This document shows, one piece after another, positions 1 through 64,000 of a stretch of DNA of 64,000 bases. Position numbers and translations under genes: made by a program. The notes below the pieces were generated by a model. It was not told the origin of the DNA. It did no database searches and was given only the letters and a program-made list of their open reading frames with translations. Source of the stretch: Candidatus Bathyarchaeota archaeon (lineage in GTDB: Archaea; Thermoproteota; Bathyarchaeia; TCS64); the NCBI GenBank assembly GCA_963769425.1, contig CAVYLP010000001.1, forward strand, positions 96,001 through 160,000, in the 5' to 3' direction. Numbering within the stretch: position 1 is the stretch's first letter; every line of letters starts with the position of its first letter.

Positions 1-96
1 CCGTGTCATGAAGACAAGCTCCGGCTGGTCTGGTAGGTGTAAGCGCGAATTCTCAATAAGGAGGTAGAGTTGCCTGGATGAAGATATTCAGCAAAA

Positions 97-909
97 TTAA
101 GGAGTCGCTGGAACGACGTGGACAACATAATTCAGATAGCCGCTGAAGTAATCCTTCACCGAAATCTCAAAACCAGCCCCCGGATCAAAATCCAGAATCG
201 AACCACTCGAAACCTCACCACGCGACGAGACACTAAACCTTATACACGCGGAACCACCGGGACCCGGGATCACCGATGTGGCATTCTGGGTTACCACAAG
301 ATCGGGGCGCACGTCAACCGCCTTTATGGCGACGGGCAGATACGCGTCTATGCTGGGGTCAGTGACGATCGTCAGATCGAAGGTCTTAACATCACCAGCC
401 TTGAGCCTGATGGGATCGATCTCACCGTAGATATCCGGTTTGAATGTTATGAAGTAGTCACCCTCCCCTGTTGGTGGGTGTGAATAGGGGATGTCTAGGT
501 CGAAGGATTCAAAGGCTGACATGAGTTCGCCCGTTGTCGCGTCAACAATATAGCTGCCAACGTAGATCCACGGCTGACCGGTAACGTTGAGGCGCTTTGT
601 GTACTCGATTCGCCAGTATGGGGAGTAGTCCCCGGGTGGCGTTGTGGTTACGTAGATGTGCTGATGCTCACCGGCTAACCAGAACTCCTGAGCCCAATCG
701 ATCTTCATCCACTGCAGATCCACGGTGATCGGGGAATTACCAGATACTATTACAGTGTTGACTTTGGGGTTGTGTTCAATTGTGGTTATTGCCTCATCAC
801 TCATTATTCTAACACCGTAGTTCGTTGGAGTTGTGACCACTAGGGTGGAGAAGGAAATTAGACCCACGAGAAAAGCTACTAGGGCAACCATTGAGTTCGT
901 GGTCAACAT
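97..909 (-). CDS. hypothetical membrane-anchored/secreted protein
   Basis: 270-aa ORF with an N-terminal hydrophobic segment (VALVAFLVGLISFSTLVV) and a beta-rich remainder; no recognised family. Confidence 0.7.
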   Translation of the reverse strand: MLTTNSMVALVAFLVGLISFSTLVVTTPTNYGVRIMSDEAITTIEHNPKVNTVIVSGNSPITVDLQWMKIDWAQEFWLAGEHQHIYVTTTPPGDYSPYWRIEYTKRLNVTGQPWIYVGSYIVDATTGELMSAFESFDLDIPYSHPPTGEGDYFITFKPDIYGEIDPIRLKAGDVKTFDLTIVTDPSIDAYLPVAIKAVDVRPDLVVTQNATSVIPGPGGSACIRFSVSSRGEVSSGSILDFDPGAGFEISVKDYFSGYLNYVVHVVPATP

Positions 910-1109
910 GACATCCTCAATACTACTTGTCTACTCTAAAGTAGATAGCTTCCTAGCATCTATCTCCTTCCGTTTCACCTTATTCGTTCTCGAAAGACCC
1001 CCTCGTCTCAGAGTTGATATTAGGGTTATCCACTTTCAGCATCCCAATTACTTCATCCTTAATAAGACGCGCGCACACGCGGGGCCAAGTCTGGTTTCGC
1101 TAGTCGCAC

Positions 1110-1406
1110 TCAAGGCGTATGCTCACGTCGGTCCCTCTCCTCATCCCGCCTCAACTGCTCCCCCAACCACTCATCGCTGACGGTGTAGGCTTCATTTGAC
1201 CCCCAACGAATCAAAAAAGGGAACTTGTCACCCGACCTCCTCCAGTTCTCCATTGAGCGAGTGTCACCGGCGTGAAAGCTAACGTTGTCCGTCTCCTTCC
1301 CCTTCCTGAGATAAGAGTAGACGAGGGGGATGACTACGAGGCCCATGAACACGAATACCAATATTTCGATAGACGCGACAACATCATGCTGTGCCAGGGA
1401 CATCAA
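1110..1406 (-). CDS. small hypothetical membrane protein
   Basis: 98-aa ORF with one TM segment; AT-rich TATA-like sequence upstream. Confidence 0.45.
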   Translation of the reverse strand: MMSLAQHDVVASIEILVFVFMGLVVIPLVYSYLRKGKETDNVSFHAGDTRSMENWRRSGDKFPFLIRWGSNEAYTVSDEWLGEQLRRDEERDRREHTP

Positions 1407-1487
1407 ACTCTCAGCATCATATACAACTTATCAATCCTATAAAACATAACATGATAATTCATGACCAATAAAAAATATGAGAAAGAA

Positions 1488-1901
1488 TCAACTCCTCTCC
1501 TCAACTCTATGAGTTGAGACGAGGTTCATGATACGCTGAACAAGAACAATATAGACGTCAAGACTCGGGCCCTTCTCCAGATACGAGTCCACCCCCGCCT
1601 TGAAAGCCCTCTCAACCATCTTTTCGTCATCCCGACAAGTGAACAAGATGAAGGGTGTGTCGCATCCCTCTCCCCTCAGCCTCTCGCAGAATTCGACTCC
1701 ATTCATCCTATACATCGTATAGTTGCTGACGATGCAGTCGAAAGTCTGGCCGTGAATTAGTTCAAGTGCCTTCTCAGCGGAGCCAGCGGTATTGAAGATG
1801 AAGGACGCATCAATTCTTCGAAGAGCCATCTCTGATAGCTCAAGGTGAGTATCATCGTCGTCAACCAATAGGACCCGCAGGTTGAGGGGATGTTGACTCA
1901 T
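1488..1901 (-). CDS. stand-alone response-regulator receiver domain with atypical phosphoacceptor site
   Basis: VLLVDDD, FDCIVSNY, PFILFT and GVDSYLEK receiver motifs; Asn at the usual Asp position. Confidence 0.85.
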   Translation of the reverse strand: MSQHPLNLRVLLVDDDDTHLELSEMALRRIDASFIFNTAGSAEKALELIHGQTFDCIVSNYTMYRMNGVEFCERLRGEGCDTPFILFTCRDDEKMVERAFKAGVDSYLEKGPSLDVYIVLVQRIMNLVSTHRVEERS

Positions 1902-2193
1902 TATGCATCCAGGCAAGGAAGCGTGGAATATAATGTGTAATCTTACTTACTGAGTTGGTTGAAGGTGGTCTTGCATTTCATGCATCTTAGAATCGCCACC
2001 TTTTTGTCTTTGGGGTCTATTCCCGCTATTATCGACTTCTTAGCACCGCATACTGGGCAGTCGTCGCCCCATTTGACTTTGTGCTCACTGTCCGTCATGG
2101 TTCGGCACAGCCACATAAATGGCTATTTATATAGTTTTACTTAGATCTACTTATGATTTAACTAAAAATAATCGTAAGACCTAGCCAACAGGC

Positions 2194-2376
2194 TCAGAAT
2201 CGTACCATCGCCTTTTCTCCGGCAAGGGCCTTATACCACTTTTCGTTTATCTCGATAACCTTTCCCTCATCTACGTCAAAGAACTTGTTCTCAGTTTCGC
2301 ATTTCCACAGCTTGAATCCGTTTACCTCCATTTCCTTCAAGGGTGCGCTACAGCTCGGACAATAATGTGAAACCAT
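2194..2376 (-). CDS. small zinc-ribbon-like protein
   Basis: 60 aa, HYCPSC...WKC, ATG start. Confidence 0.55.
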   Translation of the reverse strand: MVSHYCPSCSAPLKEMEVNGFKLWKCETENKFFDVDEGKVIEINEKWYKALAGEKAMVRF

Positions 2377-2466
2377 GTGTTATCCAAGAAGTCGGGTCCT
2401 AAAGAACGTTCTTAGACTGTCCCGAATATTTTCGGCTAAAATAATACGGCTATAAGTGTAGTGAAG

Positions 2467-2966
2467 TCAGGCTTCGCCCTTCGCCGGTAACCTCACAACG
2501 AAAACAGTCCCAGCGCTAACCTCTGATTTGAGGTCGATTGAACCACCCATCGCCTCTACCGCCCTTCGGCAATGCGTCAACCCTAGCCCCATACCACCCG
2601 TCTTCGTGGTGTACAGCGGAGAGAAGATGCGATTCTTTGACTCCTCAGAAATCCCACCACCAGTATCAGTGACACTGATCACTATCTCTCACCCGCCTTC
2701 TCCGCCCTGATAGTGAGCCTACCCCCTGTAGGCATCGCCTCAACCGCGTTCTTAACGAGATTATCGATAACACGATGCATGATGTCCGGGTCGATAACCA
2801 CTGAATTTGAACCAACGCCAACCGATGTCTCAACAACGATGTTGGCTGGAATAGTCGACCCCTCTAAAACCCTCTTGAACAAGTCACCGAGACTAGTCAT
2901 GACTGGCTGAGGCACGATCTCCCGAGTGCTAGACCTCCAGTCAGCGATCATCTTCAGATACCTCAC
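2467..2966 (-). pseudogene. histidine kinase HATPase_c fragment (5'-truncated, frameshift near 2685)
   Basis: N box (NLVKNAVEAM) in one frame; G1/F/G2 boxes (DTGGGI, IFSPLYTTK, GMGLGL) in the next; no H-box or sensor domain. Confidence 0.8.
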
Positions 2967-2995
2967 AATTTTATAATGAAGCCACTTAATGTAAG

Positions 2996-3820
2996 TTGGT
3001 GAAGGTTTTGGACGCGCAGGAAAGACAGTCTGTTTGGCGAATACTCTTTATTTTTCTCGTGCTTGCATCAATGACATTAGTTAGCGTGTATATATTTGAC
3101 GAATTAGTAGCGCCCAAGATCTCCCCAAATTTAGTACTCGTGCAATCCCTAAGAGTCCTCATAGTGATAACGACGACGGGAATAGCAGTATTCGTCGTAA
3201 GGAGAACGAAGAGATTCATCGTGGATAGGACTCGAACAAATGTGGCGAACTTCTTCGAGTTCATCATGATTGTGCTAATCTTGTTGATGTCGATGTTTTC
3301 CCTATTGCACATCTTCAACGTCGACACTAACACTCTACTGATCAGTGGTGGCATCATCTCGATCACCCTGGGGTTGGTTGTGTCAACGTTCGTTGGTGAT
3401 ACCCTTGCGGGTATGCTTGTATTCCTGTTGAATCTATACCATGTAGGTGACACGGTTTTCGTAAACAGTATACCGTGCAGAGTCGAGGAAATGAGTGCCC
3501 TCGTGACTAGGTTCAGGAACGATACAGGTGGAATAGTATCAGTACCTAACACAGCAATTGCTCAGGGAAGTGTCATTGTCACCCGGTTCCCCGATAATAA
3601 AGGCGTCTTTGTGAGTAGGCTTCCTTACGCTAAAAATGATCGCATCTACACAACGTACATGAACACTGAGGGTGTAGTCGTAGATCTTGACTCGATGCAC
3701 ACGCGGATAAGACTTGACACGGGAATGGAGTTATCTTTTCTTAACAATAGCATCCTCTCAGGCACAATCGCTGTCGCTAAAATTGTTGGCGAAAAGAAAG
3801 AGGATAATAAGACTAGTTGA
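2996..3820 (+). CDS. small-conductance mechanosensitive channel (MscS family)
   Basis: TM helices followed by YHVGDTV..G-less RVEEMS..T....G.IVSVPN beta domain, with a second beta-domain repeat at the C-terminus. Confidence 0.8.
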   Translation: MVKVLDAQERQSVWRILFIFLVLASMTLVSVYIFDELVAPKISPNLVLVQSLRVLIVITTTGIAVFVVRRTKRFIVDRTRTNVANFFEFIMIVLILLMSMFSLLHIFNVDTNTLLISGGIISITLGLVVSTFVGDTLAGMLVFLLNLYHVGDTVFVNSIPCRVEEMSALVTRFRNDTGGIVSVPNTAIAQGSVIVTRFPDNKGVFVSRLPYAKNDRIYTTYMNTEGVVVDLDSMHTRIRLDTGMELSFLNNSILSGTIAVAKIVGEKKEDNKTS

Positions 3821-3846
3821 GTAGGCACACGTGTTGACTAAGAGGT

Positions 3847-3990
3847 AATTTCACACGCGCGAGCCTGTTTAGAAAATCACCATCTAAGACGTCTCAACAC
3901 CCATCCCTTAACCGCATCAAGGATACTCACGAACACCACATCCACAAATCATACTCAACATTACTAAAGAGCGCGCGCGGGTGAAAAATT
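3847..3990. repeat. ~145-bp segment bounded by imperfect ~26-bp inverted repeats
   Basis: AATTTCACACGCGCGAGCCTGTTTAG (3847-3872) versus CTAAAGAGCGCGCGCGGGTGAAAAATT (3964-3990). Confidence 0.45.
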
Positions 3991-4012
3991 AGACATGCAG
4001 AGCCTTGAATGG

Positions 4013-4168
4013 TTAATATTGAGCAATCTTCGATGAAGATTCATCCGTCTTATTTGATGCTTTATCGAACTTTGTGTGGCACTTCTCGCAGTTCGCCATT
4101 GGAAAGGGTCCCTCGAGGGTCTCGAAAACGTTTCCGCAGTTGGGGCATTTGACTTTTATTTTGTTCAT
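4013..4168 (-). CDS. 51-aa CPxCG-type zinc-finger microprotein (below the ORF-track cutoff)
   Basis: Manual translation MNKIKVKCPNCGNVFETLEGPFPMANCEKCHTKFDKASNKTDESSSKIAQY*; two CxxC pairs; GGTGG just upstream of the ATG. Confidence 0.75.
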   Translation of the reverse strand: MNKIKVKCPNCGNVFETLEGPFPMANCEKCHTKFDKASNKTDESSSKIAQY

Positions 4169-4440
4169 TCGTCCACCACTGAGATTCCCTCATTCTACTA
4201 ATTAAAGTATTTATTGCCTTAGTAGCAGGTAAATTGGCGTAAATCACCCCGAATTCTCGAGGAAAGAAGACGCCCGGGATGTTTAGTGGGTCTTCTGGAA
4301 CTTTATAGAGGAAGCGGGGGATTAAGCTGAGGACAGTTCCTATAAAGTTGATTCGCGTCTTTTTTATTGATAAGAATTCAAAACAGGAGAATTCAGGTTA
4401 GAAATACGTGAAAGAAAAAAACTGATAAAAAAGGTTACAA

Positions 4441-5532
4441 CTACTTTATTGCGTATTTTTTAACTACGTCCCAGTCTACCTCGAAGCCGAGCCCCGGCTT
4501 GTTCGGTGCGCTGAGGTATCCTTTCTCAGGGCGGTAGGCCGGGTCTATGAAGTAGGACTCAAGGGGTACGGCGTTTATCTCGACCCACTCGCTGCGGTTG
4601 TTGCTGAGGCTGAGGTGGACGGATGCTGGGATGCCGGGTCCGAAGAAGAAGCTATGAGTTGCGAGGTCGAGGTTCCACGCCTCCGCGAGTGCGAAGATCT
4701 TCCTGCACGCCGTGATGCCGCCAGTCATGATGACGTCAGGCTGGACAAGGTCGTACGGGTGCTTCTCGACGATGTTCTTGAAGCCGTAGTGGGTGTACTC
4801 GTTCTCCCCGCCGGCGATTGGGATGTCGGTCTTCGTCCTGAGCCACGCGAGGCTGTCGTAGTCGTCGACTGGCCAGATGGGCTCCTCAAGCCACGTGAGG
4901 TTGTACCGCTCAAGCTGGCGGGCCGCCTTCAGGGCCTGCCCGGGTGTCCACGCCCCGTTGACGTCGAGCATCACCTCTATGTCGTCGCCCACCGCGTCGC
5001 GGACCGCCCTCGTGCAGGCGACGCCATCGTCCTTGCCCTGATGAATCTTAATCCCCTTGTAACCCTCCTCGACCCAGCGTTGGCTTACTTTGGCGACTTC
5101 CTCGGGCTTCTTGTACTCCATGAGGCTCGCGTAGGCCTTTACCTTGGGCTTACAGAGCCCACCTATCATCTCGTAGACGGGGAGTTTCCTCGCCTTGCCT
5201 ATGATGTCCCAGAGGGCTATCTCGACGCTGCTCAGCGATTGAATTGATATCCCCTTGACGCCGTGACCGAAGCTCACGTGGTAGACCTTGTTCCATAGAC
5301 GCTCCACCTGCATCGGGTCCTCCCCGACGAGCAGGGGCTTGAGCTGCTGCTCGATGTAGCCACCCACCGCGCCGTAGGTGTAGGGGATCGCCTCCCCGTA
5401 GCCCTTTATTCCCTCATCGGTCGTGACCTCGACGAGTATGTGCACGCTCCTCCTCTTCGGGTACGCGGAGAGGGGCTCCGTCTCCCTGAGGGGTATCCAC
5501 ATCGGGTAGGTCTTAATGTCAGTTATCTTCGT
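4441..5532 (-). CDS. mandelate racemase/muconate lactonizing enzyme (enolase superfamily)
   Basis: KITDIKTY N-terminus upstream of the annotated Met; IALWDIIGK, KIH, DVNG, LEEP, GGEN and QPD motifs. Confidence 0.9.
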   Translation of the reverse strand, partial: TKITDIKTYPMWIPLRETEPLSAYPKRRSVHILVEVTTDEGIKGYGEAIPYTYGAVGGYIEQQLKPLLVGEDPMQVERLWNKVYHVSFGHGVKGISIQSLSSVEIALWDIIGKARKLPVYEMIGGLCKPKVKAYASLMEYKKPEEVAKVSQRWVEEGYKGIKIHQGKDDGVACTRAVRDAVGDDIEVMLDVNGAWTPGQALKAARQLERYNLTWLEEPIWPVDDYDSLAWLRTKTDIPIAGGENEYTHYGFKNIVEKHPYDLVQPDVIMTGGITACRKIFALAEAWNLDLATHSFFFGPGIPASVHLSLSNNRSEWVEINAVPLESYFIDPAYRPEKGYLSAPNKPGLGFEVDWDVVKKYAIK

Positions 5533-5575
5533 CTCCTATGCCTCCAGAAGCTGTCCTAGTCTATGGTTCTTGGGC

Positions 5576-5670
5576 GGGAAAAGACTTTAGCCCCAAACCC
5601 TCCTCACTTCTTCCTTACAATCTTCCTCCCACCGCTCTCTCCACAAACAAACATAAACAAATAGACAGAC
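5576..5670 (+). repeat. boundary repeat copy 1 (core GGGAAAAGACTTTAG + CCCCAAACCC arm + G-poor tail)
   Basis: 15-bp core is identical to 10963-10977; tail resembles 7477-7553 and the reverse complement of 9629-9728. Confidence 0.7.
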
Positions 5671-5737
5671 ATTAAATAAAATTCGAGGTAAGGAGATATG
5701 TTAAATTCAATAATGGGTATTAGTTTCGACGATTAAC

Positions 5738-7111
5738 TTGGCACAAGAAGAGCTCAATCCAAAAAAACATAATTCTGAAGAGTGCGTTAATCCTCAGTGT
5801 GATATATGTAAATATAAAAAACCATTTGATTTTCCAAGAGAAATCATTGAAGCATATAAAAATGGTCAATTAATCATTTTCGCGGGAGCGGGAATTAGTA
5901 CAGAACGAAGAGAAATTTTTCCAGTCAGTTTTTCAAATAAAATTAAAATAAAACTTGGAATACCCAAAGAGGAAAAAATAAAATTTTCAACATTAATGAC
6001 TAAATATTGTAATTTAACTGGATCTAAAAAAGAATTATTCAATGATATTAAACAACGGATCGATTATGTGACCTCATTTCCAGAATTATTGTTTAGAGCT
6101 ACAGAATTTCATCGAGAGCTATCAGTAATTCCCCATTTAGACGAAGTTTTTACAACAAATTGGGATGATTTTTTTGAAAAAGAATGTGGTTCAACACCAA
6201 TCGTTACAGGACAAGACTTTGCACTATTCCAAGACATTTCCGGAAGAAAAATTTTCAAAATTCATGGTTCAATCAGCAATTACAGCTCAATAATCGCTAC
6301 AGAGGAGGATTATCGTAAGTGCTATAGACAAATGCAAAAAGGCATTATTGGAGCAGTTCTTAAAAATTTACTTGTTACAAAAACAATAGTATTTGTTGGC
6401 TATTCATTAGGCGATGAAGATTTTCAAAAAATATACAACTTACTAAAAAAAGATACAAATGGTATTATGCCCTCATCTTACATAGTAACACTTGACGAAA
6501 ATGCGGAAACAAAAATACGATTGTTAAAAATGAACACGCTCCCAATAAACACAGATTCATCATATTTTATTCATGAATTCAAGAAAAAATTAGTCGAAGA
6601 AAAATTGATGCTACCAGAAACTAATTTTGCGGAAATAAATGAAAAATTAGAAAAAGTAATTACTGAACACCATAAATTATCCTTATTAGATCTTAATAAA
6701 TATCCAGATTCAATATACTCACTTGCTTATCAAGATGGTTTAATGCATGCATTTGAACGAATTTTATTAAAAATGAATACTGGAGAATATTCTTGCATGA
6801 CCCATTTATCAAATATGATAACTGATTATGATATAATTATTAAAGATAAGTTACATCAAAAAAATTATTGGGATGTAGCTTATTTTAGGGGTTATCAATA
6901 TGGGTTGGTATACCTTTTTACTACAAAAGATAGAGAGTCAATTCCTTTATACTACTTATTTGGAGAAAATGATGTTTTAACTTTTGAAGATTTTTTCAAG
7001 TTTCAAAAGAAGGCGTCTAAACAGCATAAGACAGCCCACCAAAAAGCAGTAAGTTTAATAAAAAAAATTAAGCCAAAAGAAACAGTTATGCATCACCGTC
7101 CTTTCTTATAA
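5738..7111 (+). CDS. SIR2-like (SIR2_2) domain protein, putative NADase defence effector
   Basis: FAGAGIS, TTNWD, KIHGS and FVGYSLGD motifs; markedly AT-rich compared with its flanks. Confidence 0.85.
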   Translation: MAQEELNPKKHNSEECVNPQCDICKYKKPFDFPREIIEAYKNGQLIIFAGAGISTERREIFPVSFSNKIKIKLGIPKEEKIKFSTLMTKYCNLTGSKKELFNDIKQRIDYVTSFPELLFRATEFHRELSVIPHLDEVFTTNWDDFFEKECGSTPIVTGQDFALFQDISGRKIFKIHGSISNYSSIIATEEDYRKCYRQMQKGIIGAVLKNLLVTKTIVFVGYSLGDEDFQKIYNLLKKDTNGIMPSSYIVTLDENAETKIRLLKMNTLPINTDSSYFIHEFKKKLVEEKLMLPETNFAEINEKLEKVITEHHKLSLLDLNKYPDSIYSLAYQDGLMHAFERILLKMNTGEYSCMTHLSNMITDYDIIIKDKLHQKNYWDVAYFRGYQYGLVYLFTTKDRESIPLYYLFGENDVLTFEDFFKFQKKASKQHKTAHQKAVSLIKKIKPKETVMHHRPFL

Positions 7112-7466
7112 AAGAAAAAATCTCAAATAATAATTACTTATCTCATTCATAATTATCTGTTAATCCTCATCTTACTAACGTGTGCTCAACATAGTAACTT
7201 ATCTTTCGTGATCTTATTGATCTTCTTTCTTTCATTAAGTAAAATTTTACTCGTCCGTCTAGTTTTCCCCAGCGGTATACGACTCTCGGGCTTGATTTCG
7301 AACCTTTTGGTCCAACTCTCAGAGTCGATGACTCTTTGATACTCTGCATTATTGCATAATTAATCAATGATTTAATTTGAGACTCCAAAGCCATCCAGCA
7401 AATAATATGCATATTTCGATCCCAATTTACAGCCCTGTTAAAAACAACGTGATAAGAGCATTTACT

Positions 7467-7553
7467 AGACTTTAGCCCTAAACCCAAACCACTCATTCTC
7501 CTCTACACTCTCTCTTACTCTCTCTAAGAAAAACAGACACACACAAACAAGCG
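7467..7553 (+). repeat. boundary repeat copy 2
   Basis: AGACTTTAGCCCTAAACCCAAACC followed by CTACACTCTCTCTTACTCTCTCTAAGA...ACAGACACAC. Confidence 0.7.
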
Positions 7554-7657
7554 TCACTTTTTCAGATTACGACAATGACAAAAACTAAATCTCTTCGCAC
7601 ACATGAGCTTAGACTATCCTAAAGATAACTTATAAAATAATTTGCGTAACTATAACC

Positions 7658-9548
7658 ATGAGTCATTCAAAAAGCGAAGAGGAAGTTTTACGCGCAAGCG
7701 GTGCCGCGAACAGCGAGATCCCCGAGAAATTCACACCGAAGACCGATAGCTTCGACTACGTCCGCCGCGAGGAGATGATCCCGATGCGCGACGGCGTAAA
7801 GCTCAAGACCATAATCCTCGTGCCGAAGGATGCACGGGACGCGCCGATCATTATTACACGTACGCCCTACAACGCCTCGGAACGCACGCTCCGATTCAAC
7901 AGCCCAAACCTCTCCTCAGTCGTGCCGCAGATGAACGACACTACGTCCGCGGCTCGATACATCATCGTGTACCAGGACGTGCGCGGGAAATACGGCTCCG
8001 ACGGCGACTACGTGATGACCAAACCGCTCGAGGGGCCCCTGAACGCGACCGGCACCGACCACGCGACCGATAGCTACGACACAATCGACTGGCTGGTGAA
8101 GCACGTGCCAGAGTCGAACGGCCGCGTGGCCGCGATGGGCGGCTCCTACGAGGGCTACACGACGCTGATGTGCACGGTGAACCCGCACCCGGCGTTGAAG
8201 GCCGTGGTGGCGTTCGCGGCGATGGTGGACGGCTGGATGGGCGACGACTGGTTCCACAGGGGCGCGTTCCGCCAAGACGCATCGCTGTCGTACACCTACG
8301 AACAGGAGGCGACGCGCAAGAACGAGGCAAAATGGTGGTCCGGGACCTACGACACCTACGACGCCTTCCTGCGCGCCGGTAACGCGGGCACGATGGCCGC
8401 CTCGCGCGGCATGGAGGGCCTCGGGTTCTGGCAGAAACTCGCGGAGCACACGGCTTACGACTCCTTCTGGCAGCAGCAGGCCGTGGACAAGCTGCTCGCC
8501 GAACGCCCGCTCGCGGTGCCTATGCTTATCGTCGGCGGGCTCTTCGACCAGGAGGACATCTACGGCTCTCCCGCGCTCTACAAGGCGCTAGCGCCGAAGG
8601 ATCCCGACGGAAAGTTCGTGCACCTCGTGCTTGGGCCTTGGAACCACGGGCAGGGGAGGCGCGATGCGCGCAGTCTCGGCTCCCTACAGTTCGAGGGCGA
8701 CACCGCTGGTTGGTTCCGGCGCAACGGTGATGCAGCCGTTCCTGGACCACTACCTGAGGGACGCCCCGAAGCCGGAAACACCGCGCGTGCTCGCTTACGA
8801 GACCGGCGCGAATATCTGGCACCGCTATGACGATTGGCCGCGCGCTTGCGTAAACGGTTGCGCAGCACGCTCGCGCAATCTCTACGTTCAGGCGGAGGGG
8901 AGGCTCGGCTTTGAGGCGCCGCCCGCCGCAGAGGAAGCCTTCGATGAGTACGTATCGGATCCCGCGAAGCCTGTGCCTTACCGGCAGCGGCCGACTGTAC
9001 CGACCTACGCGGCGGAGTCCACCTGGGGCGAGTGGCTGGTGGATGACCAGCGCCACACCGCCTCACGCACTGATGTGTTGGTCTGGTCCACGGAGCCACT
9101 AAAGGAACCCATGCGCGTCGCGGGCCAACCAGTCGCGAGGCTATTTGCCTCGACGAGCGGCAGCGATTCGGACTGGGTCGTGAAGATCATCGACGTCTGG
9201 CCGGACGAAGTACCGGAGAACCCGAAGCTCGGCGGCTACCAGCAGATGCTTTCGGCCGACATCTTCCGCGGTCGGTACCGCGAGGACCTCGCGGTCGCGA
9301 AGCCACTAGCATCCGGCAAGGTGCTGGACTATCGCATTCCCTTGCCGCAGATTAGCCACAGCTTCCTGCCCGGCCACAGGATCATGGTGCAGGTGCAGTC
9401 GAGCTGGTTCCCGCTCTACGACCGAAACCCGCAGACCTTCGTGCCGAACATCATGTTCGCGCCACTGGAGAGCTACCGGAAGGCGACGCAGCGCGTGTGG
9501 CGGACTGCGGAGTTTCCGACGGCCATCGAGTTTCCCGTAATCACATAG
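7658..9548 (+). CDS. CocE/NonD family hydrolase (alpha-amino acid ester hydrolase-like); single frameshift near 8725
   Basis: IPMRDGVKL, RTPY, QDVRGKYGSDG, GGSYEG, LGPWNHG, YVSDP..PVP and SSWFPLYDRNPQ motifs across two overlapping ORFs; very GC-rich. Confidence 0.9.
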
Positions 9549-9628
9549 AGGCGGTATTCGCGCGTTTCCCCACTCGCGGAAATTTCGGCACTTGACCAGT
9601 TGTTACGAACTCATTAGTGAGGATACTC

Positions 9629-9750
9629 CGCGCGTGTGTCTGTCTGTTTGTCTGTCTTAGAGAGTAGGAGAGAATGTAGGGAAGAATAGTGTTAGGTAGT
9701 CGTGAATATTAGGGGTGATGGGTTTGGGAAAAAAGACTATGGCCCCAAAC
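9629..9750 (-). repeat. boundary repeat copy 3 (inverted tail plus full palindromic core)
   Basis: Reverse complement reads CTACATTCTCTCCTACTCTCTAAGACAGACAAACAGACAGACACAC; core GGGTTTGGGAAAAAAGACTATGGCCCCAAAC at 9720-9750. Confidence 0.7.
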
Positions 9751-9776
9751 TTGCACAAAAATGTGTGAGCACGAAG

Positions 9777-10889
9777 CTAACGTTTAACAAGAAACACTTT
9801 ACCATCTGAGGTTGTTCCCGCTATTATGAAGCCTCCATCGCTTGTACCACTTATGGAGCGACACATGCTCAAGTAGTCCCAGAGACGCTCAACACCGAGC
9901 AGGTTCCCCGAAGAATCGATCTCAAATACTAGACCAATCAAAATAGACTCAGTCGAATTATGGCCGACGACGACTAAATTACCATTAGGCATGGCTAAAC
10001 TTGAATCAAAGCTCGATACGTCCCAGTAAGTTCTATTCCACATCATATTTCCCAATTTGTCAGTCTTGAACACATACCCCGTCTCGGGATACGAAATAGC
10101 TTGTGCCGTCAGAAAGTAGCCACCATCGGAAGCAACTTGAATTGAGTTAGCATGATTTAAGATACTCTTACCGTATGTGTTATTCCAGATTACATTCCCC
10201 TTGTTGTCAGTCTTCACAAGAACCACTAAGCCATTTGGGCCAACGCTGACGCCATTATTATCTAGGACGGTGCCTCCGACGATGACATAGCCACCATAAG
10301 AGGCCCTCTGGAGGTCCTTATCCCCGTTATCCACTCCGTATAACCACATCGGCGAACCTCCCAGCTTCTTGTTCCACTGTACCTCGCCCGCCGAGTCCAA
10401 CTTTATGAGGTAAATTGACCCACCTTTGGATTTAGACACTATGCATCCGCCGTCTATGGTCTCGATGATCGAGTTTGCCATGCTGTCAATGTCTTGTTCT
10501 TTATTACTCCATTCAGTGTATCCGGAGGAGTTAGTCTTAATGATGTAGAGTCCGTGGTTGGAGCCACCTAGAAGGTATCCCCCATCTTGCGTCGCTCGCA
10601 CGGTGAAGCCTTGTCCCGGAAAGAACCTTACCCATTCTTTGCCTCCGGTGGAATTCGTTTTGATGAGGAAGGTCCGATCGTTATTGGTATTCGAGTTTCT
10701 CCCAATTATTATGTATCCGCCATCCAGTGTCTGCTGAATAGAGTAGGGGTAGCTCCAATCTCCGAGTGAGTATGTTGTATTCCATTGATTTCGCTTGAAG
10801 GTTGGCGCGAGGTAGGATAAATTCAGAAACACTGCTGTGGCGAAGAGGATCGAGATAATGACTACCCAACTGGTCCGGGGTCTAAACAT
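9777..10889 (-). CDS. secreted beta-propeller-like repeat protein
   Basis: N-terminal TM/signal segment; repeated (Q/T)TxDGG(Y/F)...LIKTxxxG..W units. Confidence 0.8.
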   Translation of the reverse strand: MFRPRTSWVVIISILFATAVFLNLSYLAPTFKRNQWNTTYSLGDWSYPYSIQQTLDGGYIIIGRNSNTNNDRTFLIKTNSTGGKEWVRFFPGQGFTVRATQDGGYLLGGSNHGLYIIKTNSSGYTEWSNKEQDIDSMANSIIETIDGGCIVSKSKGGSIYLIKLDSAGEVQWNKKLGGSPMWLYGVDNGDKDLQRASYGGYVIVGGTVLDNNGVSVGPNGLVVLVKTDNKGNVIWNNTYGKSILNHANSIQVASDGGYFLTAQAISYPETGYVFKTDKLGNMMWNRTYWDVSSFDSSLAMPNGNLVVVGHNSTESILIGLVFEIDSSGNLLGVERLWDYLSMCRSISGTSDGGFIIAGTTSDGKVFLVKR

Positions 10890-10949
10890 TTCTATTATTT
10901 AAACAGTAAATCTCAGAATATGATTTTTCATCACGAGCGAGCATAGAAA

Positions 10950-10977
10950 GGTTTGGGTTTGGGGGAAAAGACTTTAG
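10950..10977 (+). repeat. boundary repeat copy 4 (GGGTTTGGGGG arm + core)
   Basis: GGTTTGGGTTTGGGGGAAAAGACTTTAG; overlaps the stop codon of the 10974-11594 gene. Confidence 0.7.
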
Positions 10978-11594
10978 AGCGGCTCTCCCTCGACGCTCAT
11001 GACTATTCGCTCGATGGAGAGTTCCTTTCCCGCGTCCCTGATGGCGTGGGCAACGAGGCCGGCGAGACCCGAGCAGCAGGGGACCTCCATGTGGACGATC
11101 TTGACATGCTTTATGTCGTTGTATCGGAATATCTCGGTGAGCTTCTCCAAGTAGGCGGGGACGTCGTCGAACTTGGGGCACCCTACTAGGACGACTTGGT
11201 TCTTCAGGAGTGTGTCCTGCCAGTCGGGGCTTGCGACGGGGACGCAGTCGGACATTATGAGGAGATCCGCGCCCTTGAGGAAGGGGGCGTGTGGATTAAC
11301 GAGGTTGAGCTGAACGGGCCAGTTCCTGAGCCGTGACTTCCTCCGCGGCTTCTGGGACTCCTTATGCTCCTCGGTGGCCTCCTCGTCGAAGGCCGGGGCC
11401 TCTCGCTCGATGACCCTGATAGCGTCCCGCGGACAGGTGCCGAGGCAGGCACCGAGCCCGTCACAGTAGACCTCGCTTACGAGCCTCGCCTTACCATCTA
11501 CAATCTTGAGCGCACCCTCGGCGCACTTGGGGATGCACTCACCGCAGCCGTTGCACCTCTCCTCGTCTATCTGGACTATCGCCCGCTTGACCAT
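10974..11594 (-). CDS. 2x[4Fe-4S] ferredoxin-domain iron-sulfur protein
   Basis: CNGCGECIPKC, CDGLGACLGTCP, WPVQL, GCPK and MEVPCC motifs. Confidence 0.9.
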   Translation of the reverse strand: MVKRAIVQIDEERCNGCGECIPKCAEGALKIVDGKARLVSEVYCDGLGACLGTCPRDAIRVIEREAPAFDEEATEEHKESQKPRRKSRLRNWPVQLNLVNPHAPFLKGADLLIMSDCVPVASPDWQDTLLKNQVVLVGCPKFDDVPAYLEKLTEIFRYNDIKHVKIVHMEVPCCSGLAGLVAHAIRDAGKELSIERIVMSVEGEPL

Positions 11595-11635
11595 CGAACG
11601 ATGGTGAAGAACAGGTGGATATAGACTCTTCCTGA

Positions 11636-13348
11636 TTAGTACCCGAGGGCGGTGGACCTCCGGAAGAGGTCGACGCCCGCCCTCAGGTTCTCGTCGCCTA
11701 TCAGGATGGCTGAGGGCCTCGCGAAGTAGCTGAGGCCTGGGCCCTCATCGACCACCTTAACGTTGTGGAGACGCTTGCGCAGGCCTTCCACGGGGATGGA
11801 TGGGATGCGTGAGTCGACGAGTGTATCGAGGCCGCTCGCGTCGATGGTCGGCGCCGAGACCGCTTCCTGTGGCCCCATCCCGAACTCAACCATGTTGAGG
11901 ACGACCTGCAGGTTCCGCTCGATTATCCGGCGGCTCCCCGGCGCGCCCTCGATTATGATAGGGGCACCGTCTTTCAGAATCATCAGGGGACCCATGTTCA
12001 TCACGGGCCTCTTCCACGGCGCGACGCTGTTAGGGTAACCCGGCGCGGGGACGAACCACCCCATGGCCGCTGTTAGGTAGAGGCCCGTGCCCTCGGGTAC
12101 GACCCCCGCCTGGAATCCGGGTGTGTGGGTGCAGGCGACCGCGTTCCCCTCGCCATCAACGACGTTGAAGTGGCTCGTCTCCCCCCCGGGTGGGCTCGGG
12201 GACGATGCACCTCTCGGCGTGGGCATCTTTCTGCCCTCGTGCCACCAAGGGTCGTGCATCGGGGCGCCGAGGTACCTAACCCAGGGCTCCGCCGAATCCC
12301 TCCGGAACCTAGTCATCTCCGAGATGAGCCCGTGGAGGTAGGTCGTGTAAGAATCTGAGAGCAGCCCAGTGAGGGGTACGTCTGCATGCTCCCAGTCCCC
12401 GAGCAGGCTGTACCTGTCGGCGAAGGCGTGGCGCGAAGCCTCCGCGAGGACGTGCATGTACTCGGAGGAGTTGTGCCCAAACCCTGCGAGGTCGAAGCCC
12501 TCCAGAATCTTCATCGTCTCCAGTATTGTGACGCCGCCGCTCGGGGTCGATGTGGTCGACACATCCAAGCCTCGGTAGCTGATCTTGATGGGCTGCCCGA
12601 CGGTGGGCTCGTACGCGGCGAGGTCCTCCGCGGTCATCACACCACCGGCGGCTGCGACCGCCTCCTCGACGGCCTTTGCCACCTCGCCAGCGTATATGGC
12701 GTCGCGCCCCTCCGCGCCAATCTTCTTCAGGAGCCTCGCTAGGTCAGGCTGTACTATCCGGGTCCCGGGCGCGGCGGGGAAGCCTCCTGGGAGCCAGATG
12801 TCGTCTATGGCTGGGCACCTCTGGCTCTCCCGAGCCAAGGTCATGTTGACGAGCGACTGGTCCCAACCAAGTGTGAAGCCCTCAGAGGCGAGCTTATGGG
12901 CGGGCTCGATAACCTCCGAGAGTGGGAGGGTGCCGAAGAGTTCGTGAGCCTTGAGGAAGCCGGCGCAGGTCGCGGGGATGGTAAGCGCTTTCCCCCCGAC
13001 GCTGTTCTCGTTCCCCTCGACCTCGAATATCTTTGTCCCCCCAGCGGCAGCGTCGCCGACGACCTTGAACATGTCAGGGGAGGCTCCCCTAGGTGCCCTC
13101 GTGTTGAAGTCGATGGAGACGACCTTCCCCTCCTCCGCCGAGTAGGCAACCATGAAGCCGAGGCCGCCGAGCCCCGCAAGGTATGGTTCGAGCACCGTGT
13201 TGCAGAAGCCCATGGCCACGCCGGCGTCGAAGGCGTTGCCACCGGCCTTCAGTATCTTGAGCCCGGCCTCGGCGGATGGAGGCGTGGATGCGGTCACCAT
13301 CCCGTTCTCGGCGGTGACCTCGTCTTTCATGAATCGTAGGGAGCCCAT
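11636..13348 (-). CDS. ggt: gamma-glutamyltransferase family protein
   Basis: GGNAFDA, GLGG.GF and AFADR motifs; ETSHFNVVDGEGNAV autocleavage Thr. Confidence 0.9.
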   Translation of the reverse strand: MGSLRFMKDEVTAENGMVTASTPPSAEAGLKILKAGGNAFDAGVAMGFCNTVLEPYLAGLGGLGFMVAYSAEEGKVVSIDFNTRAPRGASPDMFKVVGDAAAGGTKIFEVEGNENSVGGKALTIPATCAGFLKAHELFGTLPLSEVIEPAHKLASEGFTLGWDQSLVNMTLARESQRCPAIDDIWLPGGFPAAPGTRIVQPDLARLLKKIGAEGRDAIYAGEVAKAVEEAVAAAGGVMTAEDLAAYEPTVGQPIKISYRGLDVSTTSTPSGGVTILETMKILEGFDLAGFGHNSSEYMHVLAEASRHAFADRYSLLGDWEHADVPLTGLLSDSYTTYLHGLISEMTRFRRDSAEPWVRYLGAPMHDPWWHEGRKMPTPRGASSPSPPGGETSHFNVVDGEGNAVACTHTPGFQAGVVPEGTGLYLTAAMGWFVPAPGYPNSVAPWKRPVMNMGPLMILKDGAPIIIEGAPGSRRIIERNLQVVLNMVEFGMGPQEAVSAPTIDASGLDTLVDSRIPSIPVEGLRKRLHNVKVVDEGPGLSYFARPSAILIGDENLRAGVDLFRRSTALGY

Positions 13349-13482
13349 AGCCAATCATCTTTGATGCTGCTCAGAGAGGGAAGAAACTTGCCCGCCCCTC
13401 GGTCACTTTCATGCGCCACCGCTCGCGCATGCTCGACTCCGTTTAAATAGGCAGGGGACACATTGGGCACCCCTGACCGCTC

Positions 13483-14091
13483 ATGGAGTCCCCCGAGCAC
13501 AAGCACCTGAAGAACGTCGCGGTCCTCTGGCTCTTGAATCGGGGCTGCTTTCTCGCCGACACCGAGGTGCCGCTGAGCCAAGTGGGACTCAGCCGCTACA
13601 CGGAGATGGATAACAAGACGGTGATCGACGCAGTGGGTGTGGGGCTCCGTTTCAACGCGAGGAACAGTAAAGGTGAGGCGTCGGATGACTTCGACCCAGC
13701 TTCCCTCATGGGGGCCGAGGCTGGGGAGTGTGTCCTCCGGGGTGTCGAGGTCAAGGTAAGCCGCAGCGACTTTCGAGCCGGCTTCGCCTGCAGTGGGTGC
13801 AACTACCACTACCTCCTCACACCCCTGCGCCTACTCGCCCCGTCCGAGGTACCACGTGGTGTTGGCCTCATCGAGTACAACAAGCACAAGTGGGGCTGCG
13901 AGCCCGACGAAGACCACCCCGAGCGCCCCTACAAGATCACCGGCCTACGCGTCCTCAAGCACCCGATGTACCGAGAGTTACCACGATTCCAAGTAGACGG
14001 CGTAATATCTCAGCTCGCCAAAAAGACAATACAACAGACACTCGAGAAAGCCCTCAAGTGTGTCATATGTCCAGTGTCGAAGCATAATTAA
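13483..14091 (+). CDS. putative PD-(D/E)XK nuclease-like protein (MmcB-like)
   Basis: H..LK..A..WL, TEV, IDAVG, EVKVSRSDF, YLLTP and P.GVGLI pattern. Confidence 0.65.
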   Translation: MESPEHKHLKNVAVLWLLNRGCFLADTEVPLSQVGLSRYTEMDNKTVIDAVGVGLRFNARNSKGEASDDFDPASLMGAEAGECVLRGVEVKVSRSDFRAGFACSGCNYHYLLTPLRLLAPSEVPRGVGLIEYNKHKWGCEPDEDHPERPYKITGLRVLKHPMYRELPRFQVDGVISQLAKKTIQQTLEKALKCVICPVSKHN

Positions 14092-14209
14092 CCAGCCAGG
14101 GGAGCGGGGGAGTAGCTGCATTTTCCAAAGATACTGAAAGATAAAGATCAAAGAATGGCTCAAAAAAAAGAGGACAACGCGACTCTTACCCTCCTTTCAC
14201 AAGATGAGG

Positions 14210-14404
14210 CTAGAACTGATTCCTAGTGGCTGGTGTAAAAAATGATGTTTTTCCTTATTCCTACCAGCGAGGCATATACGCCCAGCCAGCTAGTGTGCTA
14301 TACCACCTTAGTAGGAATCTGATTCCTAGTGGTAGGTATCGAGGGTCATTGCGGAGCACTTTGTGATTCCACCCTACTAGGAATCCGGTTCCTAGTGGCA
14401 GGTA
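14210..14404. repeat. palindromic direct repeats (two 36-bp copies plus one partial copy)
   Basis: 14303-14338 CCACCTTAGTAGGAATCTGATTCCTAGTGGTAGGTA and 14369-14404 CCACCCTACTAGGAATCCGGTTCCTAGTGGCAGGTA (5 mismatches); partial CTGATTCCTAGTGG at 14216-14229. Confidence 0.75.
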
Positions 14405-14662
14405 CCCGTGCGGGGTTAGTTGCCAAGAGGAAGTACATTCATGAAAACTGAGAAACGACGATGAAAAGTGGTTGGAAACCTTCTCAGATCCGCCACTTCA
14501 TGATCTCCTCGTTCCATCAAACATGATTTGGAGTGCCTGATTGAGACCATGAGGCGAATCTCCTCAGTGACCTCCGCCGCGTCCTTAACACACCAACAAT
14601 CCTATTCTGATGGAGATTTAATCTGACTGGATAGGCGTGTTCGCTCCACGCGCTTGTACTGT

Positions 14663-16018
14663 TTAAAATTCCTCTACGGGGCGGAGCCACTTGCCGTAAC
14701 CAGGTTTACCGACGACTTGCCCGTCCTCGTAGATGACTGAGCCGCGAAGCATCGTCAACACAGGCGCCCCAACGCCCTCTATTCCCTCGTATGGGGTGAT
14801 CTTCTGGATCGTCTTCAGATCCTCGCCCCTGATCTTGAAGGGCTTCTCCATGTCCACGACGACGACATCTGCGTCAGCGCCGATATTCAGCGCCCCCTTC
14901 TTAGGGTAGACGCTGTCGATTATAGCGGGGTTGGTGCTGAAGACCTCGACCAGGCGCTCGAGCCCTATCCTGCCGTCGTTGACCGCGTTGAGCATCAGGG
15001 GGAGCGTGGTCTCGATTACGACGCCTCCGCTGGGGGCGTCGAAGATGTCCTTCCAACCCTTCTCCTTCTCCTCCTTCGTGTAGGGGGCGTGGTCGCTGGC
15101 GAGGACGTCGAGGACGCCGTCGTTGAGCGCCTCCCAGAGGCGGGCCTGATCGGCCTCCGTCCTGAGCGGCGGGTCGACCTTCGCGTATGGGCCCCTCTCC
15201 TTCATCGTCTCCTCGTTCATGAGGAGGTAGTTGGTGGAGGTCTCACCCGTCGCGTCGACGCCCCTCATCTGGGCCTCCTCTAAGACGTCTACGACCATCG
15301 CAGCGGTTACGTGGCAGACGTGCAGGTGCATCCCCGCCTCCTCAGCGAACATGAGGGCACGGCTCGCGGCCTCCGCCTCAGCAATCGGCGGACGGAACTC
15401 ACCGTGCGCCATAGGGTCGACACGTCCAAGCCTCTTAGCCTCGGCCGTTCCCCTGTCGACTATCACCTGGTTCTCCGCGTGGATGAGGCAGGGGAGACCC
15501 TCATCCGCGATTATCTCGAAGTTCTTCCGTAGCTGCCAGTCGTCCGCGGCTAGCTCCTTGAAGCGAGCTATCATGAAGCTCTTGTAGGCTACGGCGCCCG
15601 CCTTGGCTAGGCCGCGTAGCTCCTCCTCCGGAACCTCGCCGGCTCCCCCGACTAAGCCGAAGTCGACGAGGGACTTCTTGGAGACTATGGCCTTCTTCTC
15701 CTCGAAGGCCTTGACTGTGACTGTGGCTGGGATCGTGTTTGGCATATCCATGACGGTGGTTACGCCCCCGGCTGCCGCGGCGCGTGTGCCCGACTCGAAG
15801 TTCTCCCTCTCCGGGTTACCCGGATCCCTGAGGTGAACGTGCATGTCCACCATGCCGGGGAGAACGTACTTCCCGATGGCGTCTATTACCCTGTCCGCCT
15901 TCGGTTCACCTGACTTCATTATGCCGATGATCTTGCCCTCGTCTATGACTAGGCTCCCCTCCCAGAGGCCGGAGGGTAGGACGAGTGTGCCGTTCTTTAT
16001 GACCACGTCGACTGACAA
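14663..16018 (-). CDS. cyclic amidohydrolase (allantoinase/dihydroorotase family)
   Basis: PGMVDMHVH, AAGGVTT..DMPN, HAE, PPLR and SDHAP motifs. Confidence 0.9.
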   Translation of the reverse strand: MSVDVVIKNGTLVLPSGLWEGSLVIDEGKIIGIMKSGEPKADRVIDAIGKYVLPGMVDMHVHLRDPGNPERENFESGTRAAAAGGVTTVMDMPNTIPATVTVKAFEEKKAIVSKKSLVDFGLVGGAGEVPEEELRGLAKAGAVAYKSFMIARFKELAADDWQLRKNFEIIADEGLPCLIHAENQVIVDRGTAEAKRLGRVDPMAHGEFRPPIAEAEAASRALMFAEEAGMHLHVCHVTAAMVVDVLEEAQMRGVDATGETSTNYLLMNEETMKERGPYAKVDPPLRTEADQARLWEALNDGVLDVLASDHAPYTKEEKEKGWKDIFDAPSGGVVIETTLPLMLNAVNDGRIGLERLVEVFSTNPAIIDSVYPKKGALNIGADADVVVVDMEKPFKIRGEDLKTIQKITPYEGIEGVGAPVLTMLRGSVIYEDGQVVGKPGYGKWLRPVEEF

Positions 16019-16069
16019 TCTTTACACCTGCAATAAGGCGGTGCGGTGGGGCTGATAACCGTTACCCGG

Positions 16070-17206
16070 CTAGAAGACGACGTCCCAGGGCATCTGGTTG
16101 AGGACGACGGGGTCCCCCTTGGTGACGAGGACTATGTCCTCGACGTGGCTCCTCATTCCCAGCTTCGAGTCGATCCTGATGGGTTCGTATGTGAGGGTCA
16201 TCCCAGCCTTGAGGGGGAGGGCGTCGTTCTCGATTGAGCCGAAGTTGGTGGCGAATGGCATGGTGTAGTCGTGGACGTCGAGGCCGATCTGGTGTCCGCT
16301 GCGGGGTGTGGACTCGAATCCCATCTCCTCGTGTAGTGTGTTGGCGTAGCGGAGGACCTCGTTGCCCGAGACGCCCTCGCGGATGTGCTTTATGCCCTCC
16401 CTCTGAACCTTGACGACGCGGTCGAGGAAATCCTTCGCCTCGGCGTCGAGGGTGACGGGCCACGTGCGCCCCATGTCGCTGCAGTACCCGGACTCTACTC
16501 TGACGCCGACGTCGATGCTGAGGAGGTCGCGATGCTTCACGACACCGTATGGCCTCTTCGGCCCCCTGCAGAAGCTGAGGCTGGAGTCGAAGCTGTGGTC
16601 GAGGGCGCCGAGCTCTATGAGGCGGGCGTCGAGGCGCTTCTTCAGCTTCCAAGTGTCTGCCCCGGGGACGGCACCCTGGATGAGCTCGTAGACGGCGTTC
16701 TCGGTGATGTTGATGGCTCGCCTGATCTCGCTGACCTCGTACTCGTCCTTGATGCTGCGCATCGTGAAGATGTGGTCGCTGAGGTCGCGCTTGGGGTCGA
16801 TCTTTATGTGGAGGGTGTCGGCGAGGGCGTAGGCGAACTGGCTACTCATGGTGCTGAGGTCGAAGCTGACGCGGTCGGGGTTGTAGCCGGTTAGGGCGAC
16901 CTGTGTTCCCCTCATGTGATGGCCCTTCTCCTGCCTCACGGCGACGACCTTCGTGTACTTGCCGCTCTCCTCGGCGGCCTTCGCGCCCCAGTGGGGGCAG
17001 ACGAGGGTGACGTCACCGTTCACACCGAGCACTAGGCTCTGGTGCTCGTCGCCGATGCCGTCGGGACAGAGATAGACAAAGTTACCCGGGTTCTGATTCA
17101 CCACCTCGTTTAGGAGGACTATGGTCTCGAATCCCCTGCGCTCTACTTCCTTGAGGAGTTCCTTTCTCCTCCTCGTTAGCGACTCCTCCTGGTTCAAGTG
17201 GTTCAC
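16070..17206 (-). CDS. M24 family Xaa-Pro aminopeptidase
   Basis: RSIKDEYE, DVG...Y.SDMGRT, GHQIGLDVHD, EP and VED metal ligands. Confidence 0.9.
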   Translation of the reverse strand: MNHLNQEESLTRRRKELLKEVERRGFETIVLLNEVVNQNPGNFVYLCPDGIGDEHQSLVLGVNGDVTLVCPHWGAKAAEESGKYTKVVAVRQEKGHHMRGTQVALTGYNPDRVSFDLSTMSSQFAYALADTLHIKIDPKRDLSDHIFTMRSIKDEYEVSEIRRAINITENAVYELIQGAVPGADTWKLKKRLDARLIELGALDHSFDSSLSFCRGPKRPYGVVKHRDLLSIDVGVRVESGYCSDMGRTWPVTLDAEAKDFLDRVVKVQREGIKHIREGVSGNEVLRYANTLHEEMGFESTPRSGHQIGLDVHDYTMPFATNFGSIENDALPLKAGMTLTYEPIRIDSKLGMRSHVEDIVLVTKGDPVVLNQMPWDVVF

Positions 17207-17373
17207 TTAGGTGTGTAGAGTCGCGGGGGGTGGATATGGGTTTTCCTAGGCGGTGGTGGCTTATGCCGTGCTACTAGGCATAACGAGAAATTTATTTTTT
17301 TCCGCATGGTTGTCGAGGTCGTTTTGGGGGTTCCCCGCAAGTTTATTATCCGGTGGGGTCGGCTACCGTCTCT

Positions 17374-18529
17374 ATGAATAGGGACCTCGTGACTTTCGGC
17401 CTCCTCGGCGCCGCCCACTCTCTGAACCACAGTCTCTTCCTCGTCCTCGCGCCGCTGCTCAGCAGGATAGCCTCTGGGCTGGGCGTCACCTACCAGACTC
17501 TGGGGATAGTTACCACGGCCACGTTCCTCATCTACGGCGGAGGCGCCATCGCGGGTGGGCCCCTATCCGACATGATAGGCAGTGTCAAGGTGGCTCGGAT
17601 CAGCATAGGGCTGGCGGGCGTCTTCGAGCCTGCTCTTCGTATTCTGCAACAGTGTCTACGTCTTCGCGGCGGCGATGTTCATTATGGCGCTCTGGGCGAG
17701 CTTCTACCACCCTACGGCGAACAAGCTGATCGCCCAGGCCTTCCCCAAGTCGCCGGGGAACGCGATGGGGATACACAACGCGGCGGGGAACGCGGGGCAG
17801 GTGCTGACGCCGACGGTCGGCTTCCTCCTAGGAGTGCTGATCGACTGGAGATTCAGCTTCGTCTTCTTCGGTATCCTGAGCATGATAACTGCCTTCTTCA
17901 TGGACCGAATAATAGTCGAGGGGGACGAGCCCACGGGGAGGCGCACCCTGGACCTCGGCGGCTTCTTCAAGATCAAGAACTTCTGGATTCTCCTCGTCTT
18001 CAACGCGCTCGTCGGCTTCGTATCAAAGGCTATCGAGGTCTACTTCCCGACCTTCCTCAGCCTCGGCGAGGGCTTCTCGGGGGAGTTCGCCGCCATAGGT
18101 GCGTCCCTTATCCTCTTCTTCGGCATCGCGGGGCAGCTCGCCGGCGGGCGACTAAGCGATAAGATAGGGTCGACGAAGATACTGCTCGCGTCGAGCGCCG
18201 GGCTGCTGGTCAGCTTCCTCGTTCTGCTTCTCGTCCCCGTCAGCTACCCCTCCGTCATCCTGTTCACAATTATCTACGGCGTCGCGATCTTCGGGCAGCA
18301 GCCATCCATGACGAGCCTCGTCAGCAAGGTAACCCCGAGGAACCTGATGGGGCTGAGCTACGGGGCGATGTTCTTCTGCAGCTTCGGGCTGGGCTCGATC
18401 GCCGCAGCCGTTCTGGGGGCGCTGACGGACGCCCACGGCATCGTCTACGCCTTCTGGCTGAACGTCGCCATATCACTGGTGGTCGTCGGGGTGACACTCG
18501 TCATCTACAGGGTCTTCAAGAACGCGTGA
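17374..18529 (+). CDS. MFS transporter; frameshift near 17625
   Basis: GPLSDMIG and GRLSDKIG MFS motifs; about 12 TM segments across two overlapping ORFs. Confidence 0.85.
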
Positions 18530-19037
18530 GGTAGGTGAGGACGCCGGCGATGGTCTTTGCGTCCTCGATGACGTTCTTCTCCATCATACCGAGCAGCTCG
18601 TCGGGACCGTATGGCTCGAGGGTGATGCTCTCGTCCTCCTCGGTGCCCTGCTCCCCTGGCTTGAGCTCGGTGGCGAGGTAGAGGTGGATGACCTCGTTGC
18701 TGTAGCCGGGTGCCATGTACATGGAGAGAATCTTCTTCATCGAGCCTGCGGTGTAGCCGGTCTCCTCCTTCAGCTCCCTCCTCGCGCAGGTGTCGGATGC
18801 CTCCCCCTTCTCGAGGGTGCCGGCGGGTATCTCGAGCAGCTCCTTGCCGGCGGCGTAGCGGTATTGCCTGACGAGTACGATTCGCCCGTCGTCGAGAATG
18901 GGCACGATGGCGACGACCCCCGGGTGATCCACAATGTCGCGTATCGTCGTCTTACCGTTCGGCAATTCGACCTCGTCGGTCTTGAAGCTGAAGCTCCTAC
19001 CCTGGTGGAGTAGTCGAGTGGTGATTGTCTTCTCCAT
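18516..19037 (-). CDS. NUDIX hydrolase (ADP-ribose pyrophosphatase-like)
   Basis: VRQYRY, EIPAG.....E....ARRELKEETG Nudix box, DAKT. Confidence 0.92.
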   Translation of the reverse strand: MEKTITTRLLHQGRSFSFKTDEVELPNGKTTIRDIVDHPGVVAIVPILDDGRIVLVRQYRYAAGKELLEIPAGTLEKGEASDTCARRELKEETGYTAGSMKKILSMYMAPGYSNEVIHLYLATELKPGEQGTEEDESITLEPYGPDELLGMMEKNVIEDAKTIAGVLTYLTRS

Positions 19038-19133
19038 TTCGTTGTATGTGGCGATTTGGGGTTATGAATGTGTCCGTTTCAGTAGCTGGGGTTTGAAATA
19101 TTCGGTCTGATGAGGATAGGGAGAGGATCAGAG

Positions 19134-19928
19134 ATGGGGAACAGTGACGGGGCCAGACACGATAAGGTGACGAAGGAGGAGTTCACGCGCCAGTCGGGGA
19201 CTATGCAGGAGGCGAAGATATTCACAGACGCCGACGTGATCAAGAGAATCAGCGTCGCCGTCCTGCGCAACGGCGGGAGGATCAGGGTCCTCGACGTCGG
19301 CTGCGGCCCCGGCATACTCACCGTCGCCCTCGCCCCCTTCGTTGACGAGGTCGTGGCCCTTGACCTGACCCCCGAGATGATCGTCCAAGCGAAGAAGAGG
19401 AGCGAATGGGCTCGGGCTGAAGAACGTCCGATTCGAAGTTGGGCGGGCTGAGGAGCTACCCTTCGAGGACGGCTACTTCGACGTCGTCGTCACGCGACTT
19501 ATGCTCCACCACCTCGCTGTCCCCCGCGAGGGCCGTGGAGGAGATGGCGCGCGTCACCAAGAGAGGTGGGCTAGCTGGTGGTCGCAGATATAGTCACCTC
19601 GGAGAAGCGGGCTGAGGCTGAGCTCCACAACGCGCTTGAGACCCTGCGCGACCCGAGCCACGTCAGAGCCCTCCCCGAGCCGGAGCTGGATGGACTGATG
19701 AACTCGGGCGGGTTAAAAACAGTCGCAAAGGAGGGCTGGGTGAATGAGAGGGAGTTCGGGGAGTGGATCAAGATAACGAATGCGCCTGAGAGGGAGGGCC
19801 CCCTTCTCGTCGTGATGAAAGCCCTCGCGGAAGCGGGTGTGACCGCTGGCGTCAACCTGAGGATTTACGGGGACAAGGTCAAGTTCGACCACAGATGGGT
19901 CCTAATCACAGCCGAGAAGGTCAGCTAG
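19134..19928 (+). CDS. class I SAM-dependent methyltransferase; two frameshifts (~19410, ~19515)
   Basis: VLDVGCGPG, ALDLTPEM; ELPFEDGYFDVV and LHH in the intervening frame; EMARV, LRDPSH. Confidence 0.8.
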
Positions 19929-21102
19929 CTTCGAGCAGGGCCACAGGTTCGCCACCCCTCAAGTAGACTCGCGGTGTGTAGGGGTTGAGGTGGTTGAGAA
20001 CACTGTAGGTCATCCACCCCGCAGTCTCGGCGAACCTGCTGAGCGTGTTCTCCCCGGTACACCCGATCAACTCGACGACGTCGCCCTGCTTTGCCTCGAC
20101 GCCGCGTAGGTCGATGAGAATGTGGTTGAGGCTTATTGAGCCGACGCTGTTCCGGTACTGCCCGTCGACGAGTATGCGTGCCTTGTTCGACATCTCTCGG
20201 GGGACGCCGTCGTAGAAGCCGACATGGACCGTGCCGACGGGCATGTCCTCGGGGGCGACGAACTTGCCCCAATAGGTAACCGAGTCGCCACTGCTGATGG
20301 TCTTGACGTACTCTATCCTCGCCTTCCAGCTTAGTGCCTGCCTGAGCTTGGGGCCTGAGGCTACGTCCTTTGGCTCGGGGTAGACGCCGTAGAGGCTCAT
20401 GCCGGGGCGGACGAGGTCGAGGTGGGCCTCCGGGTTGTTGAGGGTCGCGTCGGTGCTGGCGAGGCTAAGAAGACCCGGGTCGACGCTGGAGGATCGCAGC
20501 TCATCCGCGACGGCCTTGATGCGCCCTATCTGCTGCTTGTCCTGCTCCGGGTTCTGCATGAGTGTGCTCATGATGCCATCTAGGTGGATACGAGGGAGGG
20601 CCACGATTCTCTTGATGAGGTCGGGCGCTTCCTCATGCCAGACGCCGACGCGGCGCAGGCCGGTGTCCACCTTGACGAAGACCTCGGCGGTCTTGCCAAG
20701 CCTCTCCGCTGCCTTGCTGAGACTCTCCGCGGCGTCCATCGTGTAGACGACCTGCGTCACCCCCTTCACGACGGCCGCCTCGTACTGCTCCGCTGCCCAG
20801 AGTGGATCCATGTTGACGGCCCTGAGGCCGGTGTTCTCACTGATCTGGATCGCCTCGCGGGTCTTGGCGACGAGGACGCGCTTGATGCCGTTGTCCTCGA
20901 AGTGGGCCACGAGGGGGAGGAGGCCGTGGCCGTATGCGTTGTTCTTGACGCACGGCATCACCTCGGCCCTCGTATGCCTCCGAATCTCGGCGAGGTTGTT
21001 TGAGACGGCGTCGAGGTCGACTTCGATCCAGCTGCCGAATCCCTCAATCCTTCGCCTTATCTCGGCGGGCTTCGGCTGCTTCGACCAGTAACTATGGGGC
21101 AT
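19921..21102 (-). CDS. alr: alanine racemase family protein (PLP, fold type III)
   Basis: VKNNAYGHG PLP-Lys motif, KVDTGLRRVG, LVRPGMSLYG, GFYDG. Confidence 0.85.
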   Translation of the reverse strand: MPHSYWSKQPKPAEIRRRIEGFGSWIEVDLDAVSNNLAEIRRHTRAEVMPCVKNNAYGHGLLPLVAHFEDNGIKRVLVAKTREAIQISENTGLRAVNMDPLWAAEQYEAAVVKGVTQVVYTMDAAESLSKAAERLGKTAEVFVKVDTGLRRVGVWHEEAPDLIKRIVALPRIHLDGIMSTLMQNPEQDKQQIGRIKAVADELRSSSVDPGLLSLASTDATLNNPEAHLDLVRPGMSLYGVYPEPKDVASGPKLRQALSWKARIEYVKTISSGDSVTYWGKFVAPEDMPVGTVHVGFYDGVPREMSNKARILVDGQYRNSVGSISLNHILIDLRGVEAKQGDVVELIGCTGENTLSRFAETAGWMTYSVLNHLNPYTPRVYLRGGEPVALLEAS

Positions 21103-21307
21103 GGCTCCATCTTCATGGCGAATCTGTATAAGCGTGTCGATGATGCGTGTTAAATGCCTATTTCGGTACATAATCGAGCTTGAACGGCGTCGTTTCCGCG
21201 TCCCTTTCAGTGATTAGTGCCCTGTTTTGGATTATTTTGGGTACCCCCTCCCCGTTTTGGGCACCAGGTTGATAACGGGGGAGGCAGAGTCTCTTCTGGT
21301 GCCTGGT

Positions 21308-21718
21308 ATGGGTGAGGTGGTAGCGGGGACGTTGTCGGATGGCTCCCCCTGCCTGCGCAATCGTTGTATCGCCTGCTGCCTAGAGACGGAGATGCCCCTC
21401 ACCGAGGACGACATCAAGAGAATAGAGAAGCTCGGCTTCAAGCGCGCAGACTTCACAGTCGAAGCCGAGGGGGAGACCCGCCTCAGGAACGTGAAGAAGT
21501 CGTGCTTCTTCCTTCGGGTGGGTAAGTGCATTGTCTACGAGGAGCGCCCAGAGGGCTGCAGAATATACCCACTCGTCTACGACGTCGACTCGCACAAATT
21601 CGTCTATGACACTGTTTGCATCCATTCTAGCGAATTTAAGGCGAAGCGAGAGGACAAGGACAAATTAAAGCGTCTTATAACTAAACTTGATAAAGAATCA
21701 TCGAAAAGATACTGTTAA
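21308..21718 (+). CDS. YkgJ family cysteine-cluster protein
   Basis: C...C..CC, C.FL....C.VYEERP..CR.YP. Confidence 0.85.
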   Translation: MGEVVAGTLSDGSPCLRNRCIACCLETEMPLTEDDIKRIEKLGFKRADFTVEAEGETRLRNVKKSCFFLRVGKCIVYEERPEGCRIYPLVYDVDSHKFVYDTVCIHSSEFKAKREDKDKLKRLITKLDKESSKRYC

Positions 21719-21776
21719 GTTATTTGACCTGAAATGAAAAAGGGTCTAATTGACTCAATTCTACAATCACTTTAAA

Positions 21777-22535
21777 TCAGGTATGACGTACTGAATTATG
21801 CCAATTACATGCAATACATGAACATTCTTCATCAATAAAATGTTTAAGTCCTTCTGGCCCACCACGAAGTGATTTCTTATCAAAACTTGGAAATATTCTG
21901 TCAAAATATTTACTATCTTTACGTTCATAATATCTAAAAACTGAATAAGCACAAACATCTGCAAGTTCAAGCATTCTTGTATCACGTGCGCCAGCAAAGT
22001 ACGGAATATCAACAATATTTGTCATTTTTCCATATTTTGAACCTATGCTCTGGAACTCTGCAATTAATTCACGATAACGTTCTTGGTGAGCCTGATCAAT
22101 TATTAATAATCCTTTTCCTCGAAGATCTTTACTATATAGCCGTTTCATAAAAATATTAAAACGACTAGTTAAATCTTCCACTGTTTTTTCTAACGCTTCT
22201 TTTGGAGTTCTTAAAGCACTGATATGTATACATGTAGAAAACGAAACCAAATTTGGAAATGTTTGTCTACCGATGAGATCACATATATCATTTAGGAGTT
22301 TTTCCCTATTCTCGGGGGGCATATGGTCAAAATGACTCTTGGCTTGATGTATGTCCACTGCGTGAAGAGGAATGCGTATTTTTATTGATGGAAAATAACG
22401 TTTTTGAATAATATCCATCTCTTTAGTCAATCTTTGTATTTGACCTTCGTGAATCGCTACAGCACCTAATACAAAATGGGTTTGATTACTCCATCCATTA
22501 GGGTCTCCTGATTCATCAATGTATAATAGGTGCAT
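21777..22535 (-). CDS. DUF3800 domain protein
   Basis: N-terminal LYIDESGD and C-terminal LELADVCAY motifs; AT-rich. Confidence 0.85.
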   Translation of the reverse strand: MHLLYIDESGDPNGWSNQTHFVLGAVAIHEGQIQRLTKEMDIIQKRYFPSIKIRIPLHAVDIHQAKSHFDHMPPENREKLLNDICDLIGRQTFPNLVSFSTCIHISALRTPKEALEKTVEDLTSRFNIFMKRLYSKDLRGKGLLIIDQAHQERYRELIAEFQSIGSKYGKMTNIVDIPYFAGARDTRMLELADVCAYSVFRYYERKDSKYFDRIFPSFDKKSLRGGPEGLKHFIDEECSCIACNWHNSVRHT

Positions 22536-22581
22536 TTTAAACTGGATTATTTATATTACACTAACTTGGTAATAAAATGAT

Positions 22582-22621
22582 GCAACTGGTAACGGATCGC
22601 CGAGGCAACCCTTCCAGTCGC
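22582..22621 (-). ncRNA. candidate structured RNA leader upstream of the DUF3800 gene
   Basis: Minus strand GCGACUGG-AA-GGGUUGC-CUCG-GCGAUCC-GUUA-CCAGUUGC forms two stems using G-U pairs; TTTATAAA box at 22644-22651, 23 nt upstream. Confidence 0.6.
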
Positions 22622-22713
22622 AATAGTTGTGTACATATGGGGGTTTATAAAATTTTATGGATGCGGATACTGTTACGTTATCGTAATATCCCCCAAAGTC
22701 AAATAGATACATT

Positions 22714-24085
22714 GTGCGAGTCAGTCAACTCTATCTGCTTACCATACTTGCTCTCAGTTTGATCTCGGCAGCAGCCTTCATCTCAACCCGTGTTACCCCA
22801 TCTTACACTGAGAGGACCATCACTGTCAACCACACGGGCTACAAAAACCTCACCGACATGGCCGAGTCCACTAAGATGATACTCGTAGGAACAGTTACAC
22901 AAATCAAGTCCACAACAGGGCCCTCCGTAGAGTCGCCGACGACCAAGTTCGAGGTCAGGATAGATAAATGGTTGAATCCCTTAACTGCAAGCAACTTCAC
23001 AACAGCGACCGTTATCCAGATTGGGTCCCGTGACAGCACAGGATCAGCGGGAACGATCGACGACCCCTTGATGAAGGTTGGAGAGCAAAACGTATTCTTC
23101 CTCTTCGACGGCGAGGGCGATGGGACGCAGAAACCATACTCCACCACTGGAGAATGGGGCAGGTTCAGAGTCCAAGACGGTGAAGTTCATCCCATCAACC
23201 ATGTTTGGCAAGAGTACGATGGGATGAATCTGGACACGTTCATCGATTTGGTGAATTATAAACCATCGAGGCAAGCTCTGATAATAATCGGCATCGGGTA
23301 CAGTGAGATGCTCAACTCCTCCACGACCCTCCAAGTTGTACGGGAGTGGAAAGAGGGACAACTCACCGACATCCCATACGTGGTGAACAACGAGACATTA
23401 TTCGATAGCCTGAGGATCGGCACCACATACAACGTAACCTACCACGTATCCGACATTCCCCAGCTGGGACGATGCTACGTCATCTTAGAGGCCAAGATGG
23501 TTCCGTATGAAAGTGGCACTCTCGGGACAAACCCGCATCACATCCCATTCCTGGGTCCGGTCCCAATTGGTCCCACAGCCGAAGAAGCGTATGGGCCTAA
23601 AGTCGACCTAAAGACAGCGGCGGCCCAGTGGAAGAAAGATCGCGGAGAGCCACTACTCCAACCGACTTGGCTCCCCGAAGGTTTAACGCAGACCTCAGTC
23701 TCCGCTCAATGGGAAAACCCAACTACCCAGACAGGGAAGCTGAAGGAGGTTACGATTCTGTACAGTTTCAGTGGGATCGACGATCCGTTTACAGCCGAGC
23801 TCCAACTGAGGGTAATGATGCCGTGGTCGACGACGTTTTTATCACCACGCTGGCTACGTGACAATGTTAACCTAGGCGGTAACTACACCGAATTGGATGG
23901 CCGCCCCAGGTACATAGGAATAATGGGTTGGTTCGATGGGGGATACTTCGAGATGTATGGTGGAACAACATTGGTTCATGTCTACGCAGGTAGGGGACGT
24001 CGTTTACTTCTTCAGGGTGCCAGAAGGATTCTCAACAAGAGACCTAGTGAAGATTGCAGACAGCCTTAAGCCAGCGCTGGGGTAA
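22714..24085 (+). CDS. secreted hypothetical protein; probable frameshift near 23990
   Basis: Signal peptide, long ORF; the alternative frame continues ..EDLVKIADSLKPALG* to 24085. Confidence 0.7.
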
Positions 24086-24255
24086 TGGTTTAAATGGGAT
24101 TAATTTACCACTAAATATAACTTTATGTTACTAGTGAGTAACATCCCAACTTAAATAGAGATAAATCGATTAAAACTATAAAAAATTAACAAGAACATTC
24201 AAACCAACACCCTACTATGAGGGTCATTGAAAGAGGACAATGGAAAAGGGCTGCA

Positions 24256-24516
24256 TTACTCGCTGTCTTCCTCTACGCCCTCGACCTCCACGGGGCGGTA
24301 ATCCTTCTTCTCAAGAGTCAAATTACCATACACTGCACCTATGAACCGGGCGAACAGGAGCTTCCGCCTAACCGCGTTATAAGTAGACTCCGCCATACCG
24401 TGCTCCTGGAGCTTAATCTTCAGGTTGCCCTCGGAGACGTGGTCGAAGCCGCACCCGTGCAGGGTGTCGAGGAAGAGGAGATCGTCCTCCGTAAGCTCAA
24501 GCTTCTTACCCGCCAT
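24256..24516 (-). CDS. small hypothetical protein (possibly winged-helix)
   Basis: 86 aa with host-like codon usage and an acidic tail. Confidence 0.6.
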   Translation of the reverse strand: MAGKKLELTEDDLLFLDTLHGCGFDHVSEGNLKIKLQEHGMAESTYNAVRRKLLFARFIGAVYGNLTLEKKDYRPVEVEGVEEDSE

Positions 24517-24717
24517 AAACGTCACCGGCTCCGAGTCGGCCCATTATCTCACCAACGTAGGGGAGATTAAATCCTTGCCCCCATTGAGAACCGAACACGG
24601 TGAAAATTCTCAGATCCAAGCTCGAGCTAAACCCCTAACGCTTATTGATTAGGGCAAGTAAATCCTAGTCATTACCGCCGAATCGTGTATATACCGGCAG
24701 TCCGGTTCCTGCTGGAT

Positions 24718-25170
24718 ATGGAACTCAGCACGATACCCTGGTGGGGCTACGCCCTCGGAACCATGGCCATGTTCGGCGTCACAAACTCACTACTAAAATT
24801 CGCCTCACACGAGAAAATGGACAGTATCTTCGCATCCCAGATACTCTGGCTCAGCGTCGGTATCTTCGGCCTCATCTTCTTCGCCTACTATTACTCAACG
24901 GGCTCCTTCACATCCAACTTAACCGGAACATCATCCCTCTTACTCATGGTCCCAGCCGTCGCCGGGGTCTGCCTAGCGGCGGGCATGTTCTTCATAAAGA
25001 AGGCCGTCGCCATCGGCCCAGCGGGCCCAGCGACGGCGATCTCGGCCGGTAACGCCATCCTCGTCGCCCTCTTCGCCTACGTCGTCCTCAAAGAGGGACT
25101 CAGCATGCCGAAGGTGATCGGGATGATTATGGTCGTCGGCGGCATCATAGTAATGAGCGTATTCGTCTAA
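24718..25170 (+). CDS. EamA/DMT family membrane protein
   Basis: Five TM segments; LKEGLSMPKVIG..MVVGG motif. Confidence 0.85.
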   Translation: MELSTIPWWGYALGTMAMFGVTNSLLKFASHEKMDSIFASQILWLSVGIFGLIFFAYYYSTGSFTSNLTGTSSLLLMVPAVAGVCLAAGMFFIKKAVAIGPAGPATAISAGNAILVALFAYVVLKEGLSMPKVIGMIMVVGGIIVMSVFV

Positions 25171-25237
25171 GAGTTCTTCGAGACCCTCTACGCCGCTAAA
25201 TTGATTTAGCCATCGGTGAATAGTCAACCGATACACC

Positions 25238-25633
25238 ATGCAAGTCAAGAAGCTCGGCGAGGTGACGGCGGAGCCCACCTCCGGCGGAATATTCACGGGA
25301 GAGGTAGCCATCCAAAGGGTCTTCGGCAAGGAGACGGGGACGACAGACCTCAACATAAGCCTTGTATCGTTCCCAGCGGGGGTCAGGAATACCTGGCACA
25401 CCCACCAGCACGATCAGTGCCTCTGGATACTCGCCGGAAGAGGTAAAGTAGCGAGTAGAGAGAGGGAATATACCGCCGAGCCCGGGATGGCCTTCCTCAT
25501 CCCCGCCGGCGAGAGCCACTGGCATGGCAGCGTCGGCGAGGACTTCAGCCACATAAGCATCGTCGGCGGTATTGGCCCCACAAAGCCGGACGGGCCCAAC
25601 CCCTTTAAATCGGAGCCCGCATCCATCAGTTGA
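25238..25633 (+). CDS. cupin domain protein
   Basis: WHTH...Q.L..L.G.G and IPAGESHWHG motifs. Confidence 0.9.
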   Translation: MQVKKLGEVTAEPTSGGIFTGEVAIQRVFGKETGTTDLNISLVSFPAGVRNTWHTHQHDQCLWILAGRGKVASREREYTAEPGMAFLIPAGESHWHGSVGEDFSHISIVGGIGPTKPDGPNPFKSEPASIS

Positions 25634-25638
25634 TCTGA

Positions 25639-26406
25639 TTGAGCCCAGAGGCGAGGCTGAGGGTCGGCGGCATCACAGACATGTCCACCGTCGACTGGTA
25701 CGGTAACGTTAGCCTCATCGTTTTCTGCGCGGGCTGCAACTACAGGTGCTCCTACTGCCAGAACTCGGGCCTCATACCCCTCGACTCGGGGCAAGAGATA
25801 GACCTCAACCTCTTCAGGGAGCGCCTCGAGGCGAACAAGTTCATCAACGACGCCGTCGTCTTCACCGGGGGGGAGCCCGCCCTCCAGCCAGACGCTATAA
25901 TCGAGGCCGCTAGACTCGCCAAGAGCCGCGGACTAAAGGTAATGCTCGACAGCAACGGCAGCGTCAAGGAAAATATTGATAGGATTCTCAGAAGCGGCGT
26001 CATTGACAGGGTCGCCCTCGACGTGAAGGCACCGATAAACCTCATCGATTATGGCAGGGTCACTGGTCGTCCCGACCTTGGGGAAGCCTCTGTCGAGGCC
26101 GTTGAGCATTGCCTCAACTTGAGTAAGGAGCTGGGCATCGAGATGGAGGTGCGCACCACCGTTGCCCCAGGCGTCTCCGACGACCCCGCCTTCATCCGAA
26201 GCATCGCCGAATCAATCAAGGGAAGATGCGACGTATTCTACCTCCAGCAGTTCGACAACCTCGGAGAGGTGCTGAGCCAAACCCTTAAACAGGAGAAACC
26301 TCCTACGAGGGAGGCAATGACGAGCCTCGCCCGAGTAGCCCTGCAGACGGGACTCAGGAACGTCTTCATCAAGACGCGAAGTAATGGGCTCGAGAGGATG
26401 GGCTAA
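25639..26406 (+). CDS. radical SAM protein, anaerobic ribonucleotide reductase activating protein family
   Basis: GCNYRCSYCQN, FTGGEP, LDSNG, ALDVKAP and EVRTT motifs. Confidence 0.88.
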   Translation: MSPEARLRVGGITDMSTVDWYGNVSLIVFCAGCNYRCSYCQNSGLIPLDSGQEIDLNLFRERLEANKFINDAVVFTGGEPALQPDAIIEAARLAKSRGLKVMLDSNGSVKENIDRILRSGVIDRVALDVKAPINLIDYGRVTGRPDLGEASVEAVEHCLNLSKELGIEMEVRTTVAPGVSDDPAFIRSIAESIKGRCDVFYLQQFDNLGEVLSQTLKQEKPPTREAMTSLARVALQTGLRNVFIKTRSNGLERMG

Positions 26407-26409
26407 GAC

Positions 26410-26958
26410 ATGGCCCGGAGACGACTCATTCTCCTGACGGGGATGGCCGGCTCCGGAAAGACAACCCTTTCTGGAATCATACGCGAATCCGGGCTACGCG
26501 TCATAACCATGGGCGACGTCATCAGAGACCTCGCAAAGCAGAAAGCGCTTGACCCAACCCCGGAGAACATCGGGCACCTAGCCGAAGAGATACGCAAAGG
26601 TGGCCCCGACGCCGTCGCCCGCCGTTGTGTAGAGATGCTCAAGAAAGGACCAGACGGACTCACAGTCGTCGACGGGATCAGGAGCATCGCCGAGGTCGAC
26701 GCATTCGAGGACGACTTCGACGTTGTCCTCATCGCGCTATGGGCCAGCCCCCTCAGCAGGTACAAGAGACTCACTCGCAGAGGCCGAAGCGACGACCCGA
26801 AGACTTGGGAAGAGTTCAAGGAAAGAGAGCACCGCGAGCTCGGATTCGGGATTGGTGACGCCATCGCCTCCAGCGACTACATGATCAAGAACGACGACGG
26901 AATAAACAGCTTAAAACCCGCCTTCGACGAGATCATGGAGAAGATAAAGAATGGCTGA
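26410..26958 (+). CDS. UPF0200 P-loop kinase (archaeal dephospho-CoA kinase-like)
   Basis: GMAGSGKT, MGDVIR, VDGIRS, RGRSDD, RELGFG. Confidence 0.88.
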   Translation: MARRRLILLTGMAGSGKTTLSGIIRESGLRVITMGDVIRDLAKQKALDPTPENIGHLAEEIRKGGPDAVARRCVEMLKKGPDGLTVVDGIRSIAEVDAFEDDFDVVLIALWASPLSRYKRLTRRGRSDDPKTWEEFKEREHRELGFGIGDAIASSDYMIKNDDGINSLKPAFDEIMEKIKNG

Positions 26959-27352
26959 AGTTAGAGTCATCGTCAAGGCTCACCTCAACGCTACCGAAGA
27001 TCCCGAAAAGCTTGAGAAGGCCATCACCAATCTCTTCGGCGACGTGAAGCCCCAGCGTAGCAAGGAGCACGGCGCCACATATCTAAAATTTGAGGCCACG
27101 GGCATCGATGCCCTCCGACAACTCAGGCAGAGGATTGCAAGCGACAGGATCAGGGACGCCGCAAGGGCAATGCTCAGTCGCTGGGCCGCTAAAAACGAGA
27201 AGGTCACTTTTCACCTCAACAGGCAAGCAGCATATGCGAACCATGTAAGCATCTATCACGCAAGCAAGTCTCCCCTAGGCCCAATAGAAGTGGAGATAGA
27301 TGGACAACCGGAAAAAATTATTGAATTTCTCACGGGCAAAGGCCCCGCCTAA
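26951..27352 (+). CDS. UPF0201/DUF54 RNA-binding domain protein
   Basis: TEDPEK..KAI.N, IRDAAR, LNRQAA, PLGPI; conserved archaeal neighbour of UPF0200. Confidence 0.88.
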   Translation: MAEVRVIVKAHLNATEDPEKLEKAITNLFGDVKPQRSKEHGATYLKFEATGIDALRQLRQRIASDRIRDAARAMLSRWAAKNEKVTFHLNRQAAYANHVSIYHASKSPLGPIEVEIDGQPEKIIEFLTGKGPA

Positions 27353-27595
27353 CTAGTGACAACACCTACTTCAATAAGAGCTGAGAAAATGAATAGAGGT
27401 AATATAAGAAACCCCCGCGGTCGCTAATTTCGTTGAAAAAGTGTTAAAGATCAGCGTACATATTTAGTTCTTTATTAAGTGTAGGTGTTTCTCCTAGAGC
27501 CATAGATAGATGTCAACTACGACCACATACTGATAGCAGCGACATTACCTTCGCACTCCTAGTGAGGCTTGGAAAAGAGAAGAGATGACTGAATT

Positions 27596-28170
27596 ATTTT
27601 TTTTCAAATATGACTAGCTACTTGCGCGAGGGAGACTTGAAAACAGCTCATTTTCCACACTCTAAACACCCTACGTCGTTTGGAATTCTAATATCAAAAA
27701 GAATGCAGGTCCCTCTAAGCACAACGGAAGAAACATCCGGGACAATCCATACTGACAAATAAATCTATACGGCGGATCGATCCGCCATCATTCTTTATAT
27801 AGAAGAAAACTACGGTTCCAAGTCTAAAAATAATAGATATAACTAAACATTCAAGGTTCCACGATATCGCATTCAATGAAAGATGCAAGAAGATCGATGA
27901 TGGAAGGAAGGTTGTTTCTGGCGGGGAAATACCCCCATAGAGGGGGATCGACATCCACCCGCCTCAAGGCTCCTCTTCGGACTATTACAGATCTGTGTGA
28001 TCCTATGTATATCGAGAATATTTTTCAAACATCATATGCCACAATGACAAGTAAACTGAAAACAACTCCTTTTCACCCACCATGGGTTGAGTGAGATCGA
28101 TGGAGTTTTTTTTTCTTATATCCCCCTACTGGTTGCAAGAGAGACTTGAAAACGACCCCTTTTTCACACA
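27596..28170 (+). repeat. three degenerate direct repeats with GAGACTTGAAAAC...TTTTC(C/A)CAC core
   Basis: GAGACTTGAAAAC at 27632-27644 and 28141-28153, ACTGAAAAC at 28055-28063; each is preceded by a T-tract and followed by TTTTC..AC. Confidence 0.6.
27740..27959 (+). repeat. dispersed ~220-bp non-coding element, copy 1
   Basis: Collinear with the reverse complement of 60050-60273 (shared CTTTATATA, AGTCTAAAAATAA, GCAAGAAG..CGATGATGGAAGGAAGGT, CTGGC.GGGAAA.ACCCCC). Confidence 0.8.
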
Positions 28171-28190
28171 AACTATAACTTACAATAGTC

Positions 28191-30521
28191 TCAACCTGAT
28201 AAAAGTCGCCGCTTCTCCGGTGAGAGCTTACCCATCTGCTTCACCTGCTCCGTAAAATCCGAGATGAACTTAGGGAGCATCTTAAAGATGGGGAGCACCA
28301 TGGGTTGGAGGCGAACCCTCCCCGGTTCTATACCGAGTCCACTCAGTACCTCAGAGACATCAGCAACTAGCTTCTCCGCTAGCTCGGCCTCGTGGCTATC
28401 CTCCACCTCGCAGATGAACACCCCGTCAGCGCCCAACCCCATCGCCTTCAGGATGGTCTCCTTACTCAAGAGCGCGGTCGAGGTCATCCTCATTATCCTT
28501 ATGTTCGTCGGATAGTGAAGCCTCGCCGTGCCCGCGTTGTCGGCTGCCGTGTAACTTATATTATCGTCGAAGAAGCCGAGCACCGCAACATCGCCCTCCG
28601 TCCCGGAGAGGAGAGCCTTAGCCTCCTCAAGCAGAACCTCCCCTGAGTTGTTAGGTATCCTCAGCGCATCCTTGGGGCAAACAGCGATACACGCCCCGCA
28701 GCCGTTGCAGCTCACAGGATCCAGCACGGGCCCCTCGCCGCCCATCGACAAAGCGCCCCTGACGCAGGCGACCGCGCATGCACCGCAGAGGTCGCACTCG
28801 CCATCGTGGACCGGCTTCTCTGGGCTCAGCTTCGCCGTTCCGTCCCCCACGAAGTTGTAGACGTGGCTCGCCGCGGCCCTCGCGTCGACGACCGAGTCGT
28901 GTATGTCCTTCGTTCCCGTGGCGACACCGACGGCGAAGACGCCCTCCCTAAGCGTCGAGATCGGGTCGAGCTTAACGTGCTTCGGCGCCACAAAGAGGTC
29001 CTCCCCGAGGGCTACCCCGAGGCGGGACGCGAGCTCGCCCGTCCCAGCGGAGGGCACCATCGCGGAGCTGAGCACCACGAGGTCGACGGGATTCCTCAAC
29101 ATCAACCCCGTGTCTAGGTCCTCGACGATTATCTCGAACCGCCCATCGTCCAGAGGCGTCAGTCCGCCGGGCTTAGCGTGTATGAACTGGACCCCCTTCT
29201 CACGGGCCTCCCTGTAGAAGTCCTCGAACCCGCGCCCCGTCATGCGCATATCCGTATAGTAGATGTAGACCTTCAGAAATGGCAAAAACTTCCTGAGTAG
29301 GATGGCCTGCTTGATCGAGTAGGCGCAGCAGACGCTGCTGCAGTAACCTACGCCGTGGTGAGGGTCGCGGCTCCCCGCGCAGAGGATGTAGGCGATGGAC
29401 TTCACCCTCTCACCGTTACCACGCGTCAGGACCTTCCCCTCGGTGAGCTCATTCTCTATGAGCCTCTCAACCTGAAGGGCGTTCACGACCCCACTCATCT
29501 CAGGGTGGTACGTGCGAAGCACCTCCTCCCCGATGAGGTCGAAGCCAGTGGCCACTATCATCGACCCGGCGTCGACTGTGACGATCTTCTCCTGATCCTC
29601 TAGGTTGATCGCGCCGACTGGGCACGCCTCAACGCAGGCCCCACATCGCTTGCAGTGCTCGAAGTCGATTGCGAAGCTGGAGGGTACGGCCTGAGGGAAG
29701 GGGAGGTAAGCAGCCTTACGCTTATAGAGACCCTCCTCGAACTCGTTCGACACCTCAGTCGGGCAGACCTGACCGCATCGTCCACATTTCAAGCATTTGT
29801 CAGCATCGACGCCCCTCGGCGCGACCCTGACCTTGACGTGATAGTCTCCCGGGCCGCCCGACACCGAGGCGACCTCAGCACCAGTCAGGAGGGTAATGTT
29901 CTCGTCGTTTCCGACCTCAGCCATGCGTGGGCTGAGTATGCAGGGACTACAGTCAAGTGTTGGAAAAGTCTTGCTGAGCTGCGCCATCCGTCCCCCTATG
30001 CTGGGGCGACGCTCAACGAGGTTGACCTTGAACCCGCCCCTGCTGAGTTGTAGGGCCGCGGTTATCCCCGAGACGCCCCCGCCGATGACTAGCACGTCCC
30101 TATTTATCTTCACAACTTTCTCCTCGAGAGGCTCAAGGGTACGCGCACGCGCAACGCCGCCCCTGACTAGGCTGATTGCCTTCTCGGTAGCTCCCCTGTC
30201 GTGGACCCAGCTGCATTGCTCCCTCAAGTTGACGTGGACGAGCCGGTGTCGGTTTACACCGGCTTCCTCAACGACGCCGCGGAACATCTCCTCATGCATA
30301 TGTGGACTGCAGCAGGCGACAACTACTCGGTCCAACCCTTGGGACTTGATGCTGCCCTTTATCAGCTGGAGCCCCGGCTTTGAGCAGAGAAACTCGGTGA
30401 CCTGCCCCGTCTTGACGTCCTCCTCGTCCTTCACCGAATCGCGGACATTCTCGCAGTTCACGGTGCCCGATATGTTCCCGCCGCACTTACAGATGAATAC
30501 GCCTGTTGTCATGTCAGACAC
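28191..30521 (-). CDS. hdrA: heterodisulfide reductase subunit A with a C-terminal degenerate MvhD-like domain
   Basis: FICKCGGNI, REQCSW, GGGVSG FAD motif, KTFPTLDCSPC, ferredoxin insert, CAGSRD...YCSSVCC; the MvhD-like tail lacks Cys ligands. Confidence 0.92.
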   Translation of the reverse strand: MSDMTTGVFICKCGGNISGTVNCENVRDSVKDEEDVKTGQVTEFLCSKPGLQLIKGSIKSQGLDRVVVACCSPHMHEEMFRGVVEEAGVNRHRLVHVNLREQCSWVHDRGATEKAISLVRGGVARARTLEPLEEKVVKINRDVLVIGGGVSGITAALQLSRGGFKVNLVERRPSIGGRMAQLSKTFPTLDCSPCILSPRMAEVGNDENITLLTGAEVASVSGGPGDYHVKVRVAPRGVDADKCLKCGRCGQVCPTEVSNEFEEGLYKRKAAYLPFPQAVPSSFAIDFEHCKRCGACVEACPVGAINLEDQEKIVTVDAGSMIVATGFDLIGEEVLRTYHPEMSGVVNALQVERLIENELTEGKVLTRGNGERVKSIAYILCAGSRDPHHGVGYCSSVCCAYSIKQAILLRKFLPFLKVYIYYTDMRMTGRGFEDFYREAREKGVQFIHAKPGGLTPLDDGRFEIIVEDLDTGLMLRNPVDLVVLSSAMVPSAGTGELASRLGVALGEDLFVAPKHVKLDPISTLREGVFAVGVATGTKDIHDSVVDARAAASHVYNFVGDGTAKLSPEKPVHDGECDLCGACAVACVRGALSMGGEGPVLDPVSCNGCGACIAVCPKDALRIPNNSGEVLLEEAKALLSGTEGDVAVLGFFDDNISYTAADNAGTARLHYPTNIRIMRMTSTALLSKETILKAMGLGADGVFICEVEDSHEAELAEKLVADVSEVLSGLGIEPGRVRLQPMVLPIFKMLPKFISDFTEQVKQMGKLSPEKRRLLSG

Positions 30522-31386
30522 CCACCTTCCCCAGGAGAGCTTGGACGCTCACCGAGTTCACGTCGAAGCCAAGCTTTGATGGATCGATTCCGAGTGCTAA
30601 TCCGAGTAACTGGGGGTAATAGAGGACGGGGAGGCCGAAATGCCTCCCGAGCTCCTCCTCCAAGTTCCTCTGGTACTTGTCGTACATAATCCCGCAGAAG
30701 GGACAGATGACAACCATGGCGTCAGCCTTCTCGGATAATTTCGCGAGCTTCTTCCCCGTCATCGCCTTAGCTATATCCTCACGGACAGCGAGTATCCCGC
30801 CGCCGCAGCAATCGGTCTTCCCCTGGTAGTCAAGGGTCTCCGCCCCAGTGGCCTCGACGAGCCTGTCGAGGGTGCCGGGGAACTCTGGGTCGTCGAATCC
30901 GGAATAGAGCGTGGATGGGCGCACATAGTGACACCCGGGGTGAGTGGCTATCTTAAGGCTCTTGAGCGGCTTTACGACCCGCACCCGAATGTTGTTAAGG
31001 CCGTAGTCGTCGTGGAGCATCCGCGCGAAGTGGATCACCCTCGGCCTCTCCCCCGCGTAGGTTACCCCCGCCTGCGCGAGGACCTTGACAACGCCCTTGG
31101 CGGCCTCAGCGTCCTCACCGAGCCTCTTCTCCGCCTTGCTCAGCATTTCGCCACATGCCGAGCAGAGGGTGACGAGAGTATAGCCGCTCGCCGACGCGAT
31201 CTGCAGGTTAGCAGCTGCCATTGACAGCGCCTTGACCTCGTCGACCGGCTCCACGGGGAACCCACAGCAGCCGTAGCCGCCGTCGACGAACTCGATGCCG
31301 AGCACCCTCGCAACCTCCCTCGCGGACTGCTCATAGTTCATCTGCCGGGTAGGAATCGTGCATCCGAGGAAGAGGCTGTACCTCAT
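30514..31386 (-). CDS. hdrB: heterodisulfide reductase subunit B
   Basis: Two CCG domains (GCCG, DCCGGG), HPGCH, CPFC, PVLYYPQLLGLALG. Confidence 0.95.
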   Translation of the reverse strand: MRYSLFLGCTIPTRQMNYEQSAREVARVLGIEFVDGGYGCCGFPVEPVDEVKALSMAAANLQIASASGYTLVTLCSACGEMLSKAEKRLGEDAEAAKGVVKVLAQAGVTYAGERPRVIHFARMLHDDYGLNNIRVRVVKPLKSLKIATHPGCHYVRPSTLYSGFDDPEFPGTLDRLVEATGAETLDYQGKTDCCGGGILAVREDIAKAMTGKKLAKLSEKADAMVVICPFCGIMYDKYQRNLEEELGRHFGLPVLYYPQLLGLALGIDPSKLGFDVNSVSVQALLGKVGV

Positions 31387-31868
31387 GCCTTCGCCTCCGA
31401 GATGCGCTTAATGAACTCGGGCTCGGCCTCGACTGCGGGGAGACCCCGGTCGCTCCTCTCCTCGTTCGTAAAGTCGTCGACGGAATAGACGCGCCCGTTC
31501 CGCCTCAGGGTGTCGAGGAGCTTCGAGAGGTTGGCGGGAGCCACACCCTCTTTCGCCGCCATGTTCCTCAGGACCGTCATCACCTCGGGGGGGCGCACAT
31601 CCTGTGGGCACCTCTCAAGGCACATGAAGCACATGCTGCAGAGCCAGATCGTGTCGCTCGCGAAGACCTGCTTCTTAAGCCCCATCTTAGCCAGCTTCAT
31701 GATCCTCCGGGGGCTGAACGAAGCCTCCACCTCCCGAACTGGACAAGAGGCGGTGCATACCCCACACTGGAAGCACTTGCTGAGGTCGCTCGCGCCCAGC
31801 TCGGCTTCGAGCCTCCTCAGGAACCGGGTGTCAGCCTCGGATAGATCCACCACGCTGTCTGGGGCCAT
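31383..31868 (-). CDS. hdrC: heterodisulfide reductase subunit C
   Basis: CFQCGVCTASCP, IWLCSMCFMCLERCP. Confidence 0.95.
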   Translation of the reverse strand: MAPDSVVDLSEADTRFLRRLEAELGASDLSKCFQCGVCTASCPVREVEASFSPRRIMKLAKMGLKKQVFASDTIWLCSMCFMCLERCPQDVRPPEVMTVLRNMAAKEGVAPANLSKLLDTLRRNGRVYSVDDFTNEERSDRGLPAVEAEPEFIKRISEAKA

Positions 31869-31915
31869 CTGCTTCTGATGAATTACAGTGGATTAAAAAG
31901 ATTGAGAAGAAAGAG

Positions 31916-32254
31916 TTACGCCTTGGGGGTCTCGTAGATCTCTGTCTTCTTCGTGTACTCAGGCGCCCTCATCTCGACGGCGCCCGTGATCGCCTGCTGC
32001 ATGCAGTTATCGATGCAGAGGTAGCAGAAGAGGCACTTAAACGGCTGGTACTCCACCCTCTTCTCCTCGGGCACGACCTTAATCGCCATACTAGGGCAGA
32101 CGCGCTCGCAGTCCTGACACTGGTCGCACCTATTCATGTCCCACGTCAGCGCCCCTCGTGTGCCGGGCACAGGCGTCGGCTTCTCGAACGGGTACTTAAC
32201 CGTCGCTGGCTTGCTGAAGAGGTTCTTCAGTACTTCCTTTACCATTTCCGGCAT
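31916..32254 (-). CDS. echF: Ech hydrogenase 2x[4Fe-4S] subunit (NuoI-like)
   Basis: NLFSKPATVKYP, CDQCQDCERVCP, CLFCYLCIDNC. Confidence 0.9.
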   Translation of the reverse strand: MPEMVKEVLKNLFSKPATVKYPFEKPTPVPGTRGALTWDMNRCDQCQDCERVCPSMAIKVVPEEKRVEYQPFKCLFCYLCIDNCMQQAITGAVEMRAPEYTKKTEIYETPKA

Positions 32255-33382
32255 TTAGATGGCCTCCTTCTTCACCCGGACGAAGCGCTCCGTGCAGCTT
32301 ATGCACGGGTCGATGCTGTGGACGATGGTCGGTATATCCGGGACGTCGTTCCCGATGAGCATTGAGACGAGCGGCGGAATGTTTGCGGCGGTAGGGGTCC
32401 TGATCTTGCAGCGGCTCAACTTGTTCGTGCCGTTCCCCTCTACGTAGTAGAATAGCTCGCCCCGTGGCTGCTCAGTCCTCACGAGGGCCGTGCCTACGGG
32501 GAACTTTTCGCTCTTGTTGAGCACCGGCCCCTCAGGCATCTCCTTAAGCGCCTTCTCGATGAGGTCTAGGCTCTGGAAGACCTCGTCGTACCTGACAAGC
32601 ATCCTCGAGTAGGCATCCTCACCATCGTGGGTCACTGGCTCGAAACCGAGCGCCCCGTATGCCTCGTACCCAGTCATCCTAGCGTCGGTCTTTATACCGC
32701 TTCCCCTGATCGTTGGGCCAACGGCTCCGAGGAAAGATGCCTTGCTCTTCGGCAAGATTCCCCTACCCTGCGTCTTGGCCTTAAGGGCGGAGTCCTTGTA
32801 GAAGACGGGGCGAAGGTTCTCCATCTTCTGCCTTACTACGCTGAGGTCTTCGACGTATGTCTTCGCGAGGCCCTCGTCGATGTCCTTCCTGCAGCCGCCG
32901 ATCACGTTGGTCTCAAGGTGGATGCGGTGGCCGTTCGTCTTCTCGTTGAGGGTAAGTATAACCTCACGGTCGCGCCAGATCTGCATGAATAAGCTCTCGA
33001 AGCCGACGGCGTCGGCAAAGAGGCCGAGCCAGAGCAGGTGGCTCTGGAGGCGCTGTAGCTCGCTCCAGGCGACGCGTATGTACTTTGCTCGTGCGGGGAC
33101 CTCCGTGTCCGTCGTTTTCTCGATCGCCTCGCAGTAAGTCATGCCGTGGATGAAGTTGCAGATGCCGCAGACGCGCTCGCAGAGGTAGATGTTCCTCTTC
33201 AGGTCGTTGATCTCGCACGCGCGCTCTATACCGCGGTGGACGTAGCCTAGGTTGGGCACGACGTCGATTATCTTATCCTCGTCGACCACGAAGCGGAGGT
33301 GTACGGGTTCGGGTAGCACGGGGTGCTGGGGTCCGAAGGGTATTACAGTGTACTTGTTCTGGGACATCTTTGCATCACTCAT
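32255..33382 (-). CDS. echE: group 4 [NiFe]-hydrogenase large subunit
   Basis: FGPQHP, GYVHRGIE, L1 ERVCGIC, EQPRGE, RTPT, L2 DPCISCTER. Confidence 0.93.
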   Translation of the reverse strand: MSDAKMSQNKYTVIPFGPQHPVLPEPVHLRFVVDEDKIIDVVPNLGYVHRGIERACEINDLKRNIYLCERVCGICNFIHGMTYCEAIEKTTDTEVPARAKYIRVAWSELQRLQSHLLWLGLFADAVGFESLFMQIWRDREVILTLNEKTNGHRIHLETNVIGGCRKDIDEGLAKTYVEDLSVVRQKMENLRPVFYKDSALKAKTQGRGILPKSKASFLGAVGPTIRGSGIKTDARMTGYEAYGALGFEPVTHDGEDAYSRMLVRYDEVFQSLDLIEKALKEMPEGPVLNKSEKFPVGTALVRTEQPRGELFYYVEGNGTNKLSRCKIRTPTAANIPPLVSMLIGNDVPDIPTIVHSIDPCISCTERFVRVKKEAI

Positions 33383-35174
33383 TCCAGTCACACTTCCAGC
33401 AGCGCTTAGCCTCGCGAAGCGCCTCGTCCTCGTTGTAGCCGAGCTCGACCTCGCCGAAGCCCTTCACGCGCTCCTCAGCGTTCAGCTCGCGGCAGGTAAC
33501 CATCTCCTGGAACCTGATCTCCTCAATGTTTGGTGGGCGGCCGACGAACTCGTCCGCCTTGAGGTCAGGCGGCGGTAGGCCCTTGCCTCCGAGGCTCATG
33601 TCTATGCTGTGGGCGGCCTTCCTGCCGTCCCTCAGGGCCTCGATTACACTGCTGGGGCCGAAGACGCCGTCGCCACCGGCGTAGACGCCGGGGAGACTCG
33701 TCTGCATAGTCTCCTCGTTGATGACTATCCTGCCCTGCCTGTTGACCTCGACACCGAAGTCGGCGGGAACAACTACTGACTGGCCGATCGCCTTCACTAT
33801 GGTATCAACCTCGATGGTGTACTCGCTCCCCTTCACCGGTACTGGCCTGCGCCTGCCCGAGTCGTCGGGTGCACCGAGCTCCATGTGTTGGAGGGTGAGC
33901 TTCAGTGGCTTACCCGGCTCGATCTTGATGGGTGCGGTTAGGTACTCGAAGCTGACGCCCTCCTGTAGGGCCCCGTGGATCTCGTGGGGCGAGGCGGGCA
34001 TCTCCTTCTCGGTGCGCCTGTAGTACATGACCACCTTGCTGGCGCCTAGGCGCTTCGCTACGCGTGCCGCGTCTATCGAGCTGTTGCCTCCGCCGATGAT
34101 GGCGACGCGGTCGCCGACGGACGGGGTCTTGTCGTGTACGTTGACCTGGTTGAGGAGCTCACGGAAGTCCATGACACCCTCGTTGTCCTCGCCGTCGACG
34201 CCCAGCTTGTAGCTGTCGACCGCCCCGATGGCTACGAAGACGGCGTCGTGTTCCTTCTTAACGATCTTGAGGTTCTTGACCTCCTTCTTCGTCTTGAGGG
34301 TGACACCCGCCTCGGCTAGACGTGCCTGTATCTCCTCCTCAAGGAGGTCCTTAGGCAGCCTGTACTTTGGTATCCCCCAGAGCATGGCCCCGCCGCAGCG
34401 GTCGCCCCTCTCGTAGAGAGTGACCTCATGGCCGAGCAGGCCGAGGAAGTAGGCGCATCCGACGCCCGCGGGTCCCCCACCGACTACAGCGACCTTCTTA
34501 CCTGTGGGCTTCTCCACCTTCATCTTCCGCCTGAGGCTCGGCATCGAGTCCGCGGTGTACCTCTTTATGAGCCTGATCTGTATGGGCTCGTCGTTGCGCT
34601 CCTGGCGGCAGCCTTCCTGACACGGGGCGAAGCAGACCCTCCCGAGTATCGCGGGAAGAGGAGCCCTCTCACAGACGGTGCTGTAACCGCCCTGTGGATC
34701 GCCCGTAGCGACCTGCCTGATGTACTTCGGAGCATTAACGGAACCGGGGCACTGCTCTCTACAGCGGCCATAGAACCTCTTAATGAAAGGCGCGGGACCG
34801 ACCGCCGGCTTTACGAGCGTGGTGTCGTCAGCGCCCTCGATGGTGAGAAGCTTTCCGCCAAAGTCTACGCTGATGTTTGAGACCTGTATCTTGAAGAGGT
34901 CCTGTAGCTCGTTCTCGAAGAGCAGCGCGGATGGGTAGACGCTCGTGATACTCGGCATCGCCTCCTTCCGGGGGATCTTCACATGGAGGTTGACTACGTC
35001 CAAGCCCTTCGCGAAGTTGTATACGTACTCCATCTCCTGGCCGTGGTCGAGGGCCGTGATGGTTATCAGGCGTGCGCCCTGAGCCTTCAGCTCGCCAAGC
35101 CTGTTGAACATCTCCGACTTATCGGCTGAAATGTCCTCTGTCTTTGATTTTAACTCGAACTGCTGTACCGTCAT
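33375..35174 (-). CDS. fusion of an EchD/NuoC-like domain and a GltD/NfnB-like FAD/Fe-S NAD(P)H oxidoreductase
   Basis: N-terminal ARLITIT, PSITSVYPSALLFENELQDLF (EchD); then C...CP, LGRVCFAPCQEGC, GGGPAG, GIPKYRLP, GGGNSSID, YRR, GVYAGGD, EAKRCWKC in one uninterrupted ORF. Confidence 0.9.
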   Translation of the reverse strand: MTVQQFELKSKTEDISADKSEMFNRLGELKAQGARLITITALDHGQEMEYVYNFAKGLDVVNLHVKIPRKEAMPSITSVYPSALLFENELQDLFKIQVSNISVDFGGKLLTIEGADDTTLVKPAVGPAPFIKRFYGRCREQCPGSVNAPKYIRQVATGDPQGGYSTVCERAPLPAILGRVCFAPCQEGCRQERNDEPIQIRLIKRYTADSMPSLRRKMKVEKPTGKKVAVVGGGPAGVGCAYFLGLLGHEVTLYERGDRCGGAMLWGIPKYRLPKDLLEEEIQARLAEAGVTLKTKKEVKNLKIVKKEHDAVFVAIGAVDSYKLGVDGEDNEGVMDFRELLNQVNVHDKTPSVGDRVAIIGGGNSSIDAARVAKRLGASKVVMYYRRTEKEMPASPHEIHGALQEGVSFEYLTAPIKIEPGKPLKLTLQHMELGAPDDSGRRRPVPVKGSEYTIEVDTIVKAIGQSVVVPADFGVEVNRQGRIVINEETMQTSLPGVYAGGDGVFGPSSVIEALRDGRKAAHSIDMSLGGKGLPPPDLKADEFVGRPPNIEEIRFQEMVTCRELNAEERVKGFGEVELGYNEDEALREAKRCWKCDWNE

Positions 35175-35175
35175 C

Positions 35176-35619
35176 TTAGTCCACCTTCTCTCCCTCACTC
35201 ACCTTCTGGAGCTTCTGTAATGCGAGCACAACCCCGTCCACGATGGACTCTGGGCGGGCCGCGCAGCCGGGGACGTAGACGTCCACGGGGATGACCTTGT
35301 CGATGCCCCCGAGGGTGTTGGGGCAGTTGTGGAATATCGCACCGCTACACGCGCACTCGCCGATGGCGATGACCGCCTTCGGCTGAGGCATCTGGTCGTA
35401 GAGGTTCTTCAGCACGTGCTGGTTGCGCTTGTTGGCGGGGCCAGTCACGACCAGGACGTCCGCCTGCTTCGGGTCGCCTATGTTGACTATGCCGAAGCGC
35501 TCCACATCGAACTTAGGCGTCAGAGCGGCTAGTATCTCGATGTCGCAGCCGTTGCAGCTGCCGCAGTCAAAGTGTATGACCCACGGCGACTTGAGCCGTG
35601 CCTTAGTCATTGTCTTCAT
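35176..35619 (-). CDS. echC: Ech hydrogenase small subunit (NuoB-like)
   Basis: KSPW, CGSCNGCDIE, GECA, VPGCAARPE. Confidence 0.93.
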   Translation of the reverse strand: MKTMTKARLKSPWVIHFDCGSCNGCDIEILAALTPKFDVERFGIVNIGDPKQADVLVVTGPANKRNQHVLKNLYDQMPQPKAVIAIGECACSGAIFHNCPNTLGGIDKVIPVDVYVPGCAARPESIVDGVVLALQKLQKVSEGEKVD

Positions 35620-36524
35620 GATAGTATCACCACACGGGCGATGAGCCCGACGATGTTCGCGATTATTAGGAGGAAACCCACGACCCACGTTGTCTTCAAC
35701 ATGGTCTTCCAGTCGAGCCTCGGGTAGCTGTTGTCGATCACGAGGACGACGAAGAAGAGTGCGAAGGCTATGATTGCCCCAAAAACTATCCACGGGACCG
35801 TGAGTGCACCGAGGACAAGGTCCTTTGCCCAGAATAGGCTCGCGAAGCCTACGAGCAGGGCGACCTTCGTCCAGTGGCCCAACTCAACCAGTGCGAGTGT
35901 GTAGCCGCTGAACTCGGTGTAGACGCCCCTGACGAGCTCCTGGTGGGCGTGGCCCGAACCGGAGACGTCGAAGGGGGACTTCTTCATGTCGATGATGAGT
36001 ACAGGGATGAGGGCGAGGAAGGTCAGTGGTAGGATGGTTAGCAGTGGCTCCTGGACGTCGAAGATCGAGCCGACCATGAAGCTTCCGGAGACGAAGAAGA
36101 TGCTTATCGCGGCGAGTAGCAGGACGGGCTCGTAGCTGAGCATGCCAAGCAGCTCGCGGCGGGCTCCTATGTTGCTGTAGGGGGACTTGGAGTTAAAGGC
36201 CGCCACAATCAGGCATAGGTCAGCTATCGCCATCGTGAAGACGAGCAACAGCATGTCCTGCCCGAAGGCCAGGAGCGCGAAGGCGGCGACGCTGAAGCCG
36301 AAGTAGCCGAAGGCTAGTATCGGCTGGAGGCTGCTCGCGATGAACGGCTCCTTGCCCCAGAGCTTTATCGCGTCGTAGAAGGGCTGCAGTATCGGCGGCC
36401 CCATGCGGCTCTGCATCCTGGCGGTTATCCTCCGGTCTATGCCCATCAGCAGGCCGCCGATTATTGGGGCAAGTATGACTAAGACCACCGGAACGTACGT
36501 GTTGAGGTTGAGGAAGTCTACCAT
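35616..36524 (-). CDS. echB: Ech hydrogenase membrane subunit (NuoH-like)
   Basis: GIDRRITARMQ.R.GPP.LQPFYD..KL, SYEP, KSPFD, HQELV.G..TEFSG. Confidence 0.93.
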   Translation of the reverse strand: MVDFLNLNTYVPVVLVILAPIIGGLLMGIDRRITARMQSRMGPPILQPFYDAIKLWGKEPFIASSLQPILAFGYFGFSVAAFALLAFGQDMLLLVFTMAIADLCLIVAAFNSKSPYSNIGARRELLGMLSYEPVLLLAAISIFFVSGSFMVGSIFDVQEPLLTILPLTFLALIPVLIIDMKKSPFDVSGSGHAHQELVRGVYTEFSGYTLALVELGHWTKVALLVGFASLFWAKDLVLGALTVPWIVFGAIIAFALFFVVLVIDNSYPRLDWKTMLKTTWVVGFLLIIANIVGLIARVVILS

Positions 36525-36525
36525 G

Positions 36526-38448
36526 TCAAAGCACCACCGTTATGAACATTATCATGACGAGAATCGCACCCGCCACTGCTCCGTAGGCCAGCACGTTTGA
36601 TTGGCTGAACTCATTCTCCATGAACAGGGCGGAGACCTCCATCGGGACCTGCGTGTCCGCCGTCGTCCTGAAGGCGTCCGGGTCCGCGACGTTCTCGCCG
36701 CTGACGTATGGGGGCTTCACCACGCCGCCCTTCTTCGTAGCGATCATCCATCCTATAACGAAGATGGCGATTGCACCGACCCAGAAGGGGTATGTGAGGA
36801 AAGTGCCGATGCCGGAGGAGAAACTGAGGGTCCCTGTGGTCACGAATGCGGACCACCCAGTAGGGAGCGCAGGGAGCACAACGGCGCCGATCACCATCGA
36901 TGCGCCGGCTCCCATCACTATGCCGATGGTCAGCAGGGACAGCAGGGATATCGAGTATGGCAACGGGAGCTGCTCCTCGCCGAGCTTCTTCCCGGACTGC
37001 GGGAGCACGAGCATGTGACCCAGCCACTTAGCGTAGTAGAGCGTAGTCGCTGCGCTGCCGATGAGTACGAGTGAGATTATTATGAGGAAACCCAGGGTGG
37101 AAGACGAGATTATCGCGTCTATGGCTATCCACTTACCCAGAAGCATCCCGAAGGGCGGTAGGAACATGCTCAGCATCCCGACGATCATGATGGTCGTCGT
37201 AGTCGGGAGCTTAGCGAGTAGACCCTCCCAGTCCTCGATCGCGCGCGAGTATACGCGGTTCTCGACGACACCCGCGCAGAGGAAGAGTAGACCCTTTGAA
37301 ACGGAGTGGAAGACGAGTAGCGTAAGAGCAGCGACGTAGCCCAGCGGGTTCTGGAAGGAGCTGATGCCCACACAGAGGATGATGAGTCCGAGGTTCCCAA
37401 TTGTTGAGTAGGCAAGTATTCCCTTGGATACCCTCTCATTTAGGGCGAGGACAGCCGTTATCATGAATGTGAACGCCCCGACGAGGGCGACCCCGAAGCT
37501 CAGTGCGGTACCGCTGAAGGCGGGGGCGAACCTCAGGATGAGGAAGATGCCCGCGTTAACCATCGTGCTGGAGTGCAGCAGCGCGGAGACAGGGGTCGGT
37601 GCGACCATAGCGCCTTGCAACCACTTGTTGAACGGAAACTGCGCCGACTTCGTGAAAGCTGCGAAGACGAGCGCAGAGAAGAGGAGTAACAGTGGGCGGC
37701 TAAGGTTCGAGGTTACAAGCGTCTCGATTGAGAGTGTACCAACGAAGGTGAAAGCCAAGTAGATTGCGGCGACGAACCCGACGCCGCCGAGGAGGTTCAT
37801 CCAGAGGGCTGTAAGCGCGTTCTTCACAGCGATATCCGTGCCGTCGTGCCTGATCAGCTCGTAGCTGCACAGGGTCGTGACCTCCCAGAAGAAGTAGACC
37901 CAGTAGAGGCTGTTGCTGAAGACTAGGCCAGCCATGGCGCCGAGGAGGACGAGCATGAAGAAGAAGAAGCGTGGCTGTTTGCTCTTCTCAATGTGCAGGT
38001 GGTGCTCGTGCTCATCCATGTAGCTAAGCGCGTAGACGACGATGAGGGAGCCCACGATGCTGATGATGAGGCTCATAATAAGGGAAAGCTGGTTGACAAC
38101 TATCATAGGCTCAACGGCCATTCCGCCGAGGCCGAACTCAAAATAGGCCACTGGGACGAGTTGCAGAGCAGCGAGCCCGATGACCAGCCAATTATTGTTC
38201 TTCAGTCCAGCGTACAGGAAGTAGACGAGGAGAGCTAGGTCAAGCACGAGTACGATGCTCTCGAATATGGGCGCCGGCTCGTACGTGAAGCCACCCCCCT
38301 GGAATAGCAGCAGGGATGAGCCAATTAGGATAACGGCGGTCAACCCGACGAGGATTCGTCTGGCCGCCTTATTGTTTAGGGCATAACATAGGAGACCCGC
38401 CAATGGTGGGAAACCAACCGTCAGGGCTATGAGAGCATCTCCATTCAT
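36526..38448 (-). CDS. echA: Ech hydrogenase antiporter-like subunit (NuoL-like)
   Basis: FFWEVTT, KSAQFPF..WL.GAMVAPTPVSALLHSSTMV, LAYST, FHSVSK. Confidence 0.93.
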   Translation of the reverse strand: MNGDALIALTVGFPPLAGLLCYALNNKAARRILVGLTAVILIGSSLLLFQGGGFTYEPAPIFESIVLVLDLALLVYFLYAGLKNNNWLVIGLAALQLVPVAYFEFGLGGMAVEPMIVVNQLSLIMSLIISIVGSLIVVYALSYMDEHEHHLHIEKSKQPRFFFFMLVLLGAMAGLVFSNSLYWVYFFWEVTTLCSYELIRHDGTDIAVKNALTALWMNLLGGVGFVAAIYLAFTFVGTLSIETLVTSNLSRPLLLLFSALVFAAFTKSAQFPFNKWLQGAMVAPTPVSALLHSSTMVNAGIFLILRFAPAFSGTALSFGVALVGAFTFMITAVLALNERVSKGILAYSTIGNLGLIILCVGISSFQNPLGYVAALTLLVFHSVSKGLLFLCAGVVENRVYSRAIEDWEGLLAKLPTTTTIMIVGMLSMFLPPFGMLLGKWIAIDAIISSSTLGFLIIISLVLIGSAATTLYYAKWLGHMLVLPQSGKKLGEEQLPLPYSISLLSLLTIGIVMGAGASMVIGAVVLPALPTGWSAFVTTGTLSFSSGIGTFLTYPFWVGAIAIFVIGWMIATKKGGVVKPPYVSGENVADPDAFRTTADTQVPMEVSALFMENEFSQSNVLAYGAVAGAILVMIMFITVVL

Positions 38449-38589
38449 GAGTTCTCACACAACATTTGTACAGAAAACGGCGGGATAGATGACATAGATT
38501 CAGCGCAAAGGTAAGTATATACCTCCGCCGAAACTGTACATACCATCCCCTACGCTTCAAAATAAAGAGATTTAAACATATCGTTAAAA

Positions 38590-38620
38590 AAAGACGTTTT
38601 CTTTATAAAGATATGTCTTT
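38590..38620. promoter_or_regulatory. imperfect palindrome centred on TTTATAAA in the divergent echA/gdhA promoter region
   Basis: AAAGACGTTTT-CTTTATAAAG-ATATGTCTTT. Confidence 0.45.
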
Positions 38621-38837
38621 AAAATGACAAAAGATAGAATTACTTAATGTTCTGAACGGCATTTGTCAATAAATTAGAAATATTTACCGTACAAATTCGC
38701 TTATTTAACTTAATTTTATCGATTAATATTTGTAATATTGGTAATTACTATAATTAAAATAAATATAGAATATATATGGGGAAAAATATGGATAGCAATA
38801 TATACCGGATGGCTGGAGTTTATGGGAGGCGCGAAAA

Positions 38838-40187
38838 TTGGATAAGTACATTGAGAGTATCTACAAAGGCCTCGTTGAGAAGGATCCCCTACAGAAGGAG
38901 TTCCATCAGGCAGCTTACGAGGTTCTATCGACCATCGAGCCGGCGATCAAGAAGTTCCCTAAGTACCAGGAGAACGCCATCCTTGAGCGCTTGGTTGAGC
39001 CCGAAAGGATCATTCAGTTCCGTGTTCCTTGGAAGGACAAGGACGGCAAGATCCAAGTCAACCGCGGCTACCGTGTACAGTACAACTCAGCCATCGGCCC
39101 ATACAAGGGCGGATTCAGACTCCATCCCACCGTCAACCTCGGCGTCATGAAGTTCCTCGGGTTCGAGCAGACCTTCAAGAACAGCCTCACAACGCTCCCA
39201 ATGGGAGGCGCAAAGGGCGGCTCCGACTTCGACCCCAAGGGCAAAACGGATGCTGAGGTAGAGACCTTCTGCGAGAGCTTCATGTTCGAGATCTACAGGC
39301 ACATCGGTCAGTTCATCGACGTCCCCGCAGGCGACATCGGTGTCGGCGGGCGAGAGATCGGCTACCTGTACGGTGCCTACCGCAAGATCACCAACAACCA
39401 CGGCACAGGTGTACTCACGGGTAAGGGCCTTACCTTCGGCGGCAGCCTCGCGAGGACCGAGGCGACCGGCTATGGTGCAGTCTACTTCAGTGAGGAGATG
39501 ATGAAGACGAAGAAGGAGTCCCTAAAGGGCAAGGTCGCCGTCGTCTCCGGCTCCGGAAACGTCGCACAGTACGCGGTCCAGAAGCTCATCCAGCTCGGCG
39601 CTAAGCCAGTCACTCTTAGTGACTCCGACGGCTACATCTACGACCCTGCAGGCATCGACGCGAAGAAGCTTGACTACGTGCTCGAGCTCAAGAACGTCAA
39701 GAGGGGCCGCATCAGCGAGTACGCTGAGAAGTTCAAGGGCGTCACCTACGAGGCGAAGAAGACCCCGTGGGCCGTAAAGTGCGACCTAGCATACCCCTGC
39801 GCGACTCAGAACGAGCTAAACGACAAGGACGCTAAGAAGCTCATCGACAACGGAGTCAAGGCGGTCACCGAGGGCGCAAACATGCCGTGCACCCTAGAGG
39901 CCATCAAGGTCCTCATGGACGGGGGCGTGCTATACGCACCAGGCAAGGCCAGCAACGCAGGCGGCGTAGCCACGAGTGGCCTCGAAATGAGCCAGAACAG
40001 CCAGCGCTACTTCTGGAGCTTCGAGGAGGTTGACCAGAAGCTACACGGCATCATGGTCAGCATCCACAAGAACGCGTACGACACGGCGAAGCTCTTCGGT
40101 CAGCCCGGTAACTATGTCATGGGCGCCAACATCGCAGGCTTCCTCAAGGTAGCCGACGCGATGATCGCTCAGGGCATATACGCCTAA
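38838..40187 (+). CDS. gdhA: NADP-specific glutamate dehydrogenase
   Basis: GPYKGG.R.HP, KNSLTTLPMGGAKGGSDFDPKG, DVPAGDIGVG, GSGNVA, KASNAGGV. Confidence 0.96.
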   Translation: MDKYIESIYKGLVEKDPLQKEFHQAAYEVLSTIEPAIKKFPKYQENAILERLVEPERIIQFRVPWKDKDGKIQVNRGYRVQYNSAIGPYKGGFRLHPTVNLGVMKFLGFEQTFKNSLTTLPMGGAKGGSDFDPKGKTDAEVETFCESFMFEIYRHIGQFIDVPAGDIGVGGREIGYLYGAYRKITNNHGTGVLTGKGLTFGGSLARTEATGYGAVYFSEEMMKTKKESLKGKVAVVSGSGNVAQYAVQKLIQLGAKPVTLSDSDGYIYDPAGIDAKKLDYVLELKNVKRGRISEYAEKFKGVTYEAKKTPWAVKCDLAYPCATQNELNDKDAKKLIDNGVKAVTEGANMPCTLEAIKVLMDGGVLYAPGKASNAGGVATSGLEMSQNSQRYFWSFEEVDQKLHGIMVSIHKNAYDTAKLFGQPGNYVMGANIAGFLKVADAMIAQGIYA

Positions 40188-40340
40188 ATTTTCCTTTTTC
40201 CCTTTTTACATTCTAAATAAAAAATTCATTTTTCATGCATCGGTTTCTTCCCTTTAATTAAGGCTGCAAGTTATGGCTGATATGTAATTACAACATGTAC
40301 AGGTTTTTATAGTATTGACCCTAAGTACTGTGATCCCTTC

Positions 40341-41159
40341 ATGTACGATATAGTGCGGAAGGAGCAGCTTGCACCGAACATCAAGCTCTTTGAGGTCAAC
40401 GCGCCCGCGGTTGCCGCTAAATCGAGGCCTGGGCAGTTTGTAATTCTGCGTGTCCACGAACGGGGTGAGAGATTTCCGATAACGATAGCCGACGCCAGCC
40501 CCAGGAAGGGCACGGTTAACATCATCTTTGCAGAGGTGGGCAAGTCATCGACCCAACTCGGGAAGCTAGAGGTCGGGGAGGGCATACTGAACTTCTCCGG
40601 CCCCCTCGGGAACGCGACTAAGATTCAGAAATACGGCGACGTCCTCTGCGTCGGTGGGGGGGTTATGGCCGGTGCACTGCTATACCAGGTGAAGGCGTTG
40701 AAGAATGCGGGGAACCACATAACAACGATCCTCGGGGCGAGGAGCAAGGAGCACCTGATCCTCGTAGATGAACTAAGGAAGGCCAGCGACGAGTTCCACG
40801 TCGCCACGGACGACGGCTCGGAGGGCCACGAGGGCATAGCCTTCCTCGCGGAGATGCTTAAGGAGAAGAAGTTCGCCCAGGCAATCACCATCGGGCCGAC
40901 GAGCATGCAGATGGTCGTCTCCGAGATGACGAGGCCCTACAGTATACCCACAACGGTGAACCTGTTCCCTATAATGGTGGATGGGACGGGTATGTGCGGG
41001 GCCTGCCGTGTAACTGTCGGCGGGGAGACGAAGTTCGCATGCGTAAACGGCCCAGATTTCGATGGCCACAAGGTAAACTACGACGAGCTGATTAGTCGCA
41101 TGAGGTTCTACAACCCAAACGAGAAGATTGCCATGGTAGTTTTCGACGGAGGCGACTGA
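40341..41159 (+). CDS. nfnA: NfnA/SudB-type subunit of NADH-dependent ferredoxin:NADP+ oxidoreductase
   Basis: PGQFVILR..E.GER.PITIAD, GPLG, MVDGTGMCGACRV, CVNGPDF. Confidence 0.9.
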   Translation: MYDIVRKEQLAPNIKLFEVNAPAVAAKSRPGQFVILRVHERGERFPITIADASPRKGTVNIIFAEVGKSSTQLGKLEVGEGILNFSGPLGNATKIQKYGDVLCVGGGVMAGALLYQVKALKNAGNHITTILGARSKEHLILVDELRKASDEFHVATDDGSEGHEGIAFLAEMLKEKKFAQAITIGPTSMQMVVSEMTRPYSIPTTVNLFPIMVDGTGMCGACRVTVGGETKFACVNGPDFDGHKVNYDELISRMRFYNPNEKIAMVVFDGGD

Positions 41160-41160
41160 C

Positions 41161-42564
41161 ATGGCGCAAAAGAACCCCCAGATGGAGATGCCTAAGCAGG
41201 CGGTCGAACAAAGGGTACACAACTTTGATGAGGTCGCGCTAGGTTACATTGAGGAACTCGCTCTGATGGAGGCGGGGAGGTGCCTAAACTGCCCCAAGCC
41301 ACAGTGCAAGAAGGGGTGCCCGGTAGAGGTTCCCATCCCCGAGTTTATACAGCTCATAAAAGAGCACAAGTTCGCGGAGGCGGCTAAAAAACTCAAGGAG
41401 AAGAACGCGCTTCCCGCCGTTTGCGGTAGGGTATGCCCACAGGAGGAGCAGTGCCAGAAGTTCTGCGTCCTCGGCGTCAGGGGCGACCCCGTCGGAATCG
41501 GGCGCCTCGAGAGGTACGCCTCAGACTGGGAGAGGCTTAACACGAAGCTCGAGCCCCAGGCAATAACACAGACGGGGGGCAAGGTCGCGGTCGTGGGCTC
41601 CGGCCCAGCCGGGTTAACCGTAGCCGCTGACCTCGCCAAGATGGGGCACAAGGTCACGATCTTCGAGTCCCTACACACGGCTGGAGGCGTGCTCATGTAT
41701 GGCATCCCCCAGTTCAGGCTCCCGAAGGAGATAGTCCAGACCGAGGTCGAGTACGTGAAGAGCCTCGGCGTCGAGCTACGCCTAGACTCCACCATCGGGC
41801 TACTATCCACCATACAGGAGCTGATGACCGGCGGCTACGATGCGGTTTTCATAGGCTCTGGCGCCGGACTCCCCAACTTCCTCCATGTTCCCGGCGAGAA
41901 CCTAAAGGGCATCTACTCCGCGAACGAATTTCTCATCCGCACGAACCTGATGAAGGCGTACAAGTTCCCAGAGTACGATACGCCGATAAGAGTGGGAAAG
42001 AAAGTCGGGGTCGTCGGGGCCGGCAATGTCGCCATGGACTCCGCCCGCTGCTCCTTGCGACTGGGGGCCGAGCGTGTCTACATCATCTACCGACGGAGCA
42101 GAGATGAGATGCCTGCGAGAGCAGAGGAGGCCGAGAACGCCGAGGAGGAGGGCATAGAGTTCAACCTCCTCACCAACCCAATCCGCTTCATCGGGAACGA
42201 CCGCGGCTTCCTGGAGAAGGTCGAGTGCGTGAAGCAGCGACTCAGCGAGCCGGACCAGTCGGGCAGGCGCAGGCCTGAGCCCATCGAAGGCAGCAACTTC
42301 ACAATCGACATCGACACGGCCGTGATCGCCATCGGGCAGTCACCAAACCCCATCATCCAGCAGACGACAGAGGGGCTACAGACTACCCGCCACGGGACTA
42401 TAGTGGTTAATGAAGAAACCATGCAGACTGCCCTCCCTGGCGTCTATGCCGGAGGCGACGTGGTCAGCGGGGCGGCTACGGTCATCAGCGCTATGGGGGC
42501 TGGCAAGAAGGCCGCGAAGGCGATAAACGCATATATAATCGCTAAGGCCGCTAAAACAGTCTAA
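41161..42564 (+). CDS. nfnB: NfnB/SudA-type (GltD-like) subunit
   Basis: RCLNC..P.C..GCPV, CGRVCPQEEQC, GSGPAG, GAGNVAMD, YRRS, GAATVI.AMG; adjacent to nfnA. Confidence 0.92.
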   Translation: MAQKNPQMEMPKQAVEQRVHNFDEVALGYIEELALMEAGRCLNCPKPQCKKGCPVEVPIPEFIQLIKEHKFAEAAKKLKEKNALPAVCGRVCPQEEQCQKFCVLGVRGDPVGIGRLERYASDWERLNTKLEPQAITQTGGKVAVVGSGPAGLTVAADLAKMGHKVTIFESLHTAGGVLMYGIPQFRLPKEIVQTEVEYVKSLGVELRLDSTIGLLSTIQELMTGGYDAVFIGSGAGLPNFLHVPGENLKGIYSANEFLIRTNLMKAYKFPEYDTPIRVGKKVGVVGAGNVAMDSARCSLRLGAERVYIIYRRSRDEMPARAEEAENAEEEGIEFNLLTNPIRFIGNDRGFLEKVECVKQRLSEPDQSGRRRPEPIEGSNFTIDIDTAVIAIGQSPNPIIQQTTEGLQTTRHGTIVVNEETMQTALPGVYAGGDVVSGAATVISAMGAGKKAAKAINAYIIAKAAKTV

Positions 42565-42647
42565 ACCCCGCCTTTTCACATTAATTCACGCCGTTTCGAC
42601 GGGCTGATAGCTTAAATATTTAGTCTCTTTATTAGTATTGATCACAT

Positions 42648-42884
42648 ATGGAAAAAGCTCTGATTCTGCTAAAGGTCGAGTGCCTCGGCGAGGACTGCAT
42701 AGAGGAGGTATTAAACAGGGTCAAGCAGAGGTCGGAGGTTAAGGAGGCGGGGATGACCTTCGGTGAGTACGACGTCTACCTCATCGCTGAGGTAACAAAG
42801 TCCCTCGAGATGACAAAACTCGTTATGGAGCTCCGCGGCTACCCCTCCGTCGTCTCAACGACAACCCTTCTCATCGTAGGCTAA
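42648..42884 (+). CDS. stand-alone Lrp/AsnC ligand-binding (RAM) domain
   Basis: ALILL, V.EA..TFGEYD, LR..P.V.STTTLL; no HTH. Confidence 0.88.
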   Translation: MEKALILLKVECLGEDCIEEVLNRVKQRSEVKEAGMTFGEYDVYLIAEVTKSLEMTKLVMELRGYPSVVSTTTLLIVG

Positions 42885-42933
42885 AAATCACGGTAACCTT
42901 CCAAATTAACCATCTTCAAACCATTTTCCCAGC

Positions 42934-43278
42934 CTAGAAGAATCTAAGGAACTTCCCTAAGCTTTTTTCGCAGATAGGGCATATTGTTGATTCCTTACCC
43001 TCAACGAGGTTATCCAATGCTGATGTGATCAGACATTCATCGACCTTGATGGGGTGAGCGTTTTCAGGTGGCTCGTCGAGTCGTTCAACTCGCCATCGCA
43101 GTACACGATCCTCGCCTGAAACCGAGACCTCACAGATAATTCCAACCCCGCTCGATTGGATCCAGAAGATTTGCCTATCGGGGATCGGCATAACGTTCGT
43201 CATATAGTCGACGTAGTTCTCTGCGGGGAACGACTCGAAGTGGGCCTCTTGCCGCGCGTAATGTACGGTCTCAGTCAT
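42934..43278 (-). CDS. hypothetical protein
   Basis: 114-aa ORF with a C-terminal CPIC. Confidence 0.6.
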   Translation of the reverse strand: MTETVHYARQEAHFESFPAENYVDYMTNVMPIPDRQIFWIQSSGVGIICEVSVSGEDRVLRWRVERLDEPPENAHPIKVDECLITSALDNLVEGKESTICPICEKSLGKFLRFF

Positions 43279-43355
43279 GCCGAAGTGCTCAATGCATGAT
43301 TAGGTAGGGCGATAATAAGCCTTGAATTAGTGGAAAAGTACCATGCCCAGAAGGG

Positions 43356-43589
43356 TTACGCCTGGGGTATCACGTTGCAGGTGATAGTCGACTTGATGCC
43401 CTCGGTCTCGCGTATCTTCGTCACGGCCGCCCTCATCTCCTCACGCGTGTTCACCTTGATGGTCGCGAAGAGATCGTAGGGCCCGTAGAGCAGGTGGGCG
43501 GATGCGACGCCCGGGATCTTTCGGATCTTATCTAGGGTCTCAGACTTGAAAGACGGTGCCAGGACCACGAGAATGAGTGCCTGTTCCAT
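43356..43589 (-). CDS. stand-alone Lrp/AsnC RAM domain
   Basis: ALILV, IPGV..AHLLYGPYD, IR..EGIKSTITC. Confidence 0.88.
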   Translation of the reverse strand: MEQALILVVLAPSFKSETLDKIRKIPGVASAHLLYGPYDLFATIKVNTREEMRAAVTKIRETEGIKSTITCNVIPQA

Positions 43590-43791
43590 GACAATCGTAG
43601 AAGTAATCGCCCACATGTGATTTAAATTTATCCAACTCACGGTAACGCTCTAAATAGCTTGATGTTTGTCCGAGAAGACTGTTCATTAATCGTACATTTC
43701 AAGGAAATTTATGTATATTCGTAGGTATATGTCAATTAACGACTTCCAAACAAGCATTTATATTAATTATTGTATATATTATATGATCCAT

Positions 43792-44019
43792 ATGCAGAGG
43801 GCACTGATCTTAGTGAAGTCGAAATCGCAAGCCGACACGAATCTGTTTAACAAAATTAAGGCATACCCAGGAGTCAAAGAGGCGAATATGATCTACGGGC
43901 CCTATGACATCTACTCGGTCTGTGAGGACCCCAGTACCATGGGGATAAAGAAGACGGTCATGGAGATTAGGAACCTCCCGGGCGTCGTCTCGACGATGAC
44001 TTGCCTCATCTCGGAGTAA
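43792..44019 (+). CDS. stand-alone Lrp/AsnC RAM domain
   Basis: ALILV, PGVKEA..IYGPYD, IRNLPGVVSTMTC. Confidence 0.88.
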   Translation: MQRALILVKSKSQADTNLFNKIKAYPGVKEANMIYGPYDIYSVCEDPSTMGIKKTVMEIRNLPGVVSTMTCLISE

Positions 44020-44035
44020 TTCTTTTAAAAAAGGG

Positions 44036-46447
44036 TTAGTCGTGGGTCAGCGTCTCGACTCTCTTGTTAGCATCGTTCATCTTCTTGATACGTTCTGTGA
44101 AGTCGTTGAACATGGTGATGAGCCACGTCGGCATGCAGGCGCTCGTGAAGATAGTCTCAAGCCGCTCCCCTCCGACGCCGAGGACGTCGAGCGTCTTCTT
44201 CATCACGTCGACGCGGTCGATTGCCTCGAGGTTGCCCGTTAGATAGTTGCACTGGGTGGGGAGGCAGCCGCTGATGATCACGCCGTCTGCACCGCTCCTG
44301 AAGGCAGTGAGGACGTGCAGGGCATCTATCCTGCCCGTGCACGGGACCCTGATTATCCTGATGTTGTCCGGGTACTCCATCCCCATGTTGCCCGCGGCGT
44401 CCGCGGCGGCGTAGCTACACCACTGGCAGGCGAATGCGACGATTACAGGCTCGTCCTTCTTCTCCTCGCTCAGCCACTTCGGTGTGAGTATCGCCTTGAT
44501 CTTAGGGATGAGCTGGTCGTCCTTGTAGTGGCGCAGCTGCATGGCGGAGACTGGGCAGACGGCGCTGCATATCCCGCAGCCCTCGCACGCCACCTCGATC
44601 ACCTTCGGCTCACCGAAGGCGCTCCACTCGATGGCGCTGAAGGGGCAGATGCTCGCGCAGGCGCCGCATCCGACGCACTTCTCCTTGTCCACCCAGGCCT
44701 TCGCGAGGTCGATCTCCATCTCACCGCGCATCAGCATCGAGGCGACACGCCCAGTGGCGCCAAGCGCCTGTGTCACGCTCTCCTGAATGTCCTTGGGCCC
44801 ATGTGCTGTACCAGCTATGAATATGCCTTCGACTGCTGTATCTAGAGGCTCCAGCTTCGGGCCGCGCTCCGCGAAGAAGCCGTCAGCCGAGACAGCGACG
44901 CCAAGCTTCTGGGCCAGTTCTAGCGCTCCCTTGGAGGGCTCAAGGCCAGTGGACAGTACGAGCAGGTCCACGTAGAGTGGGACCATTTCACCATACTCGT
45001 CCTTGACGTCGACGTGTATTGAGCCATCTGGCATCGTGGTGACGCCCTCTATCTCCCCCCTGAGGAGGCGGACGCCCTGGTTCTGCGCTTTGTAGTAGTA
45101 GTCCTCGTAGTGCTTCCCTGTGAGGCGGATGTCCTTGTGAATTATCGCAAGACCCGCCTCGGGGTTCCTCTCCATGATCTCTGTGGCGTGCTTGACGGCG
45201 ATGCCGCAGCATATCTTACTGCAGTATTCGTGGGTCTTCGTGTCGCGTGAGCCGACACACTGGATCATTGCTATGCGTTTGGGCTCCTGCCCGTCGCCGG
45301 GGCGTATCACCCGCCCCTTCGTCGGCCCCGACTGGTCGAGCATCCTCGCCAGTTGTAGCTGAGTTATGACGTTCGGGTTTTCACCGTAGCCGTGCATCCC
45401 CTTGGGGTCGAAGGTCTCGAAGCCAGAGGCCACGACGACTGCGCCGATGTCCACCATCATCTCCCTCGGTTGCTCACCAAGATCGATCGCCTTCACCGGG
45501 CAGGCATCGACGCACTTCCCGCACCTCGTGCAGGTGCCGGGGTCGATCGCGTAGACCCTCGGCAGGGCCTGGTCACTGAGGATGTAGATGGCTTTCCGCT
45601 TGTCGAGACCGAAGTTGAACTCGTTCGGAACCTCGACGGGGCACACATCCGCGCACCTGTCGCATCCCATGCATAGTTCGGGGTTGACGAAGCGGGGGTT
45701 GACCCCAATCTTCGCCTTATAGTTGCCGATGTGGCCTGTGAGCGTCTTCAGCTCGGCCGATGTGAGGATGTTGACGTGCTCGTGGTTGGCCACTGTGTTT
45801 CGATAGAAGCAGCGCCGGTGGAGGTCGTTTCCGCATGGGGAGACGCAAGTTCCACAGTCGTCACTCGGGAATACCGAGCCAAGCTGCAGCACCTTGCCCC
45901 CTAGGAAGGGGGTCCTTTCTATGAGGAACACCTCCATGCCTAGGTCGCCGAGCCTCTTCGAGGCCTCGACGCCTGCGACTCCCCCGCCTATGACTAGCAC
46001 AGACTTCTGTACGGGGAAGCTCTTTTTCTCGATGGGCTCTAGTGTCTTCGCCCTCTCCACGGCTGCCTTGACTAGAAATTTGGCCTTCTCTGTCGCTTTT
46101 AGTATCTGCCCCGGGTAGAGGAGGGCACAGTGTTCGCGTATGTTCGCCATCTCGAGCAGGTACTTGTTGAGCCGTACCCTCTCCATCATCCTCTGGAAGG
46201 TGGGCTCGTGGAGCCACGGGGAGCATCCGGCGACGACGACTCTGTTGATCCCGTTTGCCTTGATCGCCTCGCTTATCGTCTTCACGCCAGCGTCGCTGCA
46301 GGCGAAGTCGCTCTCCTCGGCGTAGACTACGCCGGGGAGCTTCGAGGCGTACTCCTTGAGGCTGGTGGTGTCGACGGATTTGGCTACGTTGAGCCCGCAT
46401 CGGCAGACGAAGACGCCGACCCTCGGCTCCTCCTTGTTGTTGCTCAT
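44036..46447 (-). CDS. hdrA: HdrA-MvhD fusion protein
   Basis: VGVFVCRCG, REHC, GGGVAG, CVGSRD..YCSKICC; intact MvhD motifs FACQWCSY, PCTGR, GC...CNY. Confidence 0.92.
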   Translation of the reverse strand: MSNNKEEPRVGVFVCRCGLNVAKSVDTTSLKEYASKLPGVVYAEESDFACSDAGVKTISEAIKANGINRVVVAGCSPWLHEPTFQRMMERVRLNKYLLEMANIREHCALLYPGQILKATEKAKFLVKAAVERAKTLEPIEKKSFPVQKSVLVIGGGVAGVEASKRLGDLGMEVFLIERTPFLGGKVLQLGSVFPSDDCGTCVSPCGNDLHRRCFYRNTVANHEHVNILTSAELKTLTGHIGNYKAKIGVNPRFVNPELCMGCDRCADVCPVEVPNEFNFGLDKRKAIYILSDQALPRVYAIDPGTCTRCGKCVDACPVKAIDLGEQPREMMVDIGAVVVASGFETFDPKGMHGYGENPNVITQLQLARMLDQSGPTKGRVIRPGDGQEPKRIAMIQCVGSRDTKTHEYCSKICCGIAVKHATEIMERNPEAGLAIIHKDIRLTGKHYEDYYYKAQNQGVRLLRGEIEGVTTMPDGSIHVDVKDEYGEMVPLYVDLLVLSTGLEPSKGALELAQKLGVAVSADGFFAERGPKLEPLDTAVEGIFIAGTAHGPKDIQESVTQALGATGRVASMLMRGEMEIDLAKAWVDKEKCVGCGACASICPFSAIEWSAFGEPKVIEVACEGCGICSAVCPVSAMQLRHYKDDQLIPKIKAILTPKWLSEEKKDEPVIVAFACQWCSYAAADAAGNMGMEYPDNIRIIRVPCTGRIDALHVLTAFRSGADGVIISGCLPTQCNYLTGNLEAIDRVDVMKKTLDVLGVGGERLETIFTSACMPTWLITMFNDFTERIKKMNDANKRVETLTHD

Positions 46448-48775
46448 TTCTTAGCCTCCTCGATCTGCTTCACTAGCCCATCCAGCTCCGTGAGGAACTG
46501 TTCGAGCATCGAACCGCAGCTCTTCAAAACCCTTATCGGGGCATTTCCCTCGCCGTAGAGGCGATCCATGAATCTTAGCTGCCCCTCAGCGTGGTCGACG
46601 CCCTTCTCGAAGTGGCAGCGGTCCTTGACGCAGCCTATGAGCATGACGCCGTCCGCACCGTGGTCTAGGGCGCCGACTATGTGGCGGAGGCTGATGGTGC
46701 TCATGCAGGGGACATATACAGGGTATGAAGGAGGGACTGTAGCTCGCTCCCTTCACTCCCGCGATGTCGAGCAGCCTGTACCCGCAGTCGTTGCAAGCAA
46801 AGCCTATGATCTTGGTGGCACCATTTCCACCCTCAAGGCTGCTTTCACCTGAGCATCCACAAGATCAAATCCGAAGTTCGGATTATCGAGTGCCCTCGTT
46901 GGGCAGCTTGTGATGCATAGACCGCAGCTCTGGCAGAGTGTCTCGTCGATACGGACAGGGCCCTCGACGGGCATCGTAATGGCCTGATATGGGCAGACCG
47001 TCGGGCAGACGCCACAGCGTCCGCACCTCGCCGAGTCGACCCTCGGCGTCAGGATAGGCTTCATAGCGTCCACCTCCTTCATCAGGTGAAGGCCCGCCAT
47101 CGCTGCAGCTGCGCTCGCTTGGGATACGGACTCTGGGATGTCCTTGGGTGAGTGGCAAGCGCCCGCGAGATAGACACCGGGGCGTTTCGTTATTGTGCTG
47201 GCAACCTTCGTATCCACCTCCTTAAAGAACCCGTCATTGTCGAGTTCGAGGCCGAGCCTCTCGGCGAGGTCGCGGGTGCCCTTGCTAGGCACCATGCCCG
47301 TACTGAGGACCACCAGGTCACTTGGTGTAGATGTTCTCTGTCCCTTCCCGTCCGTGTACTCGACGATCAGGCCACCGCCCTCGGCCTGCCTGACGGCGTC
47401 GAGGTTCCCGTGGACGAAGTTGATGCCAATCGTCTTTACGCGGTTGTAGAACTCCTCGTAGTACTTCCCGCCGGCGCGTATGTCCTTGAAGAGGATGGTG
47501 ATGTCGATGTCCGCGCCCTGGTGGAGTTTTATCTCCTCGGCGTGTTTCATCGCCGCCATGCAGCAGTATCGGCTGCACCACGGGTTGATCTCCGGGTCCC
47601 TGCTCCCCGCGCACTGGATCATGACTATCTTCTTCGGCTTCTGCCCGTCGCTGGGCTTGGTGAGGATTCCCGCGGTTGGGCCCTCGCCGTCGAGGTAGCG
47701 GGCGAGCTGGAACTGGTCGATGACATCCGCGTTCTCTGCGCCGTACTTGGGGTGCTTCCGGGCGTCCCAGTTGTCGACCCCAGTGGCGACGATTATCGAG
47801 CCGACGTAGAGGTCCTTGAACTTCTCCTCGTCCTTGAAGTTAATTGCCTGATTGGGGCAGACGCGCTCGCAGAGGCGGCAACTTCCCTTTGTGAGGTAGA
47901 GGCACGCCTCCGGGTCGATTACGTGTTTCCTCGGGATCGCGTTCGAGTGTGGGAGGTATATTGCCTTCCGCTTGCTTATCCCCCGGTTTATCTGGTCGGG
48001 GACGCTGACGGGGCACCTCTCCGTGCACTGCCCGCATGCGACGCACTTCTCCTCGTCGACGTATCGGGGCTTCCGCCTCACGTGGACGCGGTATCCGACG
48101 GGCATCCTGATGACGGCCTCGACCTCGCTGTTGTCGAGGACCTCGATGCCCTGTTCGTTTCCGACGTCCATCATCTTGGGGCCGCCGATGCAGATTGCGC
48201 AGCTGTCCTCGGGGAACGTCTTGCCCAGCAGACGGCATCAGGCCACCGATCGTCGGCTCACGCTCAACTAGGTGAACCATCATGCCGAGCTTCGCCAGGT
48301 CAAGGGAGGCCTGGATGCCTGAGACGCCGCCGCCAATCACGAGCACGTCGTTGAATCGCTGCACCACCTTCCTGTCGAGGGGGGTGCTCATCTTCGCCTT
48401 CTCGACGGCGACGCTTATGAGGCTCTTCGCCTTCTCGGTCGCTTCCACCCGGTCGTTGTGCACCAGAGCGCACTGCTCCCGGACGTTCGTTATTATGAGC
48501 TGGTTGGGGTCGAGCCCAGCCCCCTCCATGGCCTTCTGTAGGGGTTTCTCAAGTCTGACGCGGGAGCCTGTGACGGCGACAACGCTCGTGACGTCCTTGC
48601 CACCGTTCTTCTTCACGTCAGTTAGCCGGTCGAGCATGACCTTCTGGTTGAGGATCGGGGTCTGGTAGGCCGCGTAGACGCCGTTCATCCCCCTAGCGTA
48701 CTTCTCTAGGGCGTCGACGTCGAGCCTCTCCTTCAGGGTCTCCCCGAAGGTGTCGAAGATCACAATCGCGCTCAC
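46444..48775 (-). CDS. hdrA: second HdrA-MvhD fusion protein; frameshifts near 46830 and 48230
   Basis: REQCA, GGGVSG, KTFPEDSCAIC, CAGSRD..WCSRYCC, ferredoxin motifs, FACNDCGY / PCMST / GC..DRCHF across three frames. Confidence 0.85.
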
Positions 48776-50172
48776 TGCGGCTCCCTCCTGTTCGTATGCC
48801 TCTCGCCATCCACGGTCACATCCACCTCGACCATGTGGACGCTACAGCTGAGGCACGGGTCGTAGGCCCTGACGATCTTCTCGATCCCCCACATGGCGTC
48901 CTTCCGTGCGTCGGGTTTCGAGAACGCCTCGGCGTGGGCGTCGGCAAAGAGCCTGAGGTTCTTCTCGATGCTCTTGTGGTTGAACGTGGTCGGCGCGACT
49001 ATGTTAGCCGCCTTTATGATGCCCCTGTCGTCGATCTCGTAGCTGTGGAAGAGTAGGCCGCGGGGCGCCTCGACGAAGGCGTAGCCGACGCCGGCCTTCG
49101 CTTTGACTGGTTCCCTCGTCCTCTCCGTCATTATGACGTCGTTCGCTAGGCCGTCTAGCACCTCGTCGACGGAGGCGACGAACTCTACGGTTCTGGCGAG
49201 GTTGTAGGCGGCAGTGTCGTCGGTTGGGCGCTTGAATAGGCGCTCGTATGCCTTCAGGTACTCCGCCGCAGTGCCCCACTGCATCTTATCTATAACGTTC
49301 ATCCTCGCGAGAGGTCCCACCCTCATGTTTCCCCCAATGGGGCCCATGTCCTTTAGGTACTGGATCTTCGTGAAGCTGTGGCCGCTAGTCGTCTCCTCAA
49401 GCTGCTTGTAGTACTCTTGGGCAGGGAACTGGAGCAGCTGTTTGCCCTTCCCGTCCTTGACCCTGATCTCGCCATCGTATAACTCGTACCCACCATCCTT
49501 ATTGACAAGCCCCATGTATGGCGAGTCAAGCCCCATGTACTCATTCGGGTCATTGACGCGCTTCTCGTAAATGCCGAATATCGCGTCGGCTATCTTGCGA
49601 ACATTCGTGAGCGCGACGCGCCCCTCGCGAAGGAGCTTGTACCTAGCCTCACCGTTGAGCCCCTTCGTCTGCCCACCGGGGACGCTCGTGACAACGTGGA
49701 CGAGCCTACCGCCTATCTCGGTGACGACCCTGTTCCCGTACTCGTGGAGCTGCAGGGCTGCTGATGCGAGGTCTGGTGCAGCGTCGGCTACACCTATGAC
49801 GTTACGGTTCTCGATCGGAATGAGGTCTGGGAGGGCTAGGAATGCTAGGTGCAGAGCGTGGCTTGTGATGAAGCTAGCAGCGTTTAGTGTGCGGCGCAGC
49901 AGGGTCGCCACCTCGGGGACCTGGACCCCCCATGCGTCCTCGACCGCCTTCACCGACACGAGGTGGTGGTTGACATAACATATTCCGCAGATGCGCTCGC
50001 TTATCCTCGGCGCGTCCTCCGCTTGCTTGTTCGTGAGGAGGTACTCGAAGAACCTTGGGCCGACGGCGACGCTGAACTGCAGGTCCTTGACGGCCCCGCC
50101 CTCTACCTCTATCTTCACCTTGCCCGTCCCCTCGAGACGGGTGAGTGGGTTGATCATGATTGTCTCGGTCAT
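48772..50172 (-). CDS. mvhA: group 3 (3c/Mvh-like) [NiFe]-hydrogenase large subunit
   Basis: PLTRLEG, RFFE, ERICGIC, RVGPLAR, EAPRG.L.H, RAYDPCLSCSVH plus C-terminal extension. Confidence 0.88.
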   Translation of the reverse strand: MTETIMINPLTRLEGTGKVKIEVEGGAVKDLQFSVAVGPRFFEYLLTNKQAEDAPRISERICGICYVNHHLVSVKAVEDAWGVQVPEVATLLRRTLNAASFITSHALHLAFLALPDLIPIENRNVIGVADAAPDLASAALQLHEYGNRVVTEIGGRLVHVVTSVPGGQTKGLNGEARYKLLREGRVALTNVRKIADAIFGIYEKRVNDPNEYMGLDSPYMGLVNKDGGYELYDGEIRVKDGKGKQLLQFPAQEYYKQLEETTSGHSFTKIQYLKDMGPIGGNMRVGPLARMNVIDKMQWGTAAEYLKAYERLFKRPTDDTAAYNLARTVEFVASVDEVLDGLANDVIMTERTREPVKAKAGVGYAFVEAPRGLLFHSYEIDDRGIIKAANIVAPTTFNHKSIEKNLRLFADAHAEAFSKPDARKDAMWGIEKIVRAYDPCLSCSVHMVEVDVTVDGERHTNRREPQ

Positions 50173-51042
50173 TTCTTGCGGCCTCCGTTGAGGACCTTGG
50201 CGAGCTGGCTACTCGGGTAGGTGTACCGGTAGATTGTGCCGGCGTACTCGGATAGGCGTGAAGTTCTCGTTCGCCTCCTTGGTGAGGCTCGTCAAGGCGT
50301 CGAGCATCGTTAGGCCCTGGTCGCTGTTGCCCGCGGTGGGTCCGCGGCAGCCGTCGCAGGGCATACCGGCCTTCGGGCACGGTGCGCCGCATCCACCCAT
50401 AGTGGCGGGACCCATGCAGAGGAAGCCCTGCTCAAGCAGGCACCTCTCCGGGTCCGCGACCTCCTCGTATATCCTCTTGAGCTTCTTGCTGTACTCTCCT
50501 ATTCGCTCGCGGGGGCAGAGCTCGCAGACGTCCGTCTTGCTGAGCTCGGGTGTGCCGCCGCTGAGTAGGGTTGTGAGGACACCGGCGATGTCTCCGGTCT
50601 CGGGCGGGCAGCCGGGTATCCTGAAGTCTACCTTCACATAGTCTCCGATTGCCTGCTGCTTCGGGAGGAGCTTGTCGACGGTCGGCATATCGGATGCGAC
50701 TGTGCCCTTCTGCTCCGAGTATATTCTGCTCAGTAGCTCGTCCCCCTCCTTTAGGTTCGCGAGCCCTGGGACGCCACCGAAGCATGCGCATGAGCCGAGC
50801 GTGATGAGGATGCTTGATCTCTCCCGAATCTTCTTCGTGGTCTCTACCTCGTGCTCGGTTCTGACGCCTCCCTCAATTATGGCAACGTCAATCTTCTCCG
50901 GTATCTCCTTCGCATCCATGAGCGTTGGAGCGTAGACCAACTCATTCGCCTTGAGGATGCCGAGGAGCGCCTCGTGTAGCCCCACCGTCGCCACCTGGCA
51001 CCCGGTGTCACCCGAGAGCCCCAGAAGCAGTATCTTCACCAT
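50169..51042 (-). CDS. mvhG: [NiFe]-hydrogenase small subunit (MvhG-like); frameshift near 50255
   Basis: GDTGC, GSCACFGG, PGCPP, VCELCPR, CLLEQG..CMGPAT..GC.A.CP....PCDGCRG. Confidence 0.88.
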
Positions 51043-51258
51043 GCTATCACCGACCCGGCATCCCACCGGAACCCAAAGTACGGCAAAGGGAATCAGTAAT
51101 TATTCTAATGACTACATATATTGTTTATGTTGGTATAGAGAATAATATCTGTAGGTAAAAATTCCCCATCGAAAAGGGAGGGGCGAATATGGAGATTATT
51201 CCTGAATATTGTAAATAGATGCTGAAAGATGTAAAAATATGTGGAGGCTAAGGGGTTC

Positions 51259-52155
51259 CTAGAAGAACTCCTTGCCGTCCTTGGAGACGAGGCGACCCCA
51301 GTAGGCGGTTACGTCATCCTGGATCTCCTTTATCTCGTCCTCCGTGATGTGGCGGAACCTGCCCTGCATCTTGAGGACGTCCTTCACCGGTTTGAGCTCC
51401 TTCGGCTTGTACGTGATACGGAAGCTCTCGCCGTTGATGACCTCGTAGAGCGGCCACATGCCACTGAGGACCATCTCCTTGGCCACCTTCACTGCTACCT
51501 GTGGCTCGAACCTCCAACCCGTCGGGCAGGGGGCCGAGACCTGGATGTAGCGGAAGCCCTTGATGTTCTTTGCGTACTCGAGCTTTCCGATGAAGTCCTC
51601 GGGGTAGGCGATGCTGGCGGTTGCCATGTATGGTACCCTGTGGAGGGCTACCATGGCGGCGACGTTCTTGCGGCGCTCCTTCTTGCCTCGGCTGAACTCG
51701 CCGACTGGCGTCGTTGTCGTCTCCGCGTACTTCGTCGTGGCGCTGCTGCGCTGGCCACCGGTGTTCATGTAGGCCTCGTTGTCGTAGCAGACCCAGAGAA
51801 CGTTCTCGTTGCGCTCAGCGGCGCCCGAGAGACCCTGGAATCCGATGTCGGTCGTGCCTCCATCACCCACTATCGTGGTGACGATGGCGTCCTCGCGGTT
51901 CAACCTCTTGAACGCGTGGGCGAGTCCTGTCGACATCGCTCCTGCGCCCTCGAAGACCTCACCGTAGATGCTCGGCTGCTCTAGGTTGCCGAACGCTGGG
52001 CCACAGCAGGCGACCTCCTGGCGGACCATCTTGTCCTTCAGGACCTTCGCGACGATCCTCGCGACCGAGGCGCCGGTGCAGCCCTGGCAGGACTGGTTCG
52101 CTGGCTGTATGTACTCCTTCTCGTCTAGCTTCACGAGTGGAACTGGTTTGCTCAT
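51259..52155 (-). CDS. 2-oxoacid:ferredoxin oxidoreductase beta (TPP-binding) subunit
   Basis: SCQGC, GDGG..DIG, YDNEAYMNTGGQRS, PCPTGW. Confidence 0.92.
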   Translation of the reverse strand: MSKPVPLVKLDEKEYIQPANQSCQGCTGASVARIVAKVLKDKMVRQEVACCGPAFGNLEQPSIYGEVFEGAGAMSTGLAHAFKRLNREDAIVTTIVGDGGTTDIGFQGLSGAAERNENVLWVCYDNEAYMNTGGQRSSATTKYAETTTTPVGEFSRGKKERRKNVAAMVALHRVPYMATASIAYPEDFIGKLEYAKNIKGFRYIQVSAPCPTGWRFEPQVAVKVAKEMVLSGMWPLYEVINGESFRITYKPKELKPVKDVLKMQGRFRHITEDEIKEIQDDVTAYWGRLVSKDGKEFF

Positions 52156-52168
52156 TTCATTATCCTCC

Positions 52169-53347
52169 TTACACCCACTCCACCAGGGGAGCGACCTTCG
52201 CGCCGCCCGCGAACTTGAGGGTCTTCTCTCCTATCTTCATGATGTCCTGTACGCGGACCTCCTTTCCGTTGAGGCCTGCGTGGAACTGGAGTGTCTTCGG
52301 TCTCTCGTCTAGCTCGTACATGGCGTTCCTTATCTCGCCAAATGTCCAGCCGCCGGAGCCGATGCTTATATTGCGGTCGATGATTCCCAAAGCCTTGAAC
52401 TTGGGGCCGAGCTTCACGAACTCCTCTGCGGGGAAGGGTTTGATGGTCTTGAGCTTGATGAGGCCGACCTTCTTGCCCTCTGCCTGGAGCTTGTCGACTG
52501 CGACGCGTGCCGTGCTCGCGATTGTACCCATGGCGACAATTACCGCGTCGACGTCCTTCGTTTTGTACTCCTCGACGAGGCCATTTCCGTAGCCGCGGCC
52601 GAACATCTTCTTGAACTCGGCGTTGACCTCCTTGATGACCTTCTTAGCGTTCTCCATCGCCTGCTGGTCCTCGACGAAAGTGGTCTGAACGTCGCGTCCG
52701 ACGCTCCACTGCTTCATCTGGAAGTCCCGGCTCTCTTTTCCCTGGTCGGGGAGGAGGGGGATCGTCGTCTTGTATGGCGGGAGGAAGGCATCTACCTTCG
52801 CCTCGTCTGGGATGTCGATGGGCTCGTCCGTATAGCTGAGTATGTAGCCGTCTCCCGCGAAGATTATTGGGAGGCGAACGCGCTCGTCCTCGGCGACCTT
52901 GTAGGCCATGAGGCCCGTGTCGAGGATCTCCTGCCCGCTCTCGCACTCCATCATCATCCAGCCGGTCTCGCGTTGCGCCATCATGTCTGTCTGGTCGGGG
53001 TCCATACCCTTGATGCCCCTGTGCATGAGAGCCATGACGAGTGGAACCCTGTTGTTTCTCGTGGCGAGCATCGGGTGGTGCATGTAGAGGAGTCCTGGGC
53101 CGGCAGTCGCCGTGAAGGCTCGTACACCCGCGGCGCCCGCCGTGAAGGCGGATGCTTGGGCGGTTAGTTCGCCCTCAGTTGTGACGTACTCGGCGTCGAT
53201 CTCCCCGTTGGCCACCATGTCGGCGATGTACTGGACTATGGTTGTCTGGGGTGTGATTGGGAAGGCGGAGATGAACTTCGCCCTGGCGAGTCTGACCGCG
53301 TGGGCGACCGCCTTGTTACCGACCATAACCTCGAACTTTTGTGGCAT
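52169..53347 (-). CDS. 2-oxoacid:ferredoxin oxidoreductase alpha subunit
   Basis: GN.AVA, FPITPQT, FTATAGPGL, PFP, DRNIS.G. Confidence 0.92.
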   Translation of the reverse strand: MPQKFEVMVGNKAVAHAVRLARAKFISAFPITPQTTIVQYIADMVANGEIDAEYVTTEGELTAQASAFTAGAAGVRAFTATAGPGLLYMHHPMLATRNNRVPLVMALMHRGIKGMDPDQTDMMAQRETGWMMMECESGQEILDTGLMAYKVAEDERVRLPIIFAGDGYILSYTDEPIDIPDEAKVDAFLPPYKTTIPLLPDQGKESRDFQMKQWSVGRDVQTTFVEDQQAMENAKKVIKEVNAEFKKMFGRGYGNGLVEEYKTKDVDAVIVAMGTIASTARVAVDKLQAEGKKVGLIKLKTIKPFPAEEFVKLGPKFKALGIIDRNISIGSGGWTFGEIRNAMYELDERPKTLQFHAGLNGKEVRVQDIMKIGEKTLKFAGGAKVAPLVEWV

Positions 53348-53362
53348 ACTTCATTCTCCTCC

Positions 53363-54175
53363 TTAGATGGTCTCCTGAACCCAGCCGATCGCCTTGGTTG
53401 GGCACTCCTCCATGCAGATGCCGCAGCCCTTGCAGTACTGGTAGTTGACCGCTGCCTTATTGTTCTTCATGCCGATGGCGACCTCTGGGCAGAGGATGAA
53501 GCAACGCTTGCATCCGACACACTTTGCGTCGTTGAAGACGGGGCGGTAGAGCCTCCAGCTGGAGACGTCGCGGTCGTCGGCTTTGCGTGCGCGGCCCTGA
53601 ATCTTTACCTCATCCATCTTTACGTTGGAGACGTCGACAGCGGGTACAGCCATCTCGTAGGCTTTCTGCATCGCCTTTATGTTCATCTCACCGATGCGAC
53701 CGCTCCACTGGTGGTGGGCCGCCTCCTCGAGGCTGCTGAGCTTGACCATACCGGTCACCTTGGCGAATGCGCCGAGGATGGCCGTGTTTGTGATGGGCCT
53801 ACCGATGGTCTCCATGGCGACCTTCGTCGCGTCGACCGTGGCCACCTTGTATGGGCCGCCTATGCCTGTCTCTAGGCCACCATGTGGGTGGTTGACTAGG
53901 ACGAGGCCGCCCTTCTTGAGTCCCTGCGTCACGGGGACCGTCTTGGCGAGGAGAGGGTCTAGTACGACGACCATGTCCGGCTCGTGGACGAGGTCGCGCT
54001 CGTAGATCCTGTCGTCGCTCACCCTTAGGAATGACTGGACCGGTGCTCCGCGCCTCTCGGTCCCGTACATCGGGATGCCGAGGGTGTACTTGCCCTCGTA
54101 GAACATGGCTGTCGAGAGGAGCCTTACTCCGGTGACGGCGCCTTGGCCGCCCCTTCCGTGGAACCTGATCTCCAT
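53363..54175 (-). CDS. 2-oxoacid:ferredoxin oxidoreductase gamma-delta fusion subunit
   Basis: EIRFHGRGGQG, YGTERRGAPV, NTAILGA, then WR..RPV, CVGCKRC...CP, CKGCGIC..ECP. Confidence 0.92.
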   Translation of the reverse strand: MEIRFHGRGGQGAVTGVRLLSTAMFYEGKYTLGIPMYGTERRGAPVQSFLRVSDDRIYERDLVHEPDMVVVLDPLLAKTVPVTQGLKKGGLVLVNHPHGGLETGIGGPYKVATVDATKVAMETIGRPITNTAILGAFAKVTGMVKLSSLEEAAHHQWSGRIGEMNIKAMQKAYEMAVPAVDVSNVKMDEVKIQGRARKADDRDVSSWRLYRPVFNDAKCVGCKRCFILCPEVAIGMKNNKAAVNYQYCKGCGICMEECPTKAIGWVQETI

Positions 54176-54331
54176 CAACGTGGTTAACTCCTTGAAGGAA
54201 TCCTTCAACATCTTTTACCGCAGCATATAACCATTCTGCAGCCATGAGACAGGAGAATCGGAAAGTAAATGCAGTAAATAGGGCGACTAGAGGATATAAT
54301 ATTGAAATTATGGCTTGCGTAAGATTGAAAC

Positions 54332-54784
54332 ATGAATACCCTTATCGTCTACATCTCCTACCATCACGGCAACACCGAGAAGATCGCTCAGGCCATGGGT
54401 GAGGTGCTCGAGGCTGAGCTGAGGAGCCCCGAATCAATGAAACCTGAGTCGATCAGTGAGTACGATCTGATCGGCTTCGCTTCTGGGAACTATTTCGGCA
54501 AGTTTGATAAGAGATTAATATCGTTCATCGATTCTCTTCCGAGGGGCATTAATAAACCGGTTTTCATCTTCAGCACTCATGGCGCTGAGGGCAATCAGAA
54601 GGCACATGAAGACTTGAAGAAGCACCTTATGGATAAGGGTCTAAGTGTTGTTGGGGAGTGGCATTGTAGAGCCTATGACTCGTACGGCGTGCTTAAGCTA
54701 ACGGGGGGCATAAACAAGGGTAGACCAAACGACAGCGATATCCAGGACGCGAAGAGATTCGCTGAGGGTCTAAAAGCTAAGTAA
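54332..54784 (+). CDS. flavodoxin family protein
   Basis: YISYHHGNTEKIA, YDLIGFASG.Y, FSTHG. Confidence 0.9.
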   Translation: MNTLIVYISYHHGNTEKIAQAMGEVLEAELRSPESMKPESISEYDLIGFASGNYFGKFDKRLISFIDSLPRGINKPVFIFSTHGAEGNQKAHEDLKKHLMDKGLSVVGEWHCRAYDSYGVLKLTGGINKGRPNDSDIQDAKRFAEGLKAK

Positions 54785-54838
54785 TGTGGAACGTCATACG
54801 ACGGCTAATAGAATATTAAATGAAGTTACCACAAGGGA

Positions 54839-55609
54839 TTGGTCGAGATGGTCGGAAGTAGAGAGGTAAAAGAGAGGGCAAGGAGCATCGGGTTCTCGGC
54901 GGTGGGTATTTTATCTCTTGAACAGCTTAGCAATTTACCGGTCGGGGATGTGGAGGGGGTTCATACCCTCATATCCGCATCTGATGAGTTGCCTTCCGTC
55001 AGGTCGGCCATAGTCTTAGGATATCACATCTGGGACCCCATCTTCAATGTTCACACCCTAGACCCGCGATGGAGGGGCATTGGCTTCCACAGCCCTAATG
55101 ATAAGTTCGAGTTTCACCAGCTATATTCCGAGGTCGTGGGGAGGAAGGCGTGGCAACTCGCAGGATGGCTTCGTGGGCTTGGATTCGATGCGGTTCCAAC
55201 CAATGGACTCCCCCTGAAGCGAGCCGCACCATTGGCTGGGCTAGGGATGCAGGGAAAGAATACGGTCCTAATATCGAAGGAGTATGGTCCTAACCTTAGG
55301 CTCGGTGCTGTGTTGACGTCTGCTGTTCTCGAATCGGACGCGCCCTTCACGAGAGACCTATGTGGGGACTGTACGCGTTGTATTAGAGCATGCCCAACGG
55401 GGGCGCTGAAGCCACACGAGGTCACGATTAAGAGGTGCATGGTCTACGCCCTCGAAAACCCAGAGTCCAGCGATGTGGACGATGACGTTAGGGCAATAGC
55501 GAATAAGCTGATAATCAGACCGACTAGGGGGAGTTTCATCGAGTGTACTCGTTGCCTTGACGCTTGCCCTTACAGTAAAGGGGCGAGGGAAAAGGCTGCT
55601 CAGACTTAA
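54839..55609 (+). CDS. epoxyqueuosine reductase (QueG)-like Fe-S protein
   Basis: KRAA.LAGLG..GKN..LI..EYG..LRL..VLT, CGDCTRCIRACP, CTRCLDACP. Confidence 0.8.
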   Translation: MVEMVGSREVKERARSIGFSAVGILSLEQLSNLPVGDVEGVHTLISASDELPSVRSAIVLGYHIWDPIFNVHTLDPRWRGIGFHSPNDKFEFHQLYSEVVGRKAWQLAGWLRGLGFDAVPTNGLPLKRAAPLAGLGMQGKNTVLISKEYGPNLRLGAVLTSAVLESDAPFTRDLCGDCTRCIRACPTGALKPHEVTIKRCMVYALENPESSDVDDDVRAIANKLIIRPTRGSFIECTRCLDACPYSKGAREKAAQT

Positions 55610-55642
55610 ATCGGTGGAGCCGCCGATTATTCTCCGACCATT

Positions 55643-56650
55643 ATGAGGCTTGTTGTATTCGGTCCACACAAGAGGCTCGGCGCATGGCTTGAGGACGGCT
55701 CAGTTGTCGACCTCAATCATGCTTACGCGGCGCTTCTGGAGAGCAAGGGCGAGGCGAGGGCCTGCGCTAAGGCGGATGTGGAGGTCCCCTCGTGTCTACT
55801 TGCGTTCATCGAGGAGGGCGACGCTGGGCTTAAGGCCGCCGCTAAGGCCGTCGCCTACGCTAAGAAGGCGAAGGTGTCGGCGAAGGGGGAGCAACTGCTC
55901 TTCAAGGATGTGAAGCTCCACGCTCCTCTTCCGAGCGCGGCGTCTAGGTTAGCCATGGCGGGGGCTAACTTCTACGACCACAGCGCTGACGTCTCCAAGA
56001 TGTTCGGCCGCCCTTCCTCGATCGATGAGATCAAGAAGCAGGTAAAGGAGGGAACATACAACGCTTGGGGCTTCTGGAAGCAGGCTCGCAACGTCGTCGA
56101 TCCCGACGGATCCACGCCTTACCCGGCTAGGACGCAGCGTCTTGACTACGAGGTGGAGATCGGGGCCGTGTTAGGTAAGAAGGGAAAGGACATCAAGGAG
56201 GCTGAGGGAGAGGAATACATCTATGGCTACACAATGGTCAACGATCTTAGCATACGTGATGGCGGCCGTATGGCGGGCCCCGACGGGTTCTTCTTCGCTA
56301 AGAACTTCGACAACTGCGCACCGATGGGTCCGTGCATCGTCACGAAGGACGAGATCGCTGACGTGTACAAGTTAAAACTCAAGCAGACGGTCAATGGTAA
56401 GGTCCGTCAAAATGGCTCGATGGAGAGCATGATCAGGAAGTACCCGTGGTGGATCGCTTGGCTAAGCAGAGACATGTATCTCTACCCCGGTGACATCGTA
56501 TGCGGCGGCACCTGCTCAGGGACCGCACTCGACACCAGCCCAGTCGTCGACGGAAAAACGAAGCCTGACAACTTCCTCAAGGTCGGCGACGTCCTCGAGG
56601 CCGAAGTCCCCGGCTTGGGAAAGCTCCGCACGACCATAGTCACGAAGTGA
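55643..56650 (+). CDS. fumarylacetoacetate hydrolase family protein
   Basis: LDYEVEIG, GYT..NDLS.RD, AKNFD...PMGP, LYPGD. Confidence 0.92.
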   Translation: MRLVVFGPHKRLGAWLEDGSVVDLNHAYAALLESKGEARACAKADVEVPSCLLAFIEEGDAGLKAAAKAVAYAKKAKVSAKGEQLLFKDVKLHAPLPSAASRLAMAGANFYDHSADVSKMFGRPSSIDEIKKQVKEGTYNAWGFWKQARNVVDPDGSTPYPARTQRLDYEVEIGAVLGKKGKDIKEAEGEEYIYGYTMVNDLSIRDGGRMAGPDGFFFAKNFDNCAPMGPCIVTKDEIADVYKLKLKQTVNGKVRQNGSMESMIRKYPWWIAWLSRDMYLYPGDIVCGGTCSGTALDTSPVVDGKTKPDNFLKVGDVLEAEVPGLGKLRTTIVTK

Positions 56651-56684
56651 CCCTTTTTATCCATCATCCGCCTTTTTCCATGAG

Positions 56685-57623
56685 TTGTCCTACGCGGCGG
56701 TTGACATCGGGGCCACAAACATCAGGGTGGCGGTTGGTGATGAGAAAGGGATTAGGAACAGGTACTCCGAGGCCTCCGATAAGCTAAATGGTCCGGAGGG
56801 TGTTCCGAGACAGATAGCCAGAATGATCAAGGGCTTAGTCTCCGAGCCACTCGCCATCGGTGTTGGTTCAATAGGCCCACTTGATGTAAAGGCGGGGATG
56901 ATTGGGGCTACGCCCAACTTCGGCTTCAAGAATATCCAAGTAGTAGCCCCCCTCGCGGCCGAGTTCGGTGTGCCCGTCCAGATTATGAATGACTGTAACG
57001 CGGGGGTGATTGGGGAGCACGTTTACGGGGCGGGTAGAGGGATCGATGACCTTTTCTACGTTACCCTCAGCACCGGGTTGGGTGGCGGAGCCATCGTTGA
57101 TGGTAGCCCGCTGAGCGGTAAGGACGGAAACGCGCCTGAGATAGGCCACCTCACCCTCGACCCGGACTCGGAGTTGACCTGCGGGTGTGGGTGTAAGGGT
57201 CACTGGGAGGCCTACTGCAGCGGCGCTAACATCCCCAACTTCGCGAGGGTTCTTCTAAGGGACAGGGAGTTGGTAGGGAGTATATTGCAGAAGATGGTGG
57301 GGGGTGACCTCGGCATGCTCTCGTCGGAGATGATTTTCAAGGCGGCTGGTATGGGGGATAAAGACGCTGCATTCGTAGTTGAGGAGATTGGTAAGATGAA
57401 TGCTATCGGATTCGCAAATATTGTCAACGCCTTTGACCCAGAACTTATCACGGTCGGGGGATCAGTCGCCCTGAACAACCCAGGTCCAATTATCGAGCCT
57501 ATCATGAGGGGGATCGGGAAACACCTCATTAACAGGAGACCGGAGATTAAACTCACCCCCCTCGGGTCCGACGTCGTGCTCTACGGCGGCCTCGCTATTG
57601 CCCTACGCCTTCATAAGAAGTAG
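56685..57623 (+). CDS. ROK family sugar kinase (glucokinase-like)
   Basis: VDIGAT, ND.N....GE, TLSTGLGGG, EIGH, CGCG..GHWEAYCSG. Confidence 0.93.
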   Translation: MSYAAVDIGATNIRVAVGDEKGIRNRYSEASDKLNGPEGVPRQIARMIKGLVSEPLAIGVGSIGPLDVKAGMIGATPNFGFKNIQVVAPLAAEFGVPVQIMNDCNAGVIGEHVYGAGRGIDDLFYVTLSTGLGGGAIVDGSPLSGKDGNAPEIGHLTLDPDSELTCGCGCKGHWEAYCSGANIPNFARVLLRDRELVGSILQKMVGGDLGMLSSEMIFKAAGMGDKDAAFVVEEIGKMNAIGFANIVNAFDPELITVGGSVALNNPGPIIEPIMRGIGKHLINRRPEIKLTPLGSDVVLYGGLAIALRLHKK

Positions 57624-57635
57624 TCGAGGATTCGG

Positions 57636-58382
57636 CTAAGGTATCTGCTTAACAATCAGTACGCCGTCTACGTCATTCCTGTACTGTATTAGGTCGCCGT
57701 TGTAGAAGTATAGGGTGATCTCGAAGTTGGGTTCCCTCGCGACCACACACTCGTAGCTCTTAGAGCCGATGTTGACGAATTGGTGTGCGGTGTCTACGCC
57801 GTACTCGAACTGCTGTATAACGCCTCCTTGCGGTACGAAGGCGTTGACGTAGTATTTGCTACCCTCTGAGGCGTTGAAGCTCTTTGAGAGGAGTTCCCAG
57901 TGGGCGGGGTCGTTGTTGTCGATTAGGACCGTGTTCGTGGGGAGCGCTACGGAGAGAGTCTGGTTCTTCCCCTCTGAGTAATTCACGACGTTGACATTGT
58001 CTCCTGCGAAGAGGCAATGTAGTGAGGTCATGGTACCGTTTGAGCTGAAGTCTTCGTTGTAGCTTATGTGTGATACTTCACTTAGGAATTGGTGTGTGGT
58101 GTTTACTTCTAGATGTGTGAACTGGTAGATGATGTCGACCTTGGTTGTGAGTGTGTATTGATTGGAGCCTCCTGATGTCTGGTTGCTGAGGTTGTAGGTG
58201 TAGGTGCCGATTAGGTTGCCATCTTTGTAGTAGTTGAAACTCTGAGGGGCCCCGGTTAGGAGGTTGATGTAGCCTGTGGGTGAGTAGTCTATGAATGGGT
58301 TTGAGAAGTTGCTGTAGAGTTCGACGGCGACCGCCCCCGCTATGATGAGGGCGCCGAGGATGAGGACGTCTCGGTTGTTCAA
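57636..58382 (-). CDS. membrane-anchored hypothetical protein
   Basis: N-terminal TM; Asn/Thr/Tyr-rich extracellular-type domain. Confidence 0.7.
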   Translation of the reverse strand: MNNRDVLILGALIIAGAVAVELYSNFSNPFIDYSPTGYINLLTGAPQSFNYYKDGNLIGTYTYNLSNQTSGGSNQYTLTTKVDIIYQFTHLEVNTTHQFLSEVSHISYNEDFSSNGTMTSLHCLFAGDNVNVVNYSEGKNQTLSVALPTNTVLIDNNDPAHWELLSKSFNASEGSKYYVNAFVPQGGVIQQFEYGVDTAHQFVNIGSKSYECVVAREPNFEITLYFYNGDLIQYRNDVDGVLIVKQIP

Positions 58383-58426
58383 GGGTGTCAGATAATGGGG
58401 GACGGCGTGTTTAAAGGGGTTTGGGG

Positions 58427-59935
58427 CTAGATCGAGTGGGCCGCGGCGCTCTGGTGGAGATTGTCGAGGGCGGCCTCGACTTTATTTTTCTTCTCTATGA
58501 GCTTGGTTCTCTGCTTCTTGGCCATCGCGCTGTGTTCTTTGAGCATCCGCTTCACTTCTGAGGGGCTCGGGCTTCCTAGGCTGACTCTCCTGTTGAGGCT
58601 TTGTATCGGGTCCGTTGCTTTGTCGATGAGGGCTTGGGTGACTTTGACCTTCTTCTTGTAGAGTTTAGCGGCGCTAGCTTCCACGTCTTCAGGCTTGAGT
58701 CTATCGAGTGTTGCACCTCGGCTGATTGTTAGGTTGACTAGGTCTGCTGCTATCTTGTAGGATTCTCGGAAGCTTAGGTTGGTCTCGTTTGCTAGGGTCT
58801 CGGCGAGCTCCACGGCCATGGCGAAGTTGCCTTGAAGGGGTTTCGCGAGTCTCTCGGGCTTGATCTTCATGGTCGCGACGGCGCCAGTCATTATCTCTAA
58901 GCAGATCTGGGTGTTGTCGATGGTGCGCCAGAGGGTGAGCTTCGTCTCCTGTAGGTCCTGAACGTAGCCTGTGGTCAGCCCCTTCTCCATCGTGAGGAGT
59001 TCGATTAGGGCCCCATAGGATTCGCCTGTTTTTCCTCTGAGGAGCTCGATTGTGCTTGGGTTCTTCTTCTGGGGCATGATGCTGCTGCTTGAGGCGTACT
59101 CGTCTGCGAGCTCTATGTATCCAAACTCTACCGTACTCCACTCAAGTAGGTCTGCTGCGATCCGGCTTAAGTCACCCATGATTATAGCGCACACTGTGGC
59201 GGTCTCCATGGCCCAGTCCCTGCTGCTTGTGGCGTCTATGGAGTTCTCGTGTATGGAGTCGAAGCCGAGGAGTTCGGTGGTTCTCTTGCGGTTGATATTG
59301 ATGCTTGTTCCACCAACGGGCCCGGCGCCTAGTGGATTAGTATTGACTCTGGCATAGAGCTCGGTTAGCCGTTGCTCGTCGCGTATGAGTATGTCCGCGT
59401 AGGCGCTGAGGTACGCGCCCATTGTTCCGACTTGGGCATGTTGACCGTGGGTGTAGAGGATCATGGGTGTGTCGGCGTGTTCGGTTGCGCGTTTCTGTAG
59501 GGCATCGACGAGGTTGAGGGTGGCCTCACCTATCTTGAGGATGTCCTCGCGTAACCTGAGCTTTATGTCTGTTACCACTTGGTCGTTTCTGCTTCGGCCG
59601 GTGTGGATCATTCCGCCAGCCTCGATTCCTATCTGCTTGATAACGGTGGTTTCAATGTATTCGTGGACGTCCTCGTATTCGGCGCCGATTGTTACCTCTC
59701 CTCTTCGCCATTTCTGGCGGATCTCTTCGAGAGCAGTGAGGATTAATCGTAGCTCCTTGGCGGGGATGATGCCCTGTTCATGGAGCATTATATCGTGTGC
59801 GGTTGTGCAGTTTATGTCGTCCTCGAAGATTCGTAGGTCCTCGTTGACGCTTGTGTGGAAGACTGCGGTCTTATTGTCGAACTCCTTCCCCAGGCGTGAC
59901 CGGAATAGGCTACCCTGGGTCACTGGTTTGGCCAT
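58427..59935 (-). CDS. argH: argininosuccinate lyase
   Basis: EDVH, HTGRSRNDQ, YTH.Q.AQ, SSSIMPQKKNP, FRESY. Confidence 0.95.
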   Translation of the reverse strand: MAKPVTQGSLFRSRLGKEFDNKTAVFHTSVNEDLRIFEDDINCTTAHDIMLHEQGIIPAKELRLILTALEEIRQKWRRGEVTIGAEYEDVHEYIETTVIKQIGIEAGGMIHTGRSRNDQVVTDIKLRLREDILKIGEATLNLVDALQKRATEHADTPMILYTHGQHAQVGTMGAYLSAYADILIRDEQRLTELYARVNTNPLGAGPVGGTSININRKRTTELLGFDSIHENSIDATSSRDWAMETATVCAIIMGDLSRIAADLLEWSTVEFGYIELADEYASSSSIMPQKKNPSTIELLRGKTGESYGALIELLTMEKGLTTGYVQDLQETKLTLWRTIDNTQICLEIMTGAVATMKIKPERLAKPLQGNFAMAVELAETLANETNLSFRESYKIAADLVNLTISRGATLDRLKPEDVEASAAKLYKKKVKVTQALIDKATDPIQSLNRRVSLGSPSPSEVKRMLKEHSAMAKKQRTKLIEKKNKVEAALDNLHQSAAAHSI

Positions 59936-60049
59936 TTGGCTAGGGTTTGGGTTGGACCATTTATAGGCGTTGTGACGCGGGTGTTGCGTTTTGGGGGTGT
60001 TTTGTCGTGTTTGATGTCGGTTTGGTTTCTGTATGTAGGGGCGTGTTTG

Positions 60050-60273
60050 GTGGAGGATTGTTGATCCCTCACTATAGGGGGTGTTTCCCTGCCAGGAATC
60101 ACCTTCCTTCCATCATCGTCCTTCTTGCTCCGTTCACTGAATGAAGGGGCGGGGGGATTTGGGAATTTATTCGATCCAGTTATTTTTAGACTGAAAATAT
60201 GGGAAATTTTTTATATAAAGAGTGACGGAAGATCAACCTATCATATACACTTATCTGGCAGTATAGATTATCC
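60050..60273 (-). repeat. dispersed ~220-bp non-coding element, copy 2
   Basis: Reverse complement is collinear with 27740-27959. Confidence 0.8.
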
Positions 60274-60681
60274 TAGGCAGTTATTACGATTAGCCTCTAA
60301 TTTCGATTAGACTGACAGTTATTGTTAGAAAAACTGAGATGCGATGAGCGGATAAAAAAAGAAATACCCAAACAACTTCAATTCAAAATATCGAGATTGC
60401 TTACCTTATCCTTGTGATGCTGTTGCTCAGTGTTGTCCAGCCTCAAGGGCATGTTACGAATCATCATTTCAACAAGTTTGTTGGATAAGAAAATATGTAA
60501 AACTTTGGATATTTTCAAATAGATGGAAAGATTCGTCTTGCTTTAGATACTAGTTAAAAAGGTTTTAATATTTTAATATCAAAGGTCGATAGTATTTCAT
60601 CTCCAAGCAAAATAGATAAAATGAAAAAGCTGTTTTGAAATGAACTATTATTTATAAAAGAGTGCGAATTCACACATTTTT

Positions 60682-61224
60682 TTATCCAGCAAAAGCACGT
60701 CTGAGGATGAATACAGTGGCTGCTACTGCTACGATGTCTACAACGATGGCCCAGAAAGTCCAGTCAGGGTACACTAGTAAAGCTACGGTCTTTTCGACGG
60801 CGCCGATCTTGATATCGTAATGGACGTGTGAAATAGGATTAACGAAGGGGTCTAGTTTAACCTCGTATTTAACGTCAAGATCACCTTTTTGGAGTGGATT
60901 TATCATCAGGACTGTCGCGCCGGGGAAATCGAAGTTCACAGGCATACTCTTTATGGTCTCATTTGCCAACATGTGAAAATCGACACTCGTCATTGTAGTT
61001 CCGTTAACCACGATGGGGATAGTGAGTGTTTCCTCTTGACCCGCTGGCTTCGAGCACTGTACCTTCAGATCAATGGACCCCCAAGATGGTGAGTTAGAGG
61101 CCACAACGTCAGGGATGATGACGTTATCGACCTTTATTTGCGCGTTAGTGATGGGGGCAATAAGCGTAACCATAAAAACGGTGAAGATAACTAATTGGAT
61201 TAGCTTCTTTTTCTCAATGAACAA
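60682..61224 (-). CDS. hypothetical protein with signal peptide and C-terminal TM anchor
   Basis: Hydrophobic N- and C-termini, terminal RR. Confidence 0.7.
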   Translation of the reverse strand: MFIEKKKLIQLVIFTVFMVTLIAPITNAQIKVDNVIIPDVVASNSPSWGSIDLKVQCSKPAGQEETLTIPIVVNGTTMTSVDFHMLANETIKSMPVNFDFPGATVLMINPLQKGDLDVKYEVKLDPFVNPISHVHYDIKIGAVEKTVALLVYPDWTFWAIVVDIVAVAATVFILRRAFAG

Positions 61225-61562
61225 TCAACAACGCTCCGCTTCAAAAAACATCTCTCTGTTTGTAGTTATAAAATTTTGTAGATAACTCAAATTTTGATAT
61301 ATCGCTACATAATATAATATGTTTTTTGATGAATGTAAAAGGAAAATCATTCTTGAATTTATTTACAGCCCTAAAGAATTGAAGTCTAGCTAAGTAGTTA
61401 TAAATAATAAGCAATGATTCAGAAGATCACAATGAGGGCATCCTTTACCATCTCGATAGGTACCAGTGGATACCCCGCACAGGACATTTTTCATTAATCT
61501 AATCCATTATTATCGATTAGAAATTTACTATAATAAACTCGGTATAAGAATTAAAAATAAGG

Positions 61563-62697
61563 TTAAGCCTTCCCGACGTTGTGCCTCTCGTAGAGTTTCT
61601 TCAACTTCGCGTCGAGCTCTTTGGCACGTTCCTCGTGTTCGGCTGGCTTGATCTCGGGGCAGTCGTATCCGACAACCTCGCGCATCAAGCTTAACATTCT
61701 CGTCCACAAAGACGACGGTGCCGTCGGGCTTTACCCTCTCGATGCCGTCGATCTTTGCCCCGTCCTCGTTGAGCTTCACCGCCTCCTTGAGGCTGATACC
61801 GGAGAGGGTCACTTTGGCGCCAGAAGCGTCAAGGATGCAGGGGTAGCCGCCGGGCAACCCGTTAGGGGCGGGTAGACACTGGATGATCTCGCCTGTGTTG
61901 TAGTAGATGGCGAGGGTGATCTTGAGGAAGCTACTCGCCGTCTTCATCTGGTCGACTAGCGGGCCGGGGAAGCTGGGCATGTTAGCGTACCCATATTTGT
62001 CGTAGAGTTTCGCGACGGTTTTGACTGGGTACTCTTTGCTCACGTCGTCGCCGGCGGCTATGATCTTGTACCAGCTGGGGCCATCCATCTTCGCTGTGTA
62101 GAACGTGCCGTGGTGCCCTACCGCGAGGACCTGAACATCCCTCACCGGGACTTTCCTCTCAGTCGCAACGATCTTCCTGAGCCTGCTCGCGCCGAGGTCC
62201 ATGTTACCGCCACCACAGACCGGGGGCAGGTTCAGCTTACCCAGAATCACGTTCGTGAGGTCCGGGTAGGCGCCGTTCACCACCTTCGTCTCGATGCCGC
62301 TCTTCTTCACCGCCTGCATGAGCTTATGGGTGAGTGTGAAGTGAAAGGGTATCCATGGACCGATTGGGCTGATCTTCTTATAGACCTCGCTAGGTAGCAG
62401 GCGGGTGACCCACCACGCGCCTAGGCTCGCGAGGCTGCAGACGACGCTGGGCTGCTCCTCCTTGAGCAGCTCCGCCGTCTCGTCGATGTCGAATAGGTTG
62501 ATCTTGCGGAAGCTGAGGTCGGGGTAGAGGCCGAAGTTATGGGCGACGTGTAGACACTCGTCCACCTCGTATTTCCCTTTAGCCTCGTTGTAGTCTGCGC
62601 CGACGACGCTGATCTTATCGGTCATGCTCGCTATCTGGTACATCATGTCGTGGGCCACGCTACCCGCGGAGCCGATGAGGAGAATCTTACCCATCAT
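61563..62697 (-). CDS. NAD(P)-dependent oxidoreductase (saccharopine dehydrogenase/LDH-like Rossmann fold); frameshift near 61690
   Basis: LLIGSAGSV, VNGAYPD, GGGNMD, APNGLPGGYP; the alternative frame ends ..MREVVGYDC...NVGKA* at 61563. Confidence 0.75.
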
Positions 62698-62818
62698 TTG
62701 AGGTCAGGGTAACTGTTGTCTGTTTGTGTATAAACGATTTAGGGGAGCCTCCGGCTTTGACCGCAAGAAACAGACGAACCCGTTTTAAGCTGCGGCCTTC
62801 AGGGTGGATCGACGCTGA

Positions 62819-63472
62819 ATGGAAAGGATTTACGCGCCGGGCTGCGCCCTCACGATATACAAGCCACACCTAGCCGAGAAGATGCACGAGTTACTCAGCG
62901 AGAACCTAGGCGAGATGGAGAGGCTCGACACCTGTTGCAGGAACCACCCCGCGCTCCGGGACGGCGTGCAAGTGATAAACACCTGCCCCGGCTGCGACAG
63001 GCGATACAGGAGCAACTACACAGCCTCGACGACAAAGTCGGTCTGGGAGGTAATTGCGGAGGGCGATTGGTTCCACTTCCCCGACTACCACGGCGCGAAA
63101 ATGAGCATACACGACGCCTGCCCGACCCGTGATCAGGTCAGGGTACACAAGGCAATGAGGACACTGCTCAAGAAGATGAACATCGAAGTTGTCGAGCCGG
63201 TGAAGACAGGAACCAACGCCACTTGCTGTGGGGACAGCCTCTACCCCGCACTCCCCGTGGACCAGGTCAACGAGGCCATGAGAAAACGCGCCGCGGAGAT
63301 GCCCGTCGAGGACGTCGTCGTCTACTGTGTCTCCTGTGTCAAATCCATGTTCATAGGCGGTAAGAAACCCCGCTACATGGTGGACCTCCTCTTCGGCGAG
63401 GAGACGCTGCCCCAGACCACAGAAACCGTCGAGTGGCACAGGCAGATCGACGAGTACACGCTGAATCACTAA
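62819..63472 (+). CDS. CCG-domain (Fe-S)-binding protein
   Basis: PGC, CC, TCPGC, HDACP, CCG, YCVSC. Confidence 0.85.
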   Translation: MERIYAPGCALTIYKPHLAEKMHELLSENLGEMERLDTCCRNHPALRDGVQVINTCPGCDRRYRSNYTASTTKSVWEVIAEGDWFHFPDYHGAKMSIHDACPTRDQVRVHKAMRTLLKKMNIEVVEPVKTGTNATCCGDSLYPALPVDQVNEAMRKRAAEMPVEDVVVYCVSCVKSMFIGGKKPRYMVDLLFGEETLPQTTETVEWHRQIDEYTLNH

Positions 63473-63504
63473 GAATATCACCGGGCTCGACGATCATTCG
63501 CGGG

Positions 63505-64000
63505 GTGGCGTGCGTGCACATCGAAGTGCTTGATGAGGGATTACTCCGAAAAGCTGTCGGGGTTTTAGCCGACCGCGACCCCGACCTCGCCGCCATCGTG
63601 CGCCGCCATGGTGCCCCACCCATGTGGTCGAGGCCACCTGGCTACCCGACCCTCATCCGCATTATCTTGGAGCAGCAGGTCTCCCTATCCTCGGCGCGTG
63701 CCGCGTACGAACGGCTAGAAGACGCCCTCGGCGAGATCACGCCCTCTAACTTCCTCAGGCTGAATGACGCTGAGCTGAAAGCCGTAGGCTTCAGCCGCCA
63801 GAAGACGCGCTACGGTCGCATGCTCGCGGAGGAGATACTCGACGGCTCCTTCGACATCGATACCCTGGAGAACCTCCCCGACGAGGAGGTGCGCGCCCGG
63901 CTCATCGAGTTGAAGGGCATCGGGCGGTGGAGCGCCGATATTTACCTCCTCATGGCGCTGAGACGTCCCGACATCTGGCCCCACGGGGACCTCGCCCTAG
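63505..64000 (+). CDS. DNA-3-methyladenine glycosylase II (HhH-GPD/AlkA family), runs off the window end
   Basis: Manual translation: RDPDLA, IILEQQVS, GFSRQK, LKGIGRWSADIYL, RPDIWP.GDL. Confidence 0.9.
   Translation, partial: MACVHIEVLDEGLLRKAVGVLADRDPDLAAIVRRHGAPPMWSRPPGYPTLIRIILEQQVSLSSARAAYERLEDALGEITPSNFLRLNDAELKAVGFSRQKTRYGRMLAEEILDGSFDIDTLENLPDEEVRARLIELKGIGRWSADIYLLMALRRPDIWPHGDLAL

Follow-up and report, generated by a model that had tools for sequence, protein, structure and literature searches.

The ech operon and its fused D subunit

The window analyzed here comprises 64,000 nucleotides from a Candidatus Bathyarchaeota archaeon (contig CAVYLP010000001.1, positions 96,001-160,000), and all coordinates follow window numbering. 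A tightly packed operon with the order echABC-[D]-EF lies entirely on the minus strand (Table 1). At the echD position, a single frame encodes both an EchD/NuoC domain and a GltD/NfnB-like Fe-S flavoprotein, according to Pfam. The initial annotation had described one uninterrupted 599-aa ORF at this place, within a complete echABCDEF order with intact NiFe motifs. Both points were borne out, the order by Pfam and the motifs as RVCGIC and DPCISC in EchE.

Table 1. Genes of the ech operon, parts of the fusion protein and neighboring genes, in window numbering
Feature	Position	Strand	Description and basis
echA	36526..38448	-	640 aa, NuoL/Mrp-antiporter-like membrane subunit; Proton_antipo_M (E 6.2e-49), Proton_antipo_N
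echB	35616..36524	-	302 aa, NuoH-like membrane subunit; NADHdh (E 1.8e-46)
echC	35176..35619	-	147 aa, NuoB-like small subunit; Oxidored_q6 (E 1.3e-31)
echD-gltD fusion gene	33375..35174	-	599 aa plus stop; ORF listing, Pfam, homologues
EchD/NuoC-like domain	34866..35147	-	residues ~10-103; Pfam Complex1_30kDa
linker	34791..34865	-	residues 104-128; pLDDT <50, sequence conserved
Fe-S domain of flavoprotein	34530..34790	-	residues 129-215; C138, C142, C181, C185, C189, K204
FAD and NADP(H) Rossmann domains	33570..34529	-	residues 216-535; Pfam Pyr_redox_2
C-terminal tail	33378..33569	-	residues 536-599, with C592 and C595
echE	32255..33391	-	378 aa, [NiFe] large subunit; Complex1_49kDa (E 1.7e-53), NiFeSe_Hases (E 1.5e-11)
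echF	31916..32254	-	112 aa, NuoI-like, two [4Fe-4S] clusters; Pfam Fer4 families
hdrC	31383-31868	-	Pfam; starts 47 nt downstream of echF
hdrB	30514-31386	-	Pfam
hdrA with C-terminal MvhD domain	28191-30521	-	Pfam
gdh	38838-40187	+	divergent; NCBIfam PRK09414
nfnA-like	40341-41159	+	divergent; NCBIfam PRK06222
canonical nfnB-like	41161-42564	+	divergent; NCBIfam TIGR01316

The ORF listing starts the fusion at a GTG codon (33375..35198, 607 aa). We adopted the ATG at 35174, since the N-terminus of the resulting 599-aa product matches the starts of the homologues; the start of echC was also set by homologue agreement. With these gene models, the echC stop codon ends 1 nt ahead of the fusion ATG, and the final 17 nt of the fusion gene are shared with echE.

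Among solved chains, EchE is closest to MbhL of MBH (6cfw_L, E 3.9e-74); a PDB search found no structure of Ech itself, and MBH 6cfw is the nearest solved relative of EchE. Homologues of the large subunit are labeled 'ech hydrogenase subunit E' by JGI. EchF has eight cysteines in two CxxCxxCxxxC motifs, seven of which are invariant among 31 sequences, and the eighth (C46) nearly so. HypD is encoded in the same genome (E 8.2e-139), and NiFe maturation is therefore plausible.

Downstream of echF, the hdrCBA genes were assigned by the Pfam families Fer4_8, CCG and FlpD plus FAD/Fer4 families (28191..31868). On the other side of the operon, the divergent GDH passes the NCBIfam equivalog 'NADP-specific glutamate dehydrogenase' (PRK09414, 738 bits versus a cut-off of 536), as expected from the initial annotation, which had taken it to be of the NADP type. 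The NfnB encoded in the window matches the full Fer4_20 profile (positions 1-110). We regard gdh and the nfnA-like and nfnB-like genes as context only.

Conservation of the fusion

In a database search, nearly all of the best 120 clusters were about 600 aa long with both domains present. We also collected fusion relatives from species-representative genomes, 68 loci in total. No stop was found between the domains in these relatives: the frame is uninterrupted across both domains in 60 of the 68 loci, and the other 8, which are truncated by contig ends, have no internal stop. The loci come from Bathyarchaeia, Korarchaeum, Dehalococcoidia and Planctomycetota, in all cases with ech context, and 16 of the 61 full-length copies are bacterially labeled. 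The fusion is thus not confined to this genome, and its design is conserved across loci.

On longer contigs of close relatives, EchD was called as a gene of its own three times (P0271, P0273, P0275). This could point to an artefact, in which the loss of a stop codon or an assembly error fused echD with a neighboring gltD-like gene. Two of these calls have out-of-frame tails; the third stops just ahead of the first cluster cysteine, and a contig of identical length carries the gene call for the rest of the protein. We interpret all three as the result of frameshifts or stops within individual assemblies. The linker between the domains is no less conserved than the EchD domain (mean column conservation 0.58 versus 0.54), with K122, G126 and P129 nearly invariant. 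The database clusters of about 600 aa, together with the uninterrupted frames in ech context in independent loci of different species, refute the artefact explanation, to which we assign a negligible probability. The fusion is a real gene and not an assembly chimaera.

The surrounding operon is conserved as well. The gene directly upstream of the fusion is echC in 63 of the 68 loci (the other 5 start at a contig end), echE follows downstream in 64 (the rest are at contig ends), and echF is retained in every locus. Both NiFe motifs are kept in 61 of 62 complete EchE sequences from fusion clusters. Most related loci have echA upstream of the fusion, and echB is present in 55 of the 68; of the 13 others, 9 are truncated at contig ends, whereas 4 have upstream sequence but no echB. 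A sister variant of five loci keeps echC, the fusion, echE and echF, with no echA or echB nearby, which suggests that these four proteins form a self-sufficient catalytic head. The hdrCBA genes directly follow echF in only 6 of 43 loci with at least 3.5 kb of downstream sequence and are lineage-specific context outside the operon core. Of the 30 loci with at least 4.5 kb ahead of echA, 9 have an NfnB-like gene upstream.

Cofactor ligands and kinship of the flavoprotein module

Pfam detects Complex1_30kDa (residues 29-100, E 1.3e-9), Fer4_20 (residues 137-211, E 4.5e-21) and Pyr_redox_2 (residues 226-517, E 4e-31), so that all three families of the suggested domain architecture are found in one protein. 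The AlphaFold2 model of the fusion has a mean pLDDT of 87.7. It predicts an alpha/beta fold for residues 12-94 of the EchD domain (block pLDDT 83-91), and the linker has low confidence in this single-chain model.

The Rossmann domains contain the motifs GGGPAG, GGGNS and Y385-R386-R387 (YRR). In all 61 full-length copies, seven cysteines (C138, C142, C181, C185, C189, C592 and C595) are invariant, as are K204 and the YRR motif. The ligand set predicted from these alignments is complete. The D subunit bears a flavoprotein of the GltD/NfnB type, as the initial annotation had it, and this flavoprotein is predicted to be cofactor-complete. Not every cysteine of this copy belongs to the set, since Cys168 is variable among the full-length copies. 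The YRR motif presumably has a role in 2'-phosphate binding; from this motif and from homology we infer a preference for NADPH over NADH.

The C-terminal RCWKC (residues 591-595), noted in the initial annotation, is no additional motif. Alignment with the NfnB of the window identifies it as the CxxC that comes first in the cluster domain of NfnB and has been relocated here: fusion residues 137-531 align with NfnB residues 48-462 (38% identity), and fusion residues 567-595 align with NfnB residues 16-44 (59% identity, E 8e-7). As the C-terminal CxxC corresponds to a displaced N-terminal NfnB segment, the flavoprotein is circularly permuted, a point that is new here. This C-terminal segment is also matched in alignments to two StnC-type chains, 9bov_A and 9n5u_A; the 9bov_A alignment spans residues 138 to 596, including the C-terminal RCxxC.

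StnC-type chains are also the closest solved relatives by sequence. The best matches were 9bov_A (E 1.8e-106), 9n5u_A (E 2.2e-100) and 8oh5_C (E 1.2e-88), ahead of the NfnB chain 4ylf_B (E 2.6e-79), and a Foldseek search with the AlphaFold2 model left this order unchanged. In an ungapped alignment, K204 falls on K170 of 8oh5_C (StnC) and 9bov_A, whereas Glu occupies this position in the NfnB of T. maritima and in that of the window. According to the published descriptions, a conserved lysine (StnC K170, T. sibiricus NfnA K165) is a ligand of the FAD-proximal cluster, the FAD of StnC/NfnA is non-bifurcating, NADPH oxidation by these domains has been shown experimentally for the three closest solved relatives, and NADPH electrons are passed singly into an Fe-S chain (PMC10482914, PMC12018979). 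Sequence comparison thus places the fused module among NADPH-oxidizing, non-bifurcating domains.

The permuted module is also found fused to many other redox partners, among them Fdh-like, OYE, DHODH and ferredoxin domains, and therefore behaves as a portable NADPH entry cassette. In NCBIfam, it stays below the cut-offs of TIGR01316 (gltA/NfnB; 294.5 bits versus 471.75, compared with 588.7 for the NfnB of the window), of the GltD family TIGR01318 (235.6 versus 482.95) and of TIGR01317 (172.3 versus 447.7).

Proposed electron path and comparison with known systems

We consider it reasonably likely that the operon encodes a non-bifurcating, NADP(H)-linked, ion-translocating [NiFe] hydrogenase. 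The fusion design probably couples H2 directly to NADPH, and not only to ferredoxin. In this proposal, the EchD subunit of a membrane-bound, Ech-type [NiFe] hydrogenase has gained, by gene fusion, a self-contained NADP(H):iron-sulfur oxidoreductase cassette that combines an NADP(H) site with FAD and a pair of [4Fe-4S] clusters. Of the clusters, one would be held by three cysteines and Lys204, and the other would be completed by the permuted C-terminal CxxC. Electrons would move between NADPH and H2 via the FAD, the proximal and distal [4Fe-4S] clusters, the two EchF clusters, the EchC cluster and the [NiFe] site in EchE, in a direction that would depend on conditions. The flavin would serve as an ordinary, non-bifurcating converter between two-electron and one-electron steps. 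Coupling of turnover to the translocation of H+ or Na+ would fall to EchA and EchB, as it does in canonical Ech.

The path supposes that the flavoprotein docks onto EchF. A complex prediction for flavoprotein residues 129-599 with EchF scored 0.50 (runs 0.64, 0.50 and 0.50; best of three controls 0.00), with at least 27% contact agreement between runs and a partner pLDDT of at least 70. In the calibration, 116 of 157 solved complexes passed the mark, as did 2 of 215 mismatched pairs, counts that apply only approximately here as custom alignments were used; passing scores of up to 0.60 came from only 18 of the 157 solved complexes and from both passing mismatches. The prediction took two chains out of their complex context and gave no interface, and it lends weak support to a contact between the module and EchF.

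The standard potentials E0' are -320 mV for NADP+/NADPH and -414 mV for H+/H2, and H2-driven NADP+ reduction is therefore exergonic, by a calculated value of about 18 kJ/mol at standard state. The ion-pumping NADPH:H+ direction is thermodynamically tight, because NADPH is about 94 mV too positive at standard state: we calculate that NADPH-driven H2 release would be feasible only below about 70 Pa H2 or by spending the ion gradient.

Bifurcation or confurcation, which the initial annotation had raised as a possibility, would require the fused flavoprotein to act like NfnB. The FAD would then either split NADPH electrons or merge those of NADPH and ferredoxin; of the two branches, one would reach the hydrogenase via the two [4Fe-4S] clusters, and the other would end at a second acceptor. 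The homology to NfnB described above would fit, nfnAB and hdrCBA are nearby, and the arginine with which bifurcating NfnB contacts the flavin N5 has a conserved counterpart (R272, 60/61, with Lys in 1/61). In the non-bifurcating geometry of StnC/NfnA(Bfu)-type domains, this conserved arginine makes no hydrogen bond to N5. The Glu ligand of the proximal cluster of NfnB, in contrast, is replaced by Lys204 in 61/61 copies. Lysine is the ligand in the closest relatives, StnC and NfnA(Bfu), whose FAD is reported to be non-bifurcating (PMC10482914, PMC12018979), and the permuted topology is theirs as well. Moreover, the operon contains no NfnA-like [2Fe-2S]/FAD partner, the neighboring nfnA is paired with its own canonical nfnB, and neither hdrCBA nor an upstream nfnB-like gene accompanies most informative loci. 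On these sequence grounds bifurcation by the fused flavoprotein is disfavored, and we regard it as quite improbable.

HdrCBA might also dock on the hydrogenase in this lineage, in a supercomplex in which H2 or NADPH drives bifurcating reduction of heterodisulfide and ferredoxin at the membrane. The short distance between echF and hdrC on the same strand fits, the arrangement recurs in 6 close relatives, and the C-terminal FlpD/MvhD domain of HdrA is the adaptor to the Mvh hydrogenase in methanogens. We nevertheless think this very unlikely, as the arrangement is missing from 37 of the 43 informative loci, including one with 85% identity (L007), while mvhGA lies beside other hdrA genes in the window and the genome holds many hdr sets. 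Ferredoxin deserves separate consideration, since the retention of EchF means that it may still serve as a substrate. It could still bind EchF in a three-way hub or in an Rnf-like complex, with ion-coupled ferredoxin:NADP+ oxidoreduction as the main activity and H2 as overflow or alternative donor. The (nearly) invariant cluster cysteines of EchF, the 2-oxoacid:ferredoxin oxidoreductase and NfnAB encoded in the window, and the proposal that the gltD-related flavoprotein encoded in mbx-like operons of Thermotoga provides an NAD(P)+ reduction site (PMC4758237) would all agree with such a role. The intact NiFe motifs argue against it, in contrast to the vestigial ligands described for mbx-like complexes (PMC4758237), and ion coupling is impossible for the variant that lacks echA and echB. 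Moreover, a flavoprotein docked on EchF, the arrangement weakly predicted above, may occupy the ferredoxin site. We therefore consider this alternative unlikely, and prefer the non-bifurcating NADP(H)-linked hydrogenase.

Our literature search found no published description of this fusion, in agreement with the initial annotation, which knew of no characterized Ech of this kind. Ech of Methanosarcina barkeri, Thermoanaerobacter kivui and others (group 4) shares the six-gene order, the NuoL-, NuoH-, NuoB-, NuoC-, NuoD- and NuoI-like subunit families and the intact NiFe motifs. Canonical Ech uses ferredoxin and its EchD has no cofactor, whereas the D subunit here carries a 470-residue NADP(H) Fe-S flavoprotein, predicted to hold two [4Fe-4S] clusters and FAD. 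A group 4g enzyme has been reported in Bathyarchaeota BA1 by the HydDB paper (PMC5037454).

The StnC/NfnA domains of Stn and Nfn-Bfu (8oh5, 9bov, 9n5u) resemble the module in sequence, fold, the CxxC placed after the flavoprotein domain and the lysine ligand of the FAD-proximal cluster. They differ in their host, a NuoG/Fdh-like subunit into which they are inserted and which docks on the HydBC-type core of a soluble bifurcating complex, whereas the module here extends the C-terminus of EchD, a subunit of a membrane-bound hydrogenase. The fusion does not conserve StnC Cys114, and Pfam finds no NuoG-, HydB- or HydC-like genes in the ech operon. NfnB/NfnL and GltD share the fold, two [4Fe-4S] clusters, FAD and the NADPH site, and NfnB also the YRR motif. 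In NfnB, the cluster motifs are unpermuted with the N-terminal CxxC first, as opposed to the Fer4_20 match of the fusion, which covers only positions 31-108 of the 113-position profile, and Glu is the ligand in place of Lys204 (PMC12018979). NfnB and GltD also come with an NfnA or GltB partner gene; neither is present in the fusion operon (Pfam for GltB).

In print, the closest precedent comes from mbx-like operons of Thermotoga and proteobacteria, which encode a gltD-related flavoprotein (Degli Esposti 2015, PMC4758237). These operons combine a complex-I-like membrane module with a GltD-type flavoprotein proposed as NAD(P) site, which replaces NuoI, and they are not hydrogenases because the NiFe ligands of the NuoD homologue are merely vestigial, by the published description (PMC4758237). 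The operon described here retains EchF (NuoI) and intact NiFe motifs, and has its flavoprotein fused to NuoC/EchD. Hydrogenases paired with NADP(H) modules, GltD-type or otherwise, are also known from the [FeFe] group A2 enzymes ('glutamate synthase-linked' in HydDB) and the soluble [NiFe] group 3b (PMC5037454). Both A2 and the NADP-reducing 3b enzymes differ from the fusion complex in their unrelated catalytic subunits and in being soluble, with no ion-translocating arm.

The fused echD gene, its operon and its distribution

The ech genes are tightly packed as one operon on the minus strand of the window. As described in the initial annotation, ORF and Pfam analysis places a single 599-aa ORF at the echD position, with a YRR motif at residues 385-387 and a C-terminal RCWKC at residues 591-595. 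Three Pfam domains lie in this single frame, Complex1_30kDa (residues 29-100), Fer4_20 (137-211) and Pyr_redox_2 (226-517). The echC stop codon ends one base ahead of the fusion ATG, and the last 17 bases of the fusion gene lie within the start of echE. Together, EchC, the fusion, EchE and EchF comprise 1236 residues.

Redox genes in the window (window positions)
Feature	Position	Strand	Remarks
echA	36526-38448	minus	NuoL-like (Pfam)
echB	35616-36524	minus	NuoH-like (Pfam)
echC	35176-35619	minus	NuoB-like (Pfam)
echD-flavoprotein fusion	33375-35174	minus	599-aa ORF; three Pfam domains, one frame
echE	32255-33391	minus	NuoD-like (Pfam); NiFe motifs RVCGIC and DPCISC both present
echF	31916-32254	minus	NuoI-like (Pfam); eight cluster cysteines
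Canonical nfnB	41161-42564		internal comparator
Second redox cluster	44036-51066	minus
mvhG-like	50209-51066	minus
mvhA-like	48772-50172	minus	NiFe large subunit
hdrA-like	46462-48775	minus	frame change near 48230; read as two overlapping ORFs
hdrA with MvhD domain	44036-46447	minus	803 aa
2-oxoacid:ferredoxin oxidoreductase	51259-53347		after second redox cluster

Fusion homologues were searched among 5.8 billion protein clusters, and the best 120 matches were taken. Nearly all of these are about 600 aa long and carry both NuoC and flavoprotein Pfam domains; their identity ranges from 97% down to about 51%, and many have a Bathyarchaeota label. Across prokaryotes, with each species represented by one genome, 68 fusion loci were identified, with taxa as labeled in the records: 43 in Bathyarchaeia (including 3 Hecatellales), 13 in Dehalococcoidia, 3 in Planctomycetota and 9 with single other labels, Korarchaeum and Methanomethylicota among them. 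Some of the latter nine may be binning errors. In 63 of the 68 loci the echC gene immediately precedes the fusion, and in 64 echE immediately follows it, the exceptions being contig ends, and both NiFe motifs are kept in 61 of the 62 complete EchE proteins of fusion clusters.

An assembly artefact hiding a stop or start between the two domains is excluded by the length of the cluster matches, by the ech context of the loci and by the reading frames, which run uninterrupted across both domains in 60/68 loci, the other eight being truncated at a contig end and free of internal stops. A search for shorter forms did find three EchD-only gene calls on longer contigs, all in close relatives and two with out-of-frame tails; we read all three as errors or pseudogenes confined to individual assemblies. 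In the third, the EchD-part call (P0271) stops right where the first cluster cysteine (Cys138 position) would be encoded, and the remainder of the protein is called separately (P0041, 455 aa) on a contig of equal length; either a stop codon such as TGA or an error may lie behind this split. The EchD-flavoprotein Ech is thus a real, broadly distributed Ech variant, with predicted NADP(H) coupling.

The 61 full-length copies were placed in a quick IQ-TREE tree (SH-aLRT support only, midpoint root), which leaves out the 8 loci truncated at contig ends. The 16 bacterial-labeled rows form one clade (support 100), which adjoins the Korarchaeum and Hecatellales rows. At one locus (L023, 7566-9779), echC is in frame with the fusion, with no stop between, giving a 738-aa EchC-EchD-flavoprotein ORF; in L045, the closest relative, echC is a gene of its own. 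Either a genuine triple fusion or the loss of a stop codon in a single assembly could account for the L023 ORF.

Five loci (L026 at 7540-11157, and L027, L028, L033 and L034) have a variant cluster of echC, the fusion, echE and a shortened echF, the product of which has 88 aa and is without about 30 N-terminal residues. No echA or echB was present within 2-7.5 kb of these clusters, and the small ORFs flanking them have no hydrophobic segments, while the NiFe motifs are intact. According to the same quick, midpoint-rooted tree, the five copies are one clade nested in Bathyarchaeia; a membrane-type copy is also found in the same MAGs (L039, L035, L021). The variant may represent a soluble, NADP-linked hydrogenase that descends from a group 4 enzyme.

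Ligands, permutation and kinship of the flavoprotein module

C138, C142, C181, C185, C189, C592, C595, K204 and Y385-R386-R387 are each invariant (61/61, the window copy and 60 full-length loci), and Cys168 of the window copy is variable among these 61. The YRR motif presumably has a role in 2'-phosphate binding.

The canonical NfnB encoded in the same window allowed an internal comparison. Residues 137-531 of the fusion match residues 48-462 of NfnB (38% identity), and its residues 567-595 match 16-44 (59% identity, E 8e-7). The part of the cluster domain that holds its first CxxC is therefore N-terminal in NfnB and C-terminal in the fusion, a circular permutation (33378-33569, the fusion tail, versus 41161-41370 in nfnB). 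Because of this shift, only positions 31-108 of the Fer4_20 profile are matched in the fusion, versus 1-110 in the window NfnB. Once the C-terminal tail is counted, seven cysteines are present, as two [4Fe-4S] clusters need when one non-cysteine ligand is added. The permutation is common to the NfnL-like domain of StnC/NfnA(Bfu) (8oh5_C, 9bov_A, 9n5u_A), where the first CxxC segment also follows the flavoprotein domain, as opposed to NfnB/GltD. The paper on the Stn structure (PMC10482914) does not use the word "circular" in its main text, so the permutation may not have been stated there.

The best solved relatives of the module (residues 129-599) are such NfnL-like domains, located in large subunits of Stn/Nfn-Bfu transhydrogenases from Caldicellulosiruptor (9bov_A, E 1.8e-106, with an alignment that spans residues 138-596 and takes in the C-terminal RCxxC), Thermococcus sibiricus (9n5u_A, E 2.2e-100) and Sporomusa ovata (StnC, 8oh5_C, E 1.2e-88), whereas NfnB ranks lower (4ylf_B, E 2.6e-79). 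Foldseek with an AlphaFold2 model of the fusion (mean pLDDT 87.7, pTM 0.75) gave the same ranking. K204 falls on StnC K170 in an ungapped alignment; the fusion and StnC share this lysine, whereas T. maritima NfnB and the window NfnB have a glutamate. According to sections of two structural papers (PMC10482914, PMC12018979), the lysine ligates the FAD-proximal cluster in StnC/NfnA, where NfnL has glutamate instead, and the StnC/NfnA domain binds NADPH and FAD, passes single electrons into the Fe-S chain, and has a non-bifurcating FAD.

These data bear on flavin-based bifurcation at the FAD of the fused flavoprotein, which the initial annotation had considered possible. The arginine that contacts flavin N5 in NfnB is conserved in the fusion (R272), as such a role would have it, but lysine replaces glutamate as cluster ligand, the kin of the module are of the StnC type, and an NfnA-like partner is absent from the operon. 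Bifurcation is therefore disfavored. The complete conserved ligand set, the kinship to NADPH-oxidizing, non-bifurcating domains and the constant position in ech operons point to a putative NADP(H) port built onto the Ech peripheral arm.

In other proteins, the permuted module is also fused to formate-dehydrogenase-like, OYE, DHODH, [2Fe-2S] and ferredoxin domains, and with so many different partners it behaves as a portable NADPH port. Proteins P0126-P0149 show how different the partners are: molybdopterin Fdh-like (1365 aa), OYE-type flavoenzyme (892 aa), DHODH/Dus-like (872 aa), SdhB-like Fer2_3 (693 aa), DUF2148 (770 aa) and HdrC-like Fer4_8 (591 aa).

Proposed electron path and genomic surroundings

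Canonical Ech is ferredoxin-dependent, and energy-converting hydrogenases are generally treated so. With an NADP(H) port, electrons would pass reversibly from NADPH to FAD, the two [4Fe-4S] clusters, EchF, EchC, the NiFe site and H2, and turnover would be coupled to ion translocation via EchA and EchB. When the flavoprotein module and EchF were modeled together as two chains, the score was 0.50 (runs 0.64, 0.50 and 0.50), versus 0.00 for the best of three controls; runs agreed in at least 27% of contacts, with partner pLDDT of at least 70. The mark for such predictions was reached by 116/157 solved complexes and 2/215 mismatches, counts that hold roughly as our own alignments were used, and with scores of 0.60 or lower by only 18 of the 157, plus both mismatches that passed. 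The model thus lends weak support to a contact between module and EchF. The 25-residue linker (residues 104-128) has low confidence in the model of the isolated chain; it is as conserved as the EchD domain (mean column conservation 0.58 versus 0.54), which suggests packing against other subunits.

By our own arithmetic from established midpoint potentials, electron flow from H2 to NADP+ would release about 18 kJ/mol under standard conditions, and the direction from NADPH to H2 requires either H2 below about 70 Pa or a contribution of the ion gradient. Since EchF is retained, the complex may have a ferredoxin:NADP+ role or serve as a three-way H2/NADPH/ferredoxin hub. The genes hdrC, hdrB and hdrA (with MvhD domain), which begin 47 bases past echF, suggest an Ech-Hdr supercomplex, but hdr genes follow echF in only 6 of the 43 loci with enough downstream sequence. 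Hdr was accordingly rejected as a core part of the design, and a supercomplex would at best be limited to this lineage. In its widest form, the NADP(H) port reading would describe a previously unrecognized energy-coupling site: a reversible, ion-translocating H2:NADP+ oxidoreductase, maybe also accepting ferredoxin as a three-way membrane hub, into which a co-transcribed HdrABC-MvhD may plug in this lineage, with the five-locus variant lacking echA and echB as a soluble NADP-linked hydrogenase of group 4 descent. We consider this full combination unlikely.

Divergent from echA are gdh, nfnA and nfnB, and the GDH passes the NCBIfam model "NADP-specific glutamate dehydrogenase" (738 bits versus a cut-off of 536). 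This arrangement is kept within the clade down to about 61% identity. Among the 30 loci with enough upstream sequence, 9 have an upstream NfnB-like gene, which may have been kept through shared ancestry. The source genome (2.55 Mb, 6 contigs) encodes HypD and two additional NiFe large subunits, including the mvhA in the window. Among matching sequencing runs none was RNA, and the DNA runs all had shares of 0.17 or less. Two further group-4-like clusters, on contigs C3 (about 132981-139493) and C5 (about 58732-66034), have no fusion. At least seven hdrB/hdrC-like sets are scattered across contigs C1 and C6; the genome is unusually Hdr-rich.

Significance and comparison with described systems

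The balance of NADPH, ferredoxin and H2 in uncultured sediment archaea such as Bathyarchaeia is a gap in their metabolic models. If the NADP(H) port reading is true, a membrane-bound hydrogenase equipped with an NADPH entry would link H2 directly, and possibly in an ion-coupled manner, to the anabolic nicotinamide pool, and predicted ATP yields and H2 thresholds of fermentation and acetogenesis would change in Bathyarchaeia, Dehalococcoidia and Planctomycetota. The StnC-type NADPH domain would be a portable cassette plugging into a complex-I-like peripheral arm, which bears on a possible recruitment route of the NADH-input module of complex I.

The initial annotation knew of no characterized Ech with this fusion, and in agreement with this full-text literature searches gave no description of an EchD-GltD fusion or an NADP-linked Ech; an earlier mention in the supplement of PMC11697101 is possible. 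In that Bathy-6 cMAG paper, a figure legend labels nine consecutive genes "ECH", which could be an ech plus hdr cluster of this type. Ech was reported as undetected in Bathy-6 by Loh et al. (2021, PMC7886697), in the accessible text of which "glutamate synthase", "GltD", "NADP" and "fusion" do not occur. The fusion is likewise not mentioned in the accessible parts of PMC6349859, PMC9635834 and PMC5736913. The HydDB paper, in its accessible sections, lists GltD-linked [FeFe] group A2 enzymes and, for Bathyarchaeota BA1, an enzyme of group 4g (PMC5037454).

The nearest printed precedent, in the accessible part of Degli Esposti (2015, PMC4758237), is the mbx-like operons of Thermotoga and proteobacteria, where a gltD-related flavoprotein takes the place of NuoI as a proposed NAD(P)+ site. 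Unlike the Ech described here, the mbx-like complexes have vestigial NiFe ligands, as known from that description.
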